A stretch of DNA of 64,000 nt from Candidatus Limnocylindrales bacterium. GTDB lineage: Bacteria > Chloroflexota > Limnocylindria > Limnocylindrales > CSP1-4. Positions 1 through 64,000 of this stretch are shown here, piece by piece. The position numbers were made by a program, and so were the translations under genes. How positions within the stretch are numbered: the stretch's first letter is position 1; every line of letters begins with the position of its first letter. The notes beneath the pieces are model-generated. The model ran no database searches. It was not told the origin of the DNA and saw nothing but the letters and a program-made list of their open reading frames with translations. The DNA is taken from positions 41,296 to 105,295 of the forward strand of contig JBEKPB010000006.1 in assembly GCA_049521175.1 (NCBI GenBank), given 5' to 3'.

Positions 1-816
1 GGTGCGCCACACAGCTTCCAGGCCGACCCGGTCGGCTGCGCCGGCGTGTTCGAAGGCGTATATCACCGGCAGTGTCATCTTGTGGCGGGCTACGTCGGTC
101 GGTTCCTTGCCCGTCGTCGCCTGCTCGCCCCAGATCCCGAGCAGGTCGTCGTTGAGTTGGAAGGCGATGCCGAGAGCCCAGCCGAAGGCGCGGTAGCGGG
201 CGATGATCTCCTCGTCGTCGGTGGCCAGGACGGCGCCGGCCTCGACCGAGGCGGCGATCAGGGCCGCAGTCTTTCGGCCGATCATGTCGAAATAGAGCTC
301 CACGGACATCGGCTCGGCGCGCTCGCTGGCCCAGATGTCGAGGTATTGGCCCTCGCACAGGGCCAGGCATGTGTCGTCGTGGAGCCTCATCAGTCGCAGG
401 ACCTTGGCGTCGGAGAAGCCCAGGTCCGTGAGCCTGTGGAGCGCCTTGCGGCTCAGAGTAAAGAGCAAGTCTCCGGCGTTGATCGCCTGCGGGATGCCAT
501 GGAGCGCCCATAGGGTCGGCCGGTGGCGGCGCTCGGTGTCGCCGTCCTCGATGTCGTCGTGGACCAGGCTGAAGTTGTGCCCGAGCTCCACGGCCGCCGC
601 TCCGGGCAGCGCGGCGCGGTAGTCGCCCGCGATCGAGGCGTAGGCCAGCAGCCCGAGCAACGGCCGCATCCGCTTTCCGGGGGAGCCGCTGCCGTCGAGC
701 CCGAGGTGGTACCGGCACATCGCATACAACTCGGCAGTCGGGATGTCCCGGTCGGAGACGAGCCGGAGGATCTCCTGCTCGGTATCTGCGAGCAGGTCGG
801 GTAGGGTCACGGGCAC
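1..816 (-). CDS. Polyprenyl diphosphate synthase (geranylgeranyl/farnesyl-PP synthase family); C-terminal end runs off window start
   Basis: Minus-strand translation gives GKRMRPLL, FSLVHDDIEDGD (first DDxxD motif) and FQLNDDLLGIWG (second motif). GTG start at complement 814-816. No stop before position 1. Confidence 0.85.
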   Translation of the reverse strand, partial: MPVTLPDLLADTEQEILRLVSDRDIPTAELYAMCRYHLGLDGSGSPGKRMRPLLGLLAYASIAGDYRAALPGAAAVELGHNFSLVHDDIEDGDTERRHRPTLWALHGIPQAINAGDLLFTLSRKALHRLTDLGFSDAKVLRLMRLHDDTCLALCEGQYLDIWASERAEPMSVELYFDMIGRKTAALIAASVEAGAVLATDDEEIIARYRAFGWALGIAFQLNDDLLGIWGEQATTGKEPTDVARHKMTLPVIYAFEHAGAADRVGLEAVWRT

Positions 817-944
817 TTGCACGCGCGGATCATAGCAACCGTCTTCAGGAATCGGCACCCACTGGCCGCTGGACGACCCCGCTGCCGAGCGACCCAAGGT
901 GTCCGGCGCTCCTGGTGGCCGCCGTCCCGACGACCCAGGCCGCC

Positions 945-1544
945 TCAGACGGGCTGGATGAAGGCCGAGCCCGGGAAGTCGTCCTCCGTGTCGTGCGGAC
1001 CCATCGGGCCGCCCTGGCGCATCTTGGCCGACGCCTCGTCGATCGTGACGTCGATCAGGTCCATGCGGGTCAAGTCCGTGTCCGCCGCAGGGGCGTAGTC
1101 GGCCGGCGTGCGCCGACCCGGGAAGTAGCGGTCGATCATGGCGTCGAGCAGGCGCCGCTTCTCGCTCACGTCCTCGATCAGACGGCCGCGTCCGTACGCC
1201 ACCACGCTGCGGTAGTTGGCCGAGTGGTCCGGCGCCGTCTTTGACGCGATGAGGTCGACCAGCTCGGTGACCGCGATCGCCACCGAGCGGCCATCGCGCA
1301 GCTGCCGGAGCGTGGCGTTGCCGGGAGAACCGTGCAAGTAGATGTGCCCCGATTCGTAGTGATAGAGAAACGGGATGAGGCGCGGCTCACCGTCCTCGAC
1401 GCAGGCTACGTGGGCAACCATGCCCGAGCACAGAAACTCCTCGATCCGGTCTGGGACGGCTCGATCGGCGTGGCGTCTGATTCGCGTCCGATCGGTTCGA
1501 GGACCGGGCACGGCGTAGTCGTTGGGGACGGCCTTCTCTTCCAT
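945..1544 (-). CDS. Pyridoxamine 5'-phosphate oxidase-family (PPOX-class, possibly F420/FMN-binding) protein
   Basis: 199-aa ORF with split-barrel-like N-terminus (CSGMVAHVACVEDGEPRLIPFLYHYESGHIYLHG), as in the Pyridox_oxase_2 family. Confidence 0.6.
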   Translation of the reverse strand: MEEKAVPNDYAVPGPRTDRTRIRRHADRAVPDRIEEFLCSGMVAHVACVEDGEPRLIPFLYHYESGHIYLHGSPGNATLRQLRDGRSVAIAVTELVDLIASKTAPDHSANYRSVVAYGRGRLIEDVSEKRRLLDAMIDRYFPGRRTPADYAPAADTDLTRMDLIDVTIDEASAKMRQGGPMGPHDTEDDFPGSAFIQPV

Positions 1545-1675
1545 GCCACAAGATTAGTGGCTGGGAATGGATCGCGGCGCCGGCGGCTCGCCCCGCGCCG
1601 TGCCCCAGCGGCCGCACACTGCCTGACCTGCGGTCCATGGCCGGCGCAGCGGCGGCATCGTGGTAGCGTGGTCCC

Positions 1676-2443
1676 GTGCCCGTTCCGCGCCTCTACGTCA
1701 CCGACGCGATCGTCCTGTCCCGCTTCGATTTCGGCGAGGCGGATCGGGTCATGACGCTCTTCACGCCCGAGCACGGCAAGCTCAAGGCGATCGCCAAGGG
1801 CGTGCGCCGGCCGACCAGCCGCCTGGGCGGAGCGCTCGAACCCCTGGCAGAACTGAGAGTGGCTCTGGCCCGCGGCCGGACCTTCGACGTGGTCACGCAG
1901 GTCGAGGTCACCCACGCCTGGCTGCGTCTGCGCGACTCGCTGGAGTCCGCCGCGACCGCCTGGTATCTGGCCGAGCTGGCGGACCGCTCGATCGAGGAAC
2001 GCCACGAGGCCGAGGGTCTCTATGCGCTGCTGCGCCGCGCCTACGAGCTGCTGGATGCCGGCATGGAGTCTGGCAGGGTCGCCCGCTGGTACGAGATGCA
2101 CCTGGCCGACGAGCTGGGCGTCCGCCCGGAGGTCGACCGCTGCGTCGAGTGCGACCGCATGCTCGAGCCGGACGAGCAGTTCCGGTGGGTGCCGCCGCTC
2201 GGCGGCCTGCTCTGCGCCCGCTGCCCCGGGCCGGCGATGGATCGGGCCGGCATCTCGGTCGATGCGGTCAAGGTGCTCAAGGCATACCAGCGGATGGATG
2301 TCGAGGCGCTTGCGGCGCTGCGCCTCCCGCCGGCAGTCGAGCGCGAGGTCGAAGGCGCGATGCGCGACTTCCTGCACGTCTCCCTCGAGCGCGACGCCCG
2401 CTCGCTCGATTTCCTCGACGAGGTCAGGCGAGGTTCGCGCTGA
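1676..2443 (+). CDS. recO: DNA repair protein RecO
   Basis: 255 aa. N-terminal OB-fold signature YVTDAIVLSRFDFGEADRVMTLFT. C-terminal zinc-finger CVECDR...CARC. Confidence 0.85.
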   Translation: MPVPRLYVTDAIVLSRFDFGEADRVMTLFTPEHGKLKAIAKGVRRPTSRLGGALEPLAELRVALARGRTFDVVTQVEVTHAWLRLRDSLESAATAWYLAELADRSIEERHEAEGLYALLRRAYELLDAGMESGRVARWYEMHLADELGVRPEVDRCVECDRMLEPDEQFRWVPPLGGLLCARCPGPAMDRAGISVDAVKVLKAYQRMDVEALAALRLPPAVEREVEGAMRDFLHVSLERDARSLDFLDEVRRGSR

Positions 2444-2457
2444 CGACGCCGGCCGCC

Positions 2458-3126
2458 CTATCGCTTGCGAGCGCGTCGGCGGCCCTTTGGCGCGCGAGCT
2501 CGAGCCCCGGTGCCGGCAACCGCCGGTCCGGTGCCGCGGAACTCGATCAGGTGCCGGCGCATGATGCCCTCGGTCCTGAGAACCGACATGGCCATCCCGC
2601 TGCCCAGCACCAGGTCGCCCCGGTTGATCCTGAGCATGATCCGGGCAACGGGGCCGAGGGCCTGCCGGTCGGCGAAGCCGCTGGGATCCTCGATCTGGAG
2701 CCTCAGCTCCCGTGGAGAATCCGGATACTTCCCGTCGCCGACGGTCGCAACCTCGTTCCATGATATCGGGCGCCGGCTGGGGAACGCCTCCCACCAGGAG
2801 GTCGGGCGGTTACCCGGGAACAGCTCGAACCCCTCCCTCGCGACCAGCAGGCGCACCGGGCTGGCCAGATGCTGCATGTCCATGAGGGAGCCCCTGATCC
2901 CGTATAGCACCAGCGTGAAGCCGCCGGCCGCATAGGCCAGACCGATGATCGTGTTTCCCGAGGACAGGTCGCCACTTCCCATGTAGGCGCCGAACAGTCC
3001 GAGCGGGACCATGCAGATCTCGAAGATCATCCTCAGCTTTGTCCTGCGGGTGTCGTCATAGATCGCGACCGCCGGCCCGAGGGCCGGGTGGCTGATCTTG
3101 GACTCGGCGGGCTGATCCGAAGCCAC
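2458..3126 (-). CDS. Hypothetical membrane protein (N-terminal TM pair plus PH-like/YdbS-like domain)
   Basis: 222-aa ORF immediately downstream of response regulator gene. Hydrophobic N-terminus. No recognisable catalytic motif. Confidence 0.4.
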   Translation of the reverse strand: MASDQPAESKISHPALGPAVAIYDDTRRTKLRMIFEICMVPLGLFGAYMGSGDLSSGNTIIGLAYAAGGFTLVLYGIRGSLMDMQHLASPVRLLVAREGFELFPGNRPTSWWEAFPSRRPISWNEVATVGDGKYPDSPRELRLQIEDPSGFADRQALGPVARIMLRINRGDLVLGSGMAMSVLRTEGIMRRHLIEFRGTGPAVAGTGARARAPKGRRRARKR

Positions 3127-3221
3127 GGGCTCTTCTCCTGACGATTGACGGGCGCCTCGCGCGCGCTGCCCATCATGACGGGTCAGGCCGGACCGGGTGC
3201 CGCGTTCGGCCGAGCCGAGAG

Positions 3222-3725
3222 CTACCCTCGGTCCGCCGAGATCGGGTCGGCGTCACGGGATGGGTCCTCGGGACCGCCGCCGCCGGCAGAACGAGCATTC
3301 GAGGTCGCGGTCTTGCGCGCCAGTGCCATGGCGACGCTGGACGCAAGCTGGTCGGCCGTGAACGGTTTTTGGAGCAGCAGCGCGCTGGCAGTGTGGGGCG
3401 CGGAAATCTCGGCGACGAGTTCGGGCGAGTACCCCGAAGTGAACAGAACGGCTGCCTCGGGGTGGCTGCGGTGCACTGCACCGGCGAGCACCGGGCCGCG
3501 CATGCGGGGCAGCATCACGTCGGTCAGAAGCAAGTCTATCGGCGTGGTGATTCGCGACGCCTGCGCGAGCGCGTCACGGCCGTCGCTCGAGACGATGACC
3601 TCGAAATTGAGGGCCTTCAACCACCTCGTGGTGATCCCGGCCACAGAAGGGTCGTCCTCGACGAGAAGTACCGTCAGAGGCCGCGTTGGCGTCGAAGACC
3701 GGACCTCATCCGGATCGGAACCCAT
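3222..3725 (-). CDS. Response regulator, receiver (REC) domain only, canonical Asp
   Basis: LTVLLVEDDP...IDLLLTDVMLPRMRG...LFTSGY...QKPF. Classic DD, D, T, K receiver residues. No output domain. Confidence 0.75.
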   Translation of the reverse strand: MGSDPDEVRSSTPTRPLTVLLVEDDPSVAGITTRWLKALNFEVIVSSDGRDALAQASRITTPIDLLLTDVMLPRMRGPVLAGAVHRSHPEAAVLFTSGYSPELVAEISAPHTASALLLQKPFTADQLASSVAMALARKTATSNARSAGGGGPEDPSRDADPISADRG

Positions 3726-3965
3726 GCCGAGTCCATACCTGCTTCACGCGCTCAGCATAGGCCTTCTCTGGGCCGGTTCAAACTCACCTATCGGCCGTGC
3801 AAGCTTCTTCGTTGCCAAGGCGGGTCGCACCCACCGGGCTCGCATGCGAGAATTACGCCCCGAGCGTCCAGCCGCTTGGCCGTCTCGAGATCCGAGCGGT
3901 TCGATCGCCCGCCCGTCCTAGATCAGCCCGCAGGAGGTTCACAGCCCCTGCCCGAGGAGACAAGA

Positions 3966-5378
3966 GTGACCGCCGCACAGCCGACACCGCCGGCCGACGA
4001 CCCGGGGCCTTCCGTCGCCAACCTCGAAACGATCGTCTCGCTGTCAAAGCGGCGCGGCTTCATCTTCCCGAGCTCGGAGATCTATGGCGGCATCAACGCC
4101 GTGTGGGATTACGGGCCACTCGGCGTCGAGCTCAAGAACAACGTCAAGCGAGCCTGGTGGCGGACCATGGTCCAGGAGCGCGACGACATCGTCGGCCTGG
4201 ACGCGGGCATCATCATGGCACCTCAGGTTTGGGTCACCTCCGGCCATGTCGCCAGCTTCACCGACCCACTCGTCGAGTGCCAGACTTGCCGGCGACGCTT
4301 CCGCCTCGACGAGCTGCCGGGCGCCGAGAACCTGACCAACACCGAGCTGGCCGACCCGACGGTCGTCGACCGCCTGGGCCTCAAGTGCCCGGTCGACGCC
4401 GGCCCGCTCTCCGCCCCGCGCCGCTTCAACCTGATGTTCAAGACCCACATGGGGCCGGTCGAGGAAGAGGGCAACGAGGTCTACCTGCGCCCGGAGACGG
4501 CCCAGGGCATCTACGTCAACTTCCGCAACGTCCGCGAGACGAGCCGTAAGAAGCTGCCGTTCGGCATTGCCCAGATCGGCAAGGCATTCCGCAACGAGAT
4601 CAGCCCCGGCAATTTCGTCTTCCGGATGCGCGAGTTCGAGCAGATGGAGATGCAGTACTTCGTCAAGCCCGAGACCGCGGCGGCTACGTTCGAGGCGTGG
4701 ATGCCAAAGCGCCTGGCCTGGTACGAGCGCTACGGCGTGACGCCCGAGCGGCTGCGCTTCCGCGAGCACCGCCCGGACGAGCTGGCCCACTACGCCAAGA
4801 AGGCCGTCGACATCGAGTACCGCTTCCCGTTCGGCTGGAAGGAGCTCGAAGGCATCCACAACCGCGGAGACTGGGACCTGGGCCGCCACCAGGAAGCCAC
4901 GGGCGAGAACCTCGAGTACTTCGATCCCGCCACCGAGGAGAAGTACGTGCCCTGGATCGTCGAGACCTCGGCCGGCGGCGATCGGGCGGCCTTCACGTTC
5001 CTGATCGACGCCTATCGTGAGGAAGAGGTCCGCGGCGAGAAGCGCGTCGTGCTGGGCTTCAACCCGGAGCTCGCCCCATACAAGGTGGCGGTCCTCCCGC
5101 TGCTCAAGAAGCGCGACGAGATCGTCGAGAAGTGCCACGCCATCCGCGACGATCTGGCCCGCGACATCATGGCGGTCTACGACGACACGGCCGCGATCGG
5201 CAAGCTGTACCGGCGCCAGGACGAGATCGGCACGCCGTGGTGCGTCACGGTCGACGTCGATTCACTGGAGGACGGCAAGGTCACGATCCGGGACCGCGAC
5301 TCGATGGAACAGATTCGGGTCGACATCTCGCAGGTGAAGCCGCTCATCCTCGAGCGGCTCGCGGAGGCAAGAGGTTAG
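3966..5378 (+). CDS. glyQS: Glycine--tRNA ligase (dimeric class II type)
   Basis: SLSKRRGFIFPSSEIYGG...WDYGPLGVELKNNVK motifs. GTG start at 3966 preceded by GGAGGA. About 470 aa. Confidence 0.9.
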   Translation: MTAAQPTPPADDPGPSVANLETIVSLSKRRGFIFPSSEIYGGINAVWDYGPLGVELKNNVKRAWWRTMVQERDDIVGLDAGIIMAPQVWVTSGHVASFTDPLVECQTCRRRFRLDELPGAENLTNTELADPTVVDRLGLKCPVDAGPLSAPRRFNLMFKTHMGPVEEEGNEVYLRPETAQGIYVNFRNVRETSRKKLPFGIAQIGKAFRNEISPGNFVFRMREFEQMEMQYFVKPETAAATFEAWMPKRLAWYERYGVTPERLRFREHRPDELAHYAKKAVDIEYRFPFGWKELEGIHNRGDWDLGRHQEATGENLEYFDPATEEKYVPWIVETSAGGDRAAFTFLIDAYREEEVRGEKRVVLGFNPELAPYKVAVLPLLKKRDEIVEKCHAIRDDLARDIMAVYDDTAAIGKLYRRQDEIGTPWCVTVDVDSLEDGKVTIRDRDSMEQIRVDISQVKPLILERLAEARG

Positions 5379-5384
5379 CGCGGG

Positions 5385-5409
5385 GTGGCAGCCATCGTGA
5401 GGGCCACCG
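5385..5409. terminator. Weak GC hairpin between convergent glyQS and Rieske genes
   Basis: ggtggc-N13-gccacc stem followed by a poor T-tract (ctttcttctt). Confidence 0.25.
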
Positions 5410-5463
5410 CCACGACCGCACTTTCTTCTTAGGAGAGGTCAACCGGAGTCGCAACACTGCGCT

Positions 5464-6333
5464 TCAGCCAACCCAACTCCGGACTTGCACTTTGCCCGCG
5501 ACCACCCTGACTTCGTAGCGGGCCTGGGGGAACGGGGCCGGGCCGCGTCCTACCGATCCGTCCGCCGTCCGGAAGCGCGAACCGTGCCACGGGCACGTCA
5601 CCTCGTCACCTCGAAGCGTCCCCTCGTGCAGCGGGCCCCCGGCATGGGAGCAGACCTCGCCGATCCCAGTAACGAGCTCGGCATGGCGAACCAGGAGGAC
5701 AGGCCGGCCATCCGCCTCGGCGTAGTTGAGTCCTTCGTTCAAATCGGACACGGGCCCGATCGTCACGAAGTCGTCGAGCGGCTCGCGGAAGGCATTGTGG
5801 TCGACCATCGATCCGAAGGCGAACGTCATCTCGCCGCCGAGAAATCCCCCGACCATCATCAGCCCGAAGCCGATGAACCCGAGGGCTCGACCGGCGAGCG
5901 AGTCTACCGGCCCCGAGAGCCGCACGATGCCGCTCGCGAGGAACAGGATCGTGACGCAAGCCATCACGAGGGCGTGCAGGATTCCGACGCGCTGCTCGAG
6001 CCCGTATGTGTCCTTGAAGTCGGTCAAGCCGGAGAGGACGGAGACGGCGGCGGCGGCCACACCCAGCCACAGCGCTACGGCCGCCGCCCCACTCAACCCT
6101 GCGCTCGGAACCGCGATCCCGATGGCGTCGAACGCCGCAACGACCGTCCAGGCACCGATCGCGACGCCGGTGATCATCGGATGGATCGGGTGTCCGAGCC
6201 ACGTCCCGGTGAGAAGGGACTGGAGCGGCCTGGCCCGGCGATAGAACGCGTCCGTCACGTCGGCGACCCAGCGTCCCAATCGATCGAGGCCCGGCACATG
6301 GCGGACGACTCGTACCACGACTCGTGATGCCAT
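5464..6333 (-). CDS. Rieske [2Fe-2S] domain protein with N-terminal DUF2231-like membrane domain
   Basis: C-terminal CSHAGGPL...CPWHGSRF Rieske boxes. N-terminal half has four or more hydrophobic helices. Confidence 0.65.
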   Translation of the reverse strand: MASRVVVRVVRHVPGLDRLGRWVADVTDAFYRRARPLQSLLTGTWLGHPIHPMITGVAIGAWTVVAAFDAIGIAVPSAGLSGAAAVALWLGVAAAAVSVLSGLTDFKDTYGLEQRVGILHALVMACVTILFLASGIVRLSGPVDSLAGRALGFIGFGLMMVGGFLGGEMTFAFGSMVDHNAFREPLDDFVTIGPVSDLNEGLNYAEADGRPVLLVRHAELVTGIGEVCSHAGGPLHEGTLRGDEVTCPWHGSRFRTADGSVGRGPAPFPQARYEVRVVAGKVQVRSWVG

Positions 6334-6513
6334 CCAAGACCTCCGTGCGGCCGTCTCAGCGGCCTGCGCTCTCCACCCGACCGTAGACTCGTACCTGCGC
6401 GGGAATGTGAGCCTGTCGGCCTGCGCGTTCCACCGTGCGCGCCGTCTAGGGTCGGGACGATTCGGCGGCGGGTGTGAAGCGCACGTGTGGGCGGGTGACC
6501 GCCGCGCTCGGCC

Positions 6514-8001
6514 TCAGTGGGCCGCAGGAGCCTCCAACGGAACCTCGACCGGAGACGGAAGGTCGCCGCGCAGGTACGCGTCGATGTTGCGGGCAGCCTT
6601 CTTGCCGTCGCCCATGGCCAGGATGACCGTGGCCGCGCCGCGGACGATGTCGCCGCCGGCGAAGACGCCGTCCATCGAGGTCTCGAGGTTGCCGTCGATC
6701 TCGATGTAGCCCCACTTGTTGATGCGGAGGTCGGGCGAGGTGGAGGTCAGGAGCGGGTTGGACCTGGTCCCGATCGCGACCACGACCATCTCGCACGGGA
6801 AGACGAACTCGGAGCCGGGGATCTCGACCGGCCGCCGGCGCCCCGAGGCGTCGGGCTCGCCGAGCTCCATGCGGATGCACTTGAGGCCGGTGACCCAGCC
6901 CTTCTCGTCGCCGAGCACTTCGACCGGCGCGGTCAGGAACTCGAAGCGGACGCCTTCCTGCTCGGCGTGGTGGACTTCCTCGCTGCGAGCCGGCAGCTCG
7001 GTTCGGGAGCGGCGATAGACGCACACCGCCTCGGCGGCGCCCAGCCGGCGCGCGGTCCGGACCGAGTCCATGGCCACGTTGCCGCCGCCCACGACCGCCA
7101 CCCGCTGGCCGTGCAGGACCGGCGTGTTCGAGTCGGGGTTGTAGGCGCCCATCAAGTTGACGCGCGTCAGGTACTCGTTCGCGGAGTAGACACCCTTCAG
7201 GTTCTCGCCGGGCACGTTCATGAAGACCGGCAGGCCTGCGCCGACCGCCACGAAGACGGCGTCGAATTCGGCGCGCAGCTCGGGCAGGGTGTAGGTCTTG
7301 CCGATGATCGAGTTCGGGCGGATCTCGACGCCGTCGGCGACCAGACGATCGACTTCCTTCTGGACGATGTCCTTGGGCAGTCGGAACTCCGGGATGCCGT
7401 AGATCAGCACGCCACCCGCAGCGTGAAAGGCCTCGAAGATCGTGACCTTGTGGCCGTGCTTGGTGAGCTCTCCGGCGGCGGTCAGGCCGGCTGGGCCGGA
7501 ACCTATGATCGCGACCTTCTTGCCGGATGGTGCCGGCTTGGCGGCGGTGAAGACATCGCGGTTGTTGATCGCCCAGTCGGCCACGAAACGCTCGAGATAG
7601 CCGATCGCCACTGGCGTGCCGGTCTTGGCGCGCAGGCAGACCTGCTCGCACTGGGTTTCTTGCGGGCAGACGCGCCCGGTGACGCACGGCAGGGCGTTGT
7701 CGCCGAGCAGTGAATCGGCGGCCCCCTTGACGTCGCCCTCGCCGAGGAGGCGGATGAAGTTGGGAATGTTGACGGAAACCGGGCAGCCGTCGATGCAGTA
7801 CGGCTTGGGGCACTGCAGGCAGCGGTCGGCCTCCATGATGGCCAGCTGCTCGGTGTAGCCGAGGTTGACCTCGGCGAAGTTGCGGGCCCGAGCCATGGCG
7901 TCCTGCTCGGGCATGGACCCGCGCTGGATCTTCATCCGCTCCTTCTTGGGAAGCGGCTCGGCATGCGCGGCAGCGCGGGCGGATAGGGTCAGGTCGTCCA
8001 T
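6514..8001 (-). CDS. nfnB: GltD/SudA/NfnB-like NAD(P)H-dependent oxidoreductase, large subunit (2x[4Fe-4S] + FAD/NAD(P) Rossmann folds)
   Basis: 496 aa from ATG at complement 7999-8001 (MDDLTLSARA). CLQCPKPYCIDGCPV, VAIIGSGPAGLTAAGEL, VAVVGGGNVAMD motifs. The 636-aa six-frame ORF is an upstream over-extension. Confidence 0.85.
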   Translation of the reverse strand: MDDLTLSARAAAHAEPLPKKERMKIQRGSMPEQDAMARARNFAEVNLGYTEQLAIMEADRCLQCPKPYCIDGCPVSVNIPNFIRLLGEGDVKGAADSLLGDNALPCVTGRVCPQETQCEQVCLRAKTGTPVAIGYLERFVADWAINNRDVFTAAKPAPSGKKVAIIGSGPAGLTAAGELTKHGHKVTIFEAFHAAGGVLIYGIPEFRLPKDIVQKEVDRLVADGVEIRPNSIIGKTYTLPELRAEFDAVFVAVGAGLPVFMNVPGENLKGVYSANEYLTRVNLMGAYNPDSNTPVLHGQRVAVVGGGNVAMDSVRTARRLGAAEAVCVYRRSRTELPARSEEVHHAEQEGVRFEFLTAPVEVLGDEKGWVTGLKCIRMELGEPDASGRRRPVEIPGSEFVFPCEMVVVAIGTRSNPLLTSTSPDLRINKWGYIEIDGNLETSMDGVFAGGDIVRGAATVILAMGDGKKAARNIDAYLRGDLPSPVEVPLEAPAAH

Positions 8002-8834
8002 CAGTGGGCCTCCGCGTGCGAGGCCTGCCAGCGCTCGAGGGCGGCCTGTTCGAATTCCCGGTAGGTAGTGAGCCGGTCGGCCAGCAGCCGGAAGTCGACC
8101 TTGTGGCCGTCGAACTCCGGGCCGTCCACGCAGGCGTACTGACTCTTGCCGTCGATGGCGACACGGCAGCCGCCGCACATGCCCGTCCCGTCGATCATGA
8201 TCGAGTTCAGCGAGACCGTCGTCTTGATGCCGTACGGCCGGGTCAGCTCGGAGCAGGCCCGCATCATCGGCACCGGACCGACGGCGAAGACCTCGTCGAT
8301 ACCGCCGGCTTCGCACAGGTCCTTGAGGGCCTCGGTCACGAAACCGTGGCGGCCGTAGCTGCCGTCGTCGGTGCAGACGATCACGTCGCCTGCGGCCCGC
8401 AGCTCGTCCTCGTAGATGACCCACTCCTTCGAGCGGCCACCGATGACGCTCGTCACCTTCACGCCGTTCCTGGCGAGGGCCTGGGCGATGGGGTAGACAA
8501 CCGCGGTGCCGACTCCGCCACCGACGCAGACCGCATGCCCGGCTTCCAGCAGCTCCGTGGGCCGGCCAAGCGGCCCGGCCACGTCCGTTATCGCGTCGCC
8601 GACCTGGAGCGTGGTCAGCTCGCTCGTGCTCGCTCCGATGGCCTGGATCACCAGGCTGATCGTCCCGGCCGACTTGTCGACGTCGGCGATGGTCAGAGGG
8701 ATGCGTTCCGCTCCGGGCCCGCGACGCACGATCACGAACTGCCCCGGCTGCCGGATCTCGGCAATGCGGGGCGCCTCGACGACGAGGCGGGTGACGTTCG
8801 GGGAAAGCTGGGACCTGGCGACTATGGGGTGCAT
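8001..8834 (-). CDS. nfnA: SudB/NfnA/PyrK-like FAD + [2Fe-2S] electron-transfer subunit
   Basis: 277 aa. C-terminal GTGMCGGC...C cluster motif. Stop overlaps nfnB start (ATGA). Confidence 0.8.
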   Translation of the reverse strand: MHPIVARSQLSPNVTRLVVEAPRIAEIRQPGQFVIVRRGPGAERIPLTIADVDKSAGTISLVIQAIGASTSELTTLQVGDAITDVAGPLGRPTELLEAGHAVCVGGGVGTAVVYPIAQALARNGVKVTSVIGGRSKEWVIYEDELRAAGDVIVCTDDGSYGRHGFVTEALKDLCEAGGIDEVFAVGPVPMMRACSELTRPYGIKTTVSLNSIMIDGTGMCGGCRVAIDGKSQYACVDGPEFDGHKVDFRLLADRLTTYREFEQAALERWQASHAEAH

Positions 8835-9074
8835 CTCACTCCGGTGGCATGGGGCGGCAAATATCGCTTGCTAAGGCAGTATGAATTACGGCAATGGTGG
8901 CCGTTGAAGGCCCTCGCCGGCACGCCCGGTGTGTACCTGTCGGCCGGGCCGAAGGTCACAACGTGAAACCCTCGGAACGGGTGGGCTCCCGGGTCGAGCG
9001 GCGGCTACCAGCCTAGCAGCGAACGGGTCATCGCGTGGATCTGGTTCAGTGGGACGGGCCCGAGCGACCCAGGC

Positions 9075-9470
9075 CTAGGGTTTGACCGCCGCCGGGTCGG
9101 CTCCGTGCCACTCCTCGTGGCCCGGCCGCGCGCCATCGAGACCCGCTTCCGCCCGAAGGTGAACGCGCCGGGCGTCGACGGACATCGACAGGCTCTTCTT
9201 GTTGCAGACCTCGACGCATACGCCGCACGCGATGCACGTCAGCTGCTCGATGGCCCAGTAGCGGTCGTCGCGGGAGGCGGTGATGGCGACCGCGGGGCAG
9301 CGCCGCGCGCAGAGCATGCAGAAGTTGCAGGACTCCACGTCGAACTCGATCGTGCCGCGCGCCCCAGCGAAGCGCGGCCGGACCTCGGTCGGGTAGAGGC
9401 GGGTTGCCGGTCGTGAGACCAGGTTGCGGAGCGACCGCCGGACCATGGGCAGGGTGAGGGGATTGGCCAT
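9075..9470 (-). CDS. echF: Ech hydrogenase subunit F (2x[4Fe-4S] ferredoxin, NuoI-like)
   Basis: CNFCMLCARRCP and CIACGVCVEVCN motifs. Last gene of the operon. Confidence 0.8.
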   Translation of the reverse strand: MANPLTLPMVRRSLRNLVSRPATRLYPTEVRPRFAGARGTIEFDVESCNFCMLCARRCPAVAITASRDDRYWAIEQLTCIACGVCVEVCNKKSLSMSVDARRVHLRAEAGLDGARPGHEEWHGADPAAVKP

Positions 9471-9471
9471 C

Positions 9472-10557
9472 TCAGCGCTCCGTGCAGCTGATGCATGGAT
9501 CGATGGTCAGGATGATGTTCGGCACGTCGGCGAGGTCGCAGCCCTTGACCAGCTTGATCATCGCCGGGATGTTGGCGAAGGTCGGGGTGCGAGCCCGGAA
9601 CCGCTCGAGGTTCTTTGTGCCATTGGCCTTGACGTAGTAGAGGACTTCGCCGCGGGGCTGCTCGAGGCGGGTGAACGTCTCGCCAGCGGGCAATCCGCGC
9701 GGGCGGTTCTCGATCGGCTGGCCCTCGCCCTTTGGCATCTTGTCGATCGCCTGGCGGACGATGTCGATCGACTGGTCGATCTCGCGCATCCGGACGAGGA
9801 CCCGAGCGAGGCAGTCGCCGGCGGTCTCGACTACCGGCTCCAGCTCGACTCGATCGTAGAAGTTCGCGCCCAGGAGTCGCGTGTCGGTGGCGATGCCCGA
9901 GGCGCGGGCCATCGGGCCGACAGCATCGACCGCACGCGCGTCCTCGGTCGTCAGCACTCCGACGCCGCCGAGCCGGTGGGCGATCGAGGGATCTGTCCTG
10001 AAGACCCGGGCCGTGTCTTTGAATGCGGCGCCCAGCTCCTGCAGCTGGACGAGGATGGCCGCGAGTTCGGAGTCGGCGATGTCGCGCTTGACTCCGCCGA
10101 TGCGGTTGACCGAGTGGATGATCCGGCCGCCGGTCGTCTTCTCGAAGATGTCGAGGATCTGCTCGCGCATCCGCCAGCAATGCATGAAGAGGTTCTCGAA
10201 CCCGAACGCATCGGCGCCCAAGCCGAGCCAAAGCAGGTGGCTCTGGATCCTCGAGATCTCGGCCCAGATCAGGCGCAGCCAGCCGGCTCGCTCTGGGACC
10301 TCGACGTTCATGATGCTTTCGAGCGAGACGCAGTAACCCATGCCGTGCATGAAGCTGCAGATGCCGCAGATGCGCTCGACCACGAAGCCCATCTCGGTGT
10401 ACTCCACCCGCTCGACCATCATCTCGAGGCCGCGGTGGATGTAGCCGATGGTCGGGATGGCGTCCACGACCTTCTCGTCCATCAGCACGAGGTCGAGCAC
10501 CAGCGGCTCCGGCAGGACCGGATGCTGCGGCCCGAATGGGATGACAGTCTTCTTCAT
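9472..10557 (-). CDS. echE: [NiFe]-hydrogenase large subunit, group 4 (Ech/Coo type, NuoD-like)
   Basis: MKKTVIPFGPQHP start. L1 motif RICGICSFMHGMGY. L2 motif DPCISCTER at the extreme C-terminus with no cleavable extension. 361 aa. Confidence 0.9.
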   Translation of the reverse strand: MKKTVIPFGPQHPVLPEPLVLDLVLMDEKVVDAIPTIGYIHRGLEMMVERVEYTEMGFVVERICGICSFMHGMGYCVSLESIMNVEVPERAGWLRLIWAEISRIQSHLLWLGLGADAFGFENLFMHCWRMREQILDIFEKTTGGRIIHSVNRIGGVKRDIADSELAAILVQLQELGAAFKDTARVFRTDPSIAHRLGGVGVLTTEDARAVDAVGPMARASGIATDTRLLGANFYDRVELEPVVETAGDCLARVLVRMREIDQSIDIVRQAIDKMPKGEGQPIENRPRGLPAGETFTRLEQPRGEVLYYVKANGTKNLERFRARTPTFANIPAMIKLVKGCDLADVPNIILTIDPCISCTER

Positions 10558-11069
10558 GGCTTCTTCACCGCCGCCGCGTTTGCCTTGAGCCGGGCCTTGA
10601 TCGCGGCATGCGAGAAGGGGACCCGGGTCGCGGTCTTGTACAGCTGGCCGTGCAGGTCCAAGCCGATGCCGGTTACGTTGATGCCGAACAGCTCCCGGAT
10701 CTCGTTCTCGTAGAGGAACGCGGCCCCGAAGAGCTCGGATACGCTCGGCACCGCCTCGCCGGCCTCGATCTGCTCGCGAATCGTCTCGAACTCGTTGCCC
10801 CTGGCGAAGGCCCAGGCGATTTCGAAGACGCCGGGCGCCTCGACCGCCGGCGGAGCCACTGGGGCCGATGGCGCGGGCGGGGTCGCCGGCGCGGGTACTT
10901 CGCCGGCCGAGGTTGGCGCGCCAGCCCCCGTGGTCGCGGCTTCGGCCGTCGTCACGTGGCCGTGCGTCCCTGCCGCAGGCGCCACGACCGTCGTGGCGTT
11001 GATGAGGGCCAGACGCCAGCCGGCCTCGTGGTATGCCCCGACTCGGGCGAGGAAAGCGCTGCCGTCCAT
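10555..11069 (-). CDS. echD: Ech hydrogenase subunit D (NuoC-like) with Ala/Pro/Thr-rich insert
   Basis: ENEIRELFGINVTGIGLDLHG NuoC signature. Internal ATG MDGSAFLARV chosen as start. ATGA overlaps with echC and echE. Confidence 0.7.
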
Positions 11070-11494
11070 CAGGCCGTCTTCTTTCGTTTCTCTTCGAGCG
11101 CGGCGATGCCCTCCACGACGCCGTCGATGATGCTTTCGGGGCGCGCCGCGCAGCCGGGCACGTAGACGTCCACCGGCAGCACCTTGTCGATCCCGCCCTG
11201 GATGTTGTAGGCGCGGGCGAAGATGCCTCCGGAGCACGCACACGCCCCGACCGCAACCACGACCTTGGGCTCGGGCATCTGGCGGTACAGGTTCTTCACG
11301 ATCTCGACGTTGCGTTCGTTCACGCTGCCGGTCACGAGCAGGATGTCGGCGTGCTTCGGGTTCCCCGTGTTGATCACTCCGAACCGCTCCACGTCGTAGA
11401 GCGGCGTCAGGCAGGCCAGGACTTCGATGTCGCAGCCGTTGCAGCTCGATCCGTCGTAGTGGAGGATCCATGGTGAGCGGCGGAAGAAGGACAT
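11069..11494 (-). CDS. echC: [NiFe]-hydrogenase small subunit, group 4 (NuoB-like)
   Basis: MSFFRRSPWILHYDGSSCNGCDIE...GACACSGG...VPGCAARPE. Proximal cluster cysteines. 141 aa. Confidence 0.85.
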   Translation of the reverse strand: MSFFRRSPWILHYDGSSCNGCDIEVLACLTPLYDVERFGVINTGNPKHADILLVTGSVNERNVEIVKNLYRQMPEPKVVVAVGACACSGGIFARAYNIQGGIDKVLPVDVYVPGCAARPESIIDGVVEGIAALEEKRKKTA

Positions 11495-11499
11495 CTCGA

Positions 11500-12354
11500 T
11501 CACCGGCCCAGCAGGAATAGAGCGAGCACGTTGCCGCCCGAGAAGACCAGGGTGGCAACCCAGGTGGAGCGCAGGACGAGCTGCCACTTGATGCGCGACG
11601 TGGAGTTGTCGAGCAGGATCTCCAGGGCGTAGGCGACGAGGAAGGCGACCAGACCCAGGGCCACGCTCCAGTTGAAGAGCAGGACCATGAAGGCGCACAG
11701 CAGCGCCGACTCGTACCAGCGTGCCAGCTCGACGTAGGCCAGCAGCCGGCCCGACATGTCGGACTTGAGACCGCTCACGAGCTCCTGGTGGGGGTGGTGC
11801 GACATCGAGATGTCGAATGGCGACTTCCGAAGCTTGATCGTCGCGACCATCAGGAACGCCAGCAGAACGCCCGGCAGCTGTGCGGCCACGAGCTGGCTCG
11901 ACGCAAGGACGCCCTCGAAAGTGTTCGCGCCGGTCACCTTGCAGATGGCGGCCATCATCAGGATGAAGAACGGTTCGGCCGCGAGCAGCACGACGAGCTC
12001 GCGTTCGGCACCGGTGAAGCTATACGGGGAGTTGGCCGACCCGGCGGCGAGGACCAGCAGCAGCGCCGCCAGGGCGAAGACGAACGTCGTGAAGATCAGG
12101 TCTGTGCCGCTCAAGAGCAGCGCGCCGGTGGCGGCCATGAAGATGAGGTGGCCCACCAGGATCGGCTCCATGATCGGGTTGAGCTGCCGCGACTGCTTCT
12201 GCAGCAGCTTGCCGACGTCGTAGAACGGCTGCAGCAGCGGCGGCCCGACACGGCCCTGCATCCGCGCGCTGATCCTGCGGTCCACGCCGGCCACGAGCCC
12301 ACCGAAGATCGGGGCGAGGCCGAGGAAGAGCAGCCCGTAGATCGCCGGGTTCAT
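11500..12354 (-). CDS. echB: Ech hydrogenase membrane subunit B (NuoH/HycD-like)
   Basis: 284-aa polytopic protein from ATG MNPAIYGLLFLGLAPI. ATGA overlap with echA stop. Confidence 0.8.
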   Translation of the reverse strand: MNPAIYGLLFLGLAPIFGGLVAGVDRRISARMQGRVGPPLLQPFYDVGKLLQKQSRQLNPIMEPILVGHLIFMAATGALLLSGTDLIFTTFVFALAALLLVLAAGSANSPYSFTGAERELVVLLAAEPFFILMMAAICKVTGANTFEGVLASSQLVAAQLPGVLLAFLMVATIKLRKSPFDISMSHHPHQELVSGLKSDMSGRLLAYVELARWYESALLCAFMVLLFNWSVALGLVAFLVAYALEILLDNSTSRIKWQLVLRSTWVATLVFSGGNVLALFLLGR

Positions 12355-14288
12355 GGTCGGGCCACCATCCCAACCGTGACCATAGCCACCAGGATTCCGC
12401 CACAGGCGACTGTCCCGGCACGGAACATCAGGGCGCCGTTGATAACCCCGTCGAGGTAGTAGTTGCGGAGGGTCACCTTCTTGATGCCGCCCAGCGCCGC
12501 ACCCATGACGTGGCCTGGGGTGGTGCTGCGACCGCCGGCGTAGAAGTCCGCGTGGTCGTATACGGGATGGCGCCACACCCAGAGGGACAAGAGCGGCAGG
12601 AAGAGCATCGCGGCCATGAGCACGGCCAGCGTCGCTGGGTCCAGGGCGAGGAAAGTGCGGGGTGCGGCGGAGAAGGCGCTGAGTGCGTACGGACCGACGA
12701 CGTGGTCCGAGATGAGGCCGACGCACGCCGCAGCGGCGATCACGCCGATCGCCATCGGGATCTCGGTCGCCCACTCGTAACGCGAGACCCGGCTCTCGAT
12801 CGAGCGTTCGTAGGCGGTCACCTTCCGCGCGGACAGCACCTTCATGAGGAGCTTGCCCCAGTAGAAGATCGTCAGCGAGCTGCCGAACGCCATGATCACG
12901 ACCATCGCGGCGCCGGCGGCGCCGGGCACGAGCAGGAACGCCCGGATGGCGGTCCATTTGGCGATGACGAGCCCGAACGGAGCCACGAACATCCCGGCGA
13001 TGCCGGTCAAGAACAGCGTGCTGATGCGCGGCATAAGGCTCATCAGCGCGTCGAAGTTTTCCATGTTCTTCGTGTAGAGCCGGTTCTCGATGGTCCCAAC
13101 GACCAGGAAGAGCAGGCCCTTGGCCAGGGCGTGGAAGATGATGATCATCACCCCGGCCCACGCCAGCTCCGGCGTCCCGATGCCTGCACAACCGACGATC
13201 AACCCCAGGCTGCCGATCGTTGAATAGGCGAGGACCTTCTTGGTGTTCTGCTCCGTCACGGCTACGAGCGAAACGAAGAGGAACGTCAGCAGCCCGACGA
13301 AAGCCACGAGATAGCCCACCGTCGAACCCGACATAGCCGGGGACAGGCGCAGTAGCAGGAAGACGCCGGCCTTGACCATCGTGCTGGAGTGGAGCAGCGC
13401 CGAGGTTGGGGAAGGGGCGTACATGGCGCCGATCAGCCACGAGCTGAATGGCATCTGCGCGCTCTTGGTGATGCCGGCGAAGGCGAGGAGTGCGATGGCC
13501 GGTAGAAGTGCCGCTCCGGCCGGACCGTGGGTGAGCCTGGCCAGGTCGAGGCCGTCCGCCTGACCCGACAGCCACACGATGGCCAGCCCGAACCCCAGCC
13601 CGCCCAGGAGGTTCATGTTGAGCGCCCTGAAGGCATACCGGACCGTCTCTTCGGTCCGCGTGTAGCCGATCAGCAGGAACGAGCAGATGGTCGTGATCTC
13701 CCAGAAGACCAGCATCATCGGCAGGTAGTTCGACACGACCAGCCCGAACATGCCCGCCAGGAAGACGAACAGCAGTGAGAAGAAGACCGTGCGGCGGCCC
13801 TGGATCATCGGGCTGGCACGGTGGTAGGCCCGCATGTACCCGATCGCGTTGATGCAGATCAGCGGGCCGATGATCCCGACCACGAGCACCATCACCAGCG
13901 AGAGGCGGTCGAACCAGAAGAGCCGCGAGGGGTCCGGCTCGGGCAGGCGGCCGGCCACTTCGAGCCAGACGGAGATGCCCAGCTGGGTGAGGGCCAGGAT
14001 CGGCGCCGGGAACCGGCGATGCATCAGGCTGATCACCACCACGAAGGCGGTGAGCGCGATCTCGACGGCCAGCAGCGCCTGCCCCGGTTCGAGTCCGCCC
14101 GGGAGACCGAAGAAGGCGCCGTCGCCGTTACCGAATGCGACCGCGGCCGCGACCGAGATGGCGGCGACGAGCAATCCGCCAACCACCACGACCGCGTTTC
14201 GGAGCGCGGACGAGGAGATCAGGATCAGGATCGCGCCGACGATCGCGGGCAGCGCGATGAGGGCGGCGACGAGAGAGGGAAGACTCAC
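12351..14288 (-). CDS. echA: Ech hydrogenase membrane subunit A (NuoL/HyfB/Mrp antiporter-like)
   Basis: About 645 aa. Hydrophobic throughout. Proposed GTG start (VSLPSLVAALIALPAIVGA) overlaps the stop of the upstream receiver gene (GTGA). Confidence 0.75.
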   Translation of the reverse strand: MSLPSLVAALIALPAIVGAILILISSSALRNAVVVVGGLLVAAISVAAAVAFGNGDGAFFGLPGGLEPGQALLAVEIALTAFVVVISLMHRRFPAPILALTQLGISVWLEVAGRLPEPDPSRLFWFDRLSLVMVLVVGIIGPLICINAIGYMRAYHRASPMIQGRRTVFFSLLFVFLAGMFGLVVSNYLPMMLVFWEITTICSFLLIGYTRTEETVRYAFRALNMNLLGGLGFGLAIVWLSGQADGLDLARLTHGPAGAALLPAIALLAFAGITKSAQMPFSSWLIGAMYAPSPTSALLHSSTMVKAGVFLLLRLSPAMSGSTVGYLVAFVGLLTFLFVSLVAVTEQNTKKVLAYSTIGSLGLIVGCAGIGTPELAWAGVMIIIFHALAKGLLFLVVGTIENRLYTKNMENFDALMSLMPRISTLFLTGIAGMFVAPFGLVIAKWTAIRAFLLVPGAAGAAMVVIMAFGSSLTIFYWGKLLMKVLSARKVTAYERSIESRVSRYEWATEIPMAIGVIAAAACVGLISDHVVGPYALSAFSAAPRTFLALDPATLAVLMAAMLFLPLLSLWVWRHPVYDHADFYAGGRSTTPGHVMGAALGGIKKVTLRNYYLDGVINGALMFRAGTVACGGILVAMVTVGMVARP

Positions 14289-14671
14289 TCCGCCTCGGGC
14301 AGGAGGTGGTCGATCTCGTCGACCAGGACGTCGCCGATGACCGGCTTTTCCAGATAGCGGCTGACGGGGATCCAGCCGTCGCGGTCCTGGCTGTCCAGCT
14401 GTTCGTCGGAGAGCAGTTCGTCGGCCCGAGTCAGCATGATGAGCGGCAGGTCCGGATGCTCTTGAGCCAACGATTGAGCGAGTTCGATGCCGGACAACTT
14501 GCCGCCGAGCACGGCCTCCAGGACGACGAGATCGGGCATCTCCTCGCGCATGTAGAGGGCCGCTTCGGCAGGGGTCGAGGAACTGGAGACCGAATGACCG
14601 CCGGCCTCGATCGCTTCCGTGGTTCTGGCGACCGAGATCGGGTCGTCGTCGACGATGTGTATGTGAGCCAT
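14285..14671 (-). CDS. Receiver-only response regulator with Glu at the phospho-acceptor position; translationally coupled to echA
   Basis: MAHIHIVDDDP...PDLVVLEAVLGG...LIMLTRAD...LEKPV. DD, T and K are conserved but the LVVLE residue that should be Asp is Glu. The upstream part of the 223-aa six-frame ORF is Arg-rich junk. Confidence 0.7.
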   Translation of the reverse strand: MAHIHIVDDDPISVARTTEAIEAGGHSVSSSSTPAEAALYMREEMPDLVVLEAVLGGKLSGIELAQSLAQEHPDLPLIMLTRADELLSDEQLDSQDRDGWIPVSRYLEKPVIGDVLVDEIDHLLPEAE

Positions 14672-14896
14672 GTGTCCAACTTTTCGGTTGTTTCCGGGCC
14701 ACCTGGGATGGAGAGCGGCTCGGATCTTTGGGACGCTCCTCGCGCGTCTCTCTTCAGCCTCGTCAGCGTATCCAGAGACGAGGCGCCTTGAGCCCCGCGG
14801 TTCGGCCCTTCTGGCCGGGAAATTCGGCCCCCAAGTTCGGGACCGACTTACTTTCCTCGGTAATTTGGGCGCCGCGCCTGACAGAAATGGGCTAGG

Positions 14897-15253
14897 ATGC
14901 GCCGCGTGCATGAGTTTTCGATAGCGGAAGCGATCCTGACCCAGGTCCAGCGCCATGCGCCGGACGATGCCCTGGTGCGCGACGTGTCGATCCGCGTCGG
15001 GGTCCTGCGCGGTCTCGAACCGGAGGCATTGCAGATGTCATGGACCGCGGTGATCGCGGGCACGGCCATAGACGGGGCCACTCTGACGGTGGATCAGCGG
15101 CCGTGGACCATCACGTGCTCCACGTGCGGCCGGAGCTGGACCAGCGCGGTTCCATTCGTAGACTGCGCCTGCGGCAACACGACGCCGGCGCCCACGGGCG
15201 GCGACGAGCTGGATCTAGTCTCGATCACGGTCGACCAGGAGGAAACCAGTTGA
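14897..15253 (+). CDS. hypA: Hydrogenase nickel-incorporation protein HypA
   Basis: Mature-looking N-terminus (M)HEFSIAEAIL (His2). CSTC...DCAC zinc site. True start probably GTG at 14906. Confidence 0.7.
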   Translation: MRRVHEFSIAEAILTQVQRHAPDDALVRDVSIRVGVLRGLEPEALQMSWTAVIAGTAIDGATLTVDQRPWTITCSTCGRSWTSAVPFVDCACGNTTPAPTGGDELDLVSITVDQEETS

Positions 15254-15921
15254 GCGGTCAGACGCGGACCGTCCGCCTTCCGGTGGTGGAGCGCATCCTC
15301 GAGGCCAACGACGGGATCGCCTCTTCCATCAGGGCGGAGCTGGCGCGCCGGGGCATCTTCGCGATCGACCTGATCGGGGCTCCGGGGAGCGGCAAGACGG
15401 CGCTGCTGGAAGCCACTCTGCGTTCGCTCAAGGGTCGCCGGAAGCCTGCCGTGCTCGTGGGCGACCTCACGACCAGGCGCGACGGCGACCGGCTGGCCCG
15501 CTGGTGCGACCGGGTCGTCCAGATCTCGACCGGTGAAGGCTGCCACCTCGAGGCCGTCCAGGTTCGGGACGCGTTGGGCGGGATCGATCTCGAGGGAGTG
15601 GATCTCCTCTTCGTCGAGAACGTGGGCAACCTGATCTGCCCGGTCGGTTTCGACCTGGGTCAGAGTGTCAAAGTTGGTCTGTTCAGCCTGACCGAGGGCG
15701 ACGACAAGGCCGCCAAGCACCCCTACCTGGTTACGGCCGCGGACCTGATCCTGCTCAATAAGATCGACCTGGCTCCACATCTGACCTTCGACCGGTCCCT
15801 CTTCGAGGCGGACGTCCGATTGCTCAATCCCGACGTGCCGATCCTGGGCATCTCCTCGACCACCGGCGAAGGGCTCGACGCCTGGCTCGCCTGGCTCGAC
15901 CGTCGGGCGGCAGGAGACTGA
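15250..15921 (+). CDS. hypB: Hydrogenase maturation GTPase HypB (no N-terminal His/Cys metal-binding stretch)
   Basis: GAPGSGKT P-loop, ENVGNLICP, LNKIDL. TTG start 15250 with AGGAGGA upstream. Overlaps hypA stop. Confidence 0.8.
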   Translation: MSGQTRTVRLPVVERILEANDGIASSIRAELARRGIFAIDLIGAPGSGKTALLEATLRSLKGRRKPAVLVGDLTTRRDGDRLARWCDRVVQISTGEGCHLEAVQVRDALGGIDLEGVDLLFVENVGNLICPVGFDLGQSVKVGLFSLTEGDDKAAKHPYLVTAADLILLNKIDLAPHLTFDRSLFEADVRLLNPDVPILGISSTTGEGLDAWLAWLDRRAAGD

Positions 15922-16152
15922 CGCTCCGGCTCGAGAGCCAAGGCTACGCCCGCCGAGCCGAGAGTCCCGCGTGGTCGGGCCGAATGGCCGGCCTCTGAAG
16001 GACCCAACGACCGGCTGTCAATGCCGGTCGGCAGCGAGTCGGCTTCGTCCTCGCCTGTACAATCGTTGGGACATAGTGCGAATTCCGTCGCCCGGACGCC
16101 ACCCCGCAGTCCGAGGCGCGACAGCTCCGCATCCAAGGAGAGTGACACCCTC

Positions 16153-18954
16153 ATGGCCGACACTGGCACAAAGACCTACAAGGCCGCGAAGCGCTACATC
16201 TACGCCTGGGGCGGCGGCATTGCCGAGGGCAACGGCGGGATGAAAGACCTGCTGGGCGGCAAGGGCGCCGGCCTCGCCGAGATGACCAACGCGGGCCTGC
16301 CGACTCCTCCGGGCTTCACCATCACGACAGAAGCCTGCAACGACTATTTCAACGCCGGCAAGGCTCTTCCGGCCGGGCTGTGGGACGACGTCCTCGCGGC
16401 CGTCAAGGTCGTCGAGGGTCAGGCTGCCAAGGGCTTCGGCGATCCGAAGAACCCTCTCCTCGTCTCCGTCCGCTCGGGCGCCAAGTTCTCGATGCCGGGC
16501 ATGATGGACACAGTCCTCAACCTGGGCCTCAACGAAGCGACCCTCCAGGGCCTCATCGCCATCACCGGCAACGAGCGCTTCGGCTGGGACGCCTACCGTC
16601 GCTTCATCTCGATGTTCGGCCGGATCGTGCTCGACGTCCCGTCGCGCGTGGTCAAGGGCAAGGACGGTTCGGAGGTCGCCTACAACCGCTTCGACGAGGC
16701 GCTGGACGCGGCCAAGGAGAAGCACGGCAAGGACGCCAAGGACACGGACCTCGACGTCGACGACCTCAAGAAGCTCGTCACCACGTACAAGACGATAGTC
16801 AAGGACACCATCGGGCGCGACTTCCCGGACGATCCGAACGAGCAACTCGACCTGGCGATCAAGGCCGTCTTCGGCTCCTGGTTCGGCAAGCGCGCCACCG
16901 ACTACCGCAACAGCCAGAAGATCGCCCACGACCTCGGCACCGCGGTCAACGTCGTGACCATGGTCTTCGGCAACATGGGCGACGACTCGGGCACCGGCGT
17001 CGCATTCACCCGAGACCCGAACACTGGCGAGAAGGCCCTCTACGGTGAGTACCTCGTCAACGCCCAAGGCGAGGACGTCGTCGCGGGCATCCGCACCCCG
17101 TCCAAGATCGCGTCGCTGGCCCAAGACATGCCCAAGGCTTACGCCGAGTTCAAGAAGATCGCCGAGAAGCTGGAGAAGCACTACAAGGACGTCCAGGACC
17201 TCGAGTTCACGATCGAGCGCGGCCGCCTGTACATGCTCCAGACCCGCAGCGCAAAGCGGACAGCCGCCGCCGCGGTGCGGATCGCGATCGATATGGTCAA
17301 GGAGAAGCTCATCACGCACGAGGAAGCCCTGGCCCGCATCGAGCCGGCCCAGGTCGACCAGCTCCTGCGCGATCAGTTCGATCCGGTCGCCCGCGCCAAG
17401 GCCAAGCGGATGGCAAAGGGTCTCAACGCCTCGCCCGGCGCCGCCGTCGGCAAGGCCGTCTTCCACGCCGACACCGCCGTGGCCTGGGTCGAGAAGGGCC
17501 AGAAGGTCGTCCTCGTTCGCGAGGAGACCTCTCCGGACGACTTCCACGGCATGGCAGTCGCCCAGGGCATTCTCACCGCCAAGGGCGGGGCGACCTCGCA
17601 CGCCGCGGTCGTCGCCCGCCAGATCGGCAAGCCGTGCGTCGCCGGCTGCGCCGAGCTGGAAGTCAACTACGCCACTCGCAGCGCCACGGCCAACGGCGTG
17701 ACGATCAAGGAAGGCGATCCGATCAGCCTCGACGGCTCGAGCGGCGAAGTCTTCGTCGGCGCGTTGCCGACCGTCCATGCCCGGTACGAGGACCAGAAGG
17801 ACCTCCAGACCGTCCTCGGCTGGGCCGACAAGGTTCGCCGCCTCCAGATCTGGACGAACGCCGACAAGCCGGAAGAGGCCGCTCAGGCCCGCTCCTACGG
17901 CGCCCAGGGCATCGGCCTCTGCCGGACCGAGCACATGTTCCGCGAGGGCCCGCGCCTCGAGATCGTGCGAGCTGCGATCCTCGTGGCCAACGTGGCCACC
18001 CGAGCCAAGGGCAAGACCGCTGCCGGCCAGCCCCTCACATCAGAAGAGAAGACGGCCGTCAAGCAGTTTGACGCCGCGATGGCGAAGCTCGAGGCGCTCC
18101 AGCAGGGCGACTTCGAGGGGATCCTCGCCGCCATGAGCGGGCTGCCGGTCGTGATCCGCCTCATCGACCCGCCCCTCCACGAGTTCCTTCCGAACCTCGA
18201 AGACCAGCTGGTCAAGGTCACCAAGGCCGGTGACAAGGCGACCGCCAAGGACAAGGAACTGCTCGCGACCATCAAGTCGATGCACGAGCAGAACCCGATG
18301 CTCGGGCTCCGCGGCTGCCGCCTCGGCCTCATGATCCCGGACTTCGTCAAGATCCAGACCCGGGCGATCCTCAACGCGGCCGTCGCCGTGAAGAAGGCCA
18401 AGAAGGATCCGCGACCGGAGATCATGATCCCGCTCGTCGGCCACGTGAACGAGCTCAAGGCCACTCAGGTACTCCTGGAGGCCGAGGCCGCCTCGGTGGT
18501 CAAGGCCGCCGGGGTCAAGATCGACTACAAGTTCGGCACCATGATCGAGATCCCGCGAGCCTGCTGGGTCGCGGACGAGATCGCCGAATACGCCCAGTTC
18601 TTCAGCTTCGGCACCAACGACCTGACCCAGATGACGTTCGGCTACAGCCGCGACGACGCCGAGGGCGGGTTCCTGCTCAAGTACGTCGAGGACAAGATCC
18701 TCCCGTACAACCCCTTCCAGTCGCTCGACTCGGTCATCGTCAAGGAGATGAAGCTGGCCGTCGAGCTTGGCCGCAAGACCCGCCCGGACCTCAAGGTGGG
18801 CATCTGCGGCGAGCATGGCGGCGACCCGATGTCGATCGGGTTCTGCCACCAGATCGGCCTCAACTACGTTTCGTGCTCGCCGTTCCGGGTTCCGGTGGCG
18901 CGCCTCGCAGCCGCGCAGGCCGCCCTGAGCGACGCCGCGGAGCGCGACAGGTAG
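16153..18954 (+). CDS. ppdK: Pyruvate, phosphate dikinase
   Basis: 933 aa. MADTGTKTYK...GGMKDLLGGKGAGLAEM, GGATSHAAVVAR, CGEHGGDP motifs. AAGGAG RBS. Confidence 0.95.
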   Translation: MADTGTKTYKAAKRYIYAWGGGIAEGNGGMKDLLGGKGAGLAEMTNAGLPTPPGFTITTEACNDYFNAGKALPAGLWDDVLAAVKVVEGQAAKGFGDPKNPLLVSVRSGAKFSMPGMMDTVLNLGLNEATLQGLIAITGNERFGWDAYRRFISMFGRIVLDVPSRVVKGKDGSEVAYNRFDEALDAAKEKHGKDAKDTDLDVDDLKKLVTTYKTIVKDTIGRDFPDDPNEQLDLAIKAVFGSWFGKRATDYRNSQKIAHDLGTAVNVVTMVFGNMGDDSGTGVAFTRDPNTGEKALYGEYLVNAQGEDVVAGIRTPSKIASLAQDMPKAYAEFKKIAEKLEKHYKDVQDLEFTIERGRLYMLQTRSAKRTAAAAVRIAIDMVKEKLITHEEALARIEPAQVDQLLRDQFDPVARAKAKRMAKGLNASPGAAVGKAVFHADTAVAWVEKGQKVVLVREETSPDDFHGMAVAQGILTAKGGATSHAAVVARQIGKPCVAGCAELEVNYATRSATANGVTIKEGDPISLDGSSGEVFVGALPTVHARYEDQKDLQTVLGWADKVRRLQIWTNADKPEEAAQARSYGAQGIGLCRTEHMFREGPRLEIVRAAILVANVATRAKGKTAAGQPLTSEEKTAVKQFDAAMAKLEALQQGDFEGILAAMSGLPVVIRLIDPPLHEFLPNLEDQLVKVTKAGDKATAKDKELLATIKSMHEQNPMLGLRGCRLGLMIPDFVKIQTRAILNAAVAVKKAKKDPRPEIMIPLVGHVNELKATQVLLEAEAASVVKAAGVKIDYKFGTMIEIPRACWVADEIAEYAQFFSFGTNDLTQMTFGYSRDDAEGGFLLKYVEDKILPYNPFQSLDSVIVKEMKLAVELGRKTRPDLKVGICGEHGGDPMSIGFCHQIGLNYVSCSPFRVPVARLAAAQAALSDAAERDR

Positions 18955-18974
18955 CCCTTCTTCCTTCGTTGCGC

Positions 18975-19008
18975 GAACGCCCGGCGGGTCACCCGCCGGG
19001 CGTTTGGA
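18975..19008. terminator. Bidirectional hairpin between convergent ppdK and merR-family gene
   Basis: aacgcccggcggg-tca-cccgccgggcgtt perfect 13-bp stem followed by ttgg. Short T-tract. Confidence 0.5.
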
Positions 19009-19204
19009 TTCCGGGGAGCGGGCGTGAGCGCGCCGGGGTCACAGCCCGCGGGAGCCCGATTCCGCGAATATGCGCACGGTGCGAGCGGCCTCGGGATTGA
19101 TGACCGTCGCGGAGCCGCAGGACTACTCCGAACAGGTCTCCGGCGCCAATTCCAGTGTCGTCACGGATCGAAGAAGCCAGGGGATTGGCCGCCGACACGG
19201 TCGC

Positions 19205-20011
19205 TCAACGGATCGGCCACAGGATTTCGGTGCGGAGTGCGCCGGCGTCCCCGACCTGCTCCGGGCCGACCAGATAGACCTCGCGGGGCGGTCCTGCCGT
19301 CTCGTGGCCGTGCTCCTGGACCCATTCGCCCAACGCGCGGTAGGCCGGAGCTATCTCCTCGTACCGGCCGGCGTGGACCGTCGTCGCAACCAGGCCGCCG
19401 GGGATCGTGGTGGCGATCACGCGCCCCGTGGGCCCGATCGGCTCGGCGACCGGCATGCCGACCTCGAGGTCCACCTCGGCTTCAGCGGATTCGGCGCTGT
19501 GGTAGATGCCGTAGGCGGGGCCGGCGAACCTGACGCACTGCTGGCCCGCAACCCCAAAGACCTCCAGGAGCGCTGCGGAGATGAACGATCCAAGGTCGGA
19601 CCAGGGCGCCCGGCCTCGGATTGACGCAGCAGGCTGTGGCTCCGTCTCCCGGAGATGGATCTCGTATGTCATCGGTGGCTCCTCGCGCAACATCGAATCG
19701 AGCAAGGAGATGGCGTAGCGCCGCCGATCGGCCTCTGCCTGGAGTCTCTCCCGATGGGCCTCAAGCAGAGCCTTCGTCCCGGCGGTGTCGCTGGCGAGGA
19801 TCGCTCGGATCTCCGGTAGCGGCATGTCGAGGAATCGCAGGGTCCTGATCCGGTCCGCGTCCTCCGCCTGAGCCATCGAGTAGTAGCGATAGCCCGTGTC
19901 GGGATCGACAGCGGCAGGAGGCAGCAGGCCCAGCTCGTCGTAATGACGGAGCGCCGGGATCGAGAGCCGGCAGATCTCGGAGAACCGACCGATCGGTAGC
20001 AGGTTCCGCAT
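19205..20011 (-). CDS. MerR-family transcriptional regulator with C-terminal GyrI-like effector domain
   Basis: N-terminal IGRFSEICRLSIPALRHYDELGLL HTH. Coiled-coil region. C-terminal about 150-aa GyrI-like fold. Confidence 0.8.
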   Translation of the reverse strand: MRNLLPIGRFSEICRLSIPALRHYDELGLLPPAAVDPDTGYRYYSMAQAEDADRIRTLRFLDMPLPEIRAILASDTAGTKALLEAHRERLQAEADRRRYAISLLDSMLREEPPMTYEIHLRETEPQPAASIRGRAPWSDLGSFISAALLEVFGVAGQQCVRFAGPAYGIYHSAESAEAEVDLEVGMPVAEPIGPTGRVIATTIPGGLVATTVHAGRYEEIAPAYRALGEWVQEHGHETAGPPREVYLVGPEQVGDAGALRTEILWPIR

Positions 20012-20117
20012 CGCGTTCCTCCGTCAGCCTGGATCGAACCGGATCCAGGCTCGTTTGGCGCGACCAGCCTGGATCCTCAGGCAACCGGAGAGTCAAGCCC
20101 GACGACCGGTATCCGAT

Positions 20118-21685
20118 CTTAGAGCCTGAGAACCAATCGTATTGGGCAAAGGCGGGCGATTGGATCAGGCTTTCGCGAAGTTGATCGGGGAGCGGGACCA
20201 TCGAGATGTTGTCCAGACACGGCCCGCGGCGCAGTGGAGCGACGGGGGTGGCGATGGTGACGTTCCGCCCCGGGTGCCTCGCGTCAGGCGGCGCTGGCCG
20301 CTGAGCGCAATGCCGCTGTCCGCATGAGGTTGTGAGCCAGGGCGAACCAGAGGAGCACGGCTCTGGCCTTCGCCCTGCCTCGGACGCCGAAGCGCTGCAG
20401 GCCTCGATTGCGGGCGATGGCGTTGACGCACTCGGCGGTGGCGGCCCGGTCTTTGTAGATCTCCTTCGCTTGCGGCGTGCCCATCCGAGTGCGCCAGTCG
20501 GCAACGGCGGGCGAGTCCGATGGAAGCGGCAGATACGGGTCGCGACCCCGGACCTCAGGGGTGCGGACTGGCAGGTAGAGGGTCGTGCCGGCTTCGGGGG
20601 CAGCGAACTCCTCGATCTCGGCGCTGGCCAGAAAGCCGGCGTCGGCGAGCCAGGCGCCTGGTGCGCGGCCGTATCTCGTGCGTAGCTGGCGAACCATCGG
20701 GCCAAGCTGGCCTGATCGGTGCCAGCGTTGGTCAGGTCCAGTCCGACGATGACCTGGCTGCCCGTATCGGTCACGAGCTGGGCGTTGTATGCGGGTCTCC
20801 AGCCGCCGTCGGCCATCTTCATGACGCGGGCCTCCGGATCGGTTGTGGAGGCCCGGGCATCCTCTGGGGGCTTGCCGCGCTTGGCGTTGCGCTTCTTGGC
20901 GGCTTCGAGTGCCGGCAGATGGGCGAGAGCATGTCGAACCCTCTCGGCCCGCTCTCGTGTGGCCCGCTCTCTCGCTGCGGCGACCCGCCGACTGCTTGCA
21001 CCCGGGTCGTCATCGAGTTCGTTCTTGAGGGCGCGGACCTGGGCATCGGCTTGTGCGAGGAAGCGCTCGAGTCTGTCTCGGCGGCGGTATGAAGCCGCAC
21101 CTGCGGCTGCTCGGACCCGGACGCCGTCCTGGGCGACCGCGACCATGGTCACCAGGCCATCGGCCAGGAGCGCCGCGACGCTCTCTGTGAGGAGCCGATC
21201 GAGGACATCGGCGTGCTCGACCCGGAACGCCGCGAGGGTGTGATAGTTGAGCCCGACCCCGCCGGCAAGCCAGCGGTATCCATCGTGCTCCTCACACAGC
21301 CGGTCGAGCGCCCTGGCGCTGCCGACGCCTTCGAGCGTCGCGTACAGCCACAGCGCCACGAGGATTGCAGGATCGATCGGTGGCCGTCCCGGATGGCCCT
21401 CGATTGCCTTGATGCGCGTATACAGCGGCGTGAGATCGAGCCCCTCCACGAAGGCCCACACGAGGCGAGCCCGATGGTCGGGGCCGAGGAGGCCGTCGAG
21501 ATCGACCGAACGCAGCTCGAGCTGGCCCCGGTTCGGTAGCTGGAGGCGCGGTACGCCTGCCGCCTCCTGGTGCTCGTCTGGCTCGGCGAGTGGGAGTGCG
21601 AAGAGAGTGTCGTCCATGCCGAGAATCGTAGCTGCGAGGAGGTCGGCTGGGAATCCCTGAAACCAATAGATTCACAGGCTCTTAG
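20118..21685. mobile_element. IS1182/IS5-family insertion sequence (about 1.57 kb) with imperfect terminal inverted repeats
   Basis: Left end cttagagcctgagaaccaatcgtattgg at 20118-20145. Right end ccaatagattcacaggctcttag at 21663-21685. The ends match 16/19 positions as an inverted repeat. Encodes one transposase. Confidence 0.65.
20284..21617 (-). pseudogene. IS1182/IS5-family DDE transposase, split by a frameshift near 20.69 kb
   Basis: N-terminal frame LAEPDEHQ...RLQLPNRGQLEL...TDPEARVMKMADGGWRPAYNAQ. C-terminal motifs LADAGFLASAEI...KEIYKDRAATAECVNAIARNRGLQRFGVRGRAKA are in another frame (20284-20697). The six-frame ORF 19761-21617 reads through into merR antisense. Confidence 0.65.
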
Positions 21686-22353
21686 CGACGGGCGACCGGC
21701 TCTGACGCGCGACTTCGCGATCGACCGACCGAACCCAACGCTTGACATGGCCCGACGCCGACGATGGGCGGCCAGCCCGACCGACAGAGCAGGTCCAGCC
21801 TCAGGCTGAGCCTTGCAGCTGAAGAAGGATGGTCGTCGTCTGGCTGCCCGAGGTGACCGCAACGCGGTAGGTGCCGTTGGGCCATGCCCACGGAAGGGAC
21901 TGCCAGGCCTCCGGGACCGATCTGGCGGTGGGGTTCCAAGACGCCGTCGAAGGCGGGATCCAGGACTCGCCCGACCGCAGGATCCTGCGTGCCCTGGCGG
22001 GAGTCGCGGATGGGCCGGCGGTCGGTGTGACCGATGGCGAGGCTACGCTTTCGGCGGGGAGCGGGCTGACCTGGGTGAAGGGCGGGAACCCAGGCGGCGG
22101 CAGGGATACGCGTCTACGCCGGTCACCAGGCGGGTCGGATCGCGTGGTGGAACGCCCTCGTGCAGTGACAGCGAAGCTCCGAGTCTAGCCTACGATCGAA
22201 GCAATCTTCCGCGGGCGCGAGTGACGGCGCGCTCCTTCGCAAACGGCTCGGGCCCCCCTCCCCGGGCCGTTTGCCGTGTCAACGCGAAGGTTCGTCTGGG
22301 ATCGCTCGCACGCGATAGCGGCCAGTCGGGTGGCCCCGTGCTCTGCCGATCTG

Positions 22354-23454
22354 CTAGGACCCGCCGCCGACCTGACCGCCATCGGCCCCGAGCTCGGCCG
22401 ACAGCATCGCCGCCAGCTCTCGAGCGTTGGTGGAACCGTAGTTGGCGTAGCAGTTGTTCATCAGGATGTGCATCTCGCGAGCCTCCTCGGCCGCTTCTTG
22501 GAGACGCGGCAGCCACTCACGCAACTCGTCCTCGCTGTAGAGGTAGCGGAACCGCTCGACTACCGGTATGCCGGTTGCCTCCCACGTCTCGACCCGCCGG
22601 CCGTGGAACCTGACCACCGCCAGATCGGGGGAGGTCACCTTGGAGAGGGGCGGAACGCTGCTTCGCAGGCCCTGGGGACCATCGACCATGACCAGAGGTA
22701 TCGAGTTATCGGCTAGGAAGCGCAGCGTCCGATCGCGGTTCTTCTCGTTGAACCAAGTTTCGCTCCGGAATTCGACCGCCGACCTGACATCTCCGAGGAG
22801 CTGGCGGGCCTCGAGGATCAGGTCGCGGCTCTCGCTCGTGGGGAAGAACCACTTCGGGTACTGGAGGAGTACGGAGCCCAGCTGGCCGGCGGCCCGAAGT
22901 GGCTCCAGCCCCGCCAGATAGAGTCGCCAGACCTCGTCCCGCAGCTCGGCCGGGAGGTCGCGGGCATAGATCCGCGCTTGGGCGGCGAGACTTGCAGGCA
23001 GCGCCGACCGAAGGTCCTTGGGGAGCCGCTTGGTCTCGGTCGGCTGGCCGGTCATCAGGGCGTGCGCCTTCGCGTCGAAGACGAAGTCCGGTGGAGTCCG
23101 CTCCACCCATGCTGCTGCGACCCGGACCGACGGCAGGGCGTAGTAGGTGGCGTCGACCTCGACGACTGGGAAAGTGGCTGCGTAGTAAGCGAGCCGATCC
23201 TCCGCGCTGTCCGCGCCACGCGGGTAGAAGACCCCCGGCGCCGTCATCGTCGGGTCCGTCCACGAAGCGGTGCCTATCCGGATCGTGGCCCCGTGCGGGG
23301 TCACTATCGGTTCGCGGGCGGCCCCTTCGACTGCGACCGCCCGCTCGCCGGCAACGTCCGACCCTGGGTCGTGAGGATTGGCACCTGTACTCTCGGGCGG
23401 CAGGGAAGGCATGGCGTCAGATTGCCCGATCCTCAGCCGGTTTGCCACCGCCAT
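22354..23454 (-). CDS. DUF72 (YecE-like) family protein
   Basis: IRIGTASW...FYP...YYAATFPVVEVDATYY signature. N-terminal extension makes the start uncertain. Confidence 0.75.
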   Translation of the reverse strand: MAVANRLRIGQSDAMPSLPPESTGANPHDPGSDVAGERAVAVEGAAREPIVTPHGATIRIGTASWTDPTMTAPGVFYPRGADSAEDRLAYYAATFPVVEVDATYYALPSVRVAAAWVERTPPDFVFDAKAHALMTGQPTETKRLPKDLRSALPASLAAQARIYARDLPAELRDEVWRLYLAGLEPLRAAGQLGSVLLQYPKWFFPTSESRDLILEARQLLGDVRSAVEFRSETWFNEKNRDRTLRFLADNSIPLVMVDGPQGLRSSVPPLSKVTSPDLAVVRFHGRRVETWEATGIPVVERFRYLYSEDELREWLPRLQEAAEEAREMHILMNNCYANYGSTNARELAAMLSAELGADGGQVGGGS

Positions 23455-23500
23455 TACGGCGCAGACTCAGCCGCGCCGTCGAGGCGGAACGTTGCCCCGG

Positions 23501-23878
23501 TCAGGCACACGGCTCGACCCCGGCAGGCAGGACTCGCTGCCCGAGCTCCACAAGCCTGCGGCCGGCCGCCTCACGGGCAGCCCGCAGCGCGCCCCGGCGG
23601 GCTTTCGAGACTCCCAGGCGCGCCTCGGAGTGTGGGCGATTGGCCATCCGCCAGTCAGCCTCCAGCTCCTTGGCCCTTGCCCGTGCCGCACGCAGCTGCT
23701 CAACGTCGTCGATACCAAAGGGACGCATGGTCACGAGTTCCTCCAACTCTGGATGACGCCCCGACCCTACCGCTGAGAGGGCCGGGCGTCCTCCTGTTGA
23801 CTGCTTCTGAGACGAGCTTAGTGGAGATACCTGACGGTTACTGTCAGGAACTCGGCCTAGAAATCGGGTACGCTGCAC
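23501..23878 (-). CDS. Hypothetical small protein divergent from WYL regulator
   Basis: ORF only. Could be real at about 75 aa from internal ATG (MRPFGIDDVEQLRAARARAKELEADW). Confidence 0.2.
   Translation of the reverse strand: MQRTRFLGRVPDSNRQVSPLSSSQKQSTGGRPALSAVGSGRHPELEELVTMRPFGIDDVEQLRAARARAKELEADWRMANRPHSEARLGVSKARRGALRAAREAAGRRLVELGQRVLPAGVEPCA
23830..23848. promoter_or_regulatory. Palindrome CCTGAC-N7-GTCAGG in promoter region of WYL regulator (candidate autoregulatory operator)
   Basis: Perfect 6-bp arms 33 bp upstream of ATG 23881. TTGACT -35-like hexamer at 23796. Confidence 0.35.
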
Positions 23879-23880
23879 GG

Positions 23881-24870
23881 ATGCGAGCGAGTCGGCTGAT
23901 CTCCGTTCTGTTGCTCCTTCAAACCCGTGGTCGGATGACCGCGCGGCAGCTGGCCGACGAGCTCGAAGTCTCGATGCGGACCGTGTACCGGGATGTGGAG
24001 GAACTGAGCGCTTCCGGCATTCCCGTCTACGCCGACCGCGGCACGAACGGCGGCTTCCAGCTCGTGGAGGGCTATCGGACGAGACTCACCGGCCTGACTC
24101 CTGAGGAGGCAGAGGCGCTGTTCCTGTCGGGCTATCCCGGACCGGCCGCCCAGCTCGGCCTGGGGACGGTTCTGGCTGCCGCACAGCTCAAGGTTCTGGC
24201 CGCCCTGCCCCCGGAACTGCGGAGTCGCGCCTCGAGACTGCGCCAGCGCTTTCATCTCGATGCACCGGGCTGGTTCCAGGAACCCGAGGTCGTGCCCCAC
24301 CTGCAGGGGATCGCCGAGGCCGTCTGGGCCGACAACCAGCTGAGGATGAGCTACAGGCGCGGTGGCGAGACCGACGCCGTCGAGCGTCTGGTCGATCCAC
24401 TTGGGCTGGTCTTGAAGGCCGGCGTCTGGTATCTCGTGGCGAGGGTTGAGGGCGGGCTGCGCACCTACCGCGTGTCGCGCATCGTCGAGCTGACGCTTCT
24501 GGCCCCGCGCTTCGAACGGCCCGACGATTTCGACCTCGCCGACTACTGGGCGCGATCCGTCGCCGAATACGCCGAGAGCCTGCCATCGTTTGCCGCCAGG
24601 GTGCGGGTCCGCGCGGATGGCCTGGAGAGGTTGGCCGACGCCGTCGGTCAGACGGCAGCCACCGAGGCGGTCGCGACGGCAGCCGGACCGGACCCGGACG
24701 GCTGGACCACCCTCTCCCTCAAGCTGGAGGACCTGTGGCATGCGGAGGCCCAGCTACTCCGACTCGGTCCCGACGCAGAGGTTCTAGAGCCGCTCGAGCT
24801 GCGTGAGATCATGGCTGCGGCCTCGCGAGCCATGGCCGCGCTGTACGCCGGTGAGGAACCCCGCAAGTGA
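23881..24870 (+). CDS. WYL-domain transcriptional regulator (HTH-WYL-WCX architecture, PafB/C-, BrxR-, CapW-like)
   Basis: MRASRLISVLLLLQTRGRMTARQLADELEVSMRTVYRDVEELSASGIPVYADRG N-terminal wHTH. 329 aa. Confidence 0.85.
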   Translation: MRASRLISVLLLLQTRGRMTARQLADELEVSMRTVYRDVEELSASGIPVYADRGTNGGFQLVEGYRTRLTGLTPEEAEALFLSGYPGPAAQLGLGTVLAAAQLKVLAALPPELRSRASRLRQRFHLDAPGWFQEPEVVPHLQGIAEAVWADNQLRMSYRRGGETDAVERLVDPLGLVLKAGVWYLVARVEGGLRTYRVSRIVELTLLAPRFERPDDFDLADYWARSVAEYAESLPSFAARVRVRADGLERLADAVGQTAATEAVATAAGPDPDGWTTLSLKLEDLWHAEAQLLRLGPDAEVLEPLELREIMAAASRAMAALYAGEEPRK

Positions 24871-25102
24871 CGCGCGTCGGGCAGTCACGCCAGCCCGGAA
24901 GTACTGCCCGAACCTACCCGTGTCGGCAGGCGCTACGGCGTTGCCCGGCGTCAGGTCATGTGGCAGGCTCATGACTTGACGAGATCAAGTCGGCGTGGGC
25001 CGATGTCTGGCGAAAGGATAGACTCGAGAGCCAGCATCCCTGGCGAGCCTGGGAAGAAGCGATCCCGGGCCGTCGTCCGGTTCGTCAGGGCAGGAGATTG
25101 AC

Positions 25103-26113
25103 GTGTTCTGGACTCGGCCAAGCCGCGAAGCGCGGCGTCAGAAGGTGCTCGACGAGTTGCTCGAGCTCAGCCCGGACGAACGGCCCGCGCGTCTCGAAGG
25201 AGCGGTAGCGGCGGGCGACATCCGCGCGGATGAGGTCCATGCGGTGCTCGCGCTCGTCAAGAGGCTCGATGCCCTGAGTGTCATGACGCCCTATCCGGTG
25301 TCCGGCACACCCGGCGGGGTCGCTCCGGAGGCCACCGCGGGATTGCCCGTCTCGCAGCGGACCACAACTGCGAAACGGCCGACCGCGCGCAAGCCAACGG
25401 CGCGCAGGCCAGCGGCGCGCGCCGTTGCAGCCACGCCCGCCCAGAAGCCCGCCGCTGCCAAACCGAAGACCGCCCGCAAGTCCGTTGCGCCAGCTGCAGC
25501 CACGCCCGCCGAGGAGCCCTCTACCGCCAAGCCGGCGGCCGCCCGAAAGTCGGCGACGTCAGCTGCAGCCACGCCCGCCCAGAAGCCCGCCGCTGCCAAA
25601 CCGAAGACCGCCCGCAAGTCGGCGACGTCTGCTGTTGCCACGCCCGCCGAGGAGCCCGCTACCGCCAAGCCGGCGGCCGCCCGAAAGTCGGCGACGTCAG
25701 CTGTTGCGGCGTCCGTGCAGAAGCCCTCCGCTGCCAAACCGAAGACCGTCCGCAAATCCGTTGCGCCCGCTGCAGCCTCGAAACCCAGGAAATCAGGGGG
25801 CGCGCAGCTGCCCGCCCCGGAATCCGCGACCAACCGGGTCCCTCGGGACAGTAAGCGCCGGCCGGCGCCCAAGGCGCCGCCGGTCCCAGTCGAGTTGGCA
25901 GCCGCGGTGAGTCACGTTGTCGAGACCGATCTGGCCAATCCCCGCGCTCGCGCCGGCTCGTGGTCGTCGCGTAAGCGACGCCATCGCGTCGTGGCCGAAG
26001 ACCGCGCCTCGACCCGCGGACGCGCGAAGTCGGACGCCAAAGAGGCTCTCGACGAGCATGCTCCCGACGGTACCGCGCCGAGCTGGCCCGACATCTCCTG
26101 GCTTCGGCACTGA
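25103..26113 (+). CDS. Hypothetical protein with tandem Lys/Ala/Pro-rich (histone H1-like) repeats
   Basis: 336 aa. Central repeats ATPAQKPAAAKPKTARKS.. / ATPAEEP.TAKPAAARKSATSA. Confidence 0.5.
   Translation: MFWTRPSREARRQKVLDELLELSPDERPARLEGAVAAGDIRADEVHAVLALVKRLDALSVMTPYPVSGTPGGVAPEATAGLPVSQRTTTAKRPTARKPTARRPAARAVAATPAQKPAAAKPKTARKSVAPAAATPAEEPSTAKPAAARKSATSAAATPAQKPAAAKPKTARKSATSAVATPAEEPATAKPAAARKSATSAVAASVQKPSAAKPKTVRKSVAPAAASKPRKSGGAQLPAPESATNRVPRDSKRRPAPKAPPVPVELAAAVSHVVETDLANPRARAGSWSSRKRRHRVVAEDRASTRGRAKSDAKEALDEHAPDGTAPSWPDISWLRH
25427..25775 (+). repeat. Tandem repeat, about 69-bp unit alternating in two variants (138-bp period), about 5 copies, inside CDS
   Basis: gcagccacgcccgcccagaagcccgccgctgccaaaccgaagaccgcccgcaagtc... 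alternating with ...acgcccgccgaggagccc..accgccaagccggcggccgcccgaaagtcggcgacgtc. Confidence 0.8.
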
Positions 26114-26133
26114 GGTGCGCCCGCGATCCACGG

Positions 26134-26933
26134 TCATGATCCTGTCGCGATCGCCACGAACCGACCGGAGACGCGCTCGACCCTGAGCGGGATATCGAAG
26201 GCCTCGCTCAGCACGGAACTCGTGACGACCTCCGCGGCCGGCCCGGCGCAGACGACGCGACCGGATCGCAGGACCAGCGCGTGGGTGGTCCCGGGCGCGA
26301 TCTCCTCGACGCGGTGGGTTACGACAACCGTGGCCGCCAGGCCGCGCTCAGCATTGAGCCGGGCAAGCAGGACTGCCAGCCGCTCGCGTGCGCCGAGGTC
26401 CAACCCCGCGGCCGGCTCGTCGAGCAGCAGCAGGGCGGGGTCGAGCATCAGAGCTCGAGCGATCTGGACCGCTGTTTCTCGCCGGAAGACAGGAGCCCGA
26501 AACGACGGTCCCCAAGGGCTGCGCAGCCGACGACGTCCAGCAGTTCGGCCGCGCGCTCTTCGGTGGCTCGAGCCGGTCGATCCCACCACGGCGCGATGGA
26601 GCCTGTGGCGCCGGCCACGACGACTTCGTGGGCGCTCAGCTGAGGTGGTATGCGTCCATCGAGCGAGGCGCTGACGAAGCCGATCCGGCGCCGCAACTCA
26701 CGAACGTCCACGGTCCCCACGGCCTGACCCAGCACCGATACGCTGCCGAGGGAAGGCCAGAGATACGTGGCCGCGACGGACATCAGAGTGGTCTTGCCGC
26801 TGCCGTTGGGACCGAGCAGGACCCAGCGTTCGCCCGGGTGAACGTGCCAGTCGACGCCGTCGACAAGCCGGTTGCCGGACCGGATGACCGAGACGCCGTG
26901 TAGCCTGACGATTTCGTCCGCAGGTGCGGTCAT
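26134..26933 (-). pseudogene. ABC transporter ATP-binding protein, frameshifted within the signature motif
   Basis: Walker A GPNGSGKTT and LSSGEKQR in one frame (26448-26933). Expected continuation VQIARALMLDPALLLLDEPAAGLD is in another frame (26134-26470). A single-base indel at about 26455-26465 is implied. Confidence 0.7.
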
Positions 26934-27535
26934 CGAGGCGCGTTGCCGTGTGGCTCTATTGCCGACAACGCCTGATCCAGGCGCTCGAGCAACGGGATCT
27001 GGGTCTCCTTCATGTGCCGCCGGGCCTCATCAGGGCCGAAGTAGACCCACTTGTCGACCTCGGGGAACCGTTTCACCCTGCCCGAGAATGGCGGCCATGG
27101 GAATTCGATGAAGTTGCTGGTCATCGTGGCGGTGTCGATGTCGCCCTCGATGGCCCACGCGTATACGATCTTTCCGCCCTTCTGACGGATGGAACCGAGG
27201 TCGATCAAGGGGCCGGGCGGAACCGGATGGCCGACCTCCTCGAGAAACTCTCGCCGGGCGGTCTGCTCGTAGTCTGGGTCAGTCGGGTCGACCTCACCCT
27301 TTGGGATCGACCAATTGCCGAGGTCCTTGTTGCCGAAGAAGGGACCGCCAGGGTGCACGAGCAGGACCTCGAGAACCTCTCCCCGGCGGCGATAGAGCAG
27401 GATGCCGGCGCTGGTGCGTGTCACGGACCGAAGCGTACCGGTTTCGCGGTCTGACGCACGACGGCCCGGAACCCGTCCGGCTGCCAAGATAGGCACGACC
27501 AATTGGAGATGCGGAGCCATCCGCGTCGGATCCAC
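26930..27535 (-). CDS. NUDIX hydrolase
   Basis: GILLYRRRGEVLEVLLVHPGG...IPKGEVD...TARREFLEEVG (Nudix box). Stop overlaps the ABC ATPase start (ATGA). Confidence 0.75.
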   Translation of the reverse strand: MDPTRMAPHLQLVVPILAAGRVPGRRASDRETGTLRSVTRTSAGILLYRRRGEVLEVLLVHPGGPFFGNKDLGNWSIPKGEVDPTDPDYEQTARREFLEEVGHPVPPGPLIDLGSIRQKGGKIVYAWAIEGDIDTATMTSNFIEFPWPPFSGRVKRFPEVDKWVYFGPDEARRHMKETQIPLLERLDQALSAIEPHGNAPR

Positions 27536-27556
27536 CGACGACCGGAGGAACGAAGA

Positions 27557-28564
27557 GTGACCATCAACACGCGCCCGCTGGGAAAGAGTGGGCTGGCCAT
27601 CACGACCGTCGGCTTTGGCTCATGGGCGGTCGGCGGCGGCGGTTGGTCGTTCGGGTGGGGCCCTCAGGACGACGACGACTCGATCCGTGCCATCCGCCAC
27701 GCCGTTTCGGCCGGTGTCAACTGGATCGACACCGCGGCGATCTACGGTCTGGGCCACTCCGAGGAGGTAGTCGGGCGGGCTGTGGCGGGCATTCCAGCCG
27801 CCGATCGGCCGATGGTCTTTACCAAGTGCGGCCTCGAGGCCGATCCCAGCGATCCGTACAAGCCGTCGGCCCGGAATTCCCGGCCGGCATACCTCCGGCT
27901 GGAGGTCGAACGTTCGCTGACTCGTCTGGGCGTGGAACGGATCGACCTCTTCCAGATCCACTGGCCGGACGAGACCGGGACCCCGGTTGAGGACTCCTGG
28001 GGTGAGATGAGCCGGTTCGTCGATGAGGGCAAGGTCCGGGCGATCGGCGTCAGCAACTTCCCTGTCGACCTGCTGGAGCGGTGCGAGCGGGTTCGCCACG
28101 TCGACTCACTCCAGCGGCCTTTCTCAGTAATCCGCCGTGAATCGGGCAGCACCGTCATCCCCTGGGCAGCCGCGCATGGAACCGGAGTCATCGTCTACAG
28201 CCCGATGGGATCCGGTATCCTCACCGACTCGTTCTCGATGGCTCGCGTCGAGGCGATGGCCGACGACGACTGGCGGCGCAAGACCGAGAGCTACCTCGAG
28301 CCGGCGCTGTCACGCAACGTCGCGATGCGCGACGCACTCCGACCGATCGCGGCGCGCCACGTGACGACCGTCTCCGCGGTTGCCGTAGCCTGGGTCCTGG
28401 CCTGGCCGGGGATCAGCGGCGCGATCGTTGGCGCGAGGACTCCTGGTCAGGTCGACGGCTGGCTGCCCGCGGCTAGCGTGACGCTCACCGCGGCAGATCT
28501 GGACGAGATCGCTGTCGCGGTCGAGCGAACGGGTGTTGGACCGGAGCCTGCCCGCCCGCGGTAG
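27557..28564 (+). CDS. Aldo/keto reductase
   Basis: GLGHSEEVVGRA, IDTAAIYG, IDLFQIHWPD motifs. GTG start with GGAGGA 7 nt upstream. Confidence 0.85.
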   Translation: MTINTRPLGKSGLAITTVGFGSWAVGGGGWSFGWGPQDDDDSIRAIRHAVSAGVNWIDTAAIYGLGHSEEVVGRAVAGIPAADRPMVFTKCGLEADPSDPYKPSARNSRPAYLRLEVERSLTRLGVERIDLFQIHWPDETGTPVEDSWGEMSRFVDEGKVRAIGVSNFPVDLLERCERVRHVDSLQRPFSVIRRESGSTVIPWAAAHGTGVIVYSPMGSGILTDSFSMARVEAMADDDWRRKTESYLEPALSRNVAMRDALRPIAARHVTTVSAVAVAWVLAWPGISGAIVGARTPGQVDGWLPAASVTLTAADLDEIAVAVERTGVGPEPARPR

Positions 28565-28626
28565 CCGCCGCGGCCCTGGACGCTCGCCGGCGGCCGCCGG
28601 CAGTGCCCCTACGTAGCCCGCGAGTC

Positions 28627-29514
28627 TCAGCCCGCCAGCTCGATCCCGGCCGAACGGCAATCCTCGGCGAAGCGGGCCTGCGCGTCCGTCGTGGGGTCCC
28701 AACGAGTGGGAAACGCGACGATGCGGCTCAGACCGGCGTTTGCACACCGGCCGATGAGGTCGACTCTGGCGGCTCCGGGCTCTCGGACCTCCTCGTCGCG
28801 GCAGTAGAGCGAAACCTTGAGCGTGGCCGGGTCGCGGCCTATCTCCTCGCACCGCGACCGGATCGTCGGCATGTCCTCGACGACCTCCTCCGGGCTGAGG
28901 AAGACCAGGTTCAACTCATCGGCATAGCGTGCGGCGAGCCGCCACGTAACCTCGCGGCCGTTCCCGCCGACTATGATCGGGGGCCTGGGCTGCTGGATTC
29001 CCTTGGGGACGTTGACCGCGTCCACGACCCTGGCATACCGGCCGTGATAGGTGGCGCGGCCCGGGCCGAGCATCTTGGTGATCACTTCGAGCGCGTCGTG
29101 GAGGGCCCGGAGCCGATCGCCTGTGGAGGGAAAGCCGTAGCCATACGCGAGCCACTCGTCTTCCTTCCAGCCCGCCCCGATCCCCAGCTCGAAGCGGCCC
29201 GCGCTGGCCACGTCGAGCGTCGACGCCAGCTTCGCGACCAGGGCCGGGTTGCGGAAGCCGTTGCAGATGACCATGTGGCCGAGTCGGACGCGGCTGGTGA
29301 CGCCGGCCATGGCGGTCAGAGTCGTGAATGACTCGAAGGTGATCTCGTCGGTGACGTCTGGGACGGTATGGAAGTGGTCGAAGACCCACTCCGACTCGAA
29401 GCCGAGCGCCTCGGCGTCCCGGGCCAGTTCCATCGACCTTGCCCACGCGACGGCCGCGTCCCAGCCGTTGTACTCGTATTTCCATCCCTGCGGGATCATC
29501 ACGCCGACGTCCAC
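28627..29514 (-). CDS. Luciferase-like monooxygenase family, F420-dependent oxidoreductase type
   Basis: GFESEWVFDHFHTVP...GRFELGIGAGW...PIIVGGNG motifs. GTG start with AGGAGG 5 nt upstream. The six-frame ORF is extended upstream. Confidence 0.8.
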   Translation of the reverse strand: MDVGVMIPQGWKYEYNGWDAAVAWARSMELARDAEALGFESEWVFDHFHTVPDVTDEITFESFTTLTAMAGVTSRVRLGHMVICNGFRNPALVAKLASTLDVASAGRFELGIGAGWKEDEWLAYGYGFPSTGDRLRALHDALEVITKMLGPGRATYHGRYARVVDAVNVPKGIQQPRPPIIVGGNGREVTWRLAARYADELNLVFLSPEEVVEDMPTIRSRCEEIGRDPATLKVSLYCRDEEVREPGAARVDLIGRCANAGLSRIVAFPTRWDPTTDAQARFAEDCRSAGIELAG

Positions 29515-29528
29515 ACTTGCCTCCTGGT

Positions 29529-30524
29529 CTACACGCGTCCTGGGTCCGGTTCTCCGTCCGGCACCGCCGCCCGCAAGAGAGTGGCCTGACCGTCCAGGGC
29601 TCGAACCTCGTATGCGCCGGCCGATCCGGCGACGAGCGCTGTGTCGAACTGGCCAAGGATCATCCGCTCGTCCATTCGGCGAATCTCGGCCCGGCCCTCG
29701 ATCACGGTAAGGATGTGGAAGGTGCGGGCCCCGGTGTCCGCGTTCACGGCCCCGCTTTCCGGCGAGGCTTGGAGCAGCCGGAGATCGAAATACGCGGACC
29801 GGATCACGAGTGCGGTGCCTGTCCAGGATTCGACCCGAGGATAACGCACCTCGCCCGGACCGACAGCGGAGGTGACCGCCACGGACTCTTCTATGTGGAG
29901 AGCCCGCGCGGCGGATGACGGGCGGTCCCAGTCGTAGACACGGTACGTGGTGTCGCTGGCCTGCTGGATTTCGTAGAGGAGGAGTCCCGGCCCGAGCGCG
30001 TGGAGCGTGCCAGCCGGGATGAGGAGGGCCTCGCCGCCCCGGATGTCGATGGGTTCCGCGACTTCGAGGATACGGCCGCTTCGTATCGCGTCGGCGAGTT
30101 CCTGGGGAGCCACGCCCGGCTTGACTCCGACCAGGATGCGTGAGCCTGCCTCGGCGCGGAGGAAATACCACGCCTCCGTCTTGCCGAACTCGCCGGGTCC
30201 GACCATCCGGATCGCCTGCTCGTCATTCGGGTGGACCTGGACCGACAGCCAGTCTGCACAGTCGAGGAGTTTTGCTAGGAGCGGGAAACGAGGTCCGAAT
30301 CGCGCGGCCACAGTCGTTCCCAGCAGCGCGGCGCCATGCGCGGCCGCAAGGCTCTCGAGCGTCTGACCCGCCAGCGCACCATCGAGGACGCGGCTGCCGC
30401 CCCAGGCGATCCAGGCTTCACCGACTGGCGGGTTCGCCGAACGAAGCCGCTGTCCGCCCCAAACGCGCTCGCGATATTGGGGCTCGAGCGCCAGCAGATG
30501 CCGGTCGAGCGTCTCGAGGCCCAT
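29529..30524 (-). CDS. manA: Mannose-6-phosphate isomerase, class I (short Bacillus-type)
   Basis: YRERVWGG, QVHPNDEQA, GKTEAWYFL motifs. 331 aa from internal ATG. ATGA overlap with upstream MFS gene. Confidence 0.8.
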   Translation of the reverse strand: MGLETLDRHLLALEPQYRERVWGGQRLRSANPPVGEAWIAWGGSRVLDGALAGQTLESLAAAHGAALLGTTVAARFGPRFPLLAKLLDCADWLSVQVHPNDEQAIRMVGPGEFGKTEAWYFLRAEAGSRILVGVKPGVAPQELADAIRSGRILEVAEPIDIRGGEALLIPAGTLHALGPGLLLYEIQQASDTTYRVYDWDRPSSAARALHIEESVAVTSAVGPGEVRYPRVESWTGTALVIRSAYFDLRLLQASPESGAVNADTGARTFHILTVIEGRAEIRRMDERMILGQFDTALVAGSAGAYEVRALDGQATLLRAAVPDGEPDPGRV

Positions 30525-32023
30525 CACGCGTACTCCGGCGCCGCCACCGGTGCGGGTGCGTCCTCCCGTCGCCTCTCCACGACGGGCCTGAGCAAGACTG
30601 CGCCGAGGATGTAGCAGACGACGCCGAACACGAGCGCCGCGCGTGGCCCGGCGCCGTAGCCGAACAGGTGGTTGACCGTGTCCATTACGCCCGCTCCGGC
30701 GATTGCCAGGGCCACGAGGCCCGCCGATGCAGTGGCCACATTGGAGATGCCCATGTATCGTCCCGTCGAGGCCTTTGGAACGATGTCGCTCATCAGAGCC
30801 CAGTCGACTGCCAGGAAGGCGCCTGCGGCAATCGCGAACAGACCGGCACCGGCCAATGCCATCGGCAGGATCGGTGCGACGGCGCCCATTGCGAGCCCCA
30901 CGCCACCGGCCAGACACGATCCGTAGATGACCTTCTTGCGACCGATTCTGTCGGACAGCCGGCTCGCGGGGATGACCGAACCCGTCACACACACCGCGAC
31001 GATGCCCAGCAGAATCAGCTTCGTGGTGCCGGTCGCTTGCTCGTCGAGCCCAAATACCTGGGCGAGGTAGAAGGTGGCCATGACCGGGTATATGGACGCC
31101 GCGACGAGGATGAAGAAGCGCGAGCTCACCAGCCAGACGAAGCTGCGTTCGCTCAGGACGTCCGTGCCCCAAGCCTCGCGGGCGATCGCGAACCACGACT
31201 TGCCCTTGCGGGGCTTGACCCGCGTGCCCTCATCGACGTGCATCACGACGCTGACCATCGTGATGAACTCGATGATGCCGATCGTCATCGTCCCGTAGAA
31301 GAATGCGTTCGGGTCCGTCGCGGACAGCGTCAGGGCGATGGCCGAGACTGCGTAGCCGACGACGTTGCCGAGGGCCGAGAAGAGCCCCAGCAAACCGGAA
31401 GCCAGCCCGACCTGTTTGGCCGGAACCAGATCCGGAACGTATCCCTGGAACGGGCCTTGAGCGAAGTTGGAGCTGAACTGGAGGAGGCTGACGAAGGCGG
31501 CGACGGCCGGCAGGGCGTTGGAGGTGGCCACGCCCCAGAGGAAGACCACGTCGAGGGTCGCGCCGATGAAGATGTACGGCTTGCGGCGCCCCCAGCGGGT
31601 CATCGTGTAGTCGCTGATCGAACCGACGGTCGGCTGGACCAGGATGGCGATGAAGGTGCCGACCACTGCTATCTGGAACCCGCCGAGACCCTCACTGCCC
31701 TTGGGAACGAGGTGGGTGAACTGGAGCCGGTTGTTGACGATGTCGAGGAGCCCGCTCCAGACCGTGGAGATCCCAAGCCAGTAGAGCGAGATCCGAACGA
31801 TGTGGCTCACGGGCAGCAGTTGCGTCGGTCGGCCATCTGAATCGTGACTCGGGAGGGCCGCGATCGGCGCCTCATTCCCGGTCGACTCCAATTCGTTGAC
31901 GGCGTTGACCACCGGCCAGCGTCTCCCTTCGGCCCAACCGTTCAGACCCGACGCCTTCGCACGTCCCGGGATCTCGCGGCCGGAATGCAAGCTGTGGCGG
32001 CCAGTATCGCCGGTCCGGAACAT
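30524..32023 (-). CDS. MFS transporter (sugar/GPH-like), start uncertain
   Basis: 12 predicted TM helices. Co-transcribed with manA. Confidence 0.65.
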   Translation of the reverse strand: MFRTGDTGRHSLHSGREIPGRAKASGLNGWAEGRRWPVVNAVNELESTGNEAPIAALPSHDSDGRPTQLLPVSHIVRISLYWLGISTVWSGLLDIVNNRLQFTHLVPKGSEGLGGFQIAVVGTFIAILVQPTVGSISDYTMTRWGRRKPYIFIGATLDVVFLWGVATSNALPAVAAFVSLLQFSSNFAQGPFQGYVPDLVPAKQVGLASGLLGLFSALGNVVGYAVSAIALTLSATDPNAFFYGTMTIGIIEFITMVSVVMHVDEGTRVKPRKGKSWFAIAREAWGTDVLSERSFVWLVSSRFFILVAASIYPVMATFYLAQVFGLDEQATGTTKLILLGIVAVCVTGSVIPASRLSDRIGRKKVIYGSCLAGGVGLAMGAVAPILPMALAGAGLFAIAAGAFLAVDWALMSDIVPKASTGRYMGISNVATASAGLVALAIAGAGVMDTVNHLFGYGAGPRAALVFGVVCYILGAVLLRPVVERRREDAPAPVAAPEYA

Positions 32024-32073
32024 GTCCGCGAGCCGACACCACCCAATCGACCTCTGCTGATACATTCCCGGCG

Positions 32074-32889
32074 GTGAGCAACAGACGAACCGGTCTGCGT
32101 GCGGCCACGGCCGGCGCCGCCTCAGACCCGATCTACTACCTGTCGCTGGGCGACTCGCTGGCCAGCGGCGTGCAGCCGATCGGCGACGCGGAACGGCTGT
32201 TCCGCACCGATGACGGCTACGCCGACCAGCTCGGCGCGATTGCCCGCCGGCGTATTCCGAACCTGCGGACCGTGAAGCTCGGTTATCCGGGTGAGTCGAC
32301 GACGACGATGGTCGAGGGCGGCCTCGCGAGCTACCCGCACGGCAGCCAGCTCGACGAGGCGGTCCATTTCTTGCGTGCCCATCGAGACACCCTGGGCTTC
32401 GTGACGATAGACATCGGGTTCAATGACATGCCGAGCCTGGAACTGGAGTCGATACCGGCCGGTCTGGCCAGGATCGATCGGAACCTGCCCGGGATCCTGG
32501 GACGTCTCAAGGAAGCCGCGGGACCGGAAACGCCAATCGTGGGGATGACGATCTACGACGCGTTTCTCCCTCATTGGCTGGAAGGACCATTGGGTCAGGC
32601 GCTGGCCCGGATCTCGGTTTGGGACGCGATCGTGCCGATCAACGCCCATTTCGTGGATCTCTACCTGAGCGCGGGGTTGCGGATAGCCGATGTCGAGGGC
32701 GCGTTCTGCACCACCGATTTCGACACCGAGGTTGAGATGGCCGGGGTCGGACCGGTCCCCATCAACGTCGCCCGGGCCTGTGAGTGGACCTGGGGCGGTG
32801 CGCCGCCTCCGCTCGGTCCGGACCTCCACGCTACCGCGAGCGGCTACCGCGCCATCGCCGAGGCCTTTGCCAGGGTCGTCCTCGACTGA
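32074..32889 (+). CDS. SGNH/GDSL-family hydrolase
   Basis: YYLSLGDSLASG block I. C-terminal DLHATASGY (DxxH block). Confidence 0.65.
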   Translation: MSNRRTGLRAATAGAASDPIYYLSLGDSLASGVQPIGDAERLFRTDDGYADQLGAIARRRIPNLRTVKLGYPGESTTTMVEGGLASYPHGSQLDEAVHFLRAHRDTLGFVTIDIGFNDMPSLELESIPAGLARIDRNLPGILGRLKEAAGPETPIVGMTIYDAFLPHWLEGPLGQALARISVWDAIVPINAHFVDLYLSAGLRIADVEGAFCTTDFDTEVEMAGVGPVPINVARACEWTWGGAPPPLGPDLHATASGYRAIAEAFARVVLD

Positions 32890-32975
32890 CTCAAGGCGCC
32901 ACTCACGAAGAACCGCCGGTCGGGCGCCGGCGGGTCCTCGTGTTGTTGGGAATGTGGCGCGAGGCCACCCGGCTA

Positions 32976-33530
32976 TCAGTATCCGCTGCTCGTGGTGCCG
33001 GTGGCTGCCGGGGCGCTGCCGCCCACGGACCCGCTGAGAGGGGCAACGAACCAGACACCGTTCTTGCCTTGGCCGTTCGTGTCACCAGCCGCCGAGTCGC
33101 CGGCGAAGTAGTAGAGGGGCATGTGGTTGTACGTGACCTGCATCGACCCGTCTGAGCGGGTGATCGTCGCGAAAGCGCCGGTGGCTCCGCTGGGGCCGGT
33201 GATCGTCGCACCGCTCGCGGCCGACAGAGGAGGCCAGTTGGTCGCGCACGAGCCGCTGCATGTGCTCGTATCGGCCGTGTCGGCAGTGAGGACGTAGAGG
33301 GTCATCCCGTTCTGCCCGGTGAGATACGCCCCGAGAGGGGCGCTGTTTGTGGATCCGATCGTGATGCTCGTAGCCCCGGCCGGGGCACCGCCGGTCGCAC
33401 CCAGCGCCGCGCTCGAGGCGGGTGGAGTTGCGGCTGCGGACGAACAGGCGGCCGCGATCATGGCGGCGCCGAGGGCCAGACCGGCCATCAATGGCCAACG
33501 TGAACTGGGACGCATGTCGTTCTCCTGCAT
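32976..33530 (-). CDS. Secreted lipoprotein with two COG4315/PF03640 repeats
   Basis: Lipobox LALGAAMIAAAC. Twice G.TLY.F..D....S.C.G.CA..WPPL. Confidence 0.7.
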   Translation of the reverse strand: MQENDMRPSSRWPLMAGLALGAAMIAAACSSAAATPPASSAALGATGGAPAGATSITIGSTNSAPLGAYLTGQNGMTLYVLTADTADTSTCSGSCATNWPPLSAASGATITGPSGATGAFATITRSDGSMQVTYNHMPLYYFAGDSAAGDTNGQGKNGVWFVAPLSGSVGGSAPAATGTTSSGY

Positions 33531-33738
33531 TGGTTTGTATCCGGATGCTGCTCCGAGCGATCCCTTCCTCGTAGGGGTGCACAGCTGGGTACGGCAGCGC
33601 AGCGTGAGGCGGTTCTCGCCGATGCCAAAGGTCTCGCCGTGTGGGCCCGCGGGTTGTGACCGCCTCGCCCGGCGGCACCAAAGCCGTTCTTCAGGGCGGG
33701 TTCAGCGGGCGGTAGGTTCCGTTCCCGGGTTCCGAGGC

Positions 33739-35046
33739 TTAGCCGATCTCCGGGGCGGGCGCCGTCTCGGCCCGCGCCGCCGTCGGGATCTCGTGCAGCG
33801 ACCGGACAGGCGACGCCAGAACCCACAGGAACGCGGTCGAGGCGACCGTCGCACCAATGAGGACGGTGGTCCGCAGCGGCAGGAAGGTGGCCAGGATCCC
33901 GCCCACGACCGATCCGAGCGGCATGGTTCCCCAGACGATGAACCGCATCGTGGCGTTCATGCGGCCTTGTATGTCCAGCGGCGTGATCGCCTGACGGAAG
34001 CTGACCTGGTTGACGTTGTAGACGACGCTCGAGAAGCCCATCAGGAATTGCGACGCGATGAGCATCGCGCCGGCGACGACGGCTTCGTTCGGGAGGAAGA
34101 CGATGATGAAAGTCGCCGGGCCGGACACGAATATCGAGCCAACGATGACGGGCCCGACTCCAAGGCGTCTGGCCAGCGGCGCGGCCGCGAAAGCGCCGAG
34201 GAGAACTCCGAGACCGGCGATGCTGAACGCCGCGCCGACCAACGCGGCCGACAGGTTGAGCTCGACGTAGGCGTAGACCGGGAAGATCGAGAAGGCGATG
34301 GTTGTGCCGAGATTCGACGTCCCCGTCGAACCGGCGATCATCCGCAGGTACCGGTTCCCGGCGACATACCTCAGACCCTCGGCGATCTCCTGGCGCAGGC
34401 TCGTATCGACCTTGCGATCGGGTTTCGGCTCGTGTTTGCGCACGAGTGAGATGAGGCCGCCGGAGACCAGAAAGCTGACGGCGTCGACAATCACCGCGAA
34501 TGGTGCGCCCACGAACCCGATGATCCCGCCGCCGAGACCGGGCCCCACGATCTGCGCAGCCGAGCTCGACATCTGAAGATTGGCGTTGCCTTCGACCAGG
34601 TCGCCTGGATCCAGCAGGACCGGCAGGTAGGACTGATCGGCGACGTCGAAGAAGACCGTCAGGAAGCCCGTCGTGAATGCGACGACGTAGAGCTGCCAGA
34701 TCGTCAGCACGCCCATGGCAAATGCGATCGGGATCGAAAGAAGAGCGATGGCGCGACCGATGTCGGCCGCGATGAGGACGGGCCGACGGCGCACCCGATC
34801 CAGCCAGGCCCCGGCTGGCAGCGTGAAGAGGATGAACGGGAGCATCTCGGCCGCCCCCAGGAGGGCCACTTCGAAGGCCGAAGCGTTCAGCACCTTGGCG
34901 GCGATGTACGGGATGGCGAGCAGGCTCACCTGCGAGCCCATCTGGCTGATCGTCGCGGCCGACCAGATCTTCATGTACTCGCGGTGGCGCCACAGCGAGG
35001 CCCGGGGGGTCACGACGGGGGCTGCGTCGGTCACGGGATCGGGCAT
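33739..35046 (-). CDS. MFS transporter (EntS/drug-exporter-like)
   Basis: 435 aa from ATG MPDPVTD. 12 TM helices. The 491-aa six-frame ORF is extended upstream. Confidence 0.8.
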   Translation of the reverse strand: MPDPVTDAAPVVTPRASLWRHREYMKIWSAATISQMGSQVSLLAIPYIAAKVLNASAFEVALLGAAEMLPFILFTLPAGAWLDRVRRRPVLIAADIGRAIALLSIPIAFAMGVLTIWQLYVVAFTTGFLTVFFDVADQSYLPVLLDPGDLVEGNANLQMSSSAAQIVGPGLGGGIIGFVGAPFAVIVDAVSFLVSGGLISLVRKHEPKPDRKVDTSLRQEIAEGLRYVAGNRYLRMIAGSTGTSNLGTTIAFSIFPVYAYVELNLSAALVGAAFSIAGLGVLLGAFAAAPLARRLGVGPVIVGSIFVSGPATFIIVFLPNEAVVAGAMLIASQFLMGFSSVVYNVNQVSFRQAITPLDIQGRMNATMRFIVWGTMPLGSVVGGILATFLPLRTTVLIGATVASTAFLWVLASPVRSLHEIPTAARAETAPAPEIG

Positions 35047-36122
35047 TGCGCCATGGTACCCAGGCCGCCACTCGCCGCCTCCGGCGCCGCGTTCGACGGT
35101 CGCGTGGCCGCTGCCTCCGTTCTCCGACTGCTTCCGCGCTGACCCGTTGCGAGGCTGGCCGTGTGCGCTAATTCCGACCAGGCAGGAATTGGGTCGCAAT
35201 GGCGACCTCGCCACCCGCGCTCAGGCGTCGGATGGGCCTTCTCGACCCCTGCGCTGAGCGTGGATTGGGCGACTGGTGGCCTGCCGATCCTCTGGGGACC
35301 CGCAGCTGCGCAGCAAGGCTCTTGCCAATTCCCGGTCCGCGGGAATTGGGCAGAAGCAGACTCCGGAAACGGGGCCCGTGTGTGGGTGCCGGAACGGCGG
35401 TGCCCACGCTCGGCCGTCGCGAGGCAGCACGGAACGAACCAGGTTCGCGTGCGCCGTGATGCGGTCGCGGCGAGGAGTCCGAGAAGGCCCGCCGCGGCCG
35501 ACATCGCGCAGGCAGAGATGAGCGATATCCAGCCGCCTCGACCCTCCTTCAGGACCGCGGCCAGACCGGTCAGGACGCCGGCTAGGGCCAGGAACGAGAG
35601 CCGGAGAACGGCAAGGTGCTCCTGGGACGTGGCGGCTTCGGCCAGGTCGGCCTGACGGTTTTGCTCGGCCAGCTCGGAGAGGAGCTGCGGTGTGGTCGCG
35701 TTCAGCAGGCCGGCGGTATACGGGTCTACGGGTTTGCCGCCGGTCGTGGCGGAAGTGGCCGCAAGGGCGGCCCGCAGCTCCGTGAACGCCGACTCCTCGG
35801 CATTGCCGATCGCTATCGACGTGGCGTCGTCGTTCTGGATTCCCGCTATGCCGCGGGCAGCGGACTCCATGCTTAGCATGAACGCGGTCTGCTGCGCACC
35901 CAGGGCAGAGTCGGACGCCTGCCCGCTGACCGCTATACGCGCAGAGAGGTCAGCGGCGAGTCGAGCGGCCTCGAGATTGGCACGTGTCGACGCCTGGCTC
36001 GCGTTCATCTCGACGACTGCCAGCAGCGCCGCCAGCACGGCGATGACCCCGATCAGCACGGCTGCGACCAGGTCGAAGCGCCGCTCGGCGCGAAGCTCGG
36101 CCGCGGAGTCGGGCGCGATCAC
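35031..36122 (-). CDS. Hypothetical membrane protein (TM, about 150-aa Ala/Gln-rich segment, 2 TM, degenerate tail)
   Basis: ORF plus hydrophobicity only. C-terminal 100 aa look non-protein-like. Confidence 0.35.
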   Translation of the reverse strand: MIAPDSAAELRAERRFDLVAAVLIGVIAVLAALLAVVEMNASQASTRANLEAARLAADLSARIAVSGQASDSALGAQQTAFMLSMESAARGIAGIQNDDATSIAIGNAEESAFTELRAALAATSATTGGKPVDPYTAGLLNATTPQLLSELAEQNRQADLAEAATSQEHLAVLRLSFLALAGVLTGLAAVLKEGRGGWISLISACAMSAAAGLLGLLAATASRRTRTWFVPCCLATAERGHRRSGTHTRAPFPESASAQFPRTGNWQEPCCAAAGPQRIGRPPVAQSTLSAGVEKAHPTPERGWRGRHCDPIPAWSELAHTASLATGQRGSSRRTEAAATRPSNAAPEAASGGLGTMAQCPIP

Positions 36123-36610
36123 AGCAGCACCGCAACGGCCACGGCAAGCGCCGCGCCGCCCACCAGAACAACCGCACCAAGCCGTAGCAACACGGATCGG
36201 CGGCGCTTGAACGGCTGGGCCAAGACGCCGAGGAACGCGGCTGCGCTCGTCGGCAGCAGGGCAAGGGCCATGACGTCCGCCTTGTGGGCGAGCTTGTCGC
36301 CGGTTGCCTGTAGGCCGTCGGGATCGAGCTTGAGCAGATCCGGGTTCTGAGCGCGCAGGTCCGCCAGTGTCTTGCCCAGATCGTACCCGCCCGACCCGAG
36401 CGCATAGACCGGCTTCGTTGCCAGATCCGAGCTCGGCGCCAGCGCCGCGACTATCTGGCCCTGGACATTGGCCTCAAGCAGGAGGCCCTCGTGCACCGCT
36501 CCACTTTGTCCCTGCGCGGCGGGGACCATCTGTTGCTGGACGATGCGGGCCTCCGCGATGCGGATCGCCACGGGAAGTTCCGACTGGTAGAGGAAACGCA
36601 CGTCCTCCAA
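36119..36610 (-). CDS. Hypothetical protein with C-terminal TM anchor
   Basis: ORF in operon-like array. ATGA overlap with downstream gene. Confidence 0.35.
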   Translation of the reverse strand: MEDVRFLYQSELPVAIRIAEARIVQQQMVPAAQGQSGAVHEGLLLEANVQGQIVAALAPSSDLATKPVYALGSGGYDLGKTLADLRAQNPDLLKLDPDGLQATGDKLAHKADVMALALLPTSAAAFLGVLAQPFKRRRSVLLRLGAVVLVGGAALAVAVAVLL

Positions 36611-36631
36611 CGCGCCGGCCGATCGCTTGAC

Positions 36632-36835
36632 CTAGGTGCGGAGGGCAGACTGCCACGTTTCGGTCGCGGAGCTGGAGATCATCGCGGCGGCGAAGCCGAT
36701 CAAGGCCGCAACGATTGCAGCGGCGGTTAGAAGGACCGCGACCCCGGTGTGGCCGCGCTCATGACCCGCGCCGATCTCAGACACGGCAATGGCCGGCGAC
36801 TCGGACGCGGTCGGTTCGAGTGCCTCCCCGGTCAT
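36632..36835 (-). CDS. Hypothetical small membrane protein
   Basis: 67-aa ORF with one TM helix. First gene of the array. Confidence 0.3.
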   Translation of the reverse strand: MTGEALEPTASESPAIAVSEIGAGHERGHTGVAVLLTAAAIVAALIGFAAAMISSSATETWQSALRT

Positions 36836-37009
36836 GGACTCCCTCGCTTCGACTCAGGTGGTGATGACTGAGCCACTCTAGCGCCGGCAGCCGGAGGACG
36901 CGGCCCGGAACCGCAGCGTGGGCGCTGCCACCTTGAGCCGCCGGGGTACGAGTCGTGGGTCGGAGCCGGCCGGCAGGTGAACGGCCGAGGCTCGCCGAGC
37001 CGGTCGCCG

Positions 37010-39352
37010 CTATGCGACCGGGATCACGTACACGTAGTTGCCTTCGCGGCCGCTGTAGATCTTCGCCTGGTGCCAGGGAACGTAGTCGGTGCCAAGCGCC
37101 CCGACCGGGACGTTCGCGTCCGGTGGCCGCGACTTGGGCCAGAGCTTCGACACTCGCGGATACCAGACGTCTTCGATCCGGACCGAGATGATCGTGAACG
37201 TGTCGGTCTGAGCCGGATCGGCAGTGGCCGTGAAGCCGGACACGACCCAGGAGTGCCAGCCCTTCCAGACGAGCAGGCCGGCCGGACGCCCGGTCAAACG
37301 GATCTGCTTGACGACGACGTGCAGCGCGTCGGCCATCTTGGGCTTGGCGCCCACCTGGTAGTTGCCATAGCCGAGCGACGCCAGTCCTTTGGCCCAGCCG
37401 TTCGGGTCGGCTCCACCGTAGTAGCCGCCACCGAGCGAAAAGGCCAGGTCCTGGAGCTTGGCCTGGGTGTCTCGCGTGGCGTCCGGGACGACGCTCATGA
37501 TGTTCATCGAGGTCTGCATCGCGGCGGGCACGCACCAGGTGTCCACGAATTCGCTGACGAAGTCGCCGGGCTGGTAGAGGTCCATGGCGAAGACGCCCGG
37601 CGTCATCGAAGGCGCGAGCGTCGGTTGAAGGGTGGCGGACGATGAGGCGGAGGCTGACGCACTCGGGGCGACGGCCGTGACCGATGGGCCTGCGGCTATC
37701 ACGGGCGCCCTGGTTCCCCCGACCCGTGCCCACGGCGTGATCTGCGGACCGCCGCCGATCGCGACCTGGCCAAGAGCCTGGCTGCCCGCGAAGACCGTCC
37801 CGGCGCCGAGAGCGACCGCCACGATCGCGATCAATGCCAACCGGCCTGCGGGGATCGCCCTGCGCGTCCCGCCGACCGCGGCGCCCCAACGCTCCCAAAC
37901 CGTGCCCCACGACCACGGCGAGATGGCACCGATGCGGCTCATGCGCGGCCGCAGGAAGAGGCCGAGTACGATGACCCGCACCGCCTGGAACGTCACGTAA
38001 CCGATCGGCAACGCTGCCAACCCCACGCCGGTCGACAGAGTTGTCGTCACGACGACCCCCGCGATGAACCCGACCAGGACCGCGATCGTCGGCTCCAGGG
38101 TGTTGTGGGTTGCCATGATCGCTCGCGCCAGGAGCTCGACGAGGCTTTCGAACGGGACTGAGATGGCCAGGATGACCAGCACGAGTGTCAACCGAGAGGC
38201 ATCCGTGTCGTCAAAGGCCCCACCCTTGAACAGTCCGGCGATGAAGCCGGCGAGGGCGGCCAGGGCCGCCGCGGCGAGGATCGAGAAGAACGCGATCGTC
38301 AGGAAGTTGGTCCGGAAGATCCTCCGAAAGCCGCTCCGGTCGCCGGCGGCGGCAGCTGCTGATAGGGCGGGGAAGGCGGCCAGCGCAAAGGCGACGCCGA
38401 CGACGTTCTCGGCGGTGCTCTGGAAGTCCTGCGCGTAGGCGACGGAGGTCGTCGAGCCAGGCGCAAGAGTCGAGGCGATCCTGGTGAAGTAGGCCGCGAA
38501 GAACCAGACGAGCGCGGAACTCGCCATTCTCGGGAGGATGAGCCAGGCGAACTCGCCCACGCCTTTCGTCCGGAGCGACAATGAGAGCCGCGGGCGGAAA
38601 GTGGTGCGGTAGATGCCGACGAGACGTACCCCAAGGTGGGCCAGCCCGCCGACCAGGGAACCGATGGCGGCGCCGTAGATTCCCATCGGGCCGCCCAGCA
38701 GAAACGCGCCGGCCGCGAGTCCCGCGTATGAGGCGAACTCGGCCAGACCGTAAGTCCACCATCGCCGTTCGGCGACGAGCACCTCGCCGAGGACCATCGA
38801 GGCGGCTATCGCAAGCTGGCCGGCGCAGACGACTCGCACCAGGTTCACGTACAGGTCGCGCTCGCTGGCCTCGAACCCCGGCACGGCAATAGAGGCGATC
38901 TGTGGCGCGAGGATGAAGAGGGCCGCGATCGCCAACCCCACCGTGATCAATGCCGCCGTGAGGATGGTCCGGGCGAATTCGCGAGCGGCCTCCTCCGCTT
39001 CGTCCTTCAGCCCGACGAAGAGCGGCAGGAACGGCCCCACGACACCACCCAGCACCAGGATGGTGACCGGGAAGGAAACGAGGTAGGTGGCGGAGGTGAG
39101 GGCGTCTGTCTCAGGCCCGGCACCGAAGACGTGGGCGAGCACCTTCTTGGCGAGGAAGCCCGAACCCGCGTTGACCACGAACAGGGTGCCGAGGATAACC
39201 GCGCCTCTGGGCAAGCCGGCTCGTACGAGGTTCCTGACCCGCCCGACCAGGCCGCGCCGTTCGCCGGGCGGCTCGTCTCCATAGAGCGCGGCCCCGGCTG
39301 CCCCGACCCTGCCCGGCATGTGGCGGCGCGGCGTCTCGTCTACCCAAGGCAA
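37010..39352 (-). CDS. murJ: Lipid II flippase MurJ/MviN fused to an extra TM helix and a C-terminal extracytoplasmic papain-like (C39-like) domain
   Basis: MurJ core LAKKVLAHVFGAGPETDALTSATYLVSFPVTILVLGG. Extra TM GRLALIAIVAVALGAGTVFAG. C-terminal domain has candidate catalytic residues DTWCVPAAMQTSMNIM and GWHSWVVSGFT. Confidence 0.75.
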   Translation of the reverse strand: MPWVDETPRRHMPGRVGAAGAALYGDEPPGERRGLVGRVRNLVRAGLPRGAVILGTLFVVNAGSGFLAKKVLAHVFGAGPETDALTSATYLVSFPVTILVLGGVVGPFLPLFVGLKDEAEEAAREFARTILTAALITVGLAIAALFILAPQIASIAVPGFEASERDLYVNLVRVVCAGQLAIAASMVLGEVLVAERRWWTYGLAEFASYAGLAAGAFLLGGPMGIYGAAIGSLVGGLAHLGVRLVGIYRTTFRPRLSLSLRTKGVGEFAWLILPRMASSALVWFFAAYFTRIASTLAPGSTTSVAYAQDFQSTAENVVGVAFALAAFPALSAAAAAGDRSGFRRIFRTNFLTIAFFSILAAAALAALAGFIAGLFKGGAFDDTDASRLTLVLVILAISVPFESLVELLARAIMATHNTLEPTIAVLVGFIAGVVVTTTLSTGVGLAALPIGYVTFQAVRVIVLGLFLRPRMSRIGAISPWSWGTVWERWGAAVGGTRRAIPAGRLALIAIVAVALGAGTVFAGSQALGQVAIGGGPQITPWARVGGTRAPVIAAGPSVTAVAPSASASASSSATLQPTLAPSMTPGVFAMDLYQPGDFVSEFVDTWCVPAAMQTSMNIMSVVPDATRDTQAKLQDLAFSLGGGYYGGADPNGWAKGLASLGYGNYQVGAKPKMADALHVVVKQIRLTGRPAGLLVWKGWHSWVVSGFTATADPAQTDTFTIISVRIEDVWYPRVSKLWPKSRPPDANVPVGALGTDYVPWHQAKIYSGREGNYVYVIPVA

Positions 39353-39973
39353 CCGGCTAGTCCTCCGTGGCCGCTCCGGCGACGATCGTGGCGCTGGAGC
39401 GGGGCCATCTTAGACGTCGGGCGACGGGCCGGGCCCGAGCGTTGTGGCGCGTCGCCGCGCACGAGACCAAATCCGACCATCCGCGGGCCATCCTTGGCAG
39501 CGATGCGAGGGCATCCAGCTCCATGAGGACCTCACACGACGCTGTCCTGGCCAACGCGGGGCGCTAGCCGGTCGATCTGCCGGCGGCGCCGGCGAAAGGC
39601 GGGTTCAGGTTGCGTCCGGTTCTGTGGAGGCCTGGCGAACCTAGCCGCCGAGCAAGGTCAAGACTTCGGTGACCGTCGGTTGGCCGTCTATGCCGCCGAG
39701 CCGTCGGGTCGACAGCGCGCCTGCGCGGCGAGGTCGCCGTGGAGTCGATCGCCGCGCGAGGGCCGCGATCGAGGCGTTGAGTGGGCGGTATTGCTCGCTC
39801 TGGTGGCGTCAAGCGGCTAGCCTTGGGGCGCTGGTGGTGCCGCCGGCCACGCCGAGCGGATCGGGCTCTCAACTCCAGGGATGAAACCGACTGTCCGCAG
39901 CCTCCCGAACGGGGTTTCCAGGTGAGAGGATGTTCGTTGCCTCACTGACAGTCCTGACAGGAGATAGATCGCC

Positions 39974-40678
39974 GTGACGCCGCCGTTCGAGGGCTTCTCG
40001 CGCGACGCCATCCAGTTCCTCGCGGATCTGGCTCTGCACAACGAACGGACCTGGTTCCAGCCCCGCAAGGGCGATTACGAGCGCCTGCTCAAGGAGCCGC
40101 TCGAGGCATTGTGTGCGGCACTGGGGGAGCGCTTCGAGGCGAGCGGATTGCCGCTCCGCGCCGACCCCGCCCGGTCGCCATTCCGGATCTACCGCGACGT
40201 GCGCTTCTCCGCCGACAAGTCGCCCTACAAGACGCACGTTTCGGCGAGCTTCCCGTGGGCCGGCGAAGGGGGCGGCGTGGGGGCCTACTTCCACTTCCAA
40301 CCCGGTGAGATGCTCGCGGGCGGCGGGATGTGGCACCCCGAACCGGCTCAACTGGCGGCGTGGCGGCGCGTCGTGGACACCGACCTCGACACGGTCAGGG
40401 CTGCGCTCGAGAGCCCCGAATTCGCGTCGACCTTCGGGCACGTGAGCGGCGATAGCCTGAAGCGCGTTCCGACGGGCTTCGCGGCCGACCATCCAGGAGC
40501 GGAGCTACTCAAGCTCAAGGACGTGACGTTCGGCCGCAACCTGTCGGATGACGACGTGCTCTCGCCCGGTCTGCCGGACGTGCTGTCCTCCACGTTCGCT
40601 GCCTCGATCCCGGTCCTCCGGCTACTGGCGCGGCTGTCGCCCGAGGAGACTCGAGCAGGCTGGCTCAGGGGCGGCTAG
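39974..40678 (+). CDS. DUF2461/TIGR02453 family protein
   Basis: 234 aa. WFQPRKGDYERLL, YRDVRFSADKSPYKTH family motifs. GTG start with AGGAG. Confidence 0.75.
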   Translation: MTPPFEGFSRDAIQFLADLALHNERTWFQPRKGDYERLLKEPLEALCAALGERFEASGLPLRADPARSPFRIYRDVRFSADKSPYKTHVSASFPWAGEGGGVGAYFHFQPGEMLAGGGMWHPEPAQLAAWRRVVDTDLDTVRAALESPEFASTFGHVSGDSLKRVPTGFAADHPGAELLKLKDVTFGRNLSDDDVLSPGLPDVLSSTFAASIPVLRLLARLSPEETRAGWLRGG

Positions 40679-40880
40679 GTCGGCGGCTCGCCGCGGGCGC
40701 CACGGCGTTACGAAGCGGTCGTCGCGCCCCCCAATCCTGCAAGAAGGCGTGAAATTGGAGCTCGGGGCGGGCGCGAGATGTCGCGTTTCCGCGAGAAACC
40801 CGATTGGTCGGATGGTGCCAATGCCCCTCCTGACAACTTCATGTCGGCCTACATGCGCGTCTGACCGCTGATCTGCCCAC

Positions 40881-40892
40881 TTGACATGTCAA
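40881..40892. promoter_or_regulatory. Perfect palindrome TTGACATGTCAA upstream of dnaG (also a TTGACA -35-like hexamer)
   Basis: Seen directly. Followed by a second imperfect palindrome atacccc-cca-ggggtat. Confidence 0.4.
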
Positions 40893-40946
40893 TACCCCCC
40901 AGGGGTATACAAACGCGGCGAAAAGTGGTAAGAATCACCCAGCGAA

Positions 40947-40969
40947 GGCCTGTCAAGACTTGACAGGCC
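40947..40969. promoter_or_regulatory. Perfect 23-bp palindrome GGCCTGTCAAG-A-CTTGACAGGCC upstream of dnaG
   Basis: Seen directly. Shares the CTTGACA half-site with the 40881 palindrome. Confidence 0.4.
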
Positions 40970-41159
40970 CTTAGTCATGTCAGGGTGGTCCGCCGAGAGG
41001 TCCCACCAGGCTGTTGGGCTGAAGCTGGGACTTCGACCCAATCGGTCGGCCGCCACGGTAGGTCGGATGGGGCCCGCGCCTGGAATGCGTGGGTCGATCG
41101 GGCGGGTGGTCGGACAGGTCGAACGCCGCGGGCGCCAAAAGCGTCTGTCTGGCAGGAGA

Positions 41160-43120
41160 GTGTATTTGGCGTCTGGAGTAGCCGCAGAAGTCAAGAGCAA
41201 GCTGTCGATCGTCGAGGTCGTCGGCGAGGCGGTTCAGCTGCGCAAGGCCGGGACCACTTACAAGGGGCTCTGCCCGTTTCACGGCGAGAAGACCCCGAGC
41301 TTCGTGGTAACCCCGGCCCGCGATAGCTGGCATTGCTTCGGCTGCGGCGAAGGCGGCGACATCTTCAGCTTCATCATGAAGCGCGACGGGCTGACCTTCC
41401 CGGAGGCGCTCAAGCGCTTGGCGGCGAAGGCCGGCATCGAGATCGACGAGCGGACGAGCCGCGAGGACGCCCGGCGGGCTCGACTCCGCGAAGTCCTCGA
41501 GCAGGCGATCGCCTTCTACCACGTCGTCCTGACGCAGTCGAAGACGGGCGCGCCGGCGCTCGAATACCTGCACGGCCGGGGCTTCACGGACGAGACGATC
41601 GAGAAGTTCCAGCTCGGGTGGGCGCCCGATGGCTGGGACCAGATGATCAAGATGCTCGGAACCCGCCGCAACGTGAACGTTGCAGAGCTGGCCGAGGTGG
41701 GGCTGACCAGCGCTCGACCGAACGGACGCGGGGCGTACGACAAGTTCCGCTCGCGGGTCATCTTCCCGATACGCGACGCGACCGGGGCGGCCGTCGGCAT
41801 CGGCGGGCGGGTGCTGCCGGGCGCGGTCGCGGTCACGGACTCGAATGCGCCCAAGTACCTCAACTCTCCGGCGACTGCGCTGTTCGACAAGAGCCGGACG
41901 CTGTACCTCATTGAGCGGGCCCGGGGTGAGATGCGCCGTAACGACGAGGCGGTCCTTGTCGAGGGGTACACGGACGCGCTGATGGCCCACCAGGCCGGTT
42001 TCGAGAACGTAGTCGCGAGCCTGGGCACGGCGCTCACTCCGGCGCAGGTCGCGCTGATCTCCCGCTATGCCCGCGAGATCGTCCTCGCCTACGACGTCGA
42101 TCCGGCCGGCCAGCATGCCGGCTCGATCGGTGGCGCCGAGCTGTTCCGCCTCATCGGCGCCCTTGCCGCCGAGGAGACGGGCGTCGAGATCACTCGCGTC
42201 CGGGTGGCGCGACTGCCCGAGGGCAAGGACCCGGACGAAGTCATTCGCGATAACCCCGATCTCTGGCGGGAGTCGATCCGGACCGCCCAGCCGATCATGT
42301 TGTTCCTGATCGACTACTACGCGAAGGCCTTCAACATCCGAACGGCTGAAGGCAAGCGCCATGCGGTTGATGCCCTGATTCCCCTGTTGCGCCAGGTCAA
42401 CCCCGTCGTCCGCGACGACTACCTCCAGGCGCTCGCCAACCGGACCGGGGCGGACTACCGATCCCTGCTGGAGGAGCTGCACGCACCGGAACCGGCAGGG
42501 CGGGGGAGCGGCGGCCGAAATGAGGGGGCGAGCGGTTCTTCCGGACGGTTCACGGCCGAGACGATCATGGCTTCGCCAGACTCGATTGACACGAGAGCCG
42601 AGCTGAAGGCCCTAACGCGGGACGAAGGCCGCCTGCTGCGCCTCCTCCTGCTCGTGCCGGAGCAGCAGGAACGTGTCGCCGAGACTCTCGCCGCCCAGAA
42701 CCTGCAGCTTCCCAGCACGCCGGCACGCGAATTGCTGGCCGCGATGCTGGCGGATCGGGAGATCGATCGCGAGGCCGGTGGCTCCGGAAAGTTCGAACGG
42801 GGCCGCTTCCTCGAAGCATTGGCACCTGAGCTCCACGGCCTGGCCATCGCTCTCTACGCGGAACGTGGCCCGGACCCGAACGATCTGGCCGGCGACCGCG
42901 TCCGTATAGGAGTCGACCAGTGCCTGCTCGCCCTCGAAGGGGACAGGCTCGAAGAGGAAATCCGTTTCAACGCCAGCGAGTTGACCGAGGCCAAAGCCGT
43001 CGGGGACTCGGGGGCCGTCACTCAATTGCAAGAGACACAACGCAACCTATTCGAGGCTCGTCGATCGCTCGACCGACGTCGGCAAGACACGAGTCTCCTC
43101 GCTTCCGCTGGAGGACACCG

Positions 43121-43124
<4 letters not shown>
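41160..43124 (+). CDS. dnaG: DNA primase
   Basis: Zinc ribbon [13 protein letters not shown]...[25 protein letters not shown]. Start GTG 41160 or TTG 41166. Stop overlaps rpoD ATG. Confidence 0.9.
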
Positions 43125-44839
<1,715 letters not shown>

Positions 44840-44892
44840 GGCGCCCGGGGCGGCGGCCGCCGTCGCGAGGGCTGAGCCGCGCCCCCCTGGCC

Positions 44893-45576
44893 CTATAGCA
44901 AGACGATGCCACTCCCTTCAGGATTGCGGCCCTCCGCGAGGGCGTGGAGCATCGTGTCCGGTGATAGCGGGAATTCCGCACGAAGCGCGTCGCCGTGGTC
45001 CCTGACCGCGGTGCGATTGTGCCTCGTGTTGGACATGAGCAGGATCACCCCCGACAGACCACCGTCGTCGCGCTTCTTCAGACTCATCCTTCGCAGCACT
45101 GACTGAACGTCTCTGAGCCTGGTCTCGACTTCCACCGCTATCTCTGCAGCCCCAACTAGGAGGACCGCGTCCCAGGCTCGCTGATCCCCGCTCCCTGCGA
45201 CGGGCACCTCGAACCGCCACGCTACGCCGGGTCCGACTCTCACTCGCAGCCTCTGGATCAGCGCTAGGTGCGCGGCGTCTCGAACTGGTTGAGGACCTGG
45301 GTAGGCCCTCGCACTTAGCTCGAGACCGACAGCTGCGAGCAGCCGGGCCAACTGCAGGATCGAGACGGACGGCACACCGGCACGCTCGATCCTGCTCACC
45401 TGCGCTCGCGAGGTCCGAGCCACACGCGCCACCACGGTCTGGCTCAGACCATGTTCCAGCCGGGCTCGCCGGATCTCATTGCCGAGGTCAACGACGATCG
45501 CCCTGGCTCGTTGGGAGCCAAGGTCGTACGTTCGCTCCTTGGTCGGCATGACCTCATCCTGGCGTAGGGCGCTCAT
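44893..45576 (-). CDS. XRE-family HTH transcriptional regulator with uncharacterised C-terminal domain
   Basis: LGNEIRRARLEHGLSQTVVARVARTSRAQVSRIERAG HTH. About 140-aa C-terminal domain of unknown fold. Confidence 0.6.
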   Translation of the reverse strand: MSALRQDEVMPTKERTYDLGSQRARAIVVDLGNEIRRARLEHGLSQTVVARVARTSRAQVSRIERAGVPSVSILQLARLLAAVGLELSARAYPGPQPVRDAAHLALIQRLRVRVGPGVAWRFEVPVAGSGDQRAWDAVLLVGAAEIAVEVETRLRDVQSVLRRMSLKKRDDGGLSGVILLMSNTRHNRTAVRDHGDALRAEFPLSPDTMLHALAEGRNPEGSGIVLL

Positions 45577-46072
45577 CCTCGGCTTATCTGCCGATGTAGG
45601 TTGCTGCTCGTCTGGCGCCTGGGTCGTTTCCGCTCGGTTAGAGCCACAGAACCAGCCGGTGGAAGCTTGGCCCGAATGGGCTGCTCACCCCCGTGAGCAC
45701 ATGCGACGCGGTCGTAGTCGAGGCCGGGCACTATTGGTCAATGCTGCTCATCTCGAGTCACACGTTCGACGCCATAGGCTCCGCAAGCCGGGTTGAATCC
45801 GTCGACAGGTCGGGAGTGTGCATCGAGCCGAGCAGGAGCGACGACGACCGGTAGGGTGGGTTGGCTGGGTGGTCACGTGTGCTCGCCCGATGAGCAGGAA
45901 CAGGTCGAGTGAGCTCCATCGGTCAAACGTGTGGCCTGGGCGGAGCGGCCTTCGCCACCACGGCCCACGAACCGAGCGCGGTGTCGACGGCGCGCCCGCC
46001 GGACGGAGTCGTCGCGGTCCCGTGAGTGGTCGCGTACCCTTTGTGGGTCGTTGCAGGGACGGGAGGATTCGA

Positions 46073-46948
46073 GTGACCGCAGAGCCGGGTGGACCCCTGA
46101 TATCAGGCGAGTGGCTGGCCGCCCATCTCGACGATCCGCAGCTTCGGGTCGTGCACGTCTCGGTGGAGCGAGAGACGTTCGACGCCGGTCACATCCGGGG
46201 CGCCGTCTTCAGCGACCTGCACGTCGACCTGGCCAAGTCCGGCACGAGGCCGGAGACCGGCACCGCGCATCGGGACTACATCGTGCCGACGCGCGAGGAG
46301 ACGGCCGCGGCGCTCGCCGGTTGGGGGGTCGAGTCGGGCTGCCGTGTCGTCTTCTACGACGACGTCGGGCAGAATCGGCACGCCATCCGCGGCTACTGGC
46401 TGCTCCGCCTCTACGGGTTCCCCAGGGAGCGCGTCCACGTGCTCGACGGCGGGCTCGGCGCCTGGATCGCCGAGGGCCGCGCGGTCACGACGGCCGAACC
46501 CACGGCCGCCACGGTCGCCGCGACCGAACCGCTCTCGGAGCAGGACAGCGCCCTGATCGCCACGGCCGATGACGTTCTGGCGTGGAGCAGGGAAGCCAGC
46601 GCGCCGGGCGGCCCGACACGGCTGCTCGACGTCAGGACGATCGACGAATTCCTCGGCGACGACGTTCGGGCGGACCGAGGCGGACGGATCGCCGGCGCCC
46701 GCCACCGGCTGTTCGCCGACTTCGTTGCCGCGGACGGTCGACTTCGACCGGCGGTCGAAGTCCTGGCAATCCTGCGCGGCTCCGGCGTCAATCCGGAGGA
46801 GCTTCGCGCCACGTATTGCCAGGGCGGGATTCGGGCGGCGCTGGCCTGGTTCGTGCTGTCGGAGGTGGCCGGCCTGACCGATGTCAGGAACTACGCCGAG
46901 TCGTGGGAAGAGTGGGGGAACAGGCCGGACCTCCCGGTCGAACGCTAG
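46073..46948 (+). CDS. Thiosulfate/3-mercaptopyruvate sulfurtransferase (two rhodanese domains)
   Basis: Active-site YCQGGIRAA in second domain. GTG start with GGGAGGA upstream. 291 aa. Confidence 0.85.
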   Translation: MTAEPGGPLISGEWLAAHLDDPQLRVVHVSVERETFDAGHIRGAVFSDLHVDLAKSGTRPETGTAHRDYIVPTREETAAALAGWGVESGCRVVFYDDVGQNRHAIRGYWLLRLYGFPRERVHVLDGGLGAWIAEGRAVTTAEPTAATVAATEPLSEQDSALIATADDVLAWSREASAPGGPTRLLDVRTIDEFLGDDVRADRGGRIAGARHRLFADFVAADGRLRPAVEVLAILRGSGVNPEELRATYCQGGIRAALAWFVLSEVAGLTDVRNYAESWEEWGNRPDLPVER

Positions 46949-46964
46949 CGCCTGGCCGAAGGGC

Positions 46965-47125
46965 ATCGACCGATGGTCTCCGGCCCGCGCCTCACGCTGG
47001 TCTGGTCTGCCGACGGGGGTCTCAGGCCCGCGCCTCACGGCGGGGTGACGCCGGTAGTCTGGCGTCGACAGGTGTGTCTCAGGCCCGCGCCTCACGCCTG
47101 TATGACGCCGTGCTATTCTGTCGCG
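46965..47125. repeat. Three direct copies of a 43-66-bp unit (core tctc[c/a]ggcccgcgcctcacg) immediately upstream of tRNA-Asn
   Basis: Cores at 46967, 47010, 47077. Copies 2 and 3 also share ...tgacgccg...tctg downstream of the core. Confidence 0.6.
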
Positions 47126-47166
47126 CGGCGCCGCGATGGCGCCACGGATCGCCTCAGGCGGTCATC

Positions 47167-47242
47167 GCTCCGGCGTAGCTCAGTCGGTAGAGCGGGCGGC
47201 TGTTAACCGCTTGGTCGTAGGTTCGAGTCCTACCGCCGGAGC
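47167..47242 (+). tRNA. tRNA-Asn (anticodon GTT)
   Basis: GCTCCGG acceptor stem pairing with CCGGAGC. TAGCTCAGTCGGTAGAGC D-arm. Anticodon loop CTGTTAA. GGTTCGAGTCC T-arm. CCA not encoded. Confidence 0.9.
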
Positions 47243-47348
47243 CATTCTGTTCCCGGGTCGCGCTGTTCCTTCGGCGAGTCTCGGCGGCAACCCAGCGGCC
47301 CCGCGGCCCCGACACCCCAGGCGTCCCCGCTCCCGCACTCCCGAATCG

Positions 47349-48059
47349 CTACGGTCGCCCGAACAGGTAGAGCGCCCAGCCCATGGTGTCGCGGCCCCAA
47401 CGCAGGAATTCGGTCCGCGCCCTGGCGACGCGCTCGAGCAGCTCCGGAAGGTTGGGATCGTCCGGCTGCGCCGTTGCGTACCGGGCGGTGGCGCGCCATT
47501 GCAGCGTCTCGTAGCGGTCCCAGTCGGCGTCGGAGCTGGTCAGAGCGAACCACGGGACGAGCCCCTCGGCAACTCCGGCCTCGACGTTGGCCTCGTGGCT
47601 GCCGTACTCGTCGGCGCGTAGCTTCGACCACTCGAGGTAGGCGGGATCGGGGGTTCGTTTCCAGAACGGTTCGCCCACCAGCACTTTCCCGCCGGGTCTG
47701 ACGGCGGCGGCCATGGCCCGAAGCGTCTGGCGGTGTCCACCGAACGTCCAGCTGGCACCGATGCACGAGGCGAGATCGAACGACGCCGGTTCGGCCCGAT
47801 AGGCTGCGCCGTCGAGCACGAGTGACTCGATCTGCGCCGCCGGGGCGCGCCTTGCCGCCGACTCGCGCAGGTCCCGGATCACGAACGGCGACAGATCCAC
47901 GGCAACGGCGTGTAAGTCGCGGCCGCCCGGACCGCCGCAACGCTCCGCGGTTTGAAGCAGGAACTCGCCCTTGCCGGAGGCGATGTCCAGGATGCGGGGC
48001 GCGGGCGGCAGGTCGAGCAGGCCGATGATCTCGTCGAGCTTCTCGACGCTGCTAGGCAC
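47349..48059 (-). CDS. Class I SAM-dependent methyltransferase
   Basis: Motif I ILDIASGKGEF. Motif post-I. 236 aa. Confidence 0.75.
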   Translation of the reverse strand: MPSSVEKLDEIIGLLDLPPAPRILDIASGKGEFLLQTAERCGGPGGRDLHAVAVDLSPFVIRDLRESAARRAPAAQIESLVLDGAAYRAEPASFDLASCIGASWTFGGHRQTLRAMAAAVRPGGKVLVGEPFWKRTPDPAYLEWSKLRADEYGSHEANVEAGVAEGLVPWFALTSSDADWDRYETLQWRATARYATAQPDDPNLPELLERVARARTEFLRWGRDTMGWALYLFGRP

Positions 48060-48306
48060 GCATACGACGTGATCGCGATGAGTGATGTCGTAGAACTTCC
48101 AGGTGTCCAGGGTCGACTCCTCATGGCCGGATCGCGGGACGGCACGCCCGCAAGGATGACGGCGAGCGGGGTTCGCCGCCGGCCCGGGACATCACGCTGG
48201 CGGATCGGCGCGGGACGTCGCCGTCGACACTCGGATGTGCCGGCGGCCGGCCGCCGACTCCGCCCGGGACGTTTTGGCGGTTCCCCGATCCGGCGCCACC
48301 GGGTAG

Positions 48307-50226
<1,920 letters not shown>

Positions 50227-50321
50227 CCTGCACGGCAGGCACGACCGATTGACCGCCGGACCGGCACGGCCGAGCCGGCCGGCACCAACTCGGTCCGGCG
50301 GGTTCCGGACGCCGCCCGGAG

Positions 50322-50756
50322 TCAGTGCCCGTGTGCGAGCGCCCCGCGGATGGCCACGGCATTGGCCTCGAGCGCCTCGAGAGTTGGCTTCGGACCCGAC
50401 CACGCCGTCGCGTCGACCGTGAAGCCGTCGCCCGCCGTGCGCGGGATCACGTGGAGATGCACATGGAGGACCTCCTGGAAGGCGGCTTCGCCGTCGGCCA
50501 GGAACAGGTTGATGCCCTCGCATGGCAGGTCCGACGACCTGAGCGCAGCCGCCAGACGCGTCGCGACCGTGAAGACGTGGGCGCCAAGGTCCTCATCGAC
50601 TTCGGCCAGAAACGCCACGTGGGTGTTGGGTATGACCATCAGGTGCCCGGGCGTGACCGGGTTGTGGTCGAGGAAGGCCGTGACTCGATCGTCGCGATAG
50701 ACGATGCTCGCTGGCGCCCGGCCGGCGGCGATCTCACAGAAGATGCAGTCGTGCAT
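50322..50756 (-). CDS. HIT-family (histidine triad) hydrolase
   Basis: CIFCEI...HVHLHVIPR motif. Confidence 0.85.
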   Translation of the reverse strand: MHDCIFCEIAAGRAPASIVYRDDRVTAFLDHNPVTPGHLMVIPNTHVAFLAEVDEDLGAHVFTVATRLAAALRSSDLPCEGINLFLADGEAAFQEVLHVHLHVIPRTAGDGFTVDATAWSGPKPTLEALEANAVAIRGALAHGH

Positions 50757-50875
50757 GGCTCGCCTCGCCAGTTCGGTCGGGTTGACCGCTCTACTATCGC
50801 CGACTTTCGAGCGGCAGGCGACGGCCCAGGCCGATCTACCGCGACGACTCCTCGCAAGGCGGGGGCCGTAGGTCG

Positions 50876-52225
50876 GTGGTTCCGCGGACCGGACGAACCC
50901 CAGACAGTGCGACTCGGCCCTTCGGATCGGCCACCGACCCGGTTATGGTTCGGGGCGTGAGCCTCGCAGCCGGCATCCGTTCCCTGGCCGGGGCGATGCA
51001 CGCGCCCAAAGTGTCCAGGTGGCTCAAGGTGGTGGGTCCGGCCTGGGTCGTGATGCTGGCGGACGTCGATGCGCCGAGCGTCATCACCGCGGGCAAGGGC
51101 GGCACCGAATCCGGGTACGCCCTTCTTCTGCCCGTCTTCGCGATCGTCCCGATCCTGTTCCTGGTCCAGGAGATGACCGCGCGCCTCGCGCTCGCGACGG
51201 GCAAGGGCCACGCCGAGCTGGTGCGGTCGCAGTACGGAGCGCGCTGGGCGGCCGTTTCGGTCGTCGGGATGGCGGTCATCAACTTCGTGGCCTACGTCGC
51301 GGAGTTCGCCGGCATCGCCCTGGGCGCGGCGATCGTCGGGATTCCCGCTCCGCTGGCCATCATCGGGGCCCTGGCGATCCACGCGTCGATGGTCCTGACC
51401 GGCAGCTACACCCTGTTCGAGCGGCTTGCCCTGGCGCTGTCGCTGGCGCTCTTCAGCTTCGTCGTGCTGGCGGTTGCCGGCCGCCCGGATCTTGCCCACC
51501 TGGTCTCGGACCTCAGCCCGCTCCCGAGCGACGTGCCGCACGACTACTTCGCGCTCGTGGTGGCGATCATCGGGGCCTCGATCATGCCCTGGATGCTCTT
51601 CTACCAGCAGTCGGCGAGCGTCGACAAGAAGCTTCGCCGGGAGGACCTGCACAGTTCGCGGGTAGAGACCCTCGTGGGTGCGTTCGCGAGCCAGGCGCTC
51701 ATGGCGGCGATAGTGATCGCGGCGGCTGCGGCGATGAAGTCGGCCGCGCCCGTCCCGGCCTCCGCCACTAACCTGGCCGACCTTCCCGAGGGCCTGGCCC
51801 GACTGGCCAGCGGCGGCGCCGGGTGGCTGATCGCGATCGGGCTCATCGGCTCGGGCCTGCTGGCGCTGGTCGTGGTTTCTCTTTCGGCGGCCTGGGGGAT
51901 CGGCGAGGTGATGGGCTGGCCGCGCAGCCTCAACCTCAAACCCAGCCAGGCCCGCCACTTCTACGCCGTCTACCTGGTCGAGGTCCTGCCCGCGGCCGCG
52001 GTCGTGCTGATCTCGCGCGACCTCGTCAGGCTGTGCGTCGGCTCGATGGTCTTCAATGTGATCGTCCTGGCGCTGCCCCTGGCATTCCTGGTCCGGTTGA
52101 CGAGCGACCGAAAGCTGCTCGGCGATCTCGCCAACTCGCGCCCCCGGGCTGCGCTCCTGTGGGTCGTGACTGCTCTCCTGCTTGGCGCGGGCATCCTAGG
52201 GATGGTCCAGTACCTGACGGGTTAA
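50876..52225 (+). CDS. mntH: NRAMP-family divalent metal (Mn2+/Fe2+) transporter
   Basis: VVGPAWVVMLADVDAPSVITAGKGG consensus. 11-12 TM. True start probably internal (MHAPKVSRWL at 50996). Confidence 0.8.
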   Translation: MVPRTGRTPDSATRPFGSATDPVMVRGVSLAAGIRSLAGAMHAPKVSRWLKVVGPAWVVMLADVDAPSVITAGKGGTESGYALLLPVFAIVPILFLVQEMTARLALATGKGHAELVRSQYGARWAAVSVVGMAVINFVAYVAEFAGIALGAAIVGIPAPLAIIGALAIHASMVLTGSYTLFERLALALSLALFSFVVLAVAGRPDLAHLVSDLSPLPSDVPHDYFALVVAIIGASIMPWMLFYQQSASVDKKLRREDLHSSRVETLVGAFASQALMAAIVIAAAAAMKSAAPVPASATNLADLPEGLARLASGGAGWLIAIGLIGSGLLALVVVSLSAAWGIGEVMGWPRSLNLKPSQARHFYAVYLVEVLPAAAVVLISRDLVRLCVGSMVFNVIVLALPLAFLVRLTSDRKLLGDLANSRPRAALLWVVTALLLGAGILGMVQYLTG

Positions 52226-52227
52226 CC

Positions 52228-52300
52228 CTGGGGGCCGGGGTTCGGGCCGGGACGGGGGCCGGGTTCGGGCCGGGGTTCGGGCCGGGGTTCGGGCCGGATG
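52228..52300. repeat. G-rich 12-bp tandem repeat (gggttcgggccg)n directly after NRAMP stop
   Basis: ggggccggggttcgggccgggacgggggccgggttcgggccggggttcgggccggggttcgggccgg. Confidence 0.75.
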
Positions 52301-52435
52301 GGGACGCGGCGCCCGGCGATGTCCGGGCCCGGTGACGCGTCGCGGATCCGAGGCGCGTGGCCTTCGCTGCCGAGATCGGAGCCGGCGGACGCCCTGCTGG
52401 GTTGTGACGTGCGCCCTCGCTCGTGGGGGCCGAAC

Positions 52436-52545
52436 TGCGTGGCCCTCGCTGCCTGGTCCGGGCGGGCTGTATTGCGTGGCCGTCGCTGCCTGGTCCGGGC
52501 GGGCTGTATTGCGTGGCCGTCGCTGCCTGGTCCGGCCGGGCCGCC
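52436..52545. repeat. 37-bp tandem repeat tgcgtggccgtcgctgcctggtccgggcgggctgtat, 3 copies
   Basis: Units 52436-52472 and 52473-52509, then a partial variant. Confidence 0.8.
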
Positions 52546-52714
52546 GGTCCGTTCTAGCGCGACAGTCACCCCAGTAATCGTATGCGCGGTCTCGGCCCCA
52601 TCGGGCGGGTTCCTGGGCATACAGGCTGGAAATTGTTGGTCGGACCACGCTCGGGACCGGCCTCGGCAGGCTTCGGTGGCCGGCTGGCCTCGTCCATTGC
52701 CGCAGGGCCATTGC

Positions 52715-52745
52715 ATAGCATTTCCGGGACTGCTATCGCGGAAAT
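52715..52745. promoter_or_regulatory. Nested palindromes ATAGCA..TGCTAT / ATTTCCG..CGGAAAT in intergenic region upstream of cPGS-like/argF/arcC operon
   Basis: Seen directly. Preceded by direct repeat ccattgc x2. Locally AT-richer. Confidence 0.35.
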
Positions 52746-52755
52746 TCGTCAGGGC

Positions 52756-52930
52756 CGGGAGGCCGCGAGGCGGGAGCTGGGATGCCGAGACGCGGGACGC
52801 CGAGACGCGGGAGGCGGGGAGCCGAGACGCGGGAGGCGGGGGCGCCGGGAGGCCGAGACACGCCGGGACGTCGGGACGCCGGGAACCGCGCGCCGCGAGC
52901 GGGGAGGCCGGGACGCGGGAGGCGGGGAGG
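52756..52930. repeat. Purine-rich degenerate tandem repeats (gccgagacgcgggaggcgggg-like units, about 6 copies)
   Basis: Copies at 52783, 52799, 52821, 52852, 52904. Confidence 0.65.
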
Positions 52931-53109
52931 AGCGCGGCCGTCGCGGGTTGGTGCGCGGCTCGGATGGGCTCTTGCGCGGCAGACCCGGCCAGACGACACT
53001 ATCGCTTGCTCCACGACCGCTGGACCAGAGGCGGAACCGGCTCGTGAGCCCAAGGTTCGCTGCCGGGACAGACCCTACGGCGCGACCGCGGAAGGGCCGG
53101 GCAATCACC

Positions 53110-54483
53110 ATGGACCGTACCCGTGTTGCCATCATGGGAGCCGCCGGTCGCGACTTCCATGACTTCAATGTCGTCTACCGCAACGACCCGAGCGTCGAGG
53201 TCGTGGCGTTCACCGCCGCGACCCAGATACCGGGGATCGCCGGGCGGTTCTACCCGGCCGAGCTGGCCGGGCCGCTCTATCCGAACGGCATCAAGATCGT
53301 GGCCGAGGTCGAGCTCGAGCAGGTGATCGCCGCCGACCGCGTCGACCTCGTCGTCTTCGCCTACAGCGACGTCGCCCACGAGCACGTGATGCACACCGCC
53401 AGCCGGGCGCTCGCCAGCGGAGCCGACTTCGAGCTGCTCGGGCCGGCACGCACCATGCTGCCGAGCTCGAAGGCCGTGGTAGCCACCGGTGCAACGAGAA
53501 CCGGCGCGGGCAAGAGCCAGACCACTCGCTACCTGGCGGCCTTGCTCGAGAAGCAGGGTCTCAAGGTGGTGGTCGTGCGCCATCCCATGCCCTACGGCGA
53601 CCTCGTCGCCCAGCGGGTCCAGCGCTACGCCACTTACGCCGACCTCGACCGCCACAACACCACGATCGAGGAGCGCGAGGAGTACGAACCGCACCTCGAC
53701 GCGGGCCGGGTTCTCTACGCTGGCGTCGACTACGAGGCGATCCTGCGCCAGGCCGAGGCCGAGGCGGACGTCGTCATCTGGGACGGCGGCAACAACGACT
53801 TCCCGTTCTACCGGCCTGACCTGTTTGTCGCTGTGGCCGACCCTCTCCGAGCCGGTCACGAGCTGCACTACCACCCGGGCGAAACCAACCTCCGTCTGGC
53901 CGACGTGGTGGTCATCAACAAGGTCGACTCGGCGACGCCGGAGCAGATCGCCGAGGTTCGGGCCAACGTCGCGGCGATGAACCCGAGGGCCCGGGTCATC
54001 CTGGCCCGCTCGACGCTGACACTGCACGGCGGCGCCATCGCCGGCAAGCGAGTGGCGGTCGTCGAGGACGGCCCGACTCTCACCCACGGCGGCATGACCT
54101 ACGGCGCCGGCGTCGTCGCCGCCCGTCGGTTCGGGGCGGCCGAGCTGGTCGATCCCGTTCCGTACGCGTTCGGTGAGCTCGCGGCTACGCTGGCCCGCTA
54201 TCCCGCCCTGGAGCACTTGCTCCCGGCCATGGGCTACGGCCAGGGCCAGATGCATGAGCTCGAGGCGACGCTCAACGCCATGCCGGCGGACCTGGTTCTC
54301 TCGGCCACGCCGATCGACTTGACGAGGGTACTCAAGCTGGAGAAGCCGGTCGTTCGCGTCCGCTACGAGCTGGAAGAGCTTGCGGGCGACGCGGCCGGGC
54401 ACGAACAGTCGAACCTTACGGAACTTCTCGCTCCGATCGTCGAGCGGGCGCGAGCCGGCTCGAACTCGGCAGTGCGCCGCTAG
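53110..54483 (+). CDS. COG2403 / cyclic 2,3-diphosphoglycerate-synthetase-like P-loop protein
   Basis: 457 aa. Walker A ATGATRTGAGKSQTT. First gene of operon with argF and arcC. Confidence 0.65.
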   Translation: MDRTRVAIMGAAGRDFHDFNVVYRNDPSVEVVAFTAATQIPGIAGRFYPAELAGPLYPNGIKIVAEVELEQVIAADRVDLVVFAYSDVAHEHVMHTASRALASGADFELLGPARTMLPSSKAVVATGATRTGAGKSQTTRYLAALLEKQGLKVVVVRHPMPYGDLVAQRVQRYATYADLDRHNTTIEEREEYEPHLDAGRVLYAGVDYEAILRQAEAEADVVIWDGGNNDFPFYRPDLFVAVADPLRAGHELHYHPGETNLRLADVVVINKVDSATPEQIAEVRANVAAMNPRARVILARSTLTLHGGAIAGKRVAVVEDGPTLTHGGMTYGAGVVAARRFGAAELVDPVPYAFGELAATLARYPALEHLLPAMGYGQGQMHELEATLNAMPADLVLSATPIDLTRVLKLEKPVVRVRYELEELAGDAAGHEQSNLTELLAPIVERARAGSNSAVRR

Positions 54484-54497
54484 CCGGAGAGATCGTC

Positions 54498-55439
54498 ATG
54501 ACGCGCCATCTCCTGACTTTGGATTCCCTGGGGCGGGACGGGATCCTCGCCAACCTGGATCTCGCCGCCCGCCTCAAGACCGCCAAGGGCATGGCCCGCG
54601 AGGCTCTTGCCGGTGGACGGGTCGGGCTCATATTCGACAAGCCGTCGACGCGGACGCGAGTCAGCTTCGAGGCCGCGGCGTGGGGCCTGGGCATGCTGCC
54701 CATCACGCTCCGGCCCGACGAGCTGCAGCTCGGCCGCGGCGAGACCATCGCCGACACGGCGAGAGTCCTGTCGCGCTATCTCTCGGCGGTCGTGATCCGA
54801 ACCTTCGAACAGGCGAAGGTCGAGGAGCTGGCGCGTTACGCCACGATCCCGATCATCAACGCCCTGACCGACGACCACCATCCATGCCAGGCTCTCGCCG
54901 ACGTGATGACCCTCCAGGAGGAATTCGGGGAGCTGGGCGGGTTGCGAATGGCGTTCATCGGCGACGGCAACAACGTCGCCCACTCGCTGATCGAGGCGGC
55001 CGGATACCTCGGCTTCACCCTGGCCATCTCGACGCCGGAGGGCTACGAACCGAAGCCCGAGATCGTCGAAGCAGCACGGGTCAACTGCCGGGTCAACGGC
55101 GGAGCCATCGAGCTGAGCCACGACGTTCGGGCGGCGGTGCGCGGTGCCGACGCCGTCTACACGGACGTCTGGGCGAGCATGGGCCAGGAGAAGGAACGTG
55201 AGGAGCGGGCCCGGATCTTCGCCGGGTACTGCGTCAACGCCGAGCTGATGGCGCTCGCGGCGCCCAAGGCGATCTTCCTCCACTGCCTGCCGGCCCACCG
55301 CGGCGACGAGGTGACCGACGAGGTCATCGACGGGCCGCAGTCGAGGGTCTGGGACGAGGCCGAGAACCGTTGGTACACCGAGCAGGCTCTGCTCTACATG
55401 CTCATCACCGGCGAGAACCGCCCGGATAGGTTGGGATGA
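54498..55439 (+). CDS. argF: Ornithine carbamoyltransferase (or related catabolic carbamoyltransferase)
   Basis: STRTRVSFE, HPCQALAD, HCLPAHRG motifs. 313 aa. Confidence 0.85.
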   Translation: MTRHLLTLDSLGRDGILANLDLAARLKTAKGMAREALAGGRVGLIFDKPSTRTRVSFEAAAWGLGMLPITLRPDELQLGRGETIADTARVLSRYLSAVVIRTFEQAKVEELARYATIPIINALTDDHHPCQALADVMTLQEEFGELGGLRMAFIGDGNNVAHSLIEAAGYLGFTLAISTPEGYEPKPEIVEAARVNCRVNGGAIELSHDVRAAVRGADAVYTDVWASMGQEKEREERARIFAGYCVNAELMALAAPKAIFLHCLPAHRGDEVTDEVIDGPQSRVWDEAENRWYTEQALLYMLITGENRPDRLG

Positions 55440-56404
55440 CCCGCCTGGCAATAGCTCTCGGTGGCAACGCCCTGATACGTCGCGGCGAGGCGGGCTCGAC
55501 CGAGGTCCAGCGCCACAACCTGGTGGCGGCGGCGCGGGGCCTGGTCACGCTGGCCGAGGGCAGCCGGGCCGAGATCGTGCTGACCCACGGCAACGGCCCG
55601 CAGGTCGGCTTTCTGGCGATCGGCGCCGAGATGGCCTCCTCGGTCGTACCGGCGCCGCCGCTGGACGTCCTTGGCGCGGAAACCCAGGGCCAGATCGGCT
55701 ATCTGCTGGCTCAAGCGCTCAACGACGCATTCCTGGAACGTGGCCGCCACCGTGAGATCGCGGTCGTAGTCACGCGGACTGTCGTCCCGGCCGACGACCC
55801 GGCATTTACCAACCCCACCAAGCCCGTCGGCCCCATCTACGACGAAGCCACGGCAAAGGAGCACGCGGCAACCCGCGGCTGGAGCGTTGCCCCGGACGGC
55901 AAGAACTGGCGGCGCGTCGTCCCGTCGCCCCCTCCGGTCCGGATTGTCGAGGCCAAGGCGATCCGTTCGCTGGTCGATTCGGGCGTGCTCGTCGTCGCCT
56001 CCGGGGGTGGGGGAGTGCCGGTAATCGAGCTACCCGATGGGCGCTATGAGGGCGTCGAGGCGGTGATCGACAAAGATCTTGCGGCGGTCGTCCTGGCCCG
56101 GTCCGTGGATGCCGACGGGCTGGTTCTGCTGAGCGACGTCGACGCCGTCTACCGCCGCTGGGGCACGCCCCGTCAGGAGGCGATCCTGCGACTTTCCGTG
56201 GACGAGGCGTTCGAGGGTCTCGCCGCCGGCGCGTGGCCGTCGGGCTCGATGGCCCCGAAGGTCCGCGCCTGCGCCGAGTTCGTCAAGGGCGGTGGCCGTT
56301 TCGCCGCCATCGGCGCCCTCGAAAACGCGGTGGCCATCGTCAAGGGCAGCTCCGGCACGTGGTTCGGCACGGACTCAGTCGGCCTTCCCCGCCGCGCGGC
56401 CTGA
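55436..56404 (+). CDS. arcC: Carbamate kinase
   Basis: IALGGNAL...VLTHGNGPQVG...VASGGGGVPV motifs. ATGA overlap with argF. Confidence 0.9.
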   Translation: MTRLAIALGGNALIRRGEAGSTEVQRHNLVAAARGLVTLAEGSRAEIVLTHGNGPQVGFLAIGAEMASSVVPAPPLDVLGAETQGQIGYLLAQALNDAFLERGRHREIAVVVTRTVVPADDPAFTNPTKPVGPIYDEATAKEHAATRGWSVAPDGKNWRRVVPSPPPVRIVEAKAIRSLVDSGVLVVASGGGGVPVIELPDGRYEGVEAVIDKDLAAVVLARSVDADGLVLLSDVDAVYRRWGTPRQEAILRLSVDEAFEGLAAGAWPSGSMAPKVRACAEFVKGGGRFAAIGALENAVAIVKGSSGTWFGTDSVGLPRRAA

Positions 56405-56439
56405 GCCTGGGTTCGTGATGAGCGGCCTCGGGGCGGGGC

Positions 56440-57006
56440 TCAGCCCTTGTCGCTCGGGAACGTGCCGAAGCCGAGGCGCGCGCTGAACTTCTCTGCGAAC
56501 TCGGCCCGGACGTTGTGGAGCTCCTCGCGGGATATGTCCAGCTCGCTGGCGATCTCGTCGAGGGTGGCGCTCTCATTGCCGCTTATTGCGTCGTCGGCGG
56601 CACAGACTCGGAAACAGGCTCGCAGCACGATCAGCCGCTGCTCCATAGTCGAGAGCTCGCGGAACTCGCGGGTCACGAGATAGTCGCTCGTGCCGCCCGC
56701 GGTCTTCTCCTGGAGCTTGGCCATCTCCACGACGAGGACCGCCTGCGACTGATCGAGGCCGGAGGTGGCTAATTCCTGCTCCATCGCGTCGGTCTCGGCC
56801 TCGCTGATCTCCATGTCCGCATACGCCGCTCGAGCCAGGACGTAGGCCATGCCGGCCAGCATCCGGGCCTTGTCGGGCGGAAGAGCCTCGAGCCTGGCGA
56901 CGATGTGCCTGACTGCCTCCGTTTCGGACGCGAGCGATGAAGGCGCCGGGGCCTCGGCGCTCGCCGGATAACCGGGACGGCTGCCCAGAAAGCGCATGAA
57001 GGACAC
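56440..57006 (-). CDS. TerB-like (tellurite-resistance TerB/DjlA N-domain family) protein
   Basis: 188 aa. Two TerB-like helical repeats with acidic residues (DMEISEAETDAMEQEL; DDAISGNESATLDEIASEL). Confidence 0.5.
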   Translation of the reverse strand: MSFMRFLGSRPGYPASAEAPAPSSLASETEAVRHIVARLEALPPDKARMLAGMAYVLARAAYADMEISEAETDAMEQELATSGLDQSQAVLVVEMAKLQEKTAGGTSDYLVTREFRELSTMEQRLIVLRACFRVCAADDAISGNESATLDEIASELDISREELHNVRAEFAEKFSARLGFGTFPSDKG

Positions 57007-57055
57007 GGATTCTCCTTGCTTGTTCGTCGCGGTCGGGCCATCGGCCGGCGCGCGG

Positions 57056-57892
57056 TCAGGCGTGAGTGAAGAGGAGGTGCAGTTCCATGATGCCGTGGTC
57101 GTCCACGGAGAGGACGGAGAAGCTGTTCGGCTTCTGGATCGAGTAGTCGGAGAAGACGATCGGCAGCGTCCCGGTCACGGCGATGATGCCGCGCTGCCGG
57201 ACCGCCTGCAAGGAGATCGTCACGCTCTTCGTAATGCCATGGAGGGTGAGCGCTCCAGTGGCGTTGACACTGACCACTTTGCCGTCGGCGGGTAGCGTGC
57301 CGAGGTCCATCGGTTGGGAGAGCTTGAAGGTCGAGGTTGGGAAGTTGTTCGTCTCGATGGCCTGGGTCTTGAGCTGACCGTCACGCTGGTCGTTGTCGCT
57401 GTGGAGCGCGGTCATGTCGACCGTCATCTGGACGTTGCTGACCTGGGCCCCGGTCAAGGTCATCGATCCGGTGACACCGGTCGATCGGCCGACTGCTGTG
57501 TGGCCGCCAACGCCCACGAGCTGCTCCTGCACTCTGAAGCCGGCGAACGAGGCCGTGCCATCGCCGACCGTTCCCATGCTGGTGTCGACGTTCCAGGTTC
57601 CGTCGAGCGTGGCCGGTGCGGGCAGGGCGGCGCCGGCGGGGATTGCGGGAGCCCCCGCGTTGACCGCCCCCGGCGCGCTCGGGCCGATCAGGATGTACCA
57701 GAGACCGTAGCCACCGGCCGCGATTCCGGCGATGACCACTACTGCAATAGCTACCAGCAGAATGTTCCGGTTGCGGTGGGATCTGGCTGGCAGGGGGCGG
57801 GATTGCGGTTGCACACTCATGGCGCGGACCTCAGGTGCGGGACAAGCCCGGGCGGGTCCGAGGCGCGGACTCGTTGGCGAAGGTACGGTCAA
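57056..57892 (-). CDS. YceI-family protein with N-terminal membrane anchor
   Basis: TM LLVAIAVVVIAGIAAGGYGLWYIL then YceI-like beta-barrel (DGTWNVD...ASFAGFRV...HGITKSVTI). Start may be internal (MSVQPQ). Confidence 0.7.
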   Translation of the reverse strand: MTVPSPTSPRLGPARACPAPEVRAMSVQPQSRPLPARSHRNRNILLVAIAVVVIAGIAAGGYGLWYILIGPSAPGAVNAGAPAIPAGAALPAPATLDGTWNVDTSMGTVGDGTASFAGFRVQEQLVGVGGHTAVGRSTGVTGSMTLTGAQVSNVQMTVDMTALHSDNDQRDGQLKTQAIETNNFPTSTFKLSQPMDLGTLPADGKVVSVNATGALTLHGITKSVTISLQAVRQRGIIAVTGTLPIVFSDYSIQKPNSFSVLSVDDHGIMELHLLFTHA

Positions 57893-58159
57893 TTCCTGAA
57901 GAACGGTTTAATCGAGGCTTGCTTGCTCACCATCCGGTCCGCGCCGCCAGCGGGACCCGAGGCGACGCGGACCGGAGGCGACGCGGGCTCGGAGCGTCCC
58001 GGCCACCCACTTCGGCCTCAGATGAACGGCGGATCGGCCGTAGCGAGACCGTAGAAACGCCGAGATGACGAGGTCGCGATGCCATACGCTGTGTGCACGT
58101 ACGGCGGGCCCCTCACTGGCTAGACGCCGAGACGTGCGTTCGAACGGAGAGGGAAGTCG

Positions 58160-59002
58160 TTGGTCGCGCCGGAAGTCGTGACGCTTCTTCTCAAGCTTCT
58201 GGCGGCGCTTTGGCTGGTCGCGACCGCAGCCACTACCGCTGCGCCGACGCCAGCCCCTACCGCACTGCCGACACCGGTACTGGCGCCAACGCCGACCGAT
58301 TGGTCGCTCAACCTCTACAACTCCGATGGCGTCCGCTACCAGAACCCTGACGGCGAAGCCTGCACTGCGGCAACAGTCGAGACGGCCCTGAACCTCGCGA
58401 GCCTCGACGGCCAGCAGCCTCCCTACTGGTCGCCCTCCACGAGCTATGCGACCGAGGAAGAGTTGTTCCGGTACGAACGAGCGCACATGACCATGCCATC
58501 GGACGTGCCAGGCTCGGACCCTCACGGCGTCCGCAACGCGCTCAACTACTTCGGCTGGGGCTCCATGGTCGCGGGCGTCTATACGGACGTTGCCCCGTCT
58601 GCCTTCGGCGCGGCCGCCAAGGCTATCGTCTCGTCGATCGCCAGAACACGCAAACCAGCCATAGTGTTCGTTATGGCTGGAGGGCACACCCAGCTCGTGA
58701 CGGGCTACACGGTGCACGGCTCGAACCCTGCGACGAGCGACGGCTTTACCATCGTTGGCATCTACCTAACGGATCCACTCCTGGGATTCCTGTCACTGAC
58801 CGGCGGCAACGGTGTGACCCAGACGTTCGCCGCGGTTCACATGAACAGCTGGGTCAGCCTTCGAGATTGGCGCTATGGGCCGGTAGCGGTCCGGTTCTCG
58901 GAGTACTGGCAGAAGGACTCCTGGATGCGCGACCCCATCGACGGCAAGGTCGGTCGCAACGAGTGGTACGGCCGTTTCGTCGCCGTCATCGCCACCCGCT
59001 AG
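58160..59002 (+). CDS. Secreted papain-like (C39-like) cysteine peptidase-domain protein; paralog of MurJ C-terminal domain
   Basis: Signal peptide LLLKLLAALWLVATAATTAAP. NPDGEACTAATVETALNL (Cys) and GGHTQLVTGYT (His). TTG start with GGAGAGGGAAG. Confidence 0.5.
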   Translation: MVAPEVVTLLLKLLAALWLVATAATTAAPTPAPTALPTPVLAPTPTDWSLNLYNSDGVRYQNPDGEACTAATVETALNLASLDGQQPPYWSPSTSYATEEELFRYERAHMTMPSDVPGSDPHGVRNALNYFGWGSMVAGVYTDVAPSAFGAAAKAIVSSIARTRKPAIVFVMAGGHTQLVTGYTVHGSNPATSDGFTIVGIYLTDPLLGFLSLTGGNGVTQTFAAVHMNSWVSLRDWRYGPVAVRFSEYWQKDSWMRDPIDGKVGRNEWYGRFVAVIATR

Positions 59003-59334
59003 ACCCCCGGCTTCCGCGCCCCTGAGTTGCACTCGAGAGGCAGGCTACGGCGCGTCTACCCAGGGCTGCAGCGCCGAAGCGCCCCTCCAACGTGGCTGCC
59101 GGAACCGGCTTGAGGTGAAGAACTACTCCAGGTCGGGTTCAGGTTTCTTCAGCTAACCGGTGCAAACGACACCTAACTGACCTCCACCATGACGGACCGA
59201 GCCAGGTTCCTGCCTGAATGGGTGGTTGTCACCGGGCGTGAGACTGTGGCCCATGGCCCTGGCTTGAGGTAGGGCCTGGGCAATTCGCTTTTGCCCCACC
59301 GCCACTCGCCTCTACCCGTCCGGAGGAGCAAGCC

Positions 59335-60426
59335 TTGCGGTCAGCGTATCGATCGAGCATTGCTGCATTGCCCGTCGCCCTCGCTATGGGCTTGACGATG
59401 TTCGTCGGATCGCTCACCTGGCAGGTGCCGGCCGCCAAAGCCTCCTCCGCGCCCCTGGACGCGCAGGCGTCGGAGCTGGTCCGCCTGATCAATGGCGCCA
59501 GAGTTGCTGCGGGCCACAGGGCGCTGAATGTGGATCCCTTCCTGGCGTCGGTGGCTCGAGACGGGGCCATTCCGTGCCCGGATGACGCAAGCAAGACGAT
59601 TGCCGGCCGAGCCCAGGACTTCGCCGCCTTCAACGCCATGTCCCACCTCCTGCGGTTGTGCGACGCCCCTTCCTACACGCTCTCGACTACCGAATTCGTC
59701 AGCGTGCTCCAGTCGCACTGGGGTTACGGCTCCGTCGGTGAGATCGATGTGGTCAACGGCGGGTACGGCAACGGCGCGTACCTCTACTCATACAGCGGTT
59801 GGCAGACCTGGACCTACTCGACAACCGGCCACGCCATGCTTGGCTGGCAAGGGTCGAGCTCCCACTGGGCCATCATCATGGGCGCTTACGACCGCGTCGG
59901 TTGCGGCGGTTGGGCGAACGGCAGCACCTACTACTACGACTGTGCGTTCAGCAGCGGCGGTCCGAATGGCGTGCAGGCGCCGCCGACCGCGTCCCCGTTC
60001 GACCTTCCGCTTCCGACGCCGATTCCCAAGCCGACGCAACCGCCTGCTCCTCGCCCGGTCGTAACCGCGGCGCCGGTGGCGACGCATCGTGCAACTGTCT
60101 CCGGCGGCGGGAGCGGAGGTTCGGGCGCGGGCCCCACCCCGACCGCCGGCCAGACCCCCACCGCGGATCCGTCGCCGACACCGGCGCCGAGCTCCACGGC
60201 GGACGCGGCCCTGGAGGCCAGACTGATTGCGGATGCCACGGCGACAGATCCTGCAGGCCCGGCTGCCGCTCTGCAGGTGAACCCAAAGGGACTCGATGGC
60301 CCATCCGGTTTGGCCGCCTTGGCGGCGCTGGTGATTGCCCTCGCCACAGCCGCCGGAGCGACGGTCCTGGGTGCTCTCTCGCTCCTGCCGTCTATCCGGC
60401 GCCGCCGGCGCGGAACAGCCGGCTAG
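59335..60426 (+). CDS. CAP/SCP/PR-1-like domain protein with signal peptide, Pro/Thr linker and C-terminal TM anchor
   Basis: LINGARVAAGHRALNVDPFLASVA and HWAIIMGAYDRVGCG CAP motifs. C-terminal LAALAALVIALATAAGATVLGALSLLPSIRRRRRG. Confidence 0.65.
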   Translation: MRSAYRSSIAALPVALAMGLTMFVGSLTWQVPAAKASSAPLDAQASELVRLINGARVAAGHRALNVDPFLASVARDGAIPCPDDASKTIAGRAQDFAAFNAMSHLLRLCDAPSYTLSTTEFVSVLQSHWGYGSVGEIDVVNGGYGNGAYLYSYSGWQTWTYSTTGHAMLGWQGSSSHWAIIMGAYDRVGCGGWANGSTYYYDCAFSSGGPNGVQAPPTASPFDLPLPTPIPKPTQPPAPRPVVTAAPVATHRATVSGGGSGGSGAGPTPTAGQTPTADPSPTPAPSSTADAALEARLIADATATDPAGPAAALQVNPKGLDGPSGLAALAALVIALATAAGATVLGALSLLPSIRRRRRGTAG

Positions 60427-60436
60427 CTGAGGGGCC

Positions 60437-61144
60437 CTACTCGCGGCCTCCGAACCTGAGCGACGAGGCGATCAGGATCGCTCCAAGGCCGATGATGACG
60501 ATCGGCCAGGTCAGATTGAGATCGAAGCTCGGGTAGATCTGATGCAGGGCCAGCAGGCCGCCGACGAGTATCAACAGCAGCCCGAAGATCAGGCCCGATC
60601 CACCGTGTTCGTGGCGATACTCGTGCCGCTCGGCGCGCTGCTGCCAGCGCTCGGCTCGTCGCTGCCAGCGTTCCTGGCGCGACTGCCAGCGCCAGTCGCT
60701 GCCCCACGGGCCTCCAGGAGCCGGGGTCCCCGGCGTGCCGGGAGCGGCGGGGCCTGTTCCGGCGCCGGGAGGGGTGCCGGGAGCGGCGCCCGCCGTGGCA
60801 TCCGGAGCCGCGCCTGCGTCAGCGGACGTTGATGGCGCGTCCGGTCCGGCTGAGGGAGCGGCGCCAGGGGCGCCAGGGACCGGCGCCGTGTAGTTGGCGC
60901 CGTAGCCGAGCGGTGCCCCGCCGGGTACCCACGGCGACTGCGGCGGCCACTCGGTCGGCTCGAGCGGAACGACGACGATCATGACCAGATATGCCCAGAA
61001 GGTCAGCGTGCCGCTGAACGGGACCGAGAGGAACCAGATGATCCGGACGATGACCGGGTCGACGTCGAAGTAGGCGGCCACGCCGCCCGCGACGCCGGCA
61101 AAGATGCGGTCGTCGGCAGAGCGGTAAAGGCGTCGAGGATTCAC
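60437..61144 (-). CDS. PspC-domain membrane protein
   Basis: LYRSADDRIFAGVAGGVAAYFDVDPVIVRIIW PspC domain. Two TM. Pro/Gly-rich spacer. Confidence 0.85.
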   Translation of the reverse strand: MNPRRLYRSADDRIFAGVAGGVAAYFDVDPVIVRIIWFLSVPFSGTLTFWAYLVMIVVVPLEPTEWPPQSPWVPGGAPLGYGANYTAPVPGAPGAAPSAGPDAPSTSADAGAAPDATAGAAPGTPPGAGTGPAAPGTPGTPAPGGPWGSDWRWQSRQERWQRRAERWQQRAERHEYRHEHGGSGLIFGLLLILVGGLLALHQIYPSFDLNLTWPIVIIGLGAILIASSLRFGGRE

Positions 61145-62220
61145 TTGCAGCCTCCTGCGGGGTGGAACTTGAGGCTTCCGAGGCTAGTCTCGAAAGTGAG
61201 ATTGGCTTTGTGCGCAGCGGTGTCGTAGTTGGGAGTCTTCCAGAGGCCGTCGACCTTGACCAGACCGGCGCCGCCGAATTCGCTGGAGGAGAGGCTGTCG
61301 GAGCCGCTCACCTGGACCCCAAGCCCGGCCGGCACACACACATCGAGCGAGCCGAGGTTGGTCTTCAGATCACCAGTCAGGTCGGAGGAACCGTCGAGTG
61401 TCACGTAGGCGGCGCCCAGGTTTGTGGAGACCGTCATCGTGCCCACAGTCGCGCCGGATAGGTCCACATGTAGCGTTCCCATGTTGAGCGCGAAGCGGGC
61501 CGAGCCCAGGTTCGCAGAGGCGAGCGTGAACCTTGCGTCACCCAGATCGAGCGTCGTGTTGAGGTCTATCGGTGCGCCCTGCGGCAGCGCGATCTGCCAG
61601 TTGTCCTTGCCGCGGTCGAAGGACCAGCCACTCGTGGTCGCCGAGCTCACGTGCAGCGAGCCGGCGTCGTAGCTGATCTGGGCGGCGTTTCCGGCCGAGT
61701 TGGAGGCATCGACGTGCCAGCGGCCGTCCCCGGACGTTCCTATGGTTGCCGATCCGCACCGGAGATCCAGCTGGACCGACGGAGCCCCGGCGAACGATCC
61801 TGTCTGGGAGACCGTTTGAGTGGCGTTTCCGCCGCCGCAATCCAGGTTGGGGCCGATAGCCAGGACGCTGCCGAAAACCAGCCCAAGGCACGCAGCGACG
61901 ACCAGGCCGCCGACGAAGAAGGCCGGCGTTCGCGACAGGACGAACCCCAAACCGATGCCGACGAGGACAAACGGCCACAGCCGCCAGGCGTCACCGAGCG
62001 CCGAAGAAGAAACGACACCCTGGTGATAGGCCAGCGGCACCGCTCCAAGAAAGATGAAGAAGATTCCCCAGTTGAGTCGACCTCGGTCAACTCTCATGTG
62101 CACCACCTCTCGCGGGCTGCCCTCGCTCGATAGCCGAGCTTTGGGCGGGCTGTCGCCGGCGATCGTTAGCGTCGGACGTTGCTCGGCCTGAGGATACTCA
62201 TGCCGATTCCCCCGGCGCAT
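61141..62220 (-). CDS. LiaG/YvqF-like DUF4097 (putative adhesin beta-repeat) membrane protein; start probably internal (about 62097)
   Basis: TM helices then repeated GD/SxxV beta-solenoid-like strands. Stop overlaps pspC-domain gene start (GTGA). Confidence 0.55.
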   Translation of the reverse strand: MRRGNRHEYPQAEQRPTLTIAGDSPPKARLSSEGSPREVVHMRVDRGRLNWGIFFIFLGAVPLAYHQGVVSSSALGDAWRLWPFVLVGIGLGFVLSRTPAFFVGGLVVAACLGLVFGSVLAIGPNLDCGGGNATQTVSQTGSFAGAPSVQLDLRCGSATIGTSGDGRWHVDASNSAGNAAQISYDAGSLHVSSATTSGWSFDRGKDNWQIALPQGAPIDLNTTLDLGDARFTLASANLGSARFALNMGTLHVDLSGATVGTMTVSTNLGAAYVTLDGSSDLTGDLKTNLGSLDVCVPAGLGVQVSGSDSLSSSEFGGAGLVKVDGLWKTPNYDTAAHKANLTFETSLGSLKFHPAGGCK

Positions 62221-62258
62221 CCTTCGCGAGGTGGGCGGCTGCTCCTTCGCTAGATCGA

Positions 62259-63356
62259 ATGAGGCTAGTCCTCACGCCGGGCCGTGATAGCCTGGCAGGC
62301 GACGGAAGTGATGACGGCGGGCCCCCCTCGGAGACGATTTCGATGCGACTGAGCCAATGGCGCAAGTCGGCCCCAACCAAGGAGTCGATGAGCGATCGAG
62401 TCCTTGCAACCCTCAAACCCGTGCTGGTCGACCTCGGTGACGATGCCGATCCGGATTGCTGGATCACGTGGGGCGACGACCCGGGGCGGTACTCGGTCCT
62501 GGCGCCAACCGTTGCCGGGCTGATCATCATGGCGGTCCGGGCCGGCTCACCTGCGGAGGGGCCGCGCGCCAACGGCAAACTGATCCGCTGGCCAAAACTG
62601 ACCGTCAGCGAGCTCAACATAGAGGCCACCGGGGAACATCGCCTGGTCGCGGTACAGGTCGAGAACCTCGTTCTGAAGGGCGTGGATCACGAGGCCGACA
62701 GGATCTGCGAGTTCGTGCGAGAGGTGATAGCGAGCATCGACGGTCGGACTGCGAAACCGATTCGCATCGCGGTGGCGCAACGAGCCCCGTCGAAGGCGGC
62801 CGCGGCGGTGGCCGCGCCGCAGAAGAGGGTCGTGGCCGCAAGATCGGTCGCCGCAAAGCCCAGGCCGGCGGTTGCTCCGGCACCGATCAAGCGGGCCCCT
62901 GCCGCCGCGGCGACACGAGCCACCGCGCCACGTGCCACTTCCGCGCCCAAGCCGTCGAGTGCCCCCCGACCTAAGGCCCTCCCAGCCGCCGCCAGACCGG
63001 CCGCGCCGAAACCGCCTTCCGCCCGGACCGCCAAGCCGGCGGCCCTCACTCGCGCGCGAAAGCCGTCGCCCAAGTCGAGCGTCGCGGTCGTCCCGGCGGC
63101 TTCACCCGCGCCGGCTGCGTCCGCACCTGCCGGGGCCGCGGCGACGCCGATTCCCGCGCTGCCGTCTGGCAAGGAAACGCCGATCGCCGCTCGCGCGGCC
63201 ACCGCGCCACCCGCCGAAGAGACGGCCCCGGGACCGAAACCATCCGTCGCAGAGGCGCCCGAGCCCGAAGTCGACCTCCCGGAATGGGTAAGCCCGCATC
63301 CGATCGAGGAGCCGCCGGCTCACGAGCCGACCCGGCCGCGCCCCTGGATGCCTTGA
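62259..63356 (+). CDS. Hypothetical protein with Ala/Pro/Lys/Arg-rich low-complexity C-terminal half
   Basis: ORF only. N-terminal about 150 aa globular-looking. Start may be internal (MSDRVLATLKPVLVDL). Confidence 0.35.
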   Translation: MRLVLTPGRDSLAGDGSDDGGPPSETISMRLSQWRKSAPTKESMSDRVLATLKPVLVDLGDDADPDCWITWGDDPGRYSVLAPTVAGLIIMAVRAGSPAEGPRANGKLIRWPKLTVSELNIEATGEHRLVAVQVENLVLKGVDHEADRICEFVREVIASIDGRTAKPIRIAVAQRAPSKAAAAVAAPQKRVVAARSVAAKPRPAVAPAPIKRAPAAAATRATAPRATSAPKPSSAPRPKALPAAARPAAPKPPSARTAKPAALTRARKPSPKSSVAVVPAASPAPAASAPAGAAATPIPALPSGKETPIAARAATAPPAEETAPGPKPSVAEAPEPEVDLPEWVSPHPIEEPPAHEPTRPRPWMP

Positions 63357-63404
63357 GCGCGAGCTTCCCGGCAGGACCCTTCCAGAACCCGACCCTTTGA
63401 GCGA

Positions 63405-64000
63405 CTAACGGCGTCCTAGCAGCACCATGACGCCGCCGAGAGCAGCCGCCACGCCGGCGCCGATGCCGGCGTAGATGCCGTAACCCACCGCGAACCCGCT
63501 GTCGACCCCGAAGCCCGAAGGTCCGTTGATGAGGTCATTTACGTTGCCGTAGGCAGCGACGTCGACCGCAACCACGAACACGCCGCCGACGATCGCGCCC
63601 AGTGCGAACAGCAGGTGCAAGCCCGAGCCACGGCCGAGGCGCATCATCAGGAGCAACCCGCAGACGGCGGCGATCGCACCGCCAGCGAGCAGGTAGTAGC
63701 CGCACGCCAGGGTGGATGTGTCCGTGGCGTCGATGCCGTTGAATGTGGTCCCGGACTGGGTGACCCATGGCAGCCACGCCGTCGCGATGGCGATCAGGCC
63801 TCCGACGGCGGCGAGTAAGGCCCCCAGCGTGTTGGTCCCGGCCGGCGCCTTGGCCGGGATCGCCGCGTACTGCTGAGCTCCATATTGCGGTTGACCGTAC
63901 AGCGGGGCTCCGTACGCGGGTGCCCCGGATGGCGGAGCCGGCGGCTGAGGGGGCGGGGGAGCGGCCTGCGACCAGGCTGGCGGAGGCGCGGCCTGCGACC
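63405..64000 (-). CDS. Membrane protein with Pro/Gly/Tyr/Gln-rich N-terminal region (partial, continues beyond window)
   Basis: TAG stop at 63405-63407. 3-4 TM helices (LLAAVGGLIAIATAWLPW...GGAIAAVCGLLLMM...FALGAIVGGVFVVAV...AAALGGVMVLLG). Confidence 0.4.
   Translation of the reverse strand, partial: SQAAPPPAWSQAAPPPPQPPAPPSGAPAYGAPLYGQPQYGAQQYAAIPAKAPAGTNTLGALLAAVGGLIAIATAWLPWVTQSGTTFNGIDATDTSTLACGYYLLAGGAIAAVCGLLLMMRLGRGSGLHLLFALGAIVGGVFVVAVDVAAYGNVNDLINGPSGFGVDSGFAVGYGIYAGIGAGVAAALGGVMVLLGRR

Follow-up and report, generated by a model that had tools for sequence, protein, structure and literature searches.

Two redox enzymes in one neighbourhood

We find that this locus most probably holds two known, self-sufficient redox enzymes, an Ech-type hydrogenase and the ferredoxin/NADH/NADPH transhydrogenase NfnAB, which are adjacent by descent, probably form separate transcription units and meet only through the ferredoxin pool. 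All eight genes (echABCDEF and nfnAB) are intact and on the minus strand, with echABCDEF spanning 14288-9075 in canonical order and nfnAB followed by a DUF2231-Rieske protein gene and proS (Table 1). The window, that is, the whole 64-kb stretch of DNA that was analysed, comes from a soil or peat Chloroflexota bacterium that is Limnocylindria-like and has 68% G+C.

Table 1. Features of the ech-nfnAB locus in window coordinates; those of hypA and hypB are public gene calls on identical contigs, mapped onto the window
Feature	Product	Length	Coordinates	Strand	Basis
hypB	CobW/HypB-type Ni-insertion GTPase	223 aa	15250..15921	+	Pfam cobW, public gene call
hypA	Ni metallochaperone	115-118 aa	14906..15253	+	Pfam HypA on called gene
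RR	stand-alone receiver-domain protein	128 aa	14285..14671	-	Pfam Response_reg 47.5 bits; public gene call
echA	antiporter-like membrane subunit, NuoL/Mrp-like	645 aa	12351..14288	-	Proton_antipo_M 137.7 bits, Proton_antipo_N
echB	NuoH-like membrane subunit	284 aa	11500..12354	-	Pfam NADHdh 111.7 bits
echC	hydrogenase small subunit, NuoB-like	141-144 aa	11069..11503	-	Pfam Oxidored_q6 116.5 bits
echD	weakly NuoC-like	171 aa	10554..11069	-	Pfam Complex1_30kDa 26.2 bits
echE	[NiFe] large subunit	361 aa	9472..10557	-	Pfam NiFeSe_Hases, Complex1_49kDa
echF	2x[4Fe-4S] NuoI-like subunit	131 aa	9075..9470	-	Fer4 family matches
echF-nfnA spacer		240 bp	8835..9074	-	conserved non-coding element, second conserved box
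nfnA (NfnS)	FAD/NAD(H) subunit	277 aa	8001..8834	-	NF004862 384.8 bits (cut-off 220)
nfnB (NfnL)		495 aa	6514..8001	-	TIGR01316 588.7 bits (cut-off 471.75)

The first-pass annotation had named the genes correctly and had placed the FAD and [2Fe-2S] subunit and the GltD-like subunit 240 bp downstream of ech on the same strand, as we confirm (gap 9074-8835), but it overlooked the receiver gene coupled to echA and the adjacent hypAB. The 1-4-nt overlaps that it described within ech hold as 4-nt GTGA/ATGA overlaps at the RR/echA, echA/echB and echD/echE junctions and as a 1-nt overlap (TGATG) at echC/echD. Overlap of echB and echC, by 4 nt, depends on a GTG start for echC (11503, 144 aa); public gene calls use an ATG (11494, 141 aa), 5 nt past the echB stop. 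A 1-nt spacer separates echE from echF, and nfnA and nfnB, thought to overlap by ATGA, share a single nucleotide (TGATG).

Translation of echA is coupled to that of the receiver-only response regulator gene by a GTGA stop/start overlap, and as part of the two-enzyme explanation RR-echABCDEF probably constitutes a seven-gene operon. In alignments with CheY and Spo0F, the receiver retains the DD pair, Thr and Lys but has Glu instead of the phospho-accepting Asp, its phospho-Asp motif reading VVLE. Just upstream of the operon, hypA and hypB are divergently transcribed, in positions conserved in the relative L121, and a PPDK gene adjoins the cluster.

An Ech-type hydrogenase

Judged from its sequence, echABCDEF encodes a six-subunit group-4 [NiFe]-hydrogenase of the Ech type whose large subunit lacks a C-terminal extension, and by gene content and sequence similarity we describe it as putatively group 4e-like. 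All six subunits carry the expected Pfam domains. EchE has the L1 motif RICGICSFMH (C64, C67) and the L2 motif DPCISCTER (C355, C358) directly followed by the stop codon, as first reported; because the protein ends at the mature C-terminus, no C-terminal protease step should be needed. The concern that its CxxC pairs might be lost on re-inspection is settled by 11 homologues (66-92% identical), in which the four motif cysteines and the terminal ER are invariant; JGI names EchE homologues 'ech hydrogenase subunit E'. EchC scores above the cut-off for NF005012 (139.9 versus 116 bits) and has cysteines at 21, 24, 88/90 and 118 as predicted ligands for one [4Fe-4S] cluster, EchA gives NuoL/MrpA/HyfD-like matches, and the CxxCxxCxxxC motif occurs twice in EchF (residues 48 and 79).

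Ech (echABCDEF, HydDB group 4e) is known from Methanosarcina barkeri, Desulfovibrio gigas, Caldanaerobacter/Thermoanaerobacter and Acetivibrio thermocellus. The window locus shares with it the six subunits and their order, a large subunit that has both CxxC pairs and lacks a C-terminal extension, a NuoB-like small subunit, a ferredoxin-type subunit with 2x[4Fe-4S] and two membrane subunits. All subunits, EchE among them, are 56-63% identical to bacterial echABCDEF loci from Bacillota, Spirochaetota and Verrucomicrobiota, among them those of Anaerocolumna xylanovorans and Pseudobacteroides cellulosolvens, which are in culture. It differs in opening with a coupled receiver-only gene whose phospho-Asp has become Glu, in the Ala/Pro-rich insert of EchD (a subunit just 40-51% identical in close relatives), in the lineage-specific C-terminal tail of EchF (...RPGHEEWH...), in having only hypAB adjacent, and in its 68% G+C, Limnocylindria-like host. 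The solved group-4 relatives Mbh (6CFW) and HycE (7Z0S) share the large-subunit fold, the Ni-Fe ligands and the same DPCxSCT(D/E)R terminus in full-length alignments (227 bits for MbhL, 219 for HycE); they are much more distant from EchE than its bacterial Ech relatives, and their complexes have other subunit sets, Mbh including Mrp-type modules and FHL being coupled to formate dehydrogenase. Ech had been thought uncommon in such a genome, but public data hold more than 120 clusters (90% identity) at least 66% identical to the window EchE, and 93 of their data blocks contain an identical EchE sequence.

We propose that the products of the neighbouring, divergent hypA and hypB would insert nickel, and that Ech would catalyse the reversible conversion of reduced ferredoxin and 2 H+ to H2, coupled to ion movement across the membrane. 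During oxygen-limited fermentation, 2-oxoacid oxidation would supply reduced ferredoxin, and Ech may vent its electrons as H2 while conserving energy. The opposite direction is possible but rather unlikely: in an H2-scavenging organism, H2 would serve Ech as the reductant for ferredoxin, with the ion gradient as driving force, as happens in Methanosarcina barkeri, and Nfn would pass the electrons to NADPH for biosynthesis. Such uptake is consistent with the reversibility of both the Ech and the Nfn reaction, established biochemistry that has been reviewed (PMC5861303, PMC6405883), and with a 72%-identical relative in which ech sits behind a histidine kinase resembling [FeFe]-hydrogenase, an arrangement that suggests regulation by H2 itself. 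Arguing against uptake are the adjoining PPDK gene, a relative (L124) in which ech follows ack-pta and precedes a small ferredoxin gene, a fermentative context, and the lack of anything in the window that would indicate a ferredoxin-consuming fixation pathway. The first-pass annotation had also called for a search for hypCDEF and ferredoxin genes; the 64-kb window contains neither, nor a PFOR gene, and the proposed pathway has no such anchor there.

Ech and NfnAB as probably separate units

The ech-nfnAB neighbourhood is limited to one Limnocylindria-like Chloroflexota lineage. Direct adjacency occurs in five distinct lineages (the window, L089, L115, L116 and L121, the last a Ca. Limnocylindrales MAG with the full PPDK-hypBA-RR-ech-nfnAB-proS-recO synteny); echF and nfnA share a strand and lie just 200-390 bp apart in the window and at least four further lineages. 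The neighbourhood is kept among loci whose EchE identity ranges between 100% and 78%, a persistence that could reflect selection rather than inertia. This adjacency, with the shared strand, the 240-bp gap and the lack of a detected terminator in it, would fit one co-transcribed, possibly physically associated module routing H2 <-> ferredoxin <-> NAD(P)H as a unit, in which the EchF tail, confined to the same broad lineage, could be a docking site for Nfn.

We consider such a module improbable, and the synteny of relatives does not support the co-transcription part of the original electron-routing proposal. In six relatives (L005, L006, L007, L029, L095 and L118), echF and nfnA are separated by unrelated genes, some of them in the opposite orientation; in several, the intervening stretch measures 0.8-3.6 kb. 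Another relative, L110, has lost ech through a deletion from inside hypB to inside echF and retains nfnAB (89-91% identical) with its conserved upstream element. Relatives whose EchE is 66-77% identical have no nfnA close to ech, the two are not adjacent in L009, L122, L123 and L124, and none of the 74 Ech loci of other phyla has nfnA nearby. Docking is likewise disfavoured, since L009 has the EchF tail yet no nfnAB within 10 kb, and NfnA and NfnB have no extra domains relative to the soluble Thermotoga maritima and Pyrococcus furiosus enzymes.

When the sequences preceding nfnA at 14 distinct loci were aligned, two conserved features emerged in the spacer: a non-coding element (core about 8905-8990), in which TGACCTTCGGCCC at 8958-8946 is invariant, and a box, TAAyTCATACTG, some 45 nt ahead of the nfnA start. 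The element lies 77-94 nt upstream of nfnA at all 14 loci, its pattern is found only upstream of nfnA, and it matches no Rfam family. Because it travels with nfnA whatever lies upstream, it too argues against a co-transcribed module, and nfnAB has a conserved upstream region of its own. A simple scan of the 240-bp gap found no sigma-70-type promoter and no intrinsic terminator, so read-through co-transcription in the window is possible.

A genuine NfnAB

By homology and predicted cofactor ligands, the GltD/PyrK-like pair is a genuine NfnAB, which bears out the NfnAB-type identity in the first proposal. NfnA matches the P. furiosus NfnI small subunit (5JCA_S, 304 bits) and T. maritima 4YLF_A (251 bits), and its DGTGMCGGCRx10CV motif at residue 215 corresponds to the Asp+3Cys [2Fe-2S] pattern in PMC6405883. 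NfnB matches 4YLF_B (522 bits) and 5JCA_L (512 bits). The recommended check of its [4Fe-4S] and two dinucleotide sites turned up cysteines at 61, 64, 69, 73, 106, 112, 118 and 122, E137 (the Glu126 equivalent) and both dinucleotide folds (GSGPAG and GGGNVA motifs), together with YRR at 329; it is predicted to carry 2x[4Fe-4S], the bifurcating FAD and an NADP(H) site. All three features that separate NfnB from the monofunctional ferredoxin:NADP+ oxidoreductase Fnor (PMC12221290) are present: 60 residues before the first Cys pair, R339 as the Arg333 equivalent, and nfnA 1 nt upstream.

It is thus highly improbable that the pair is a glutamate synthase small-subunit system, an Fnor or an NfnII/Xfn-type enzyme, as the TIGR01316 name 'NADPH-dependent glutamate synthase' (the NCBIfam name that best fits the large subunit) and matches to GltD structures (329-335 bits) might suggest, given the far higher NfnB scores, the 168 bits of NfnA against Xfn, the Fnor discriminators and the absence of gltB nearby, where the feared glutamate synthase operon gives way to the DUF2231-Rieske gene and proS. 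A sulfhydrogenase-type diaphorase, the other option first raised, was rejected (HydG/ShyC models 36-38 bits, cut-offs 600-650).

Like known NfnAB, the pair has two subunits encoded in the order nfnA-nfnB and keeps all cofactor ligands, including equivalents of both Arg333 and Arg325 in NfnB; unlike them, NfnB has about 20 extra N-terminal and 15 extra C-terminal residues, and an unclassified conserved element precedes nfnA. A position beside Ech is not among the nfn neighbourhoods in the review PMC6405883. Both enzymes are nevertheless well known, and the locus is a standard Ech operon beside a standard NfnAB. It is plausible that the two are linked in function by drawing on one ferredoxin pool: as an alternative to the release of H2 by Ech, Nfn may combine reduced ferredoxin with NADH to form NADPH.

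Locus organization

Gene order across the locus was established from ORF mapping with codon-position G+C, translation, and the publicly available gene calls for contigs with an identical EchE; G+C is ~68% throughout the window. The first-pass annotation had described ech genes followed by an nfnAB-like pair, and translation, gene calls, and domain assignments agree with it except at the junctions. The 240-bp interval between echF and the downstream pair is correct, while nfnA and nfnB overlap by 1 nt (TGATG at 8001) rather than by the reported ATGA. Overlaps of 1–4 nt had been proposed throughout ech; echC and echD do overlap, by 1 nt, but echE and echF are separated by a 1-nt spacer. The operon starts one gene before echA, with a receiver-only gene (RR) that had been overlooked, as had hypA and hypB.

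Features of the ech–nfnAB locus (window positions)
Feature	Position	Strand	Remarks
RR, receiver-domain gene	14671–14285	-	128 aa; overlaps echA by GTGA
echA	14288–12351	-	Proton_antipo_M/N (Pfam/NCBIfam)
echB	12354–11500	-	NADHdh (Pfam/NCBIfam)
echC	11503 or 11494–11069	-	Oxidored_q6
echD	11069–10554	-	weakly Complex1_30kDa
echE	10557–9472	-	NiFeSe_Hases + Complex1_49kDa
echF	9470–9075	-	two-cluster Fer4 protein
echF–nfnA spacer	8835–9074		240 bp
Conserved non-coding element upstream of nfnA	~8905–8990 and ~8875–8890	-	within the echF–nfnA gap; 14 distinct related loci
nfnA	8834–8001	-	
nfnB	8001–6514	-	
DUF2231–Rieske fusion	6333–5464	-	
hypA	14906–15253		divergent from the ech operon, just upstream
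hypB	15250–15921		divergent from the ech operon; followed by pyruvate phosphate dikinase (PPDK)

By Pfam annotation, the rest of the window holds housekeeping genes, and no hypCDEF, PFOR, or stand-alone ferredoxin gene was found in the 64 kb. The sole match of a whole-window Rfam search at gathering thresholds is a tRNA at 47169–47241. Two further neighbors were observed. Downstream of nfnB, 180 bp away and in the same orientation, is a gene for a Rieske [2Fe-2S] domain fused to a DUF2231 membrane domain; no such gene was detected there in the related loci L005 or L007, and it is absent from L121, a Candidatus Limnocylindrales MAG locus in which proS directly follows nfnB. About 1.3 kb past the PPDK gene, a DDE transposase fragment (DDE_Tnp_1_6; 20284–20697, minus strand) lies beside a MerR/GyrI-like regulator.

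A complete Ech hydrogenase

Pfam, NCBIfam, and public gene calls recover the complete echABCDEF set (antiporter-like, NuoH-like, NuoB-like, EchD, NuoD-like, and NuoI-like subunits), in the canonical order originally proposed, which 74 Ech loci of other phyla share. EchE retains both CxxC pairs of the Ni-Fe ligand motifs, C64/C67 in RICGICSFMH (L1) and C355/C358 in DPCISCTER (L2), as the first reading had it, and these four cysteines and the terminal Glu-Arg are invariant in 11 homologues down to 66% identity. The stop codon comes straight after CTER at residue 361 and homologues end alike, confirming that the protein terminates right after L2; lacking a C-terminal extension, EchE would need no endopeptidase maturation step. 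Ligands for one [4Fe-4S] cluster are present in EchC (Cys at 21, 24, 88/90, and 118), and two CxxCxxCxxxC motifs in EchF, at residues 48 and 79, account for two more.

The closest cultured relatives of EchE are from the Ech-bearing Clostridia Anaerocolumna xylanovorans and Pseudobacteroides cellulosolvens (59–61% identity), and its homologues carry the JGI name "ech subunit E". The solved group-4 hydrogenase subunits MbhL and HycE align with it end to end, but at only 227 and 219 bits they are far more distant than bacterial Ech. A recent survey assigns a minimal six-gene set to group 4e clusters and an Ech2-type organization to group 4g (PMC13582414). Judged from sequence, the gene order, cofactor ligands, missing C-terminal extension, and nearest cultured relatives fit Ech, placed tentatively in group 4e rather than 4c, 4f, or 4g.

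Two subunits show peculiarities. EchF ends in a tail (residues ~104–131; 9075–9160) with a conserved RPG(H/R)EEW(H/R) motif, RPGHEEWH in the window; only the Limnocylindria-like lineage has this tail, and the Ech of other phyla lacks it. EchD (10554–11069) contains a ~50-residue Ala/Pro/Thr-rich low-complexity insert at residues ~28–80 and is the least conserved subunit, with 40–51% identity among relatives whose EchE is 77–91% identical.

The downstream pair is NfnAB

Scores against solved structures, discriminating residues, and ligand motifs all agree with the nfnAB-like identity first given to the downstream pair. The large subunit, NfnB, matches Thermotoga maritima NfnB (4YLF_B) at 522 bits and Pyrococcus furiosus NfnI-L (5JCA_L) at 512, compared with ~330 bits for glutamate synthase small chains; NfnA scores 304 bits against NfnI-S and 251 against T. 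maritima NfnA, but only 168 against NfnII/Xfn. According to Huang et al. (2025; PMC12221290), a bifurcating NfnB differs from a monofunctional Fnor in three ways: its N-terminus is extended, it has Arg333, and nfnA is encoded within a few nucleotides on its 5' side. All three are present here: the N-terminus extends to residues 61/64 before the first Cys pair that ligates a cluster, compared with Cys42/45 in PfNfnI-B; R339 (in ELPARSEE) aligns with PfNfnI-B Arg333, near the bifurcating FAD; and nfnA lies directly 5' of nfnB. E137 (in YLERF) aligns with Glu126, the site-differentiated [4Fe-4S] ligand, and NfnB also has the NADP(H) motif YRR. The NfnA [2Fe-2S] motif, DGTGMCGxCRx10CV with an Asp ligand (PMC6405883), is present as DGTGMCGGCRVAIDGKSQYACV at residue 215. 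On these sequence criteria, we identify the GltD/PyrK-like pair downstream of ech as NfnAB.

Two other identities were rejected. A GltBD glutamate synthase operon, which would have undercut the NfnAB assignment, is contradicted by the absence of gltB both here, where the neighbors are nfnA, the DUF2231–Rieske gene, and proS, and in related loci. A sulfhydrogenase-type diaphorase, the alternative initially entertained, fails on its gamma-subunit (HydG/ShyC-type) models, which score far below cut-off (NF040835, 38.3 bits against 650; NF040830, 35.7 against 600); the sole hydrogenase at the locus is the group-4 Ech, and no group-3 subunits accompany the pair.

ech and nfnAB as neighboring gene sets

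The first-pass annotation suggested that ech and nfnAB form an electron-routing module. The gene identities and the adjacency hold; a co-transcribed unit is not supported, in view of insertions, an ech deletion, and relatives without nfnAB. For a single operon we looked for a contiguous same-strand ech–nfn arrangement wherever both gene sets occur, and this arrangement is not kept. In four Chloroflexota genomes (L005, L006, L007, and L029), nfnAB follows ech after 0.8–3.6 kb, and the intervals encode unrelated proteins: an XdhC-like protein; a methyltransferase and a VOC-family protein, on the opposite strand; and a CapA-like protein. Among metagenome loci with the upstream element, echF and nfnA are directly adjacent in L089/L117, L115, and L116 (gaps of 270–390 bp), and insertions precede nfnA in L095, L113, and L118.

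The most informative locus for this question is L110, in which (reverse complement, 4916–5270) a frameshifted, truncated hypB remnant (residues 116–217) abuts a C-terminal remnant of EchF (residues 86–123), indicating a natural deletion from inside hypB to inside echF that removed RR and echA–E. L110 nevertheless keeps nfnAB intact (89–91% identical) together with the upstream element. Conversely, RR–ech occurs without nfnAB in L009 and L122 (EchE 77%), and nfnAB is also missing near ech in the more distant L123 (EchE 72%) and L124 (66%). No nfnA homologue was found at any of the 74 Ech loci of other phyla, 61 of which have at least 3 kb downstream of echF.

A simple scan detected neither a promoter nor a terminator in the window's echF–nfnA gap, so read-through from ech into nfn may occur there. 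The comparative evidence nonetheless argues that ech and nfnAB are probably not one module; the best reading is that ech–nfnAB is an ancestral neighborhood in a Limnocylindria-like lineage and that nfnAB is controlled from its own upstream region.

As a separate observation, a Verrucomicrobiia MAG (VER1; L065, 11479–12804) carries a lone GltD/NfnB-like gene (34% identity) directly after echF, with no nfnA. It is the sole Ech locus outside Chloroflexota with such a gene in this position, and the product might serve Ech as a monofunctional partner of the Fnor type.

A conserved element upstream of nfnA

The element in the echF–nfnA gap has as its core an invariant 13-mer, TGACCTTCGGCCC, flanked by ACCCG and ACYGG, and a second conserved box, TAAyTCATACTG, lies ~45 nt before the nfnA start. 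The upstream regions of nfnA in the Chloroflexota genomes have it in common even where unrelated genes separate echF from nfnA. In L121 the core is kept and the flanks differ. A pattern scan of metagenome contigs yielded 12 further copies, every one sited 77–94 nt upstream of nfnA, along with 24 unrelated chance matches in coding regions.

A DNA-level regulatory site seems the most likely role, judging from how the alternatives fared. A structured RNA was modeled with three helices from 5 sequences, and this model failed with 14 (consensus -6.25 kcal/mol, one pair with a compensatory change); folding of the entire gap is no more stable than that of shuffled sequence (z = -0.45), and no Rfam family was found in the gap at permissive E-values, the best hit, nrdJ, reaching 16.9 bits where the gathering score is 40.3. 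A leader peptide, for which the 13-mer could supply an ATG or GTG start, is opposed by in-frame stops at varying positions and by invariance at all three codon positions. Membership of a wider regulon was also rejected: 8 near-matches to the 13-mer occur elsewhere in the window, compared with ~3 expected, but their flanks share no similarity.

An Asp-to-Glu receiver in the ech operon

In all nine Limnocylindria-like loci examined (the window, L005, L007, L009, L089, L095, L116, L121, and L122), the phospho-acceptor position of RR is occupied by Glu instead of Asp; the motif reads VVLE or VVME where CheY has D57 and Spo0F has D54. Among the other conserved receiver residues, RR retains the acidic DD pair, Thr, and Lys, and it carries a conserved QDRDGGW(L/I)PV insert. 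It resembles a pseudo-receiver that would act independently of phosphorylation and has become part of the ech operon.

A possible origin is suggested by L123 (JGI 3300061213 contig; 806–5386), where the genes preceding ech include one for a putative H2 sensor, a histidine kinase that contains the large-subunit domain of [FeFe]-hydrogenases (Fe_hyd_lg_C). A hybrid kinase and three receiver-only proteins also precede ech there, and two of the three receivers are paralogues of the window RR that retain the Asp. These kinase-linked, Asp-bearing paralogues hint that the Glu form was left over from an H2-sensing cascade.

Taken jointly, these features allow a speculative scheme to which we attach only a slim chance: the Asp-to-Glu receiver, derived from an H2-sensing kinase cascade kept in more distant relatives, would control or partner Ech without phosphorylation, and together with nfnAB and its new cis-element (TGACCTTCGGCCC) would form a lineage-specific regulatory layer through which the metabolism of H2, ferredoxin, and NADPH is coordinated; NfnAB might also dock on the EchF tail.

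Host lineage and distribution

The exact EchE sequence is present in 93 data blocks, on metagenome contigs as long as 157 kb. The nearest genomes by EchE are Chloroflexota MAGs (fen_1053, 91%; uncultured Chloroflexia, 86% and 77%), and the Candidatus Limnocylindrales MAG GCA_036392215.1 (EchE 78%) has the same PPDK–hypBA<>RR–echABCDEF–nfnAB–proS–recO synteny. Outside the Limnocylindria-like lineage, EchE identity is at most 63% (Bacillota, Spirochaetota, Verrucomicrobiota, and others), and all loci are collinear echABCDEF. Ech had been called uncommon in such a genome; public data hold >120 EchE clusters at ≥66% identity to this one, indicating that Ech of this type is common in the environment. 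A search of the accessible literature found no published description of Ech with Nfn in Chloroflexi/Limnocylindria, or of either complex in the Limnocylindria-like lineage.

Proposed physiological role

In Ech, H2 formation and ion translocation are coupled to the oxidation of reduced ferredoxin, and NfnAB uses reduced ferredoxin and NADH to reduce two NADP+; both reactions are reversible (PMC5861303, PMC6405883). If this established family knowledge applies to the locus, Ech and NfnAB would both draw on the same ferredoxin pool, and the cluster would thereby equip its host to discard or use low-potential electrons under limiting oxygen. The adjoining PPDK gene, and the ack-pta and small ferredoxin genes around ech in L124, favor a fermentative, H2-evolving role; the H2-sensor-like kinase of L123 is compatible with either direction of H2 flow.

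Ech and NfnAB are both textbook complexes, and the locus therefore presents no new enzyme or mechanism; the more original leads are the receiver of the ech operon with its Asp-to-Glu change and the conserved element that precedes nfnAB. The locus does indicate that abundant Chloroflexota of peat and soil (Limnocylindria/Ellin6529 type) hold a complete ferredoxin-linked energy-converting hydrogenase beside Nfn. Under scarce oxygen they are predicted to be able to produce H2 by fermentation or to reduce ferredoxin with H2, which is useful to know when the carbon and H2 cycles of wetlands are modeled at the metabolic level.

Follow-up and report, generated by a model that had tools for sequence, protein, structure and literature searches.

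The echABCDEF operon of Limnocylindria-type Chloroflexota has a fixed first gene, which encodes a stand-alone receiver (REC) protein with glutamate in place of the phospho-acceptor aspartate, and the same arrangement occurs in Elusimicrobiaceae. The window analysed is a stretch of 64 kb (64,000 nucleotides) from Candidatus Limnocylindrales bacterium, in which the operon and its junction with the receiver gene comprise the following features:

14285..14671, minus strand: REC-only pseudo-receiver gene, 128 aa (PF00072, PDB alignments, AlphaFold2, Foldseek)
14285..14288, minus strand: GTGA, the echA GTG start overlapping the REC TGA stop (sequence, conserved EchA N-terminus, public gene calls)
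12351..14288, minus strand: echA, 645 aa, NuoL/antiporter-like membrane subunit (PF00361, PF00662, NCBIfam)
11500..12354, minus strand: echB, 284 aa, NuoH-like (PF00146)
11069..11494, minus strand: echC, 141 aa, NuoB-like small subunit (PF01058)
10554..11069, minus strand: echD, 171 aa, NuoC-like with an Ala/Pro-rich insert (PF00329, alignment)
9472..10557, minus strand: echE, 361 aa, [NiFe] large subunit (PF00346, PF00374; RICGICSFMHG inside, DPCISCTER at the end)
9075..9470, minus strand: echF, 131 aa, 2x[4Fe-4S] (Fer4 families)

The order of the six genes by Pfam, echA to echF being NuoL-, NuoH-, NuoB-, NuoC-, NuoD- and NuoI-like, is that of an Ech-type (group 4e) operon. EchE carries both nickel-binding motifs, the N-terminal RxCGxCxxxH (RICGICSFMHG) and the C-terminal DPCxxCxxR (DPCISCTER), the class being assigned from motifs together with Pfam, and its homologues bear the JGI name 'ech hydrogenase subunit E'. 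The echA GTG (14288-14286) overlaps the REC TGA (14287-14285), and the tight coupling proposed by an earlier, sequence-only reading of this DNA is real: the chosen start gives the conserved EchA N-terminus (V/M-S-x-L-V/I-A-x-L-I/V-A-F/L-P) present in all related loci, and independent gene calls on public contigs return the same 645-aa EchA with a start 4 nt before the REC stop. REC-echA junctions lie between -8 and +4 nt in all Chloroflexota-type loci. The two genes are predicted to be co-transcribed; short overlaps are common for any adjacent genes in GC-rich operons.

The REC protein is identical to NCBI MGA3030161.1, 'response regulator [Candidatus Limnocylindrales bacterium]' (also P0278), and is a receiver at the level of family and fold. 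PF00072 matches residues 4-86 (E=4.5e-13; 49.8 bits vs a Pfam cutoff of 30.2), and the AlphaFold2 model (pLDDT 87) has the (beta-alpha)5 REC fold with five strands plus helices, beta4 spanning 77-81 and beta5 105-108. The best Foldseek matches of the model are the FrzS, Spo0F and DivK receivers (TM ~0.8 to solved receivers), while in NCBIfam the protein passed no model and showed weak similarity to CpdR. Residue equivalences were taken from a MAFFT alignment with E. coli CheY (D8=D12, D9=D13, E52=D57, T81=T87, Y106=Y106, K109=K109, P110=P110); because the Pfam HMM leaves the C-terminal third of the protein unaligned, the assignments of T81, Y106 and K109 rest on the CheY alignment and the AlphaFold2 model. 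The codons concerned, with residue frequencies among the 121 homologues, are:

14645..14650, minus strand: D8 and D9, the acidic metal-binding pair (CheY D12/D13; D8 in 118/121, D9 in 116/121)
14516..14518, minus strand: Glu52 (GAG), at the position of the phospho-acceptor Asp (CheY D57; alignments, Glu in 121/121)
14429..14431, minus strand: Thr81 (CheY T87; T in 117/121, S in 4/121)
14345..14356, minus strand: Y106-L-E-K109, the aromatic switch residue and conserved Lys (CheY Y106 and K109; Y in 109/121, F in 12/121; K in 121/121)

Glu52 falls on the phospho-acceptor Asp of solved receivers ('PDLVVLEAVL' vs 'PDLIVLDVML' around D53 of B. subtilis PhoP). Of the features of a canonical phospho-accepting receiver, the Asp at the end of beta3 is thereby absent, while the acidic pair (D8/D9), the beta4 Thr/Ser (T81), the beta5 aromatic residue (Y106) and the Lys-Pro pair (K109-P110) are present. 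A recognisable REC domain in which Glu replaces the acceptor Asp corresponds structurally to the Glu subclass of aspartate-less receivers as defined in the literature (PMC4395418; PMC12632262). The sequence-only reading had described a 128-aa REC-only protein upstream of echA that has Glu at the acceptor site in an otherwise intact pocket, and the PF00072, PDB and CheY alignments all bear this out: the profile and structure alignments place no Asp at the acceptor position, Glu52 lying on CheY D57 and PhoP D53. A second REC protein in the window (3743-3222, minus strand) has the canonical 'LLLTD'. The Glu52 protein has no output domain and so cannot alone be a transcription factor, in agreement with the earlier view. 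It is very acidic (net charge -20, pI 4.2) and has an insertion of 6-7 residues (QDRDGW-P) between a shortened alpha4 and beta5. The idea that it mimics a flavodoxin or ferredoxin, suggested by the common fold class and strong acidity, was dropped: the signature residues of a receiver are all in place, the sequence shows no evident cofactor-binding motif, and the Asp-type relatives are just as acidic.

Glu52 is invariant in the family (121/121 members), so that, judged from these sequences, the Asp-to-Glu substitution at site 52 is not a product of chance. Across 26 sequences that share 52-98% identity, 31 columns are invariant, some of them family-specific. A single genome pair gave a dN/dS of about 0.10 for REC and of 0.115 for echA; the REC gene is under purifying selection as strong as that on echA. 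About 97 blocks of the public-assembly index contain the exact protein (many public metagenome contigs). The sequence-only reading had made its case depend on recurrence at orthologous ech loci, and the gene does recur: Glu-type REC immediately precedes echABCDEF in 10 distinct lineages of Limnocylindria-type Chloroflexota and at 2 Elusimicrobiaceae loci, the Chloroflexota loci having been gathered through the REC gene, so that the share of related ech operons without REC is not readable from this sample. The Elusimicrobiaceae copies keep the Glu, and their acidic pair has degenerated to D-K. The proposed linkage to ech holds for these loci, but not for two orphan Glu-type copies away from ech, one adjoining a toxin-antitoxin pair (L090) and the other with ApbE after it (L091).

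The earlier statement that the window holds no histidine kinase stands. A Pfam scan of about 50 ORFs across the 64 kb gave no HisKA or HATPase_c gene, tblastn of the window with three kinase cores gave no match, and no kinase gene adjoins REC in any of 14 Glu-type loci; at the scale of the window and these loci, the protein has no cognate histidine kinase. The absence of an adjacent kinase and the D-K pair of the Elusimicrobiaceae copies support a function that, on the sequences, is probably independent of phosphorylation.

In contrast, kinases directly adjoin the Asp-type relatives of the protein in four loci (L012, L092, L095, L141), with the order HydS-kinase, REC, REC-kinase in L012 and L092, and the relative in L009 is adjoined by a HydS-like gene cut at the contig end. 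These nearest Asp-type relatives are single-domain receivers (35-47% identity) encoded near hydrogenase genes, beside hydrogen-sensor kinases that include HydS-like [FeFe]-hydrogenase-histidine kinase fusions, and also in NiFe hydrogenase and kinase sets. They have the motif WLPV-RF-EKPV in common with the Glu-type family (Asp-type form WLPV-x-(R)-F/Y-x-E/D-KP; W-L-P-V-x-x-F/Y-x-E/D-K-P-V across both), as well as acidity and hydrogenase neighbourhoods (L009, L012, L095, L141). Unlike the REC protein, they keep the acceptor Asp, adjoin a kinase gene and are not first in an ech operon. We define here an informal hydrogenase-neighbourhood single-domain receiver subfamily by a length of about 125-135 aa, an N-terminal MA-x-IL-x-VDDD, a pre-beta5 insertion with W-L/I-P-V and F/Y-x-E/D-KPV, and acidity; the REC protein has all of these, and the motifs also occur in L009, L011, L012, L092, L093, L095 and many cluster representatives. 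A neighbour-joining (NJ) tree places the Glu-type Chloroflexota clade (86% bootstrap) inside this subfamily. All Glu-type sequences are monophyletic in 72/200 NJ bootstrap replicates; in the best NJ tree the Elusimicrobiaceae clade joins the Asp-type pair L009 and P0201 (grouping with L009 alone, 5/200). The change from Asp to Glu possibly occurred twice independently, in Limnocylindria and in Elusimicrobiaceae.

Between the two phyla with REC-linked operons, EchE is about 60% identical, no more than either is to REC-less Ech. The two EchE groups are thus not each other's closest relatives, and the REC-ech module did not simply move as one unit. A comparison of EchD and EchF from REC-linked and REC-less operons, made to find a docking feature, showed differences only in low-complexity inserts and tails rich in Ala/Pro. 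Two REC-less Ech operons that start with echA (L168, L169) encode the six subunits in an identical order, with an EchE about 61% identical and hypA/hypB nearby, and differ in that a receiver gene precedes echA here. To our knowledge, the Ech operons of Methanosarcina barkeri, Thermoanaerobacter and Desulfovibrio likewise start at echA and have no receiver gene. A receiver gene near ech is not unusual as such: among 5 sampled Ech loci from other phyla, 3 contain a gene with a REC domain, and in one of these (Omnitrophota L170) a canonical Asp-type REC-only gene of another subfamily lies just upstream of echA.

Upstream of REC lies a divergent gene pair, with the same layout in all Chloroflexota-type loci:

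14802..14829, minus strand: direct repeat GGCCGAA-N14-GGCCGA in the hypA/REC divergent intergenic region, a candidate operator or promoter element (conserved)
14897..15921, plus strand: hypA (14897-15253) and hypB (about 15286-15921), divergent nickel-insertion genes (PF01155, PF02492)

The repeat has one match in the window, against 0.15 expected, and aligns in 9 loci. A scan for sigma-70 promoters and terminators over 14200-15000 found none, and an Rfam scan of the window found only tRNA, leaving the REC leader without a known RNA element. A MerR/GyrI-like regulator gene is syntenic in the window and two further loci (L001, L003). A tblastn screen of the Elusimicrobiaceae loci gave no hypA or hypB match.

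Glu-type pseudo-receivers are already a well-known class, Glu being the commonest substitution in aspartate-less receivers (26%; PMC4395418). We found no literature report of a Glu-type pseudo-receiver linked to Ech, and the word 'hydrogenase' has 0 occurrences in PMC4395418 and in PMC12632262. Like Chlamydia ChxR, plant pseudo-response regulators and fungal Rim15p, which represent the Glu subclass, the protein has a REC fold with Glu for the acceptor Asp, keeps the first acidic residue and the Lys, and is presumed to act independently of phosphorylation (PMC12632262). Unlike them, it stands alone, without a DNA-binding or kinase domain, retains all other pocket and switch residues (in the Chloroflexota branch), and its gene is fixed in an energy-converting hydrogenase operon. 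Its length of about 120-130 aa, the lack of an output domain and the best structural matches recall the single-domain regulators CheY, Spo0F, DivK and CpdR, which are phosphorylated by kinases on Asp, whereas the REC protein has the QDRDGW-P insertion and no acceptor Asp. A receiver-domain link to hydrogenase in which phosphorylation is not the activating step is also found in HoxA/HupR, the uptake-hydrogenase response regulators active when unphosphorylated; these, however, are DNA-binding activators of the NtrC type that possess both an acceptor Asp and a cognate kinase (HoxJ/HupT), and the REC protein has neither of the latter.

We hold with moderate confidence that the REC protein is a kinase-independent Glu-type pseudo-receiver, derived from a receiver of hydrogenase-linked signalling and co-expressed with Ech, and that it acts by protein contact. 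Gene and Glu are kept in two phyla, and the protein therefore probably works with the hydrogenase and needs no kinase. The ancestral receiver would have relayed a hydrogen or redox signal through phosphorylation. In the present form, Thr81 and Lys109 would hold Glu52, which, through its coupling to Tyr106, may fix one conformation, probably active-like, so that the protein would report only expression of the ech operon and no longer a kinase. Glu can mimic phospho-Asp via contacts with T and K, although Asp-to-Glu gives constitutive activity in some receivers only and alone is frequently insufficient (PMC4395418; PMC12632262), which makes the 'often constitutively active-like' outcome of the sequence-only reading an overstatement. 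Contact would be made through the highly conserved active-site and alpha4-beta5-alpha5 face, with the Ech system as target. The likeliest target within it is the complex, in its activity, its assembly or the docking of a partner; the alternative is a regulator of Ech. Gene order and overlap suggest that the protein may bind Ech physically, and operon position is what the proposed 'stoichiometric partner of Ech' is drawn from; that earlier interpretation is thus supported in its description of the protein and the locus and in part of its meaning. More tentatively, the receiver fold may be a seventh, regulatory Ech subunit, within a single-domain receiver family that controls membrane-bound or sensory hydrogenase systems directly at the protein level: the Asp-type forms would be set by hydrogen-sensing kinases, and the Glu form would be frozen, constitutive and Ech-bound, gating ferredoxin:proton oxidoreduction or assembly.

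The pseudo-receiver could instead bind a kinase, a receiver or a transcription factor (e.g. the MerR/GyrI-like protein) and not Ech, feeding ech expression back on transcription of hyp, nfn or ech, or into another pathway. The Asp-type relatives are found in multi-step signalling sets (L012, L092) and not in enzyme complexes, orphan Glu-type copies exist without an adjoining ech, the conserved hypA/REC repeat suggests that a DNA-binding regulator acts there, and the MerR/GyrI gene is syntenic. We nevertheless consider this signalling role somewhat unlikely: the analysis found no partner for it, and the first-gene position with its -8 to +4 nt junction, which persists across 52-98% identity and arises again in a second phylum, fits a product needed with Ech at least equally well. 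Improbable, in our judgement, is a helper in maturation or assembly whose D8, D9 and E52 pocket would bind metal and aid HypA/HypB-dependent nickel insertion or membrane assembly of Ech. The constant divergent hypA-hypB, the three retained carboxylates and the acidity noted above would suit such a role; the Elusimicrobiaceae copies, however, have lost the second acidic residue at loci lacking hypA/hypB matches, the REC-less operons L168 and L169, which have hypAB, mature without such a protein, and T81, Y106 and K109 serve as switch residues and do not bind metal.

Control by a kinase may also have persisted: an enzyme encoded in another part of the genome would modify Glu52 or a different residue, as an acyl phosphate, by methylation or, as plant pseudo-response regulators do, by Ser/Thr phosphorylation. 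All pocket residues are kept, the kinase search covered 64 kb of the genome, and modification of Glu has been raised as a possibility for aspartate-less receivers, but no signalling glutamyl phosphate is known in bacterial receivers (PMC4395418). Moreover, no kinase adjoins the gene in the 14 Glu-type loci, unlike in the Asp-type relatives, and in the Elusimicrobiaceae copies one of the metal ligands that phosphotransfer requires is gone; we rate such control as quite improbable. That the gene, with neither kinase nor output domain, is a functionless remnant of a lost two-component system lying upstream of ech by chance is very improbable: it is contradicted by the low dN/dS and the 31 invariant positions, including family-specific ones, and its position is kept in two phyla, with the exact protein widespread in the public index.

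The labels 'response regulator' and 'CheY-like chemotaxis protein' given to the REC protein by annotation pipelines are misleading. Several percent of all receiver domains are pseudo-receivers, and how those of bacteria switch or act is largely unknown according to a 2025 review (PMC12632262). The Glu-type family is a natural example of a pseudo-receiver for which Ech hydrogenase is an obvious candidate target, and its extant Asp-type relatives remain connected to hydrogen-sensor kinases, so that a single family allows one to compare how a phosphorylated receiver became a fixed one. For Limnocylindria-type Chloroflexota, the findings suggest an unrecognised accessory or regulatory component of Ech, and they suggest that receiver proteins may act on hydrogenases post-translationally.

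The gene directly 5′ of echA encodes a receiver-only protein (REC), identical to NCBI MGA3030161.1 ("response regulator [Candidatus Limnocylindrales bacterium]"). The main features are as follows:

14671-14285, minus strand: REC gene, 128 aa, MAHIHIVDDDPISV...DHLLPEAE
14287-14285, minus strand: REC stop codon TGA, overlapping the echA GTG at 14288-14286
6514-8834, minus strand: NfnA-like (NF004862, 385 bits) and NfnB-like (TIGR01316, 589 bits) genes, directly 3′ of echF

REC matches the Pfam receiver domain (PF00072, 49.8 bits, residues 4-86), carries no further domain and has no NCBIfam model; a sequence search of solved structures returned receiver domains only. In every solved-structure alignment Glu52 lies opposite the phospho-acceptor aspartate (PDLVVLEAVL versus PDLIVLDVML in B. 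subtilis PhoP). Alignment with E. coli CheY pairs Asp8/Asp9 with Asp12/Asp13, Glu52 with Asp57, Thr81 with Thr87, Tyr106 with Tyr106, and Lys109-Pro110 with Lys109-Pro110, bearing out the acceptor substitution proposed in the sequence-only reading. A confident AlphaFold2 model built on 26 family members (pLDDT 87, pTM 0.83) has the (βα)5 fold, with Glu52 at the end of β3, a short and broken α4 followed by a low-confidence loop (88-104), and β5 at 105-108. Foldseek matched this model to FrzS, Spo0F, DivK, and other receivers (TM ~0.8). The protein is strongly acidic (net charge −20, pI 4.2).

The GTG at 14288-14286 opens a 645-residue NuoL-like ORF, followed by NuoH-, NuoB-, NuoC-, NuoD-, and NuoI-like genes; these six genes are echABCDEF, and EchE has both nickel-binding motifs (RICGICSFMHG and the C-terminal DPCISCTER). 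The EchA N terminus read from this GTG (VSLPSLVAALIALP...) aligns from residue 1 with EchA of all related loci, and independent gene calls on public contigs give an identical 645-residue EchA that begins 4 nt ahead of the REC stop. The start codon is thus correct, and the claimed stop/start overlap stands. EchD (10554-11069) contains an Ala/Pro/Thr-rich low-complexity insert of ~50 residues and EchF (9075-9470) ends in a short Pro/Ala tail; relatives carry similar EchD/EchF tails, which are not specific to REC-linked operons. Ech-Nfn synteny recurs at three related loci (L003, L004, and L089), and the pairing of Ech with Nfn-like genes points to a ferredoxin/NAD(P)H/H2 redox module. Just 3′ of the Nfn-like genes is a fusion of a DUF2231 membrane domain with a Rieske [2Fe-2S] domain (5464-6333, minus strand).

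On the other side of REC lie the divergent genes hypA, hypB, and pyruvate-phosphate dikinase. The hypA/REC intergenic region contains a direct repeat, GGCCGAA-N14-GGCCGA (14802-14829, minus strand; one match in the window versus 0.15 expected), that aligns across nine related loci and is a possible operator of the two divergent promoters, hyp and rec-ech. A gene for a MerR-HTH/GyrI-like protein, a possible regulator of the locus (19205-20011, minus strand), is syntenic near hyp/ech in L001 (one copy) and L003 (two copies). Between this gene and a DUF72 gene is an IS5-type (DUF772) transposase-like ORF (19761-21671, minus strand), probably disrupted; no transposase was called at the corresponding site of the syntenic locus L001.

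The same REC gene was found at related ech loci. All Chloroflexota-type loci with enough flank (the window, L173, L001, L003, L004, L006, L008, L087, L088, and L089; REC identity 52-92%) show divergent hypB-hypA, then REC, then echABCDEF, with REC/echA junctions of −8, −4, +1, +3, or +4 nt. In two Elusimicrobiaceae loci (L010 and L086), REC is again directly 5′ of echABCDEF, with a gap of 39-44 nt and its own Shine-Dalgarno sequence. These proteins are ~35% identical to the window protein, retain the Thr and Lys and have lost the second acidic residue (I-D-K-D); Glu occupies the acceptor position in 5/5 members of their clade. The exceptions are L090 and L091, whose Glu-type REC proteins (56-59% identical to the window protein) are encoded away from ech genes as far as the flanks extend. 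In L090, REC adjoins an isochorismatase gene and a PIN/RHH toxin-antitoxin pair; in L091 (9001-10241) it is directly followed by a gene for ApbE, a flavin transferase involved in maturation of Rnf/Nqr-type membrane redox complexes, which weakly hints at a possible role of the pseudo-receiver with further ferredoxin-linked complexes.

Five Ech loci chosen via EchE, and not via REC, served for comparison. L168 and L169 show the classic order echABCDEF-hypA-hypB and lack a receiver gene, whereas the other three carry receiver genes: an Omnitrophota locus (L170) has a canonical Asp-type REC-only gene of a different subfamily (3475-3858) 100 nt 5′ of echA, a Lentisphaerae locus (L171) a divergent REC-Ser/Thr kinase gene (2838-4172), and an Opitutaceae locus (L172) a sigma-54 response regulator gene (10380-11879) just downstream. 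It is therefore not rare for ech to have a receiver-domain protein nearby; the window type stands out by its fixed Glu, its lack of a kinase and its tight coupling to ech. Between the two REC-linked phyla, EchE identity is ~60%, no higher than to REC-less EchE, and so gives no sign of transfer as a single module.

In agreement with the sequence-only reading, no histidine kinase was found in the 64-kb window by Pfam scans of ~50 ORFs and tblastn with three kinase cores. No kinase adjoins REC in any of 14 Glu-type loci, the nearest being ~8 kb away (L086 and L088). The window encodes one further receiver protein (3743-3222, minus strand), with the usual acceptor Asp (LLLTD) and with N- and C-terminal extensions of ~25 and 35 residues, respectively; the ORF downstream (2461-3252) matches no Pfam family.

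REC is present on many public metagenome contigs, and the species-representative genomes that carry relatives are MAGs labelled Chloroflexi, Chloroflexia, or Anaerolineaceae (the lineage is also named Ellin6529, RIF-CHLX, or "Eulabeiota"). Searching 5.8 billion proteins yielded 180 relatives; the 120 matches listed are 54-98% identical and nearly always 128 residues long. Glu52 is kept in 121/121 sequences, in which Lys109, Pro110, Trp100, Pro102, Val103, Arg105, Asp84, and Asp96, among others, are also invariant; position 81 is Thr/Ser and position 106 Tyr/Phe. The best-conserved surface comprises the active-site loops and the α4-β5-α5 region, the customary output face of receivers. Between the window and L173 (a 92%-identical relative), dN/dS is 0.10 for REC (dS 0.58) and 0.115 for echA, implying that purifying selection acts on REC as strongly as on the neighboring hydrogenase gene. 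When 1.84 billion cluster representatives were searched exhaustively with a profile, only 8 scored E<1e-30; further Glu-type representatives from this search (P0128, P0130, P0132, P0135, P0144, and P0177) group with the Chloroflexota-type clade.

The closest Asp-type proteins (35-47% identity) share the motifs W-L-P-V-x-x-F/Y-x-E/D-K-P-V and N-terminal MA-x-IL-x-VDDD, and are ordinary receivers with an adjoining kinase in hydrogenase neighborhoods. In L012 and L009, the Asp-type receiver lies beside a HydS-like sensor kinase, a Fer4/[FeFe]-hydrogenase large-subunit-like/FeS/HisKA/HATPase_c fusion (7970-9967 in L012, 7068-7919 in L009). A NuoF-like/HydA-type [FeFe]-hydrogenase pair precedes the fusion of L012 and a REC-kinase hybrid follows it, and L092 has the same kinase-REC-kinase order. 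In L095 the receiver comes after genes for NiFe small and large subunits, a maturation protease-like ORF, and a kinase; in L141 it has a group-4 hydrogenase cluster on one side and a kinase with a group-1 hydrogenase on the other; [FeFe]-hydrogenase-like genes are nearby in L034, L117, and L024. Bootstrapping of an NJ tree recovers the Chloroflexota-type and Elusimicrobiaceae Glu clades as monophyletic in 86% and 100% of replicates, respectively, but a single group of all Glu-type sequences in only 36%, compatible with one or two Asp-to-Glu origins.

Thr81, Tyr106, and Lys109 occupy the positions that sense the phosphoryl group and bring about the conformational switch, and their retention fits a Glu that mimics phospho-Asp through Thr and Lys contacts. 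Such mimicry has been proposed, but stressed as not general, in a review of aspartate-less receivers and a 2025 pseudo-receiver perspective (PMC4395418; PMC12632262), neither of which mentions hydrogenases. A Chloroflexi-supergroup hydrogenase survey notes membrane-bound group-4 enzymes but mentions no receiver gene, and our literature search for a link between Ech, echABCDEF, or group 4e and a response regulator or CheY gave no relevant result. REC is of a known kind, a Glu-type pseudo-receiver, in a genomic role for which we found no report. Judged from sequence, its target may be the Ech complex itself, the reading we prefer, or else a regulator or the maturation machinery. The earlier interpretation is supported in part: REC is Ech linked and probably phosphorylation blind, and a role as a stoichiometric subunit is a possibility. 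Together, the data support REC as a pseudo-receiver derived from a hydrogenase-associated signaling receiver, independent of a kinase and needed together with Ech.

Follow-up and report, generated by a model that had tools for sequence, protein, structure and literature searches.

A MurJ-family flippase fused to a predicted extracytoplasmic C39-like cysteine peptidase in Limnocylindrales

The fusion gene and its conservation

The window (the whole analysed stretch of DNA, 64,000 nucleotides long) contains an uninterrupted ORF of 780 amino acids at positions 37010..39352 of the minus strand, with the stop codon at 37010-37012. It encodes a MurJ-family flippase followed by a C39-like peptidase; all features of this gene given below lie on the same strand. 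The start codon is a TTG (39350-39352), and 8 nt upstream of it a Shine-Dalgarno sequence GGAGGA (39361..39366) can be read. The 769-aa versions of the protein present in databases start at an alternative ATG located 11 codons downstream of this TTG. The fusion protein is identical to NCBI MGA3030183.1. At present both window members of the peptidase family, the fusion and the free paralog described below, are labelled merely 'MurJ' or 'hypothetical protein'.

More than 120 full-length homologs of the fusion (714-820 aa, 51-100% identity) were found. Identical or 99-100% identical proteins come from independent NCBI, JGI and ENA assemblies, with identical ORFs on up to 25 contigs. An actinobacterial origin was discarded, as the named relatives all belong to Chloroflexota/Limnocylindrales and the GC content fits. 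A genome scan run with the alignment of the fusion-type subfamily detected a single-frame fusion in 62 of 80 GTDB species-representative loci, which answers the earlier proposal to survey related genomes for MurJ C-terminal fusions. At a further 9 of the 80 loci MurJ lies directly upstream of the domain and the reading frame is broken, either between the two parts or inside them; these loci come mostly from long-read assemblies, in which MurJ itself carries several indels. The splitting of the fusion by a stop codon, named beforehand as a refuting outcome, was not seen in the uninterrupted ORF, and the independent assemblies agree. Given the single frame in 62 species, the identical ORFs and the mostly long-read origin of the broken cases, it is practically excluded that an assembly or sequencing error merged two adjacent genes, even though the domain is called as a separate gene at two homologous loci: there, the start of the called gene falls within TM13. 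Initially, the homologs retrieved were all proteins of 170-346 aa, suggesting a one-off fusion; this idea was dropped, as the truncated matches begin inside TM12 of the MurJ core and full-length homologs exist.

The flippase part

The MOP/MurJ core (TM1-12, residues 49-473, 37934..39208) is defined by PF03023, phmmer, Foldseek and the AF2 model, in which 12 core helices are seen. The Pfam MurJ family PF03023 matches residues 72-472 with 147.5 bits, above the gathering cut-off of 27.4. The score against the NCBIfam MurJ equivalog TIGR01695 (144.7 bits) is below the cut-off of 235.55, and positions 432-506 of this model are unmatched. The alignments cover positions 1-404 of 451 in PF03023, 19-431 of 506 in TIGR01695 and 23-399 of 475 in T. 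africanus MurJ, and MurJ homology extends to about residue 473, where TM12 ends. The best sequence matches in the PDB are MurJ chains (phmmer E 3.9e-14 against the E. coli-type MurJ 7waw), and the top 15 Foldseek matches are all MurJ (7waw with E 2.8e-14 and a TM-score of 0.79 on the target).

The central cavity of MurJ harbors a cationic triad (R18/R24/R270 in E. coli or K22/R176/K302 in S. aureus), and monoderm MurJ proteins relocate the triad residues. In the fusion protein, cationic residues are absent from the four positions that correspond to E. coli R18, R24, R52 and R270, with A62, A68 and D309 in place of R18, R24 and R270; the counterpart of E. coli Asp39 in the alignment is the invariant Asp83. 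Other cations are conserved (K/R70, R173, R196/197 and R410), and by analogy with S. aureus MurJ they may substitute for the triad. The N-terminal 520 residues had been described in the earlier note as an unambiguous MurJ. The PF03023 score supports membership in the family, but the wording was too strong in view of the missed equivalog cut-off and the non-cationic aligned positions, and with homology ending at about residue 473 the region is not a complete canonical MurJ.

Topology and linker

A single TM helix stands alone after TM12 (residues 502-528, 37769..37849). It is present as helix H502-528 in the AF2 model and as a hydropathy peak at 499-527 over 65 homologs. As MurJ homology ends at TM12 and one further helix follows, the protein has 13 TM helices rather than the 15 assumed previously: TM14 is missing, and the 13th helix carries the chain out. 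In canonical MurJ, TM13 and TM14 form a hairpin with both termini cytoplasmic, and this hairpin builds the groove for the lipid tail (10.64898/2026.06.21.733627). The feature is not found here; judging from sequence and model, the hairpin is replaced by the single helix 502-528, and with this reduction to one helix the chain would end outside the membrane, where the C-terminus is predicted. The distribution of charges points the same way, with ~19 K/R on the predicted inside loops versus ~1 on the outside loops (averaged over the alignment). The extracytoplasmic location of the C-terminal domain, proposed from the sequence at the outset, is therefore predicted by the 12+1 helices of the model and by the K/R bias, and agrees with the signal anchors, CWB2 or fn3 modules of its relatives.

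TM12 and the 13th helix are connected by an Arg/Trp-rich cytoplasmic loop (residues 474-501, 37850..37933), which is modelled with low confidence (pLDDT <50 for residues 480-499) and is probably interfacial; it carries 5.7 K/R on the alignment average, and R470, R488 and R497 are conserved. The 13th helix is followed by an extracytoplasmic Ser/Ala/Pro/Thr-rich linker of ~59 residues (529-587, 37592..37768), predicted to be disordered (pLDDT <50 for residues 526-540 and 554-584). The linker contains a TPWAR motif (residues 539-543, 37724-37738) conserved among the homologs: T539 is invariant, while P540 and W541 are at least 90% conserved. Thus, the hydrophobic helix, the Ser/Ala/Pro linker and the C-terminal domain expected after the MurJ region were all found.

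The peptidase domain

The C-terminal domain (193 residues, 588-780, 37013..37591) is assigned a C39-like papain fold by the fold search, which had been suggested as a check that could reveal a non-enzymatic fold instead. Among solved structures, its fold comes nearest to the C39 domains that are fused to transporters in PCAT1, ComA and LahT-type proteins. The predicted nucleophile Cys607 (37532..37534) is located at a helix N-terminus, where helix H30-42 of the domain model begins. The predicted catalytic base His700 (37253..37255) opens a β-strand (E123-132 of the domain model), and the third triad member Asp728 (37169..37171) is located at the end of the next β-strand. Glu601 (37550..37552), six residues before the nucleophile, occupies the oxyanion-hole position of papain Gln19, so that the arrangement characteristic of a papain-like fold is complete. 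Cys607 is the sole Cys of the domain, and C176 is the only other one in the whole protein.

The triad is conserved throughout the family: Cys is found at the position of Cys607 in 486 of 487 members, His at that of His700 in 508 of 509 and Asp at that of Asp728 in 480 of 498, and the full C-H-D triad in 406 of 426 (95%). The Cys and His initially picked by eye as a catalytic pair (in the motifs DTWCVPAAMQ and GWHSWVV) are indeed these conserved residues, joined by Asp728. At the oxyanion position Glu occurs in 259 and Gln in 226 family members, and Glu is invariant in the fusion-type subfamily; in a hydrolase, Glu instead of Gln at this position is unusual.

When the window proteins were scanned, no Pfam or NCBIfam family matched the C-terminal domain; searches of all PDB sequences with phmmer and with a profile built from 118 sequences gave no meaningful match to it, and no PHROGs family matches it by sequence. 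Peptidase C39 (PF03412) has no match at E<=1 in the window protein or among the 118 members. Two families put forward initially fared no better: Peptidase_C39_2 (PF13529, e.g. B. anthracis 3erv) does not match the window domain and gives matches far below the Pfam cut-off in 8 of the 118 relatives (best E 0.019), and NlpC/P60 (PF00877) was not matched by sequence or fold. Nor was CHAP (PF05257). As modelled, the fold has its nearest counterparts among C39 peptidases that process proteins or peptides, rather than among established peptidoglycan hydrolases (for example NlpC/P60 or CHAP). The family comprises about 955 clusters at 50% identity, unannotated, within the C39/papain clan. On sequence and model, then, Limnocylindrales (uncultured soil Chloroflexota) appear to possess a MurJ-family flippase fused to an outward-facing cysteine peptidase of a previously unrecognised family, with an intact triad.

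Standalone relatives and links to the cell wall

The same domain is present in the window as a free protein (58160..59002, plus strand) with an N-terminal signal/anchor and a Pro/Thr/Ala linker, as had been noticed earlier; BLASTP against the fused domain gives E 1e-10 at 27% identity and aligns both the Cys and the His. Its predicted catalytic residues are Cys68 (58361-58363), His176 (58685-58687) and Asp205 (58772-58774), all on the plus strand. This protein is identical to NCBI MGA3030197.1 from the same MAG contig and has 129 homologs, all 'hypothetical'. There are several paralogs of the domain per genome, which is common for wall hydrolases. The standalone relatives carry signal anchors or a lipobox-like N-terminus; three CWB2 cell-wall-binding repeats are found in two of the relatives and fn3 in one. 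The top matches of a BFVD fold search are phage endolysins, Lysin A and peptidoglycan-binding proteins, although these matches are weak (E 1e-4 to 1e-3, TM about 0.55-0.59). Peptidase_C39_2 is listed as an enzymatically active domain in lysins of phages of Gram-positive hosts (PMC8223927). Taken together, the signal anchors, the CWB2 and fn3 relatives, the lysin-like fold matches and this role of Peptidase_C39_2 support an association with the wall.

The gene neighbourhood was considered as a clue to function and dropped. The context in the window is housekeeping (DUF2461, dnaG, rpoD, MFS, GDSL, PPDK), and neither it nor any of five further contexts has a peptidoglycan-synthesis gene close by. 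The upstream dnaG-rpoD pair and two small downstream membrane-protein genes recur in some lineages only, the latter at 11 of 80 loci. The contexts of the standalone paralogs are unrelated to one another.

Comparison with known systems

The fusion resembles MurJ/MviN of known structure (E. coli, T. africanus, S. aureus) in its PF03023 score, in the 12-helix core of N-lobe and C-lobe and in its best sequence and fold matches. It differs in having one helix after the core instead of the TM13-14 hairpin, a C-terminus outside instead of inside, and an equivalog score below the cut-off. PCATs (PCAT1, ComA, LahT) also combine a C39-type peptidase with an exporter. In PCATs, however, the peptidase is N-terminal and cytoplasmic, belongs to an ABC transporter and cuts double-glycine peptide leaders, whereas here it is C-terminal, predicted to be extracytoplasmic, attached to a MOP flippase, ~60 residues larger and without a PF03412 match.

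Mycobacterial MurJ (Rv3910) possesses a large C-terminal extension after the flippase (PMC6180346). Rv3910 has 14 TM helices and a 334-aa intracellular extension with a regulatory pseudokinase domain, in contrast to the predicted extracellular and apparently enzymatic extension of the fusion, which has no kinase-like Pfam match. The actinobacterial pseudokinase MurJ proteins, brought up previously as a parallel, are not a close analogue; the host belongs to Chloroflexota, and the extension is papain-fold and predicted outside.

FtsEX-controlled wall hydrolases (CwlO, PcsB, RipC and the EnvC-amidases) are an example of a membrane transporter-like machine that positions or controls an extracytoplasmic hydrolase. 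The fusion shares this concept; unlike it, the FtsEX systems use a non-covalent link, an ABC-type module and NlpC/P60, CHAP or M23 hydrolases, and have no tie to precursor flipping. The earlier supposition that the architecture is undescribed holds, in that a literature search found no published description of a MurJ-peptidase fusion.

Proposed function

Most likely, the 12-helix MurJ-family core of the MOP superfamily (residues ~49-473) would work by alternating access and carry a polyprenyl-diphosphate-linked wall precursor from the inner leaflet to the outer one. The cargo would probably be lipid II; it may also be another one, given the failed equivalog cut-off, the missing TM14 and the lack of cations at the positions aligned to E. 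coli R18/R24/R52/R270. Helix 502-528 would take the chain outside, and the flexible linker would tether the peptidase there. The peptidase would then cut peptidoglycan, at peptide or amide bonds in its stem peptides or cross-links, within reach of the emerging precursor; in this way precursor supply and the opening or trimming of the wall would be coupled in space. We hold this reading, a tethered outside peptidase which cuts wall peptides near the precursor exit, with moderate confidence. The closer fold similarity to protein- and peptide-processing C39 peptidases, the weakness of the lysin matches, the lack of nearby peptidoglycan-synthesis genes and the Glu at the oxyanion position speak against it. 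The coupling of export to an extracellular processing step suggested in the earlier note is kept as a hypothesis.

Alternatively, the substrate of the peptidase would be the flipped precursor itself, met on its exit from the flippase; the peptidase could trim the stem peptide in a carboxypeptidase-like manner, remove a blocking group or perform Cys-based transpeptidation via a thioester acyl-enzyme. By analogy, it would be an extracytoplasmic counterpart of the PCATs, whose C39 domain cuts the cargo during export. The transporter-fused C39 domains found as nearest solved folds, the covalent fusion to a transporter kept in at least 62 species, the conserved TPWAR near the membrane (which could dock the domain by the exit) and the fusion-type-specific Glu601 (which may reflect altered chemistry) are all in line with this. 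On the other hand, the disordered linker does not suggest a fixed pose over the cavity, the fusion-type subfamily also has standalone members without a nearby MurJ, and the model (pTM 0.61) gives no docking information. Hence, processing of the cargo is possible but doubtful. Slightly more doubtful is its strictest form, a single-chain 'flip-and-process' machine in which the Cys peptidase trims lipid II or the nascent strand, or transfers the stem peptide as a papain-fold transpeptidase, with the loss of TM14 and the Gln-to-Glu exchange as adaptations.

It is unlikely that the domain is a protease for proteins or peptides, maturing or degrading secreted or surface proteins like C39 peptidases, staphopain and streptopain, with the flippase as a mere anchor or co-localiser. 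A 12-TM flippase is a costly anchor, given that a single helix suffices for the paralogs; the CWB2 fusions and the phage-lysin fold similarity point to the wall, and no conserved candidate substrate gene is nearby. A non-catalytic sensor, which would bind wall fragments or precursor and regulate the flippase in analogy to the regulatory extensions of mycobacterial MurJ, is very improbable, since the Cys, the His and the full triad are so highly conserved, whereas inactive C39-like domains typically lose the Cys.

How precursor delivery is coordinated with cutting and trimming of the existing wall is a long-standing question; to our knowledge, the links described so far, FtsEX with its hydrolases among them, are non-covalent and leave the flippase out. 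Here, in a class-level lineage (Limnocylindria), a MurJ-family flippase and an apparently active extracellular cysteine peptidase are permanently joined in one chain; as a natural 'Rosetta-stone', this fusion predicts that flipping and peptide processing are functionally linked. The analysis also defines a sizeable unannotated family within the C39/papain clan and indicates that TM14 is not indispensable to every MurJ-family protein, a point of relevance to the role proposed for the TM13-14 groove. If the flip-and-process reading were true, wall assembly in Limnocylindria would include a flippase-coupled step that was previously unknown.

Distribution of the fusion gene

The 780-aa fusion protein is encoded at 37010-39352 (minus strand) by 780 open codons with no internal stops. 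GGAGGA lies 8 nt ahead of the TTG start codon, while the 769-aa database versions of the fusion begin 11 codons later, at an ATG. The match of Pfam MurJ (PF03023) to residues 72-472 (147.5 bits, cut-off 27.4) agrees with the MurJ identification of the earlier note at the level of the family. The host belongs to Chloroflexota, order Limnocylindrales, and the GC content of the window (65-71%) is in line with the 68.9% reported for the class (PMC10608941). The deposited protein MGA3030183.1 is identical to the fusion; the same MAG contig of 124,928 bp encodes MGA3030197.1 ("hypothetical protein"), corresponding to the supposed free copy of the C-terminal domain at 58160-59002 (plus strand). The latter is a true paralog (BLASTP, 27% identity over 167 residues, E 1e-10) with aligned Cys and His. 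It is directly followed by a 363-aa ORF (59335-60426, plus strand) of secreted appearance with a Pro-rich segment, a terminal TM helix and an RRRRR tail; no Pfam match was found for this ORF.

All proteins returned by the domain-only homolog search were 170-346 aa long, so a one-off merger was considered. It was ruled out by longer matches containing MurJ sequence, by full-length homologs and by GTDB loci. The longer matches start within TM12 of the MurJ core ("LPIGYVTFQAVRV...LRPRM") and thus represent contig-truncated fusions. The full-length search yielded over 120 homologs (714-820 aa, 51-100% identity), all containing PF03023. A scan of GTDB species representatives revealed 141 relatives, the best 80 loci of which (all from Chloroflexota MAGs; soil, fen, peat and freshwater) were sorted by tblastn into single-frame, frame-broken, standalone and truncated. 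In the survey of related genomes that the earlier note had proposed, MurJ and the domain thus share one frame at 62 of the 80 loci; MurJ lies directly upstream in a broken frame at 9, mostly long-read assemblies with indels inside MurJ too, the domain is standalone at 8, and 1 locus is truncated. The single-frame loci together with the full-length homologs exclude an artefact of merged genes, the chance of which is negligible.

At one locus of a short-read fen MAG (L060, 2386-4468) the frame of MurJ (query residues 1-536) differs from that of the domain (508-775), and the two overlap; in contrast to the long-read cases, the gene may really be split in two here. The related protein P0002, in which ~55 foreign-looking N-terminal residues (Lys/Ile/Asn-rich, low-GC-like) are joined straight to TM13, is probably a chimeric assembly. 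In some genomes extra copies of the domain adjoin the fusion gene upstream or downstream (L069 1634-2071, L073 1607-2047, L070 5581-6084, L079 6530-6802).

Flippase core and topology

The best PDB sequence matches of the fusion are MurJ chains (7waw, E 3.9e-14), as are the 15 best Foldseek matches of its full-length AF2 model (pLDDT 79.5). All MurJ alignments end around residue 430-472, covering positions 1-404 of 451 in the Pfam model, 19-431 of 506 in TIGR01695 and residues 23-399 of 475 in T. africanus MurJ. In the AF2 model the core is formed by 12 helices, to residue 473, followed by an Arg/Trp-rich low-confidence stretch (480-499) and one helix (502-528); hydropathy averaged across 65 homologs agrees with this pattern. 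The 15 TM helices proposed previously are therefore reduced to 13. In contrast to MurJ with its TM13-14 pair, the fusion has no TM14. This pair, described as unique to MurJ homologs and as forming the groove for the polyprenyl tail, is kept even in the divergent S. aureus MurJ (10.64898/2026.06.21.733627). The odd TM number and the alignment-averaged K+R bias (~19 on predicted inside loops, ~1 on outside loops) place the C-terminal domain outside by prediction, in agreement with the outward-facing orientation suggested earlier.

The score of the NCBIfam MurJ equivalog (144.7) does not reach its cut-off (235.55), and E. coli MurJ R18/R24/R52/R270 align with A62/A68/V96/D309. As judged from the alignment, these non-cationic residues may speak weakly against lipid II as the cargo, weakly because S. 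aureus MurJ relocates its triad (K22, R176, K302; 10.64898/2026.06.21.733627) and other cations are conserved in the fusion family (K/R70, R173, R196/197, R410). D83, aligned with E. coli MurJ D39, is conserved as well. Lipid II appears somewhat favoured as the cargo.

Within a linker that is elsewhere disordered and variable, the TPWAR motif (residues 539-543; 37724-37738, minus strand) is conserved in 65 fusions ~10 residues past the last TM helix; T539 does not vary among them, and conservation of P540/W541 is 90% or higher. The standalone homolog P0074 lacks the motif, which may serve for docking to the flippase or to the surface of the membrane.

The C-terminal domain

The domain model displays papain-like catalytic geometry, with Cys607 at a helix N-terminus, His700 opening a strand and Asp728 closing the following one. 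Lower-ranked fold matches include a phytochelatin-synthase-like protein, staphopain, UfSP and streptopain, consistent with the papain-like (C39-like) assignment made from the sequence; no NlpC/P60 or CHAP structure is among the matches listed. Both motifs quoted in the earlier note are present (C607, H700), and their predicted catalytic role is supported by conservation of the Cys in 486 of 487 and the His in 508 of 509 family members, Asp728 completing the triad. C607 is the sole Cys of the domain and thus not a disulphide partner. The residue six positions before the Cys, equivalent to the oxyanion-hole Gln19 of papain, is either Gln (226) or Glu (259) across family members, without exception: the fusion-type subfamily has only Glu (Glu601 here; 37550-37552, minus strand), and Gln is found in the paralog subfamily. 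Hydrolases do not usually have Glu at this position.

The family is an orphan at the sequence level. The HMM search proposed previously linked it to no known peptidase family: the domains of the window proteins have no Pfam, NCBIfam or PDB match, and the family profile has no sequence match in PDB. Recurrent sub-threshold matches among relatives are Peptidase_C39_2 (8 of 118, best E 0.019), C70 and DUF3335. When 1.84 billion representatives were searched with a profile, 955 clusters were matched at E<=1e-3.

In standalone relatives the N-terminus is a signal anchor or resembles a lipobox, and a Pro/Ala/Ser/Thr-rich linker comes next. Other architectures (P0377, P0383, P0365, P0448) combine the domain with three CWB2 cell-wall-binding repeats (2 relatives), two fn3 domains (one relative, 1196 aa) or ankyrin repeats (one relative). 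Of the predicted viral structures, those matching best (E 1e-4 to 1e-3) are a cyanophage PG-binding protein, two mycobacteriophage Lysin A, cyanophage lysozymes and a Gordonia phage endolysin (TM 0.59/0.59). In lysins of phages of Gram-positive hosts, Peptidase_C39_2 has been catalogued among the enzymatically active domains (PMC8223927); association of C39 and C39_2 with transporters has also been noted (PMC10318531). Taken together, these features suggest that the domain lies in the cell envelope, where wall peptides would be the most economical substrate.

Genomic neighbourhood

Gene neighbourhoods in the window and at the loci compared with it gave no clue to function. The first gene downstream of the fusion (36119-36850, minus strand) encodes a membrane protein of ~240 aa in relatives, for which Pfam gave no match. 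Its copy in the window has a stop codon in frame (…SALRT*VKRS…) in place of the Glu of homologs, so that either the gene is a pseudogene in this genome or the sequence is in error. The second (35031-36122, minus strand) overlaps it by 4 nt; its 363 aa (220 in relatives) with a junk-like tail suggest that the stop was lost or the frame shifted near residue 210. Since this pair occurs at just 11 of the 80 related loci and is missing at the closest relative (L004), it is a variable cassette. Divergently upstream lies dnaG-rpoD (40977-44839, plus strand), with DUF2461 in between. In distant homologs (L086 and L088, 56-57% identity) dnaG-rpoD directly adjoins the fusion; at L087 (67%) DUF2461, a PAS histidine kinase and SHOCT intervene. 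The vicinity of dnaG-rpoD is a conserved housekeeping location. A mobile element in this otherwise housekeeping region is indicated by the DUF772 transposase domain of a 618-aa ORF (19761-21617, minus strand).

Comparison with known systems and possible function

Lipid-carrier flippases of the MviN/MATE clan fused to VanZ/lipocone domains have been described (PMC12419801). An extension is found in mycobacterial MurJ too, but it is intracellular, includes a pseudokinase and leaves 14 TMs in place (PMC6180346). No description of a papain-fold peptidase on the extracytoplasmic side of a MurJ-family protein was found in the literature searched, in keeping with the earlier impression of an undescribed architecture; the fusion proteins are already in public databases with the C-terminal domain unannotated.

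In PCATs a C39 peptidase on the cytoplasmic side is combined with an ABC exporter, whereas here the partner is a MurJ-family flippase and the domain is predicted to be extracytoplasmic. It is conceivable, albeit unlikely, that PCAT-like logic is moved outside and the peptidase acts on the flipped precursor itself, possibly by transpeptidation. Slightly less likely still, the domain would be a protein or peptide protease with the flippase as a mere anchor. A non-catalytic sensor is improbable, given the complete Cys-His-Asp triad in 406 of 426 family members.

About an even chance is given to a flippase with a tethered active Cys-His-Asp peptidase cutting wall peptide near the export site. The MurJ-family flippase would export a lipid-linked wall precursor, while a flexible tether of ~59 residues would carry the peptidase outside. 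Cleavage of wall peptide bonds close to the export site would thereby link the supply of precursor with opening or trimming of the wall.

Follow-up and report, generated by a model that had tools for sequence, protein, structure and literature searches.

Three co-directional genes in a Candidatus Limnocylindrales bacterium (Chloroflexota) probably form an arcE-arcB-arcC operon for the arginine synthetase pathway. The locus occupies positions 53110–56404 of the 64-kb stretch of DNA that was analysed, hereafter the window. As far as the sequence can tell, the operon is most likely a new bacterial example of this known system. The features of the locus are as follows.

52972–53001, plus strand: promoter-like hexamer pair (TTGCGC, variable spacer of 17–18 nt, ACACTA/CACTAT), upstream of the leader
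53006–53093, plus strand: non-coding leader of 88 nt, candidate cis-regulatory element, separated by 16 nt from the arcE start
53110–54483, plus strand: arcE-like gene for a P-loop protein of 457 aa, predicted to be an arginine synthetase (ATP-forming arginine deiminase)
54498–55439, plus strand: arcB/argF, ornithine carbamoyltransferase (OTC) of 313 aa, assigned by NCBIfam, motifs, and PDB match
55436–56404, plus strand: arcC, carbamate kinase of 322 aa, assigned by NCBIfam and PDB match

The preliminary description had treated the three genes as one unit, and the coordinates and spacing agree with this. arcE and arcB are separated by 14 bp, the carbamoyltransferase gene is preceded by a Shine-Dalgarno sequence (GGAGAG), and the arcB stop codon is overlapped over 4 bp by the arcC start (ATGA), through which arcC is predicted to be translationally coupled to arcB. 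The same block was found again in ~40 metagenome contigs, independent of one another, and in several MAGs, indicating that it is not an assembly accident. This recurrence, the short gap, the ATGA overlap, and the convergent orientation of the gene downstream of arcC together point to an operon structure. The ORF containing arcE stays open back to 52582, and a 249-aa ORF lies at 52298–53047. Both the extension (52582–53109) and the 249-aa ORF were rejected as coding because their GC contents were flat across codon positions (0.75/0.71/0.74 in the extension versus 0.73/0.45/0.88 in arcE). A GTG-started N-terminal extension of arcE through the leader was also rejected; the GTG is not kept and indels disrupt the frame in relatives. 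An upstream Nramp-like gene is unproven as a fourth member of the operon, the linkage being present in close relatives only and the intervening spacer measuring 165 bp to 2.8 kb. A scan of 52000–57200 found no intrinsic terminators.

The first gene encodes, as had been described, a 457-aa protein with the Walker A motif GAGKSQTT (GAGKS at residues 132–136 followed by QTT; RTGAGKS at 130–136). Pfam gave only a weak and partial cobW match, and beyond this weak tail neither Pfam nor NCBIfam holds a dedicated family for the protein. Its role had been considered unknown, but the family was described in 2024 as ArcE, which occupies the place of the arginine deiminase ArcA (PMC11032458). TK2200 (ArcE) of Thermococcus kodakarensis, formerly annotated as a putative GTPase and distantly similar to cyclic-2,3-diphosphoglycerate synthetase (cDPGS), catalyzes the reversible, Mg2+-dependent reaction Arg + ADP + Pi <-> Cit + NH3 + ATP (Michimori et al., PNAS 2024; PMC11032458). 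It was also reported that arcE complements the missing arcA in arcC-bearing genomes, lies near arcB or arcC in some of them, and is present in many bacterial phyla, Chloroflexi among them (PMC11032458). In the ArcE literature searched, no assay of a bacterial ArcE was found, the T. kodakarensis enzyme alone being characterized there.

Several lines of evidence assign the 457-aa protein to the ArcE family. The family motifs RHPMPYG, EEREEYEP, WDGGNNDFPF, and EDGPTLTHGG are all found in it, and every invariant and nearly invariant family position is kept. It has homologs in Hyperthermus and other genera listed as arcE-bearing (PMC11032458); the Hyperthermus butylicus homolog (P0296) shares 49% identity over 423 aa (E 3e-144), and the same search returned matches from Pyrodictium occultum and Ignisphaera. 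The later homology threshold for ArcE used by the same authors is a BLASTP E value of ≤1e-10. Homologs with 57–82% identity were collected from 80 species of more than ten phyla, those from Intrasporangiaceae, Acidobacteriaceae, and Caldiserica showing 57–64%, and in a representative library 3530 clusters (50% identity) matched at E ≤ 0.001. No Thermococcales homologs were among the matches listed in the homolog searches and cluster look-ups. A 423-aa conserved gene that precedes arcE in Hyperthermus and Pyrodictium was ruled out as an ArcE paralog. The AF2 model of the 457-aa protein (pLDDT 92.7) was compared with solved structures by Foldseek, and the best fold was cDPGS, followed by LpxK (4ITN/4EHY, E ~4e-8). 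Since 4EHY is the structure that was superimposed on TK2200p (PMC11032458), this match supports an ArcE fold; the protein thus combines an LpxK-like P-loop core with low similarity to cDPGS. Through the crenarchaeal and bacterial homologs of the genera named in PMC11032458, the protein is placed by sequence within the ArcE family, and the bacterial ortholog presumably shares the TK2200 activity.

It had been noted that no arcA or arcD lies nearby, and this holds for the whole window. When ~60 ORFs of the window, which reaches 53 kb before and 7.6 kb past the operon, were scanned against Pfam, neither an arginine deiminase/amidinotransferase domain nor an amino-acid permease domain was found. 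Such arcA/arcD-type domains were also not found in the related loci L001–L004 and L086–L088, and no arginine/ornithine transporter is among the genes of the operon. Within the window, therefore, arcE keeps the company of arcB and arcC without arcA, and the locus departs, as had been proposed, from the classical arcABC(D) cluster, in or near which arcA and usually arcD are present. The classical pathway of Pseudomonas aeruginosa and Halobacterium salinarum shares the OTC and carbamate kinase steps, the overall conversion of arginine to ornithine, two NH3, and CO2, and substrate-level ATP formation. It differs in having the arcD antiporter, which the present operon lacks, and in its first step, for which it uses hydrolytic ArcA of the amidinotransferase fold and gains one ATP, whereas the locus described here is predicted to use a P-loop enzyme and to gain two ATP per arginine.

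The following pathway is proposed. ArcE would convert L-arginine, ADP, and Pi to L-citrulline, NH3, and ATP, standing in for the hydrolytic ArcA, which would explain why arcA is missing. OTC would then phosphorolyze citrulline to ornithine and carbamoyl phosphate, and carbamate kinase would transfer the phosphate to ADP, yielding a second ATP together with NH3 and CO2, so that each arginine broken down would net two ATP rather than one. The ArcE step may begin with an attack of phosphate on the guanidinium carbon; the resulting intermediate, citrulline in an O-phospho-isourea form, would hand its phosphoryl group to ADP. By analogy, such chemistry would resemble that of P-loop amidoligases such as CTP synthase and dethiobiotin synthetase, which the 457-aa protein matches weakly by fold or sequence. 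We infer that the flux runs in the catabolic direction, since the carbamate kinase gene is co-transcribed and the equilibrium favors deimination. The predicted components match those of T. kodakarensis, which lacks arcA and combines a carbamate kinase and an OTC of the short type with a P-loop ArcE-family protein that has LpxK and, distantly, cDPGS as fold neighbors (PMC11032458). The two systems differ in that the T. kodakarensis genes are scattered (TK2200, TK0871, TK2158), while those in the Limnocylindrales bacterium form one tight operon preceded by a lineage-specific conserved 5' leader. Unlike the hyperthermophilic archaeon, the present host is a mesophilic, high-GC bacterium.

A survey of the neighborhoods of P-loop homologs, as had been suggested, covered the loci of 80 species, in which OTC and carbamate kinase genes were sought within 6 kb. 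One or both were found in 23 of the 80 loci, nearly always directly downstream and on the same strand, and in 21 of the 69 loci having at least 2.5 kb of downstream sequence. Arginyl-tRNA synthetase lies beside the arcE homolog in a further 13 loci, directly upstream in 12. One 766-aa protein is a fusion of carbamate kinase and ArcE, and on a haloarchaeal plasmid the ArcE homolog is divergently adjacent to arcC. The ArcE family is thus linked genomically to OTC, carbamate kinase, and arginyl-tRNA synthetase across phyla. In 57 of the 80 loci, both OTC and carbamate kinase are absent from the vicinity, which suggests that the family may also serve other roles or run in other directions.

The direction of the reaction is indeed the point at which the most serious alternative arises. 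Run in reverse, the same enzymes might convert ornithine to arginine independently of aspartate: carbamate kinase would make carbamoyl phosphate from NH3/CO2 and ATP, OTC would form citrulline, and ArcE would add free ammonia to the citrulline at the expense of ATP, replacing ArgG/ArgH. ArcE is reversible and supports arginine synthesis from citrulline in vivo, and a biosynthetic role was suggested for organisms without argG/argH (PMC11032458). The genomic data offer some support as well: arcE lies 28–146 bp downstream of arginyl-tRNA synthetase in 12 Anaerolineae-type genomes, and two Limnocylindria relatives (L005 and L006) carry arcE-OTC with no carbamate kinase nearby, although the L005 contig stops ~150 bp past OTC. 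The OTC of the operon is of the short type, with biosynthetic OTCs among its closest relatives. Since the short type is also that of the archaeal ArcE pathway, a grouping with anabolic ArgF, which the preliminary description had named as a refutation of its reading, does not discriminate. Against the reversed route, the measured equilibrium favors deimination (delta-G0' -6.8 kJ/mol; PMC11032458), and carbamate kinase was unable to supply carbamoyl phosphate in vivo in T. kodakarensis (PMC13260591). Moreover, co-transcription with carbamate kinase classically marks the catabolic pathway, and no other arginine-biosynthesis genes are present within the window. We consider the reversed route unlikely.

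It is also conceivable, but improbable, that ArcE and OTC chiefly feed carbamoyl phosphate to pyrimidine synthesis and [NiFe]-hydrogenase maturation and that carbamate kinase drains the surplus. This role was demonstrated genetically in T. kodakarensis (PMC13260591), and the window contains a complex-I-like or group-4-type [NiFe] hydrogenase module (9075–14702) and a HypB/CobW-type GTPase (15040–15921). However, the hydrogenase genes are ~38 kb distant with no visible co-regulation, and the role matters in organisms without carbamoyl phosphate synthetase (CPS). As the mechanism is the same, it would be a physiological nuance of the arginine synthetase pathway.

The preliminary description had left the substrate of the transcarbamylase open and had likened the module to ygeW/yqeA-type systems. 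The profile data do not bear out either view. Pfam assigned the 313-aa protein as OTCace_N+OTCace and the 322-aa protein as carbamate kinase. The 313-aa protein scored above the cut-offs of the OTC equivalog TIGR00658 (393.5 bits versus 280.85) and of NF001986 (413 versus 306), and far below those of the putrescine carbamoyltransferase (PTC) model TIGR04384 (287 versus 500), the YgeW models (74.5–78 versus 453–500), and the N-acetylornithine carbamoyltransferase (AOTC) model NF003384 (176 versus 288). In the OTC family, STRTR and HPxQ are the carbamoyl-phosphate motifs, and DxxxSMG and HCLP are the ornithine motifs. All four were found in the protein (STRTR 50–54, HPCQ 128–131, DVWASMG 223–229, HCLP 262–265), including the two around which inspection of the loops had been proposed. 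The closest PDB entry was the Pyrococcus furiosus OTC 1A1S (323 bits), compared with 197 bits for PTC and 121–123 bits for AOTC. Taken together, the scores, motifs, and structural match leave the substrate hardly open and indicate that the transcarbamylase is, from its sequence features, a standard short-type OTC. Carbamate kinase was assigned likewise by TIGR00746 (364.3 bits versus a cut-off of 358.25), NF009008 (367.6 versus 361), and the closest PDB entry, P. furiosus carbamate kinase 1E19 (285 bits). YgeW/YqeA-type modules and the PTC of the agmatine deiminase pathway also combine a transcarbamylase with carbamate kinase without arcA. The YgeW-type enzyme is, however, knotted, and these systems partner with agmatine deiminase or a purine-catabolic enzyme, whereas the partner here is ArcE. 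That the module catabolizes another carbamoyl compound (putrescine/agmatine, oxamate, or a ygeW-type substrate) and that the P-loop protein has some obscure role would fit the absence of arcA and the lack of a Pfam or NCBIfam family for that protein. This is nevertheless very improbable in view of the OTC scores, the ornithine-binding motifs, and the inactivity of TK2200p on agmatine, guanidine, and D-arginine (PMC11032458).

Exactly this 457-aa protein and many of its homologs bear the NCBI/RefSeq name 'cyclic 2,3-diphosphoglycerate synthase', and a relationship to cDPGS and the 'predicted GTPase' group (COG2403) was rightly recognized in the preliminary description. The Methanothermus fervidus cDPGS (PDB 8ORK/8ORU; PMC10690619) is the best solved structural match and shares with the protein an N-terminal alpha/beta domain, an LpxK-like P-loop domain, a Walker A motif, and a Walker-B-like motif. 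The similarity is not close: phmmer gave a partial match of 26 bits restricted to residues 214–316, the family profile a partial match of 56–70 bits, and Foldseek 15–16% identity with a TM score of 0.45. RHPMPYG, EEREEYEP, WDGGNND, and DGPTLTHGG are missing from the aligned parts of the M. fervidus enzyme, and its genomic context and host range are also different. In the profile alignment, K145/R146 in the 2,3-DPG-binding P-loop of cDPGS (GTGKRVGKT) align with T131/G132, which are nearly invariant across the ArcE family. The RefSeq label therefore appears misleading for this protein. The idea of a true cDPGS making a thermoprotective solute beside OTC and carbamate kinase by coincidence, which draws on the database name and the top structural match, can practically be dismissed given the low identity, the replaced substrate-binding residues, the linkage to OTC, carbamate kinase, and arginyl-tRNA synthetase repeated in many phyla, and the report of cDPG from hyperthermophilic methanogens only.

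The arcE-arcB-arcC operon is probably transcribed from the promoter-like site at 52972–53001 through the 88-nt leader. Five diverged relatives keep the TTGCGC and ACACTA/CACTAT hexamers without change but show no conservation of the spacer or of the sequence that precedes the pair. Since a sigma-70 consensus scan of 52000–57200 found no promoter, the assignment follows from this conservation pattern only. A covariance model of the leader (R1) detected it in 40 further metagenome contigs, 10–15 nt before arcE in every contig in which downstream sequence exists; a weak match in another locus (L022) falls within an ORF and was dismissed. The mean identity of the leader to the window was 86%, whereas third codon positions of arcE reached 59% and the sequence further upstream 55%; the leader is thus strongly constrained at the nucleotide level. 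Rfam gave no match to the leader even at E ≤ 10 and nothing relevant in a scan of the operon. Structural support was weak, with four pairs showing compensatory changes, and single-sequence folding gave no thermodynamic signal (MFE z-score of -0.42). The leader is thus a candidate cis-regulatory element, acting either as an RNA structure or as an operator. A more specific possibility, which we regard as doubtful, is that the leader is a cis-regulatory RNA of an undescribed kind, either riboswitch-like or bound by a protein, and adjusts the energy-conserving arginine pathway to arginine/citrulline or to adenylate charge. If so, arginine catabolism would have its first element of this kind. The conserved leader in any case offers a handle on the regulation of the arginine synthetase pathway.

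The assignment of the 457-aa protein to ArcE would be of value for annotation, because public databases list it and hundreds of its relatives under 'cyclic 2,3-diphosphoglycerate synthase' or 'predicted GTPase'. These labels may conceal a two-ATP route of arginine fermentation in widespread Chloroflexota of soil, peat, and freshwater. The pairs of argS and arcE, as well as those of arcE and OTC without the kinase, point to hosts in which ArcE may run biosynthetically. That such a tight operon exists in a mesophilic bacterium and recurs across phyla supports the claim made in 2024 that the pathway is general and not an archaeal curiosity.

The operon and the two features upstream of it, all on the forward strand, are as follows.

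50876-52225, forward strand: gene of an Nramp-family transporter, divergent in sequence (motifs, MntH models)
53006-53093, forward strand: conserved non-coding leader, 88 nt (covariance model and conservation)
53110-54483, forward strand: arcE-like P-loop gene, 457 aa (ORF and codon-position GC)
54498-55439, forward strand: ornithine carbamoyltransferase (OTC) gene (arcB/argF), 313 aa (ORF, OTC models, motifs)
55436-56404, forward strand: carbamate kinase (CK) gene (arcC), 322 aa (ORF, arcC equivalog model)

The ORF calls confirmed the three genes of the preliminary description, including the ATGA overlap of the OTC and CK genes and the Walker A motif GAGKS (residues 132-136 of the 457-aa protein). 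The gap between the arcE-like and OTC genes is 14 bp, with a ribosome-binding site GGAGAG. The arcE ORF is free of stop codons up to 52582, but GC by codon position is flat in the extension 52582-53109 (0.75/0.71/0.74) compared with 0.73/0.45/0.88 within arcE, which rules out a coding extension and places the start at 53110. A convergent TerB gene lies downstream. The order arcE-OTC-CK was kept in ~40 contigs from peat and soil and in several MAGs of the same lineage. A Pfam scan of ~60 ORFs over the entire 64-kb window assigned dnaG, rpoD, leuA, a HIT protein, the Nramp-like transporter, PPDK, a complex-I-like hydrogenase module and MFS transporters, among others, and detected no arginine deiminase/amidinotransferase or amino-acid permease domain. 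The noted absence of arcA and arcD therefore holds, and the classical arginine deiminase (ADI) pathway is ruled out by the lack of arcA in the window. A DDE transposase fragment of 137 aa was also found at 20284-20697 on the reverse strand.

The 457-aa protein showed a weak partial match to cobW as its sole match in Pfam, and none in NCBIfam. The identical protein (homolog P0001), present in Candidatus Limnocylindrales (Chloroflexota) MAGs, is named "cyclic 2,3-diphosphoglycerate synthase" at NCBI and "predicted GTPase" at JGI. Among 1.84 billion cluster representatives, 3530 relatives were found at E <= 0.001 and 617 at E <= 1e-30. Homologs 57-82% identical to the window protein occur in 80 species of Chloroflexota, Acidobacteriota, Actinomycetota (Intrasporangiaceae), Caldiserica, Bathyarchaeia, Aciduliprofundum and others, and the product of a haloarchaeal plasmid gene is 59% identical. 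Hyperthermus butylicus yielded one homolog, which shares 49% identity over 423 residues (E 3e-144), and the Pyrodictium and Ignisphaera proteins are related to a similar degree. Hyperthermus is among the genera given as arcE-bearing in the study of TK2200 of Thermococcus kodakarensis, a hypothetical protein with distant similarity to cyclic 2,3-diphosphoglycerate synthetase (cDPGS), whose homologs are annotated as "putative GTPase" and which the authors named ArcE, or arginine synthetase (PMC11032458). The same study reported that ArcE stands in for ArcA in arcC-bearing genomes, that its gene is near arcB/arcC in some of them, and that it is distributed over many bacterial phyla, including Chloroflexi, and a few eukaryotes (PMC11032458). 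We also found family members in a Thalassiosira diatom and the ichthyosporean Creolimax fragrantissima (homologs P0150 and P0166), in agreement with the remark on eukaryotes.

In an alignment of 30 family sequences, the window protein retained all invariant and nearly invariant positions, with the family motifs RTGAGKS, RHPMPYG, EEREEYEP, WDGGNNDFPF and EDGPTLTHGG. Its match to true cDPGS reached 26 bits over ~100 residues only. The AF2 model (pLDDT 92.7) aligned with cDPGS at 15-16% identity and a TM of 0.45; the next match was LpxK (4EHY), the structure that was superimposed on the TK2200p model by its authors (PMC11032458). The P-loop residues K145 and R146 of cDPGS bind 2,3-DPG (PMC10690619), and a profile alignment placed T131 and G132 of the ArcE-type loop at these positions. 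Because family identity and motifs are strong, the cDPGS match is poor and K145/R146 are not kept, the window protein is assigned by its sequence, indirectly through these homologs, to the ArcE family, and its identity as a cDPG synthetase is ruled out.

The 313-aa protein exceeded the cut-offs of the NCBIfam OTC models TIGR00658 (393.5 versus 280.85) and NF001986 (413 versus 306), and stayed below those for putrescine carbamoyltransferase (PTC; 287 versus 500), N-acetylornithine carbamoyltransferase (AOTC; 176 versus 288) and YgeW (75-78 versus 453-500). The HPCQ and HCLP motifs, whose surrounding loops the preliminary description proposed for inspection, were both found together with STRTR and DVWASMG, as in OTC. 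The best solved-structure match was Pyrococcus furiosus OTC (323 bits), compared with PTC (197 bits), AOTC (121-123 bits) and ATCases (<=108 bits). Since models, motifs and structures all fit OTC, the substrate, previously regarded as open, is predicted to be ornithine/citrulline. The suggested resemblance to ygeW/yqeA-type modules was not supported, and a YgeW- or PTC-type module is strongly disfavoured by scores far under the respective cut-offs. The 322-aa protein scored above the NCBIfam CK equivalog cut-off (364.3 versus 358.25), and its best solved relative was P. furiosus carbamate kinase.

As proposed in the preliminary description, the gene neighbourhoods of arcE homologs were surveyed, here at 80 species-level loci, with OTC and CK counted within 6 kb. 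OTC and/or CK occurred at 23/80 loci (both at 12/80), or at 21 of the 69 loci whose downstream sequence extends 2.5 kb or more, and were almost always immediately downstream on the same strand. The 23 loci come from Aminicenantes, Acidobacteriota, Clostridia, Fidelibacterota, Caldiserica, Actinomycetota, Myxococcota, Bacteroidota and Neomarinimicrobiota. Arginyl-tRNA synthetase was found at a further 13 loci, an independent link to arginine; at 12 of these the gene is co-directional and 28-562 bp upstream of arcE (Anaerolineae-type comparison loci L020, L028, L029, L032, L040, L046, L053, L055, L059, L064, L067 and L084). As arginyl-tRNA synthetase adjoins arcE and no OTC or CK is nearby, these 12 genomes hint that ArcE may serve arginine supply there. 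The remaining loci, mostly Anaerolineae, show housekeeping synteny with NusB, Asp23, FabD/FabG, TatC, CoaD and Obg. The role of the P-loop protein, at first described as unknown, is tied to arginine by the recurrent neighbours, and the family was described as ArcE in 2024 (PMC11032458).

On a Salinirubellus megaplasmid (NZ_CP147842.1), the arcE homolog (L154, 8001-9341) divergently adjoins an annotated arcC. A 766-aa protein with CK at the N-terminus and ArcE at the C-terminus (P0125, locus L085, 134-2434) has an N-terminal part 40% identical to the window CK and scoring 314 bits on the carbamate kinase model. This fusion, known from one 2.8-kb Logan contig only and for that reason weak evidence, could be genuine or the product of a frameshift error. 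Immediately upstream of the arcE homolog, both Hyperthermus butylicus and Pyrodictium occultum encode a conserved 422-423-aa protein that has no Pfam family (L155, 4668-5939; L156, 4642-5910); the two copies share 54% identity, and they are not ArcE paralogs.

In the Nramp-like protein, DAPS and MPW stand in place of the DPGN and MPH motifs of canonical metal-transporting Nramps, and its score of 107 bits is far under the MntH cut-off of 430. Its gene lies upstream of arcE in close relatives only. The 884 bp between the two genes carry no coding signal and are full of tandem repeats (52226-52950): 5.6 copies of the 12-mer GGGCCGGGGTTC, 2.9 copies of a 37-mer (97% identity) and degenerate units of the GGGACGCCGAGACGCGGGAGGCGG type. 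A single 37-bp unit distinguishes a near-identical strain (L002) from the window, and among relatives the length of the spacer varies between 165 bp and 2.8 kb, only its last ~135 bp being conserved. In an alignment of five diverged relatives, two hexamer-like blocks (TTGCGC ... ACACTA, 52972-53001) are invariant and the spacer between them varies; the blocks appear promoter-like, and the highly conserved leader lies 3' of them.

In metagenome contigs retrieved with a 22-nt pattern, a covariance model of the leader detected 40 further copies, located 10-15 nt before arcE in every contig with downstream sequence present. Mean identity to the window was 86% in the leader, compared with 59% at third codon positions of arcE and 55% further upstream, which demonstrates selection at the nucleotide level. 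The leader is a real conserved element, and it has no match in Rfam. Two hairpin domains are predicted. In the alignment fitted to the model 97% of cells are paired, with compensatory change in four pairs only, and the single-sequence MFE z-score is -0.42; a defined RNA fold is weakly supported. Since the palindrome CTGGNCCAG lies within the leader, a protein operator is equally possible.

The best-supported reading is that the locus encodes the arginine synthetase pathway. ArcE, for which the window ortholog presumably has the reported reaction, would convert arginine, ADP and phosphate to citrulline and ATP; OTC would phosphorolyse citrulline, and CK would make a second ATP. Because CK is co-transcribed and the measured ArcE equilibrium is toward deimination (delta-G0' -6.8 kJ/mol; PMC11032458), we infer a catabolic direction. 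No chemical mechanism was put forward for ArcE (PMC11032458). The weak fold and sequence matches of the window protein include CTP synthase and dethiobiotin synthetase, and analogy with these P-loop amidoligases suggests an O-phospho-isourea intermediate.

Use of the carbamoyl phosphate in pyrimidine synthesis and in the maturation of [NiFe] hydrogenase would be compatible with catabolic operation. ArcE-pathway carbamoyl phosphate feeds this maturation in T. kodakarensis (PMC13260591), which makes relevant a complex-I-like/group-4-type [NiFe]-hydrogenase module at 9075-14702 on the reverse strand. The module comprises 49-kDa (NiFeSe N-terminal part), 20-kDa and antiporter-like subunits and a ferredoxin, and a HypB/CobW-type GTPase is encoded beside it (15040-15921, forward strand). 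The main rival, in which the same enzymes run in reverse for biosynthesis, gains support from the argS-arcE pairs and from arcE-OTC pairs without CK in some relatives. It is disfavoured here by the CK of the window operon and by work on T. kodakarensis, where CK was unable to provide carbamoyl phosphate in vivo (PMC13260591).

Since the ArcE-ArcB-ArcC pathway fits and the locus does not pass the tests that define the ADI, cDPGS and ygeW/PTC alternatives, it is assigned on sequence grounds to an already-known kind. The gene set was correctly recognized as coherent and odd, but the pathway that explains it had been published in 2024 (PMC11032458). Compared with the T. kodakarensis prototype, the window differs in its single tight operon, its mesophilic Chloroflexota host and its lineage-specific leader. 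The RefSeq/PGAP label "cyclic 2,3-diphosphoglycerate synthase" on ArcE-family proteins, which spans bacteria, haloarchaea and Thermoproteota and includes genes adjoining arcC, looks like a systematic misnomer. The locus would matter for this widespread misannotation and for the candidate regulatory leader, rather than for the pathway itself.
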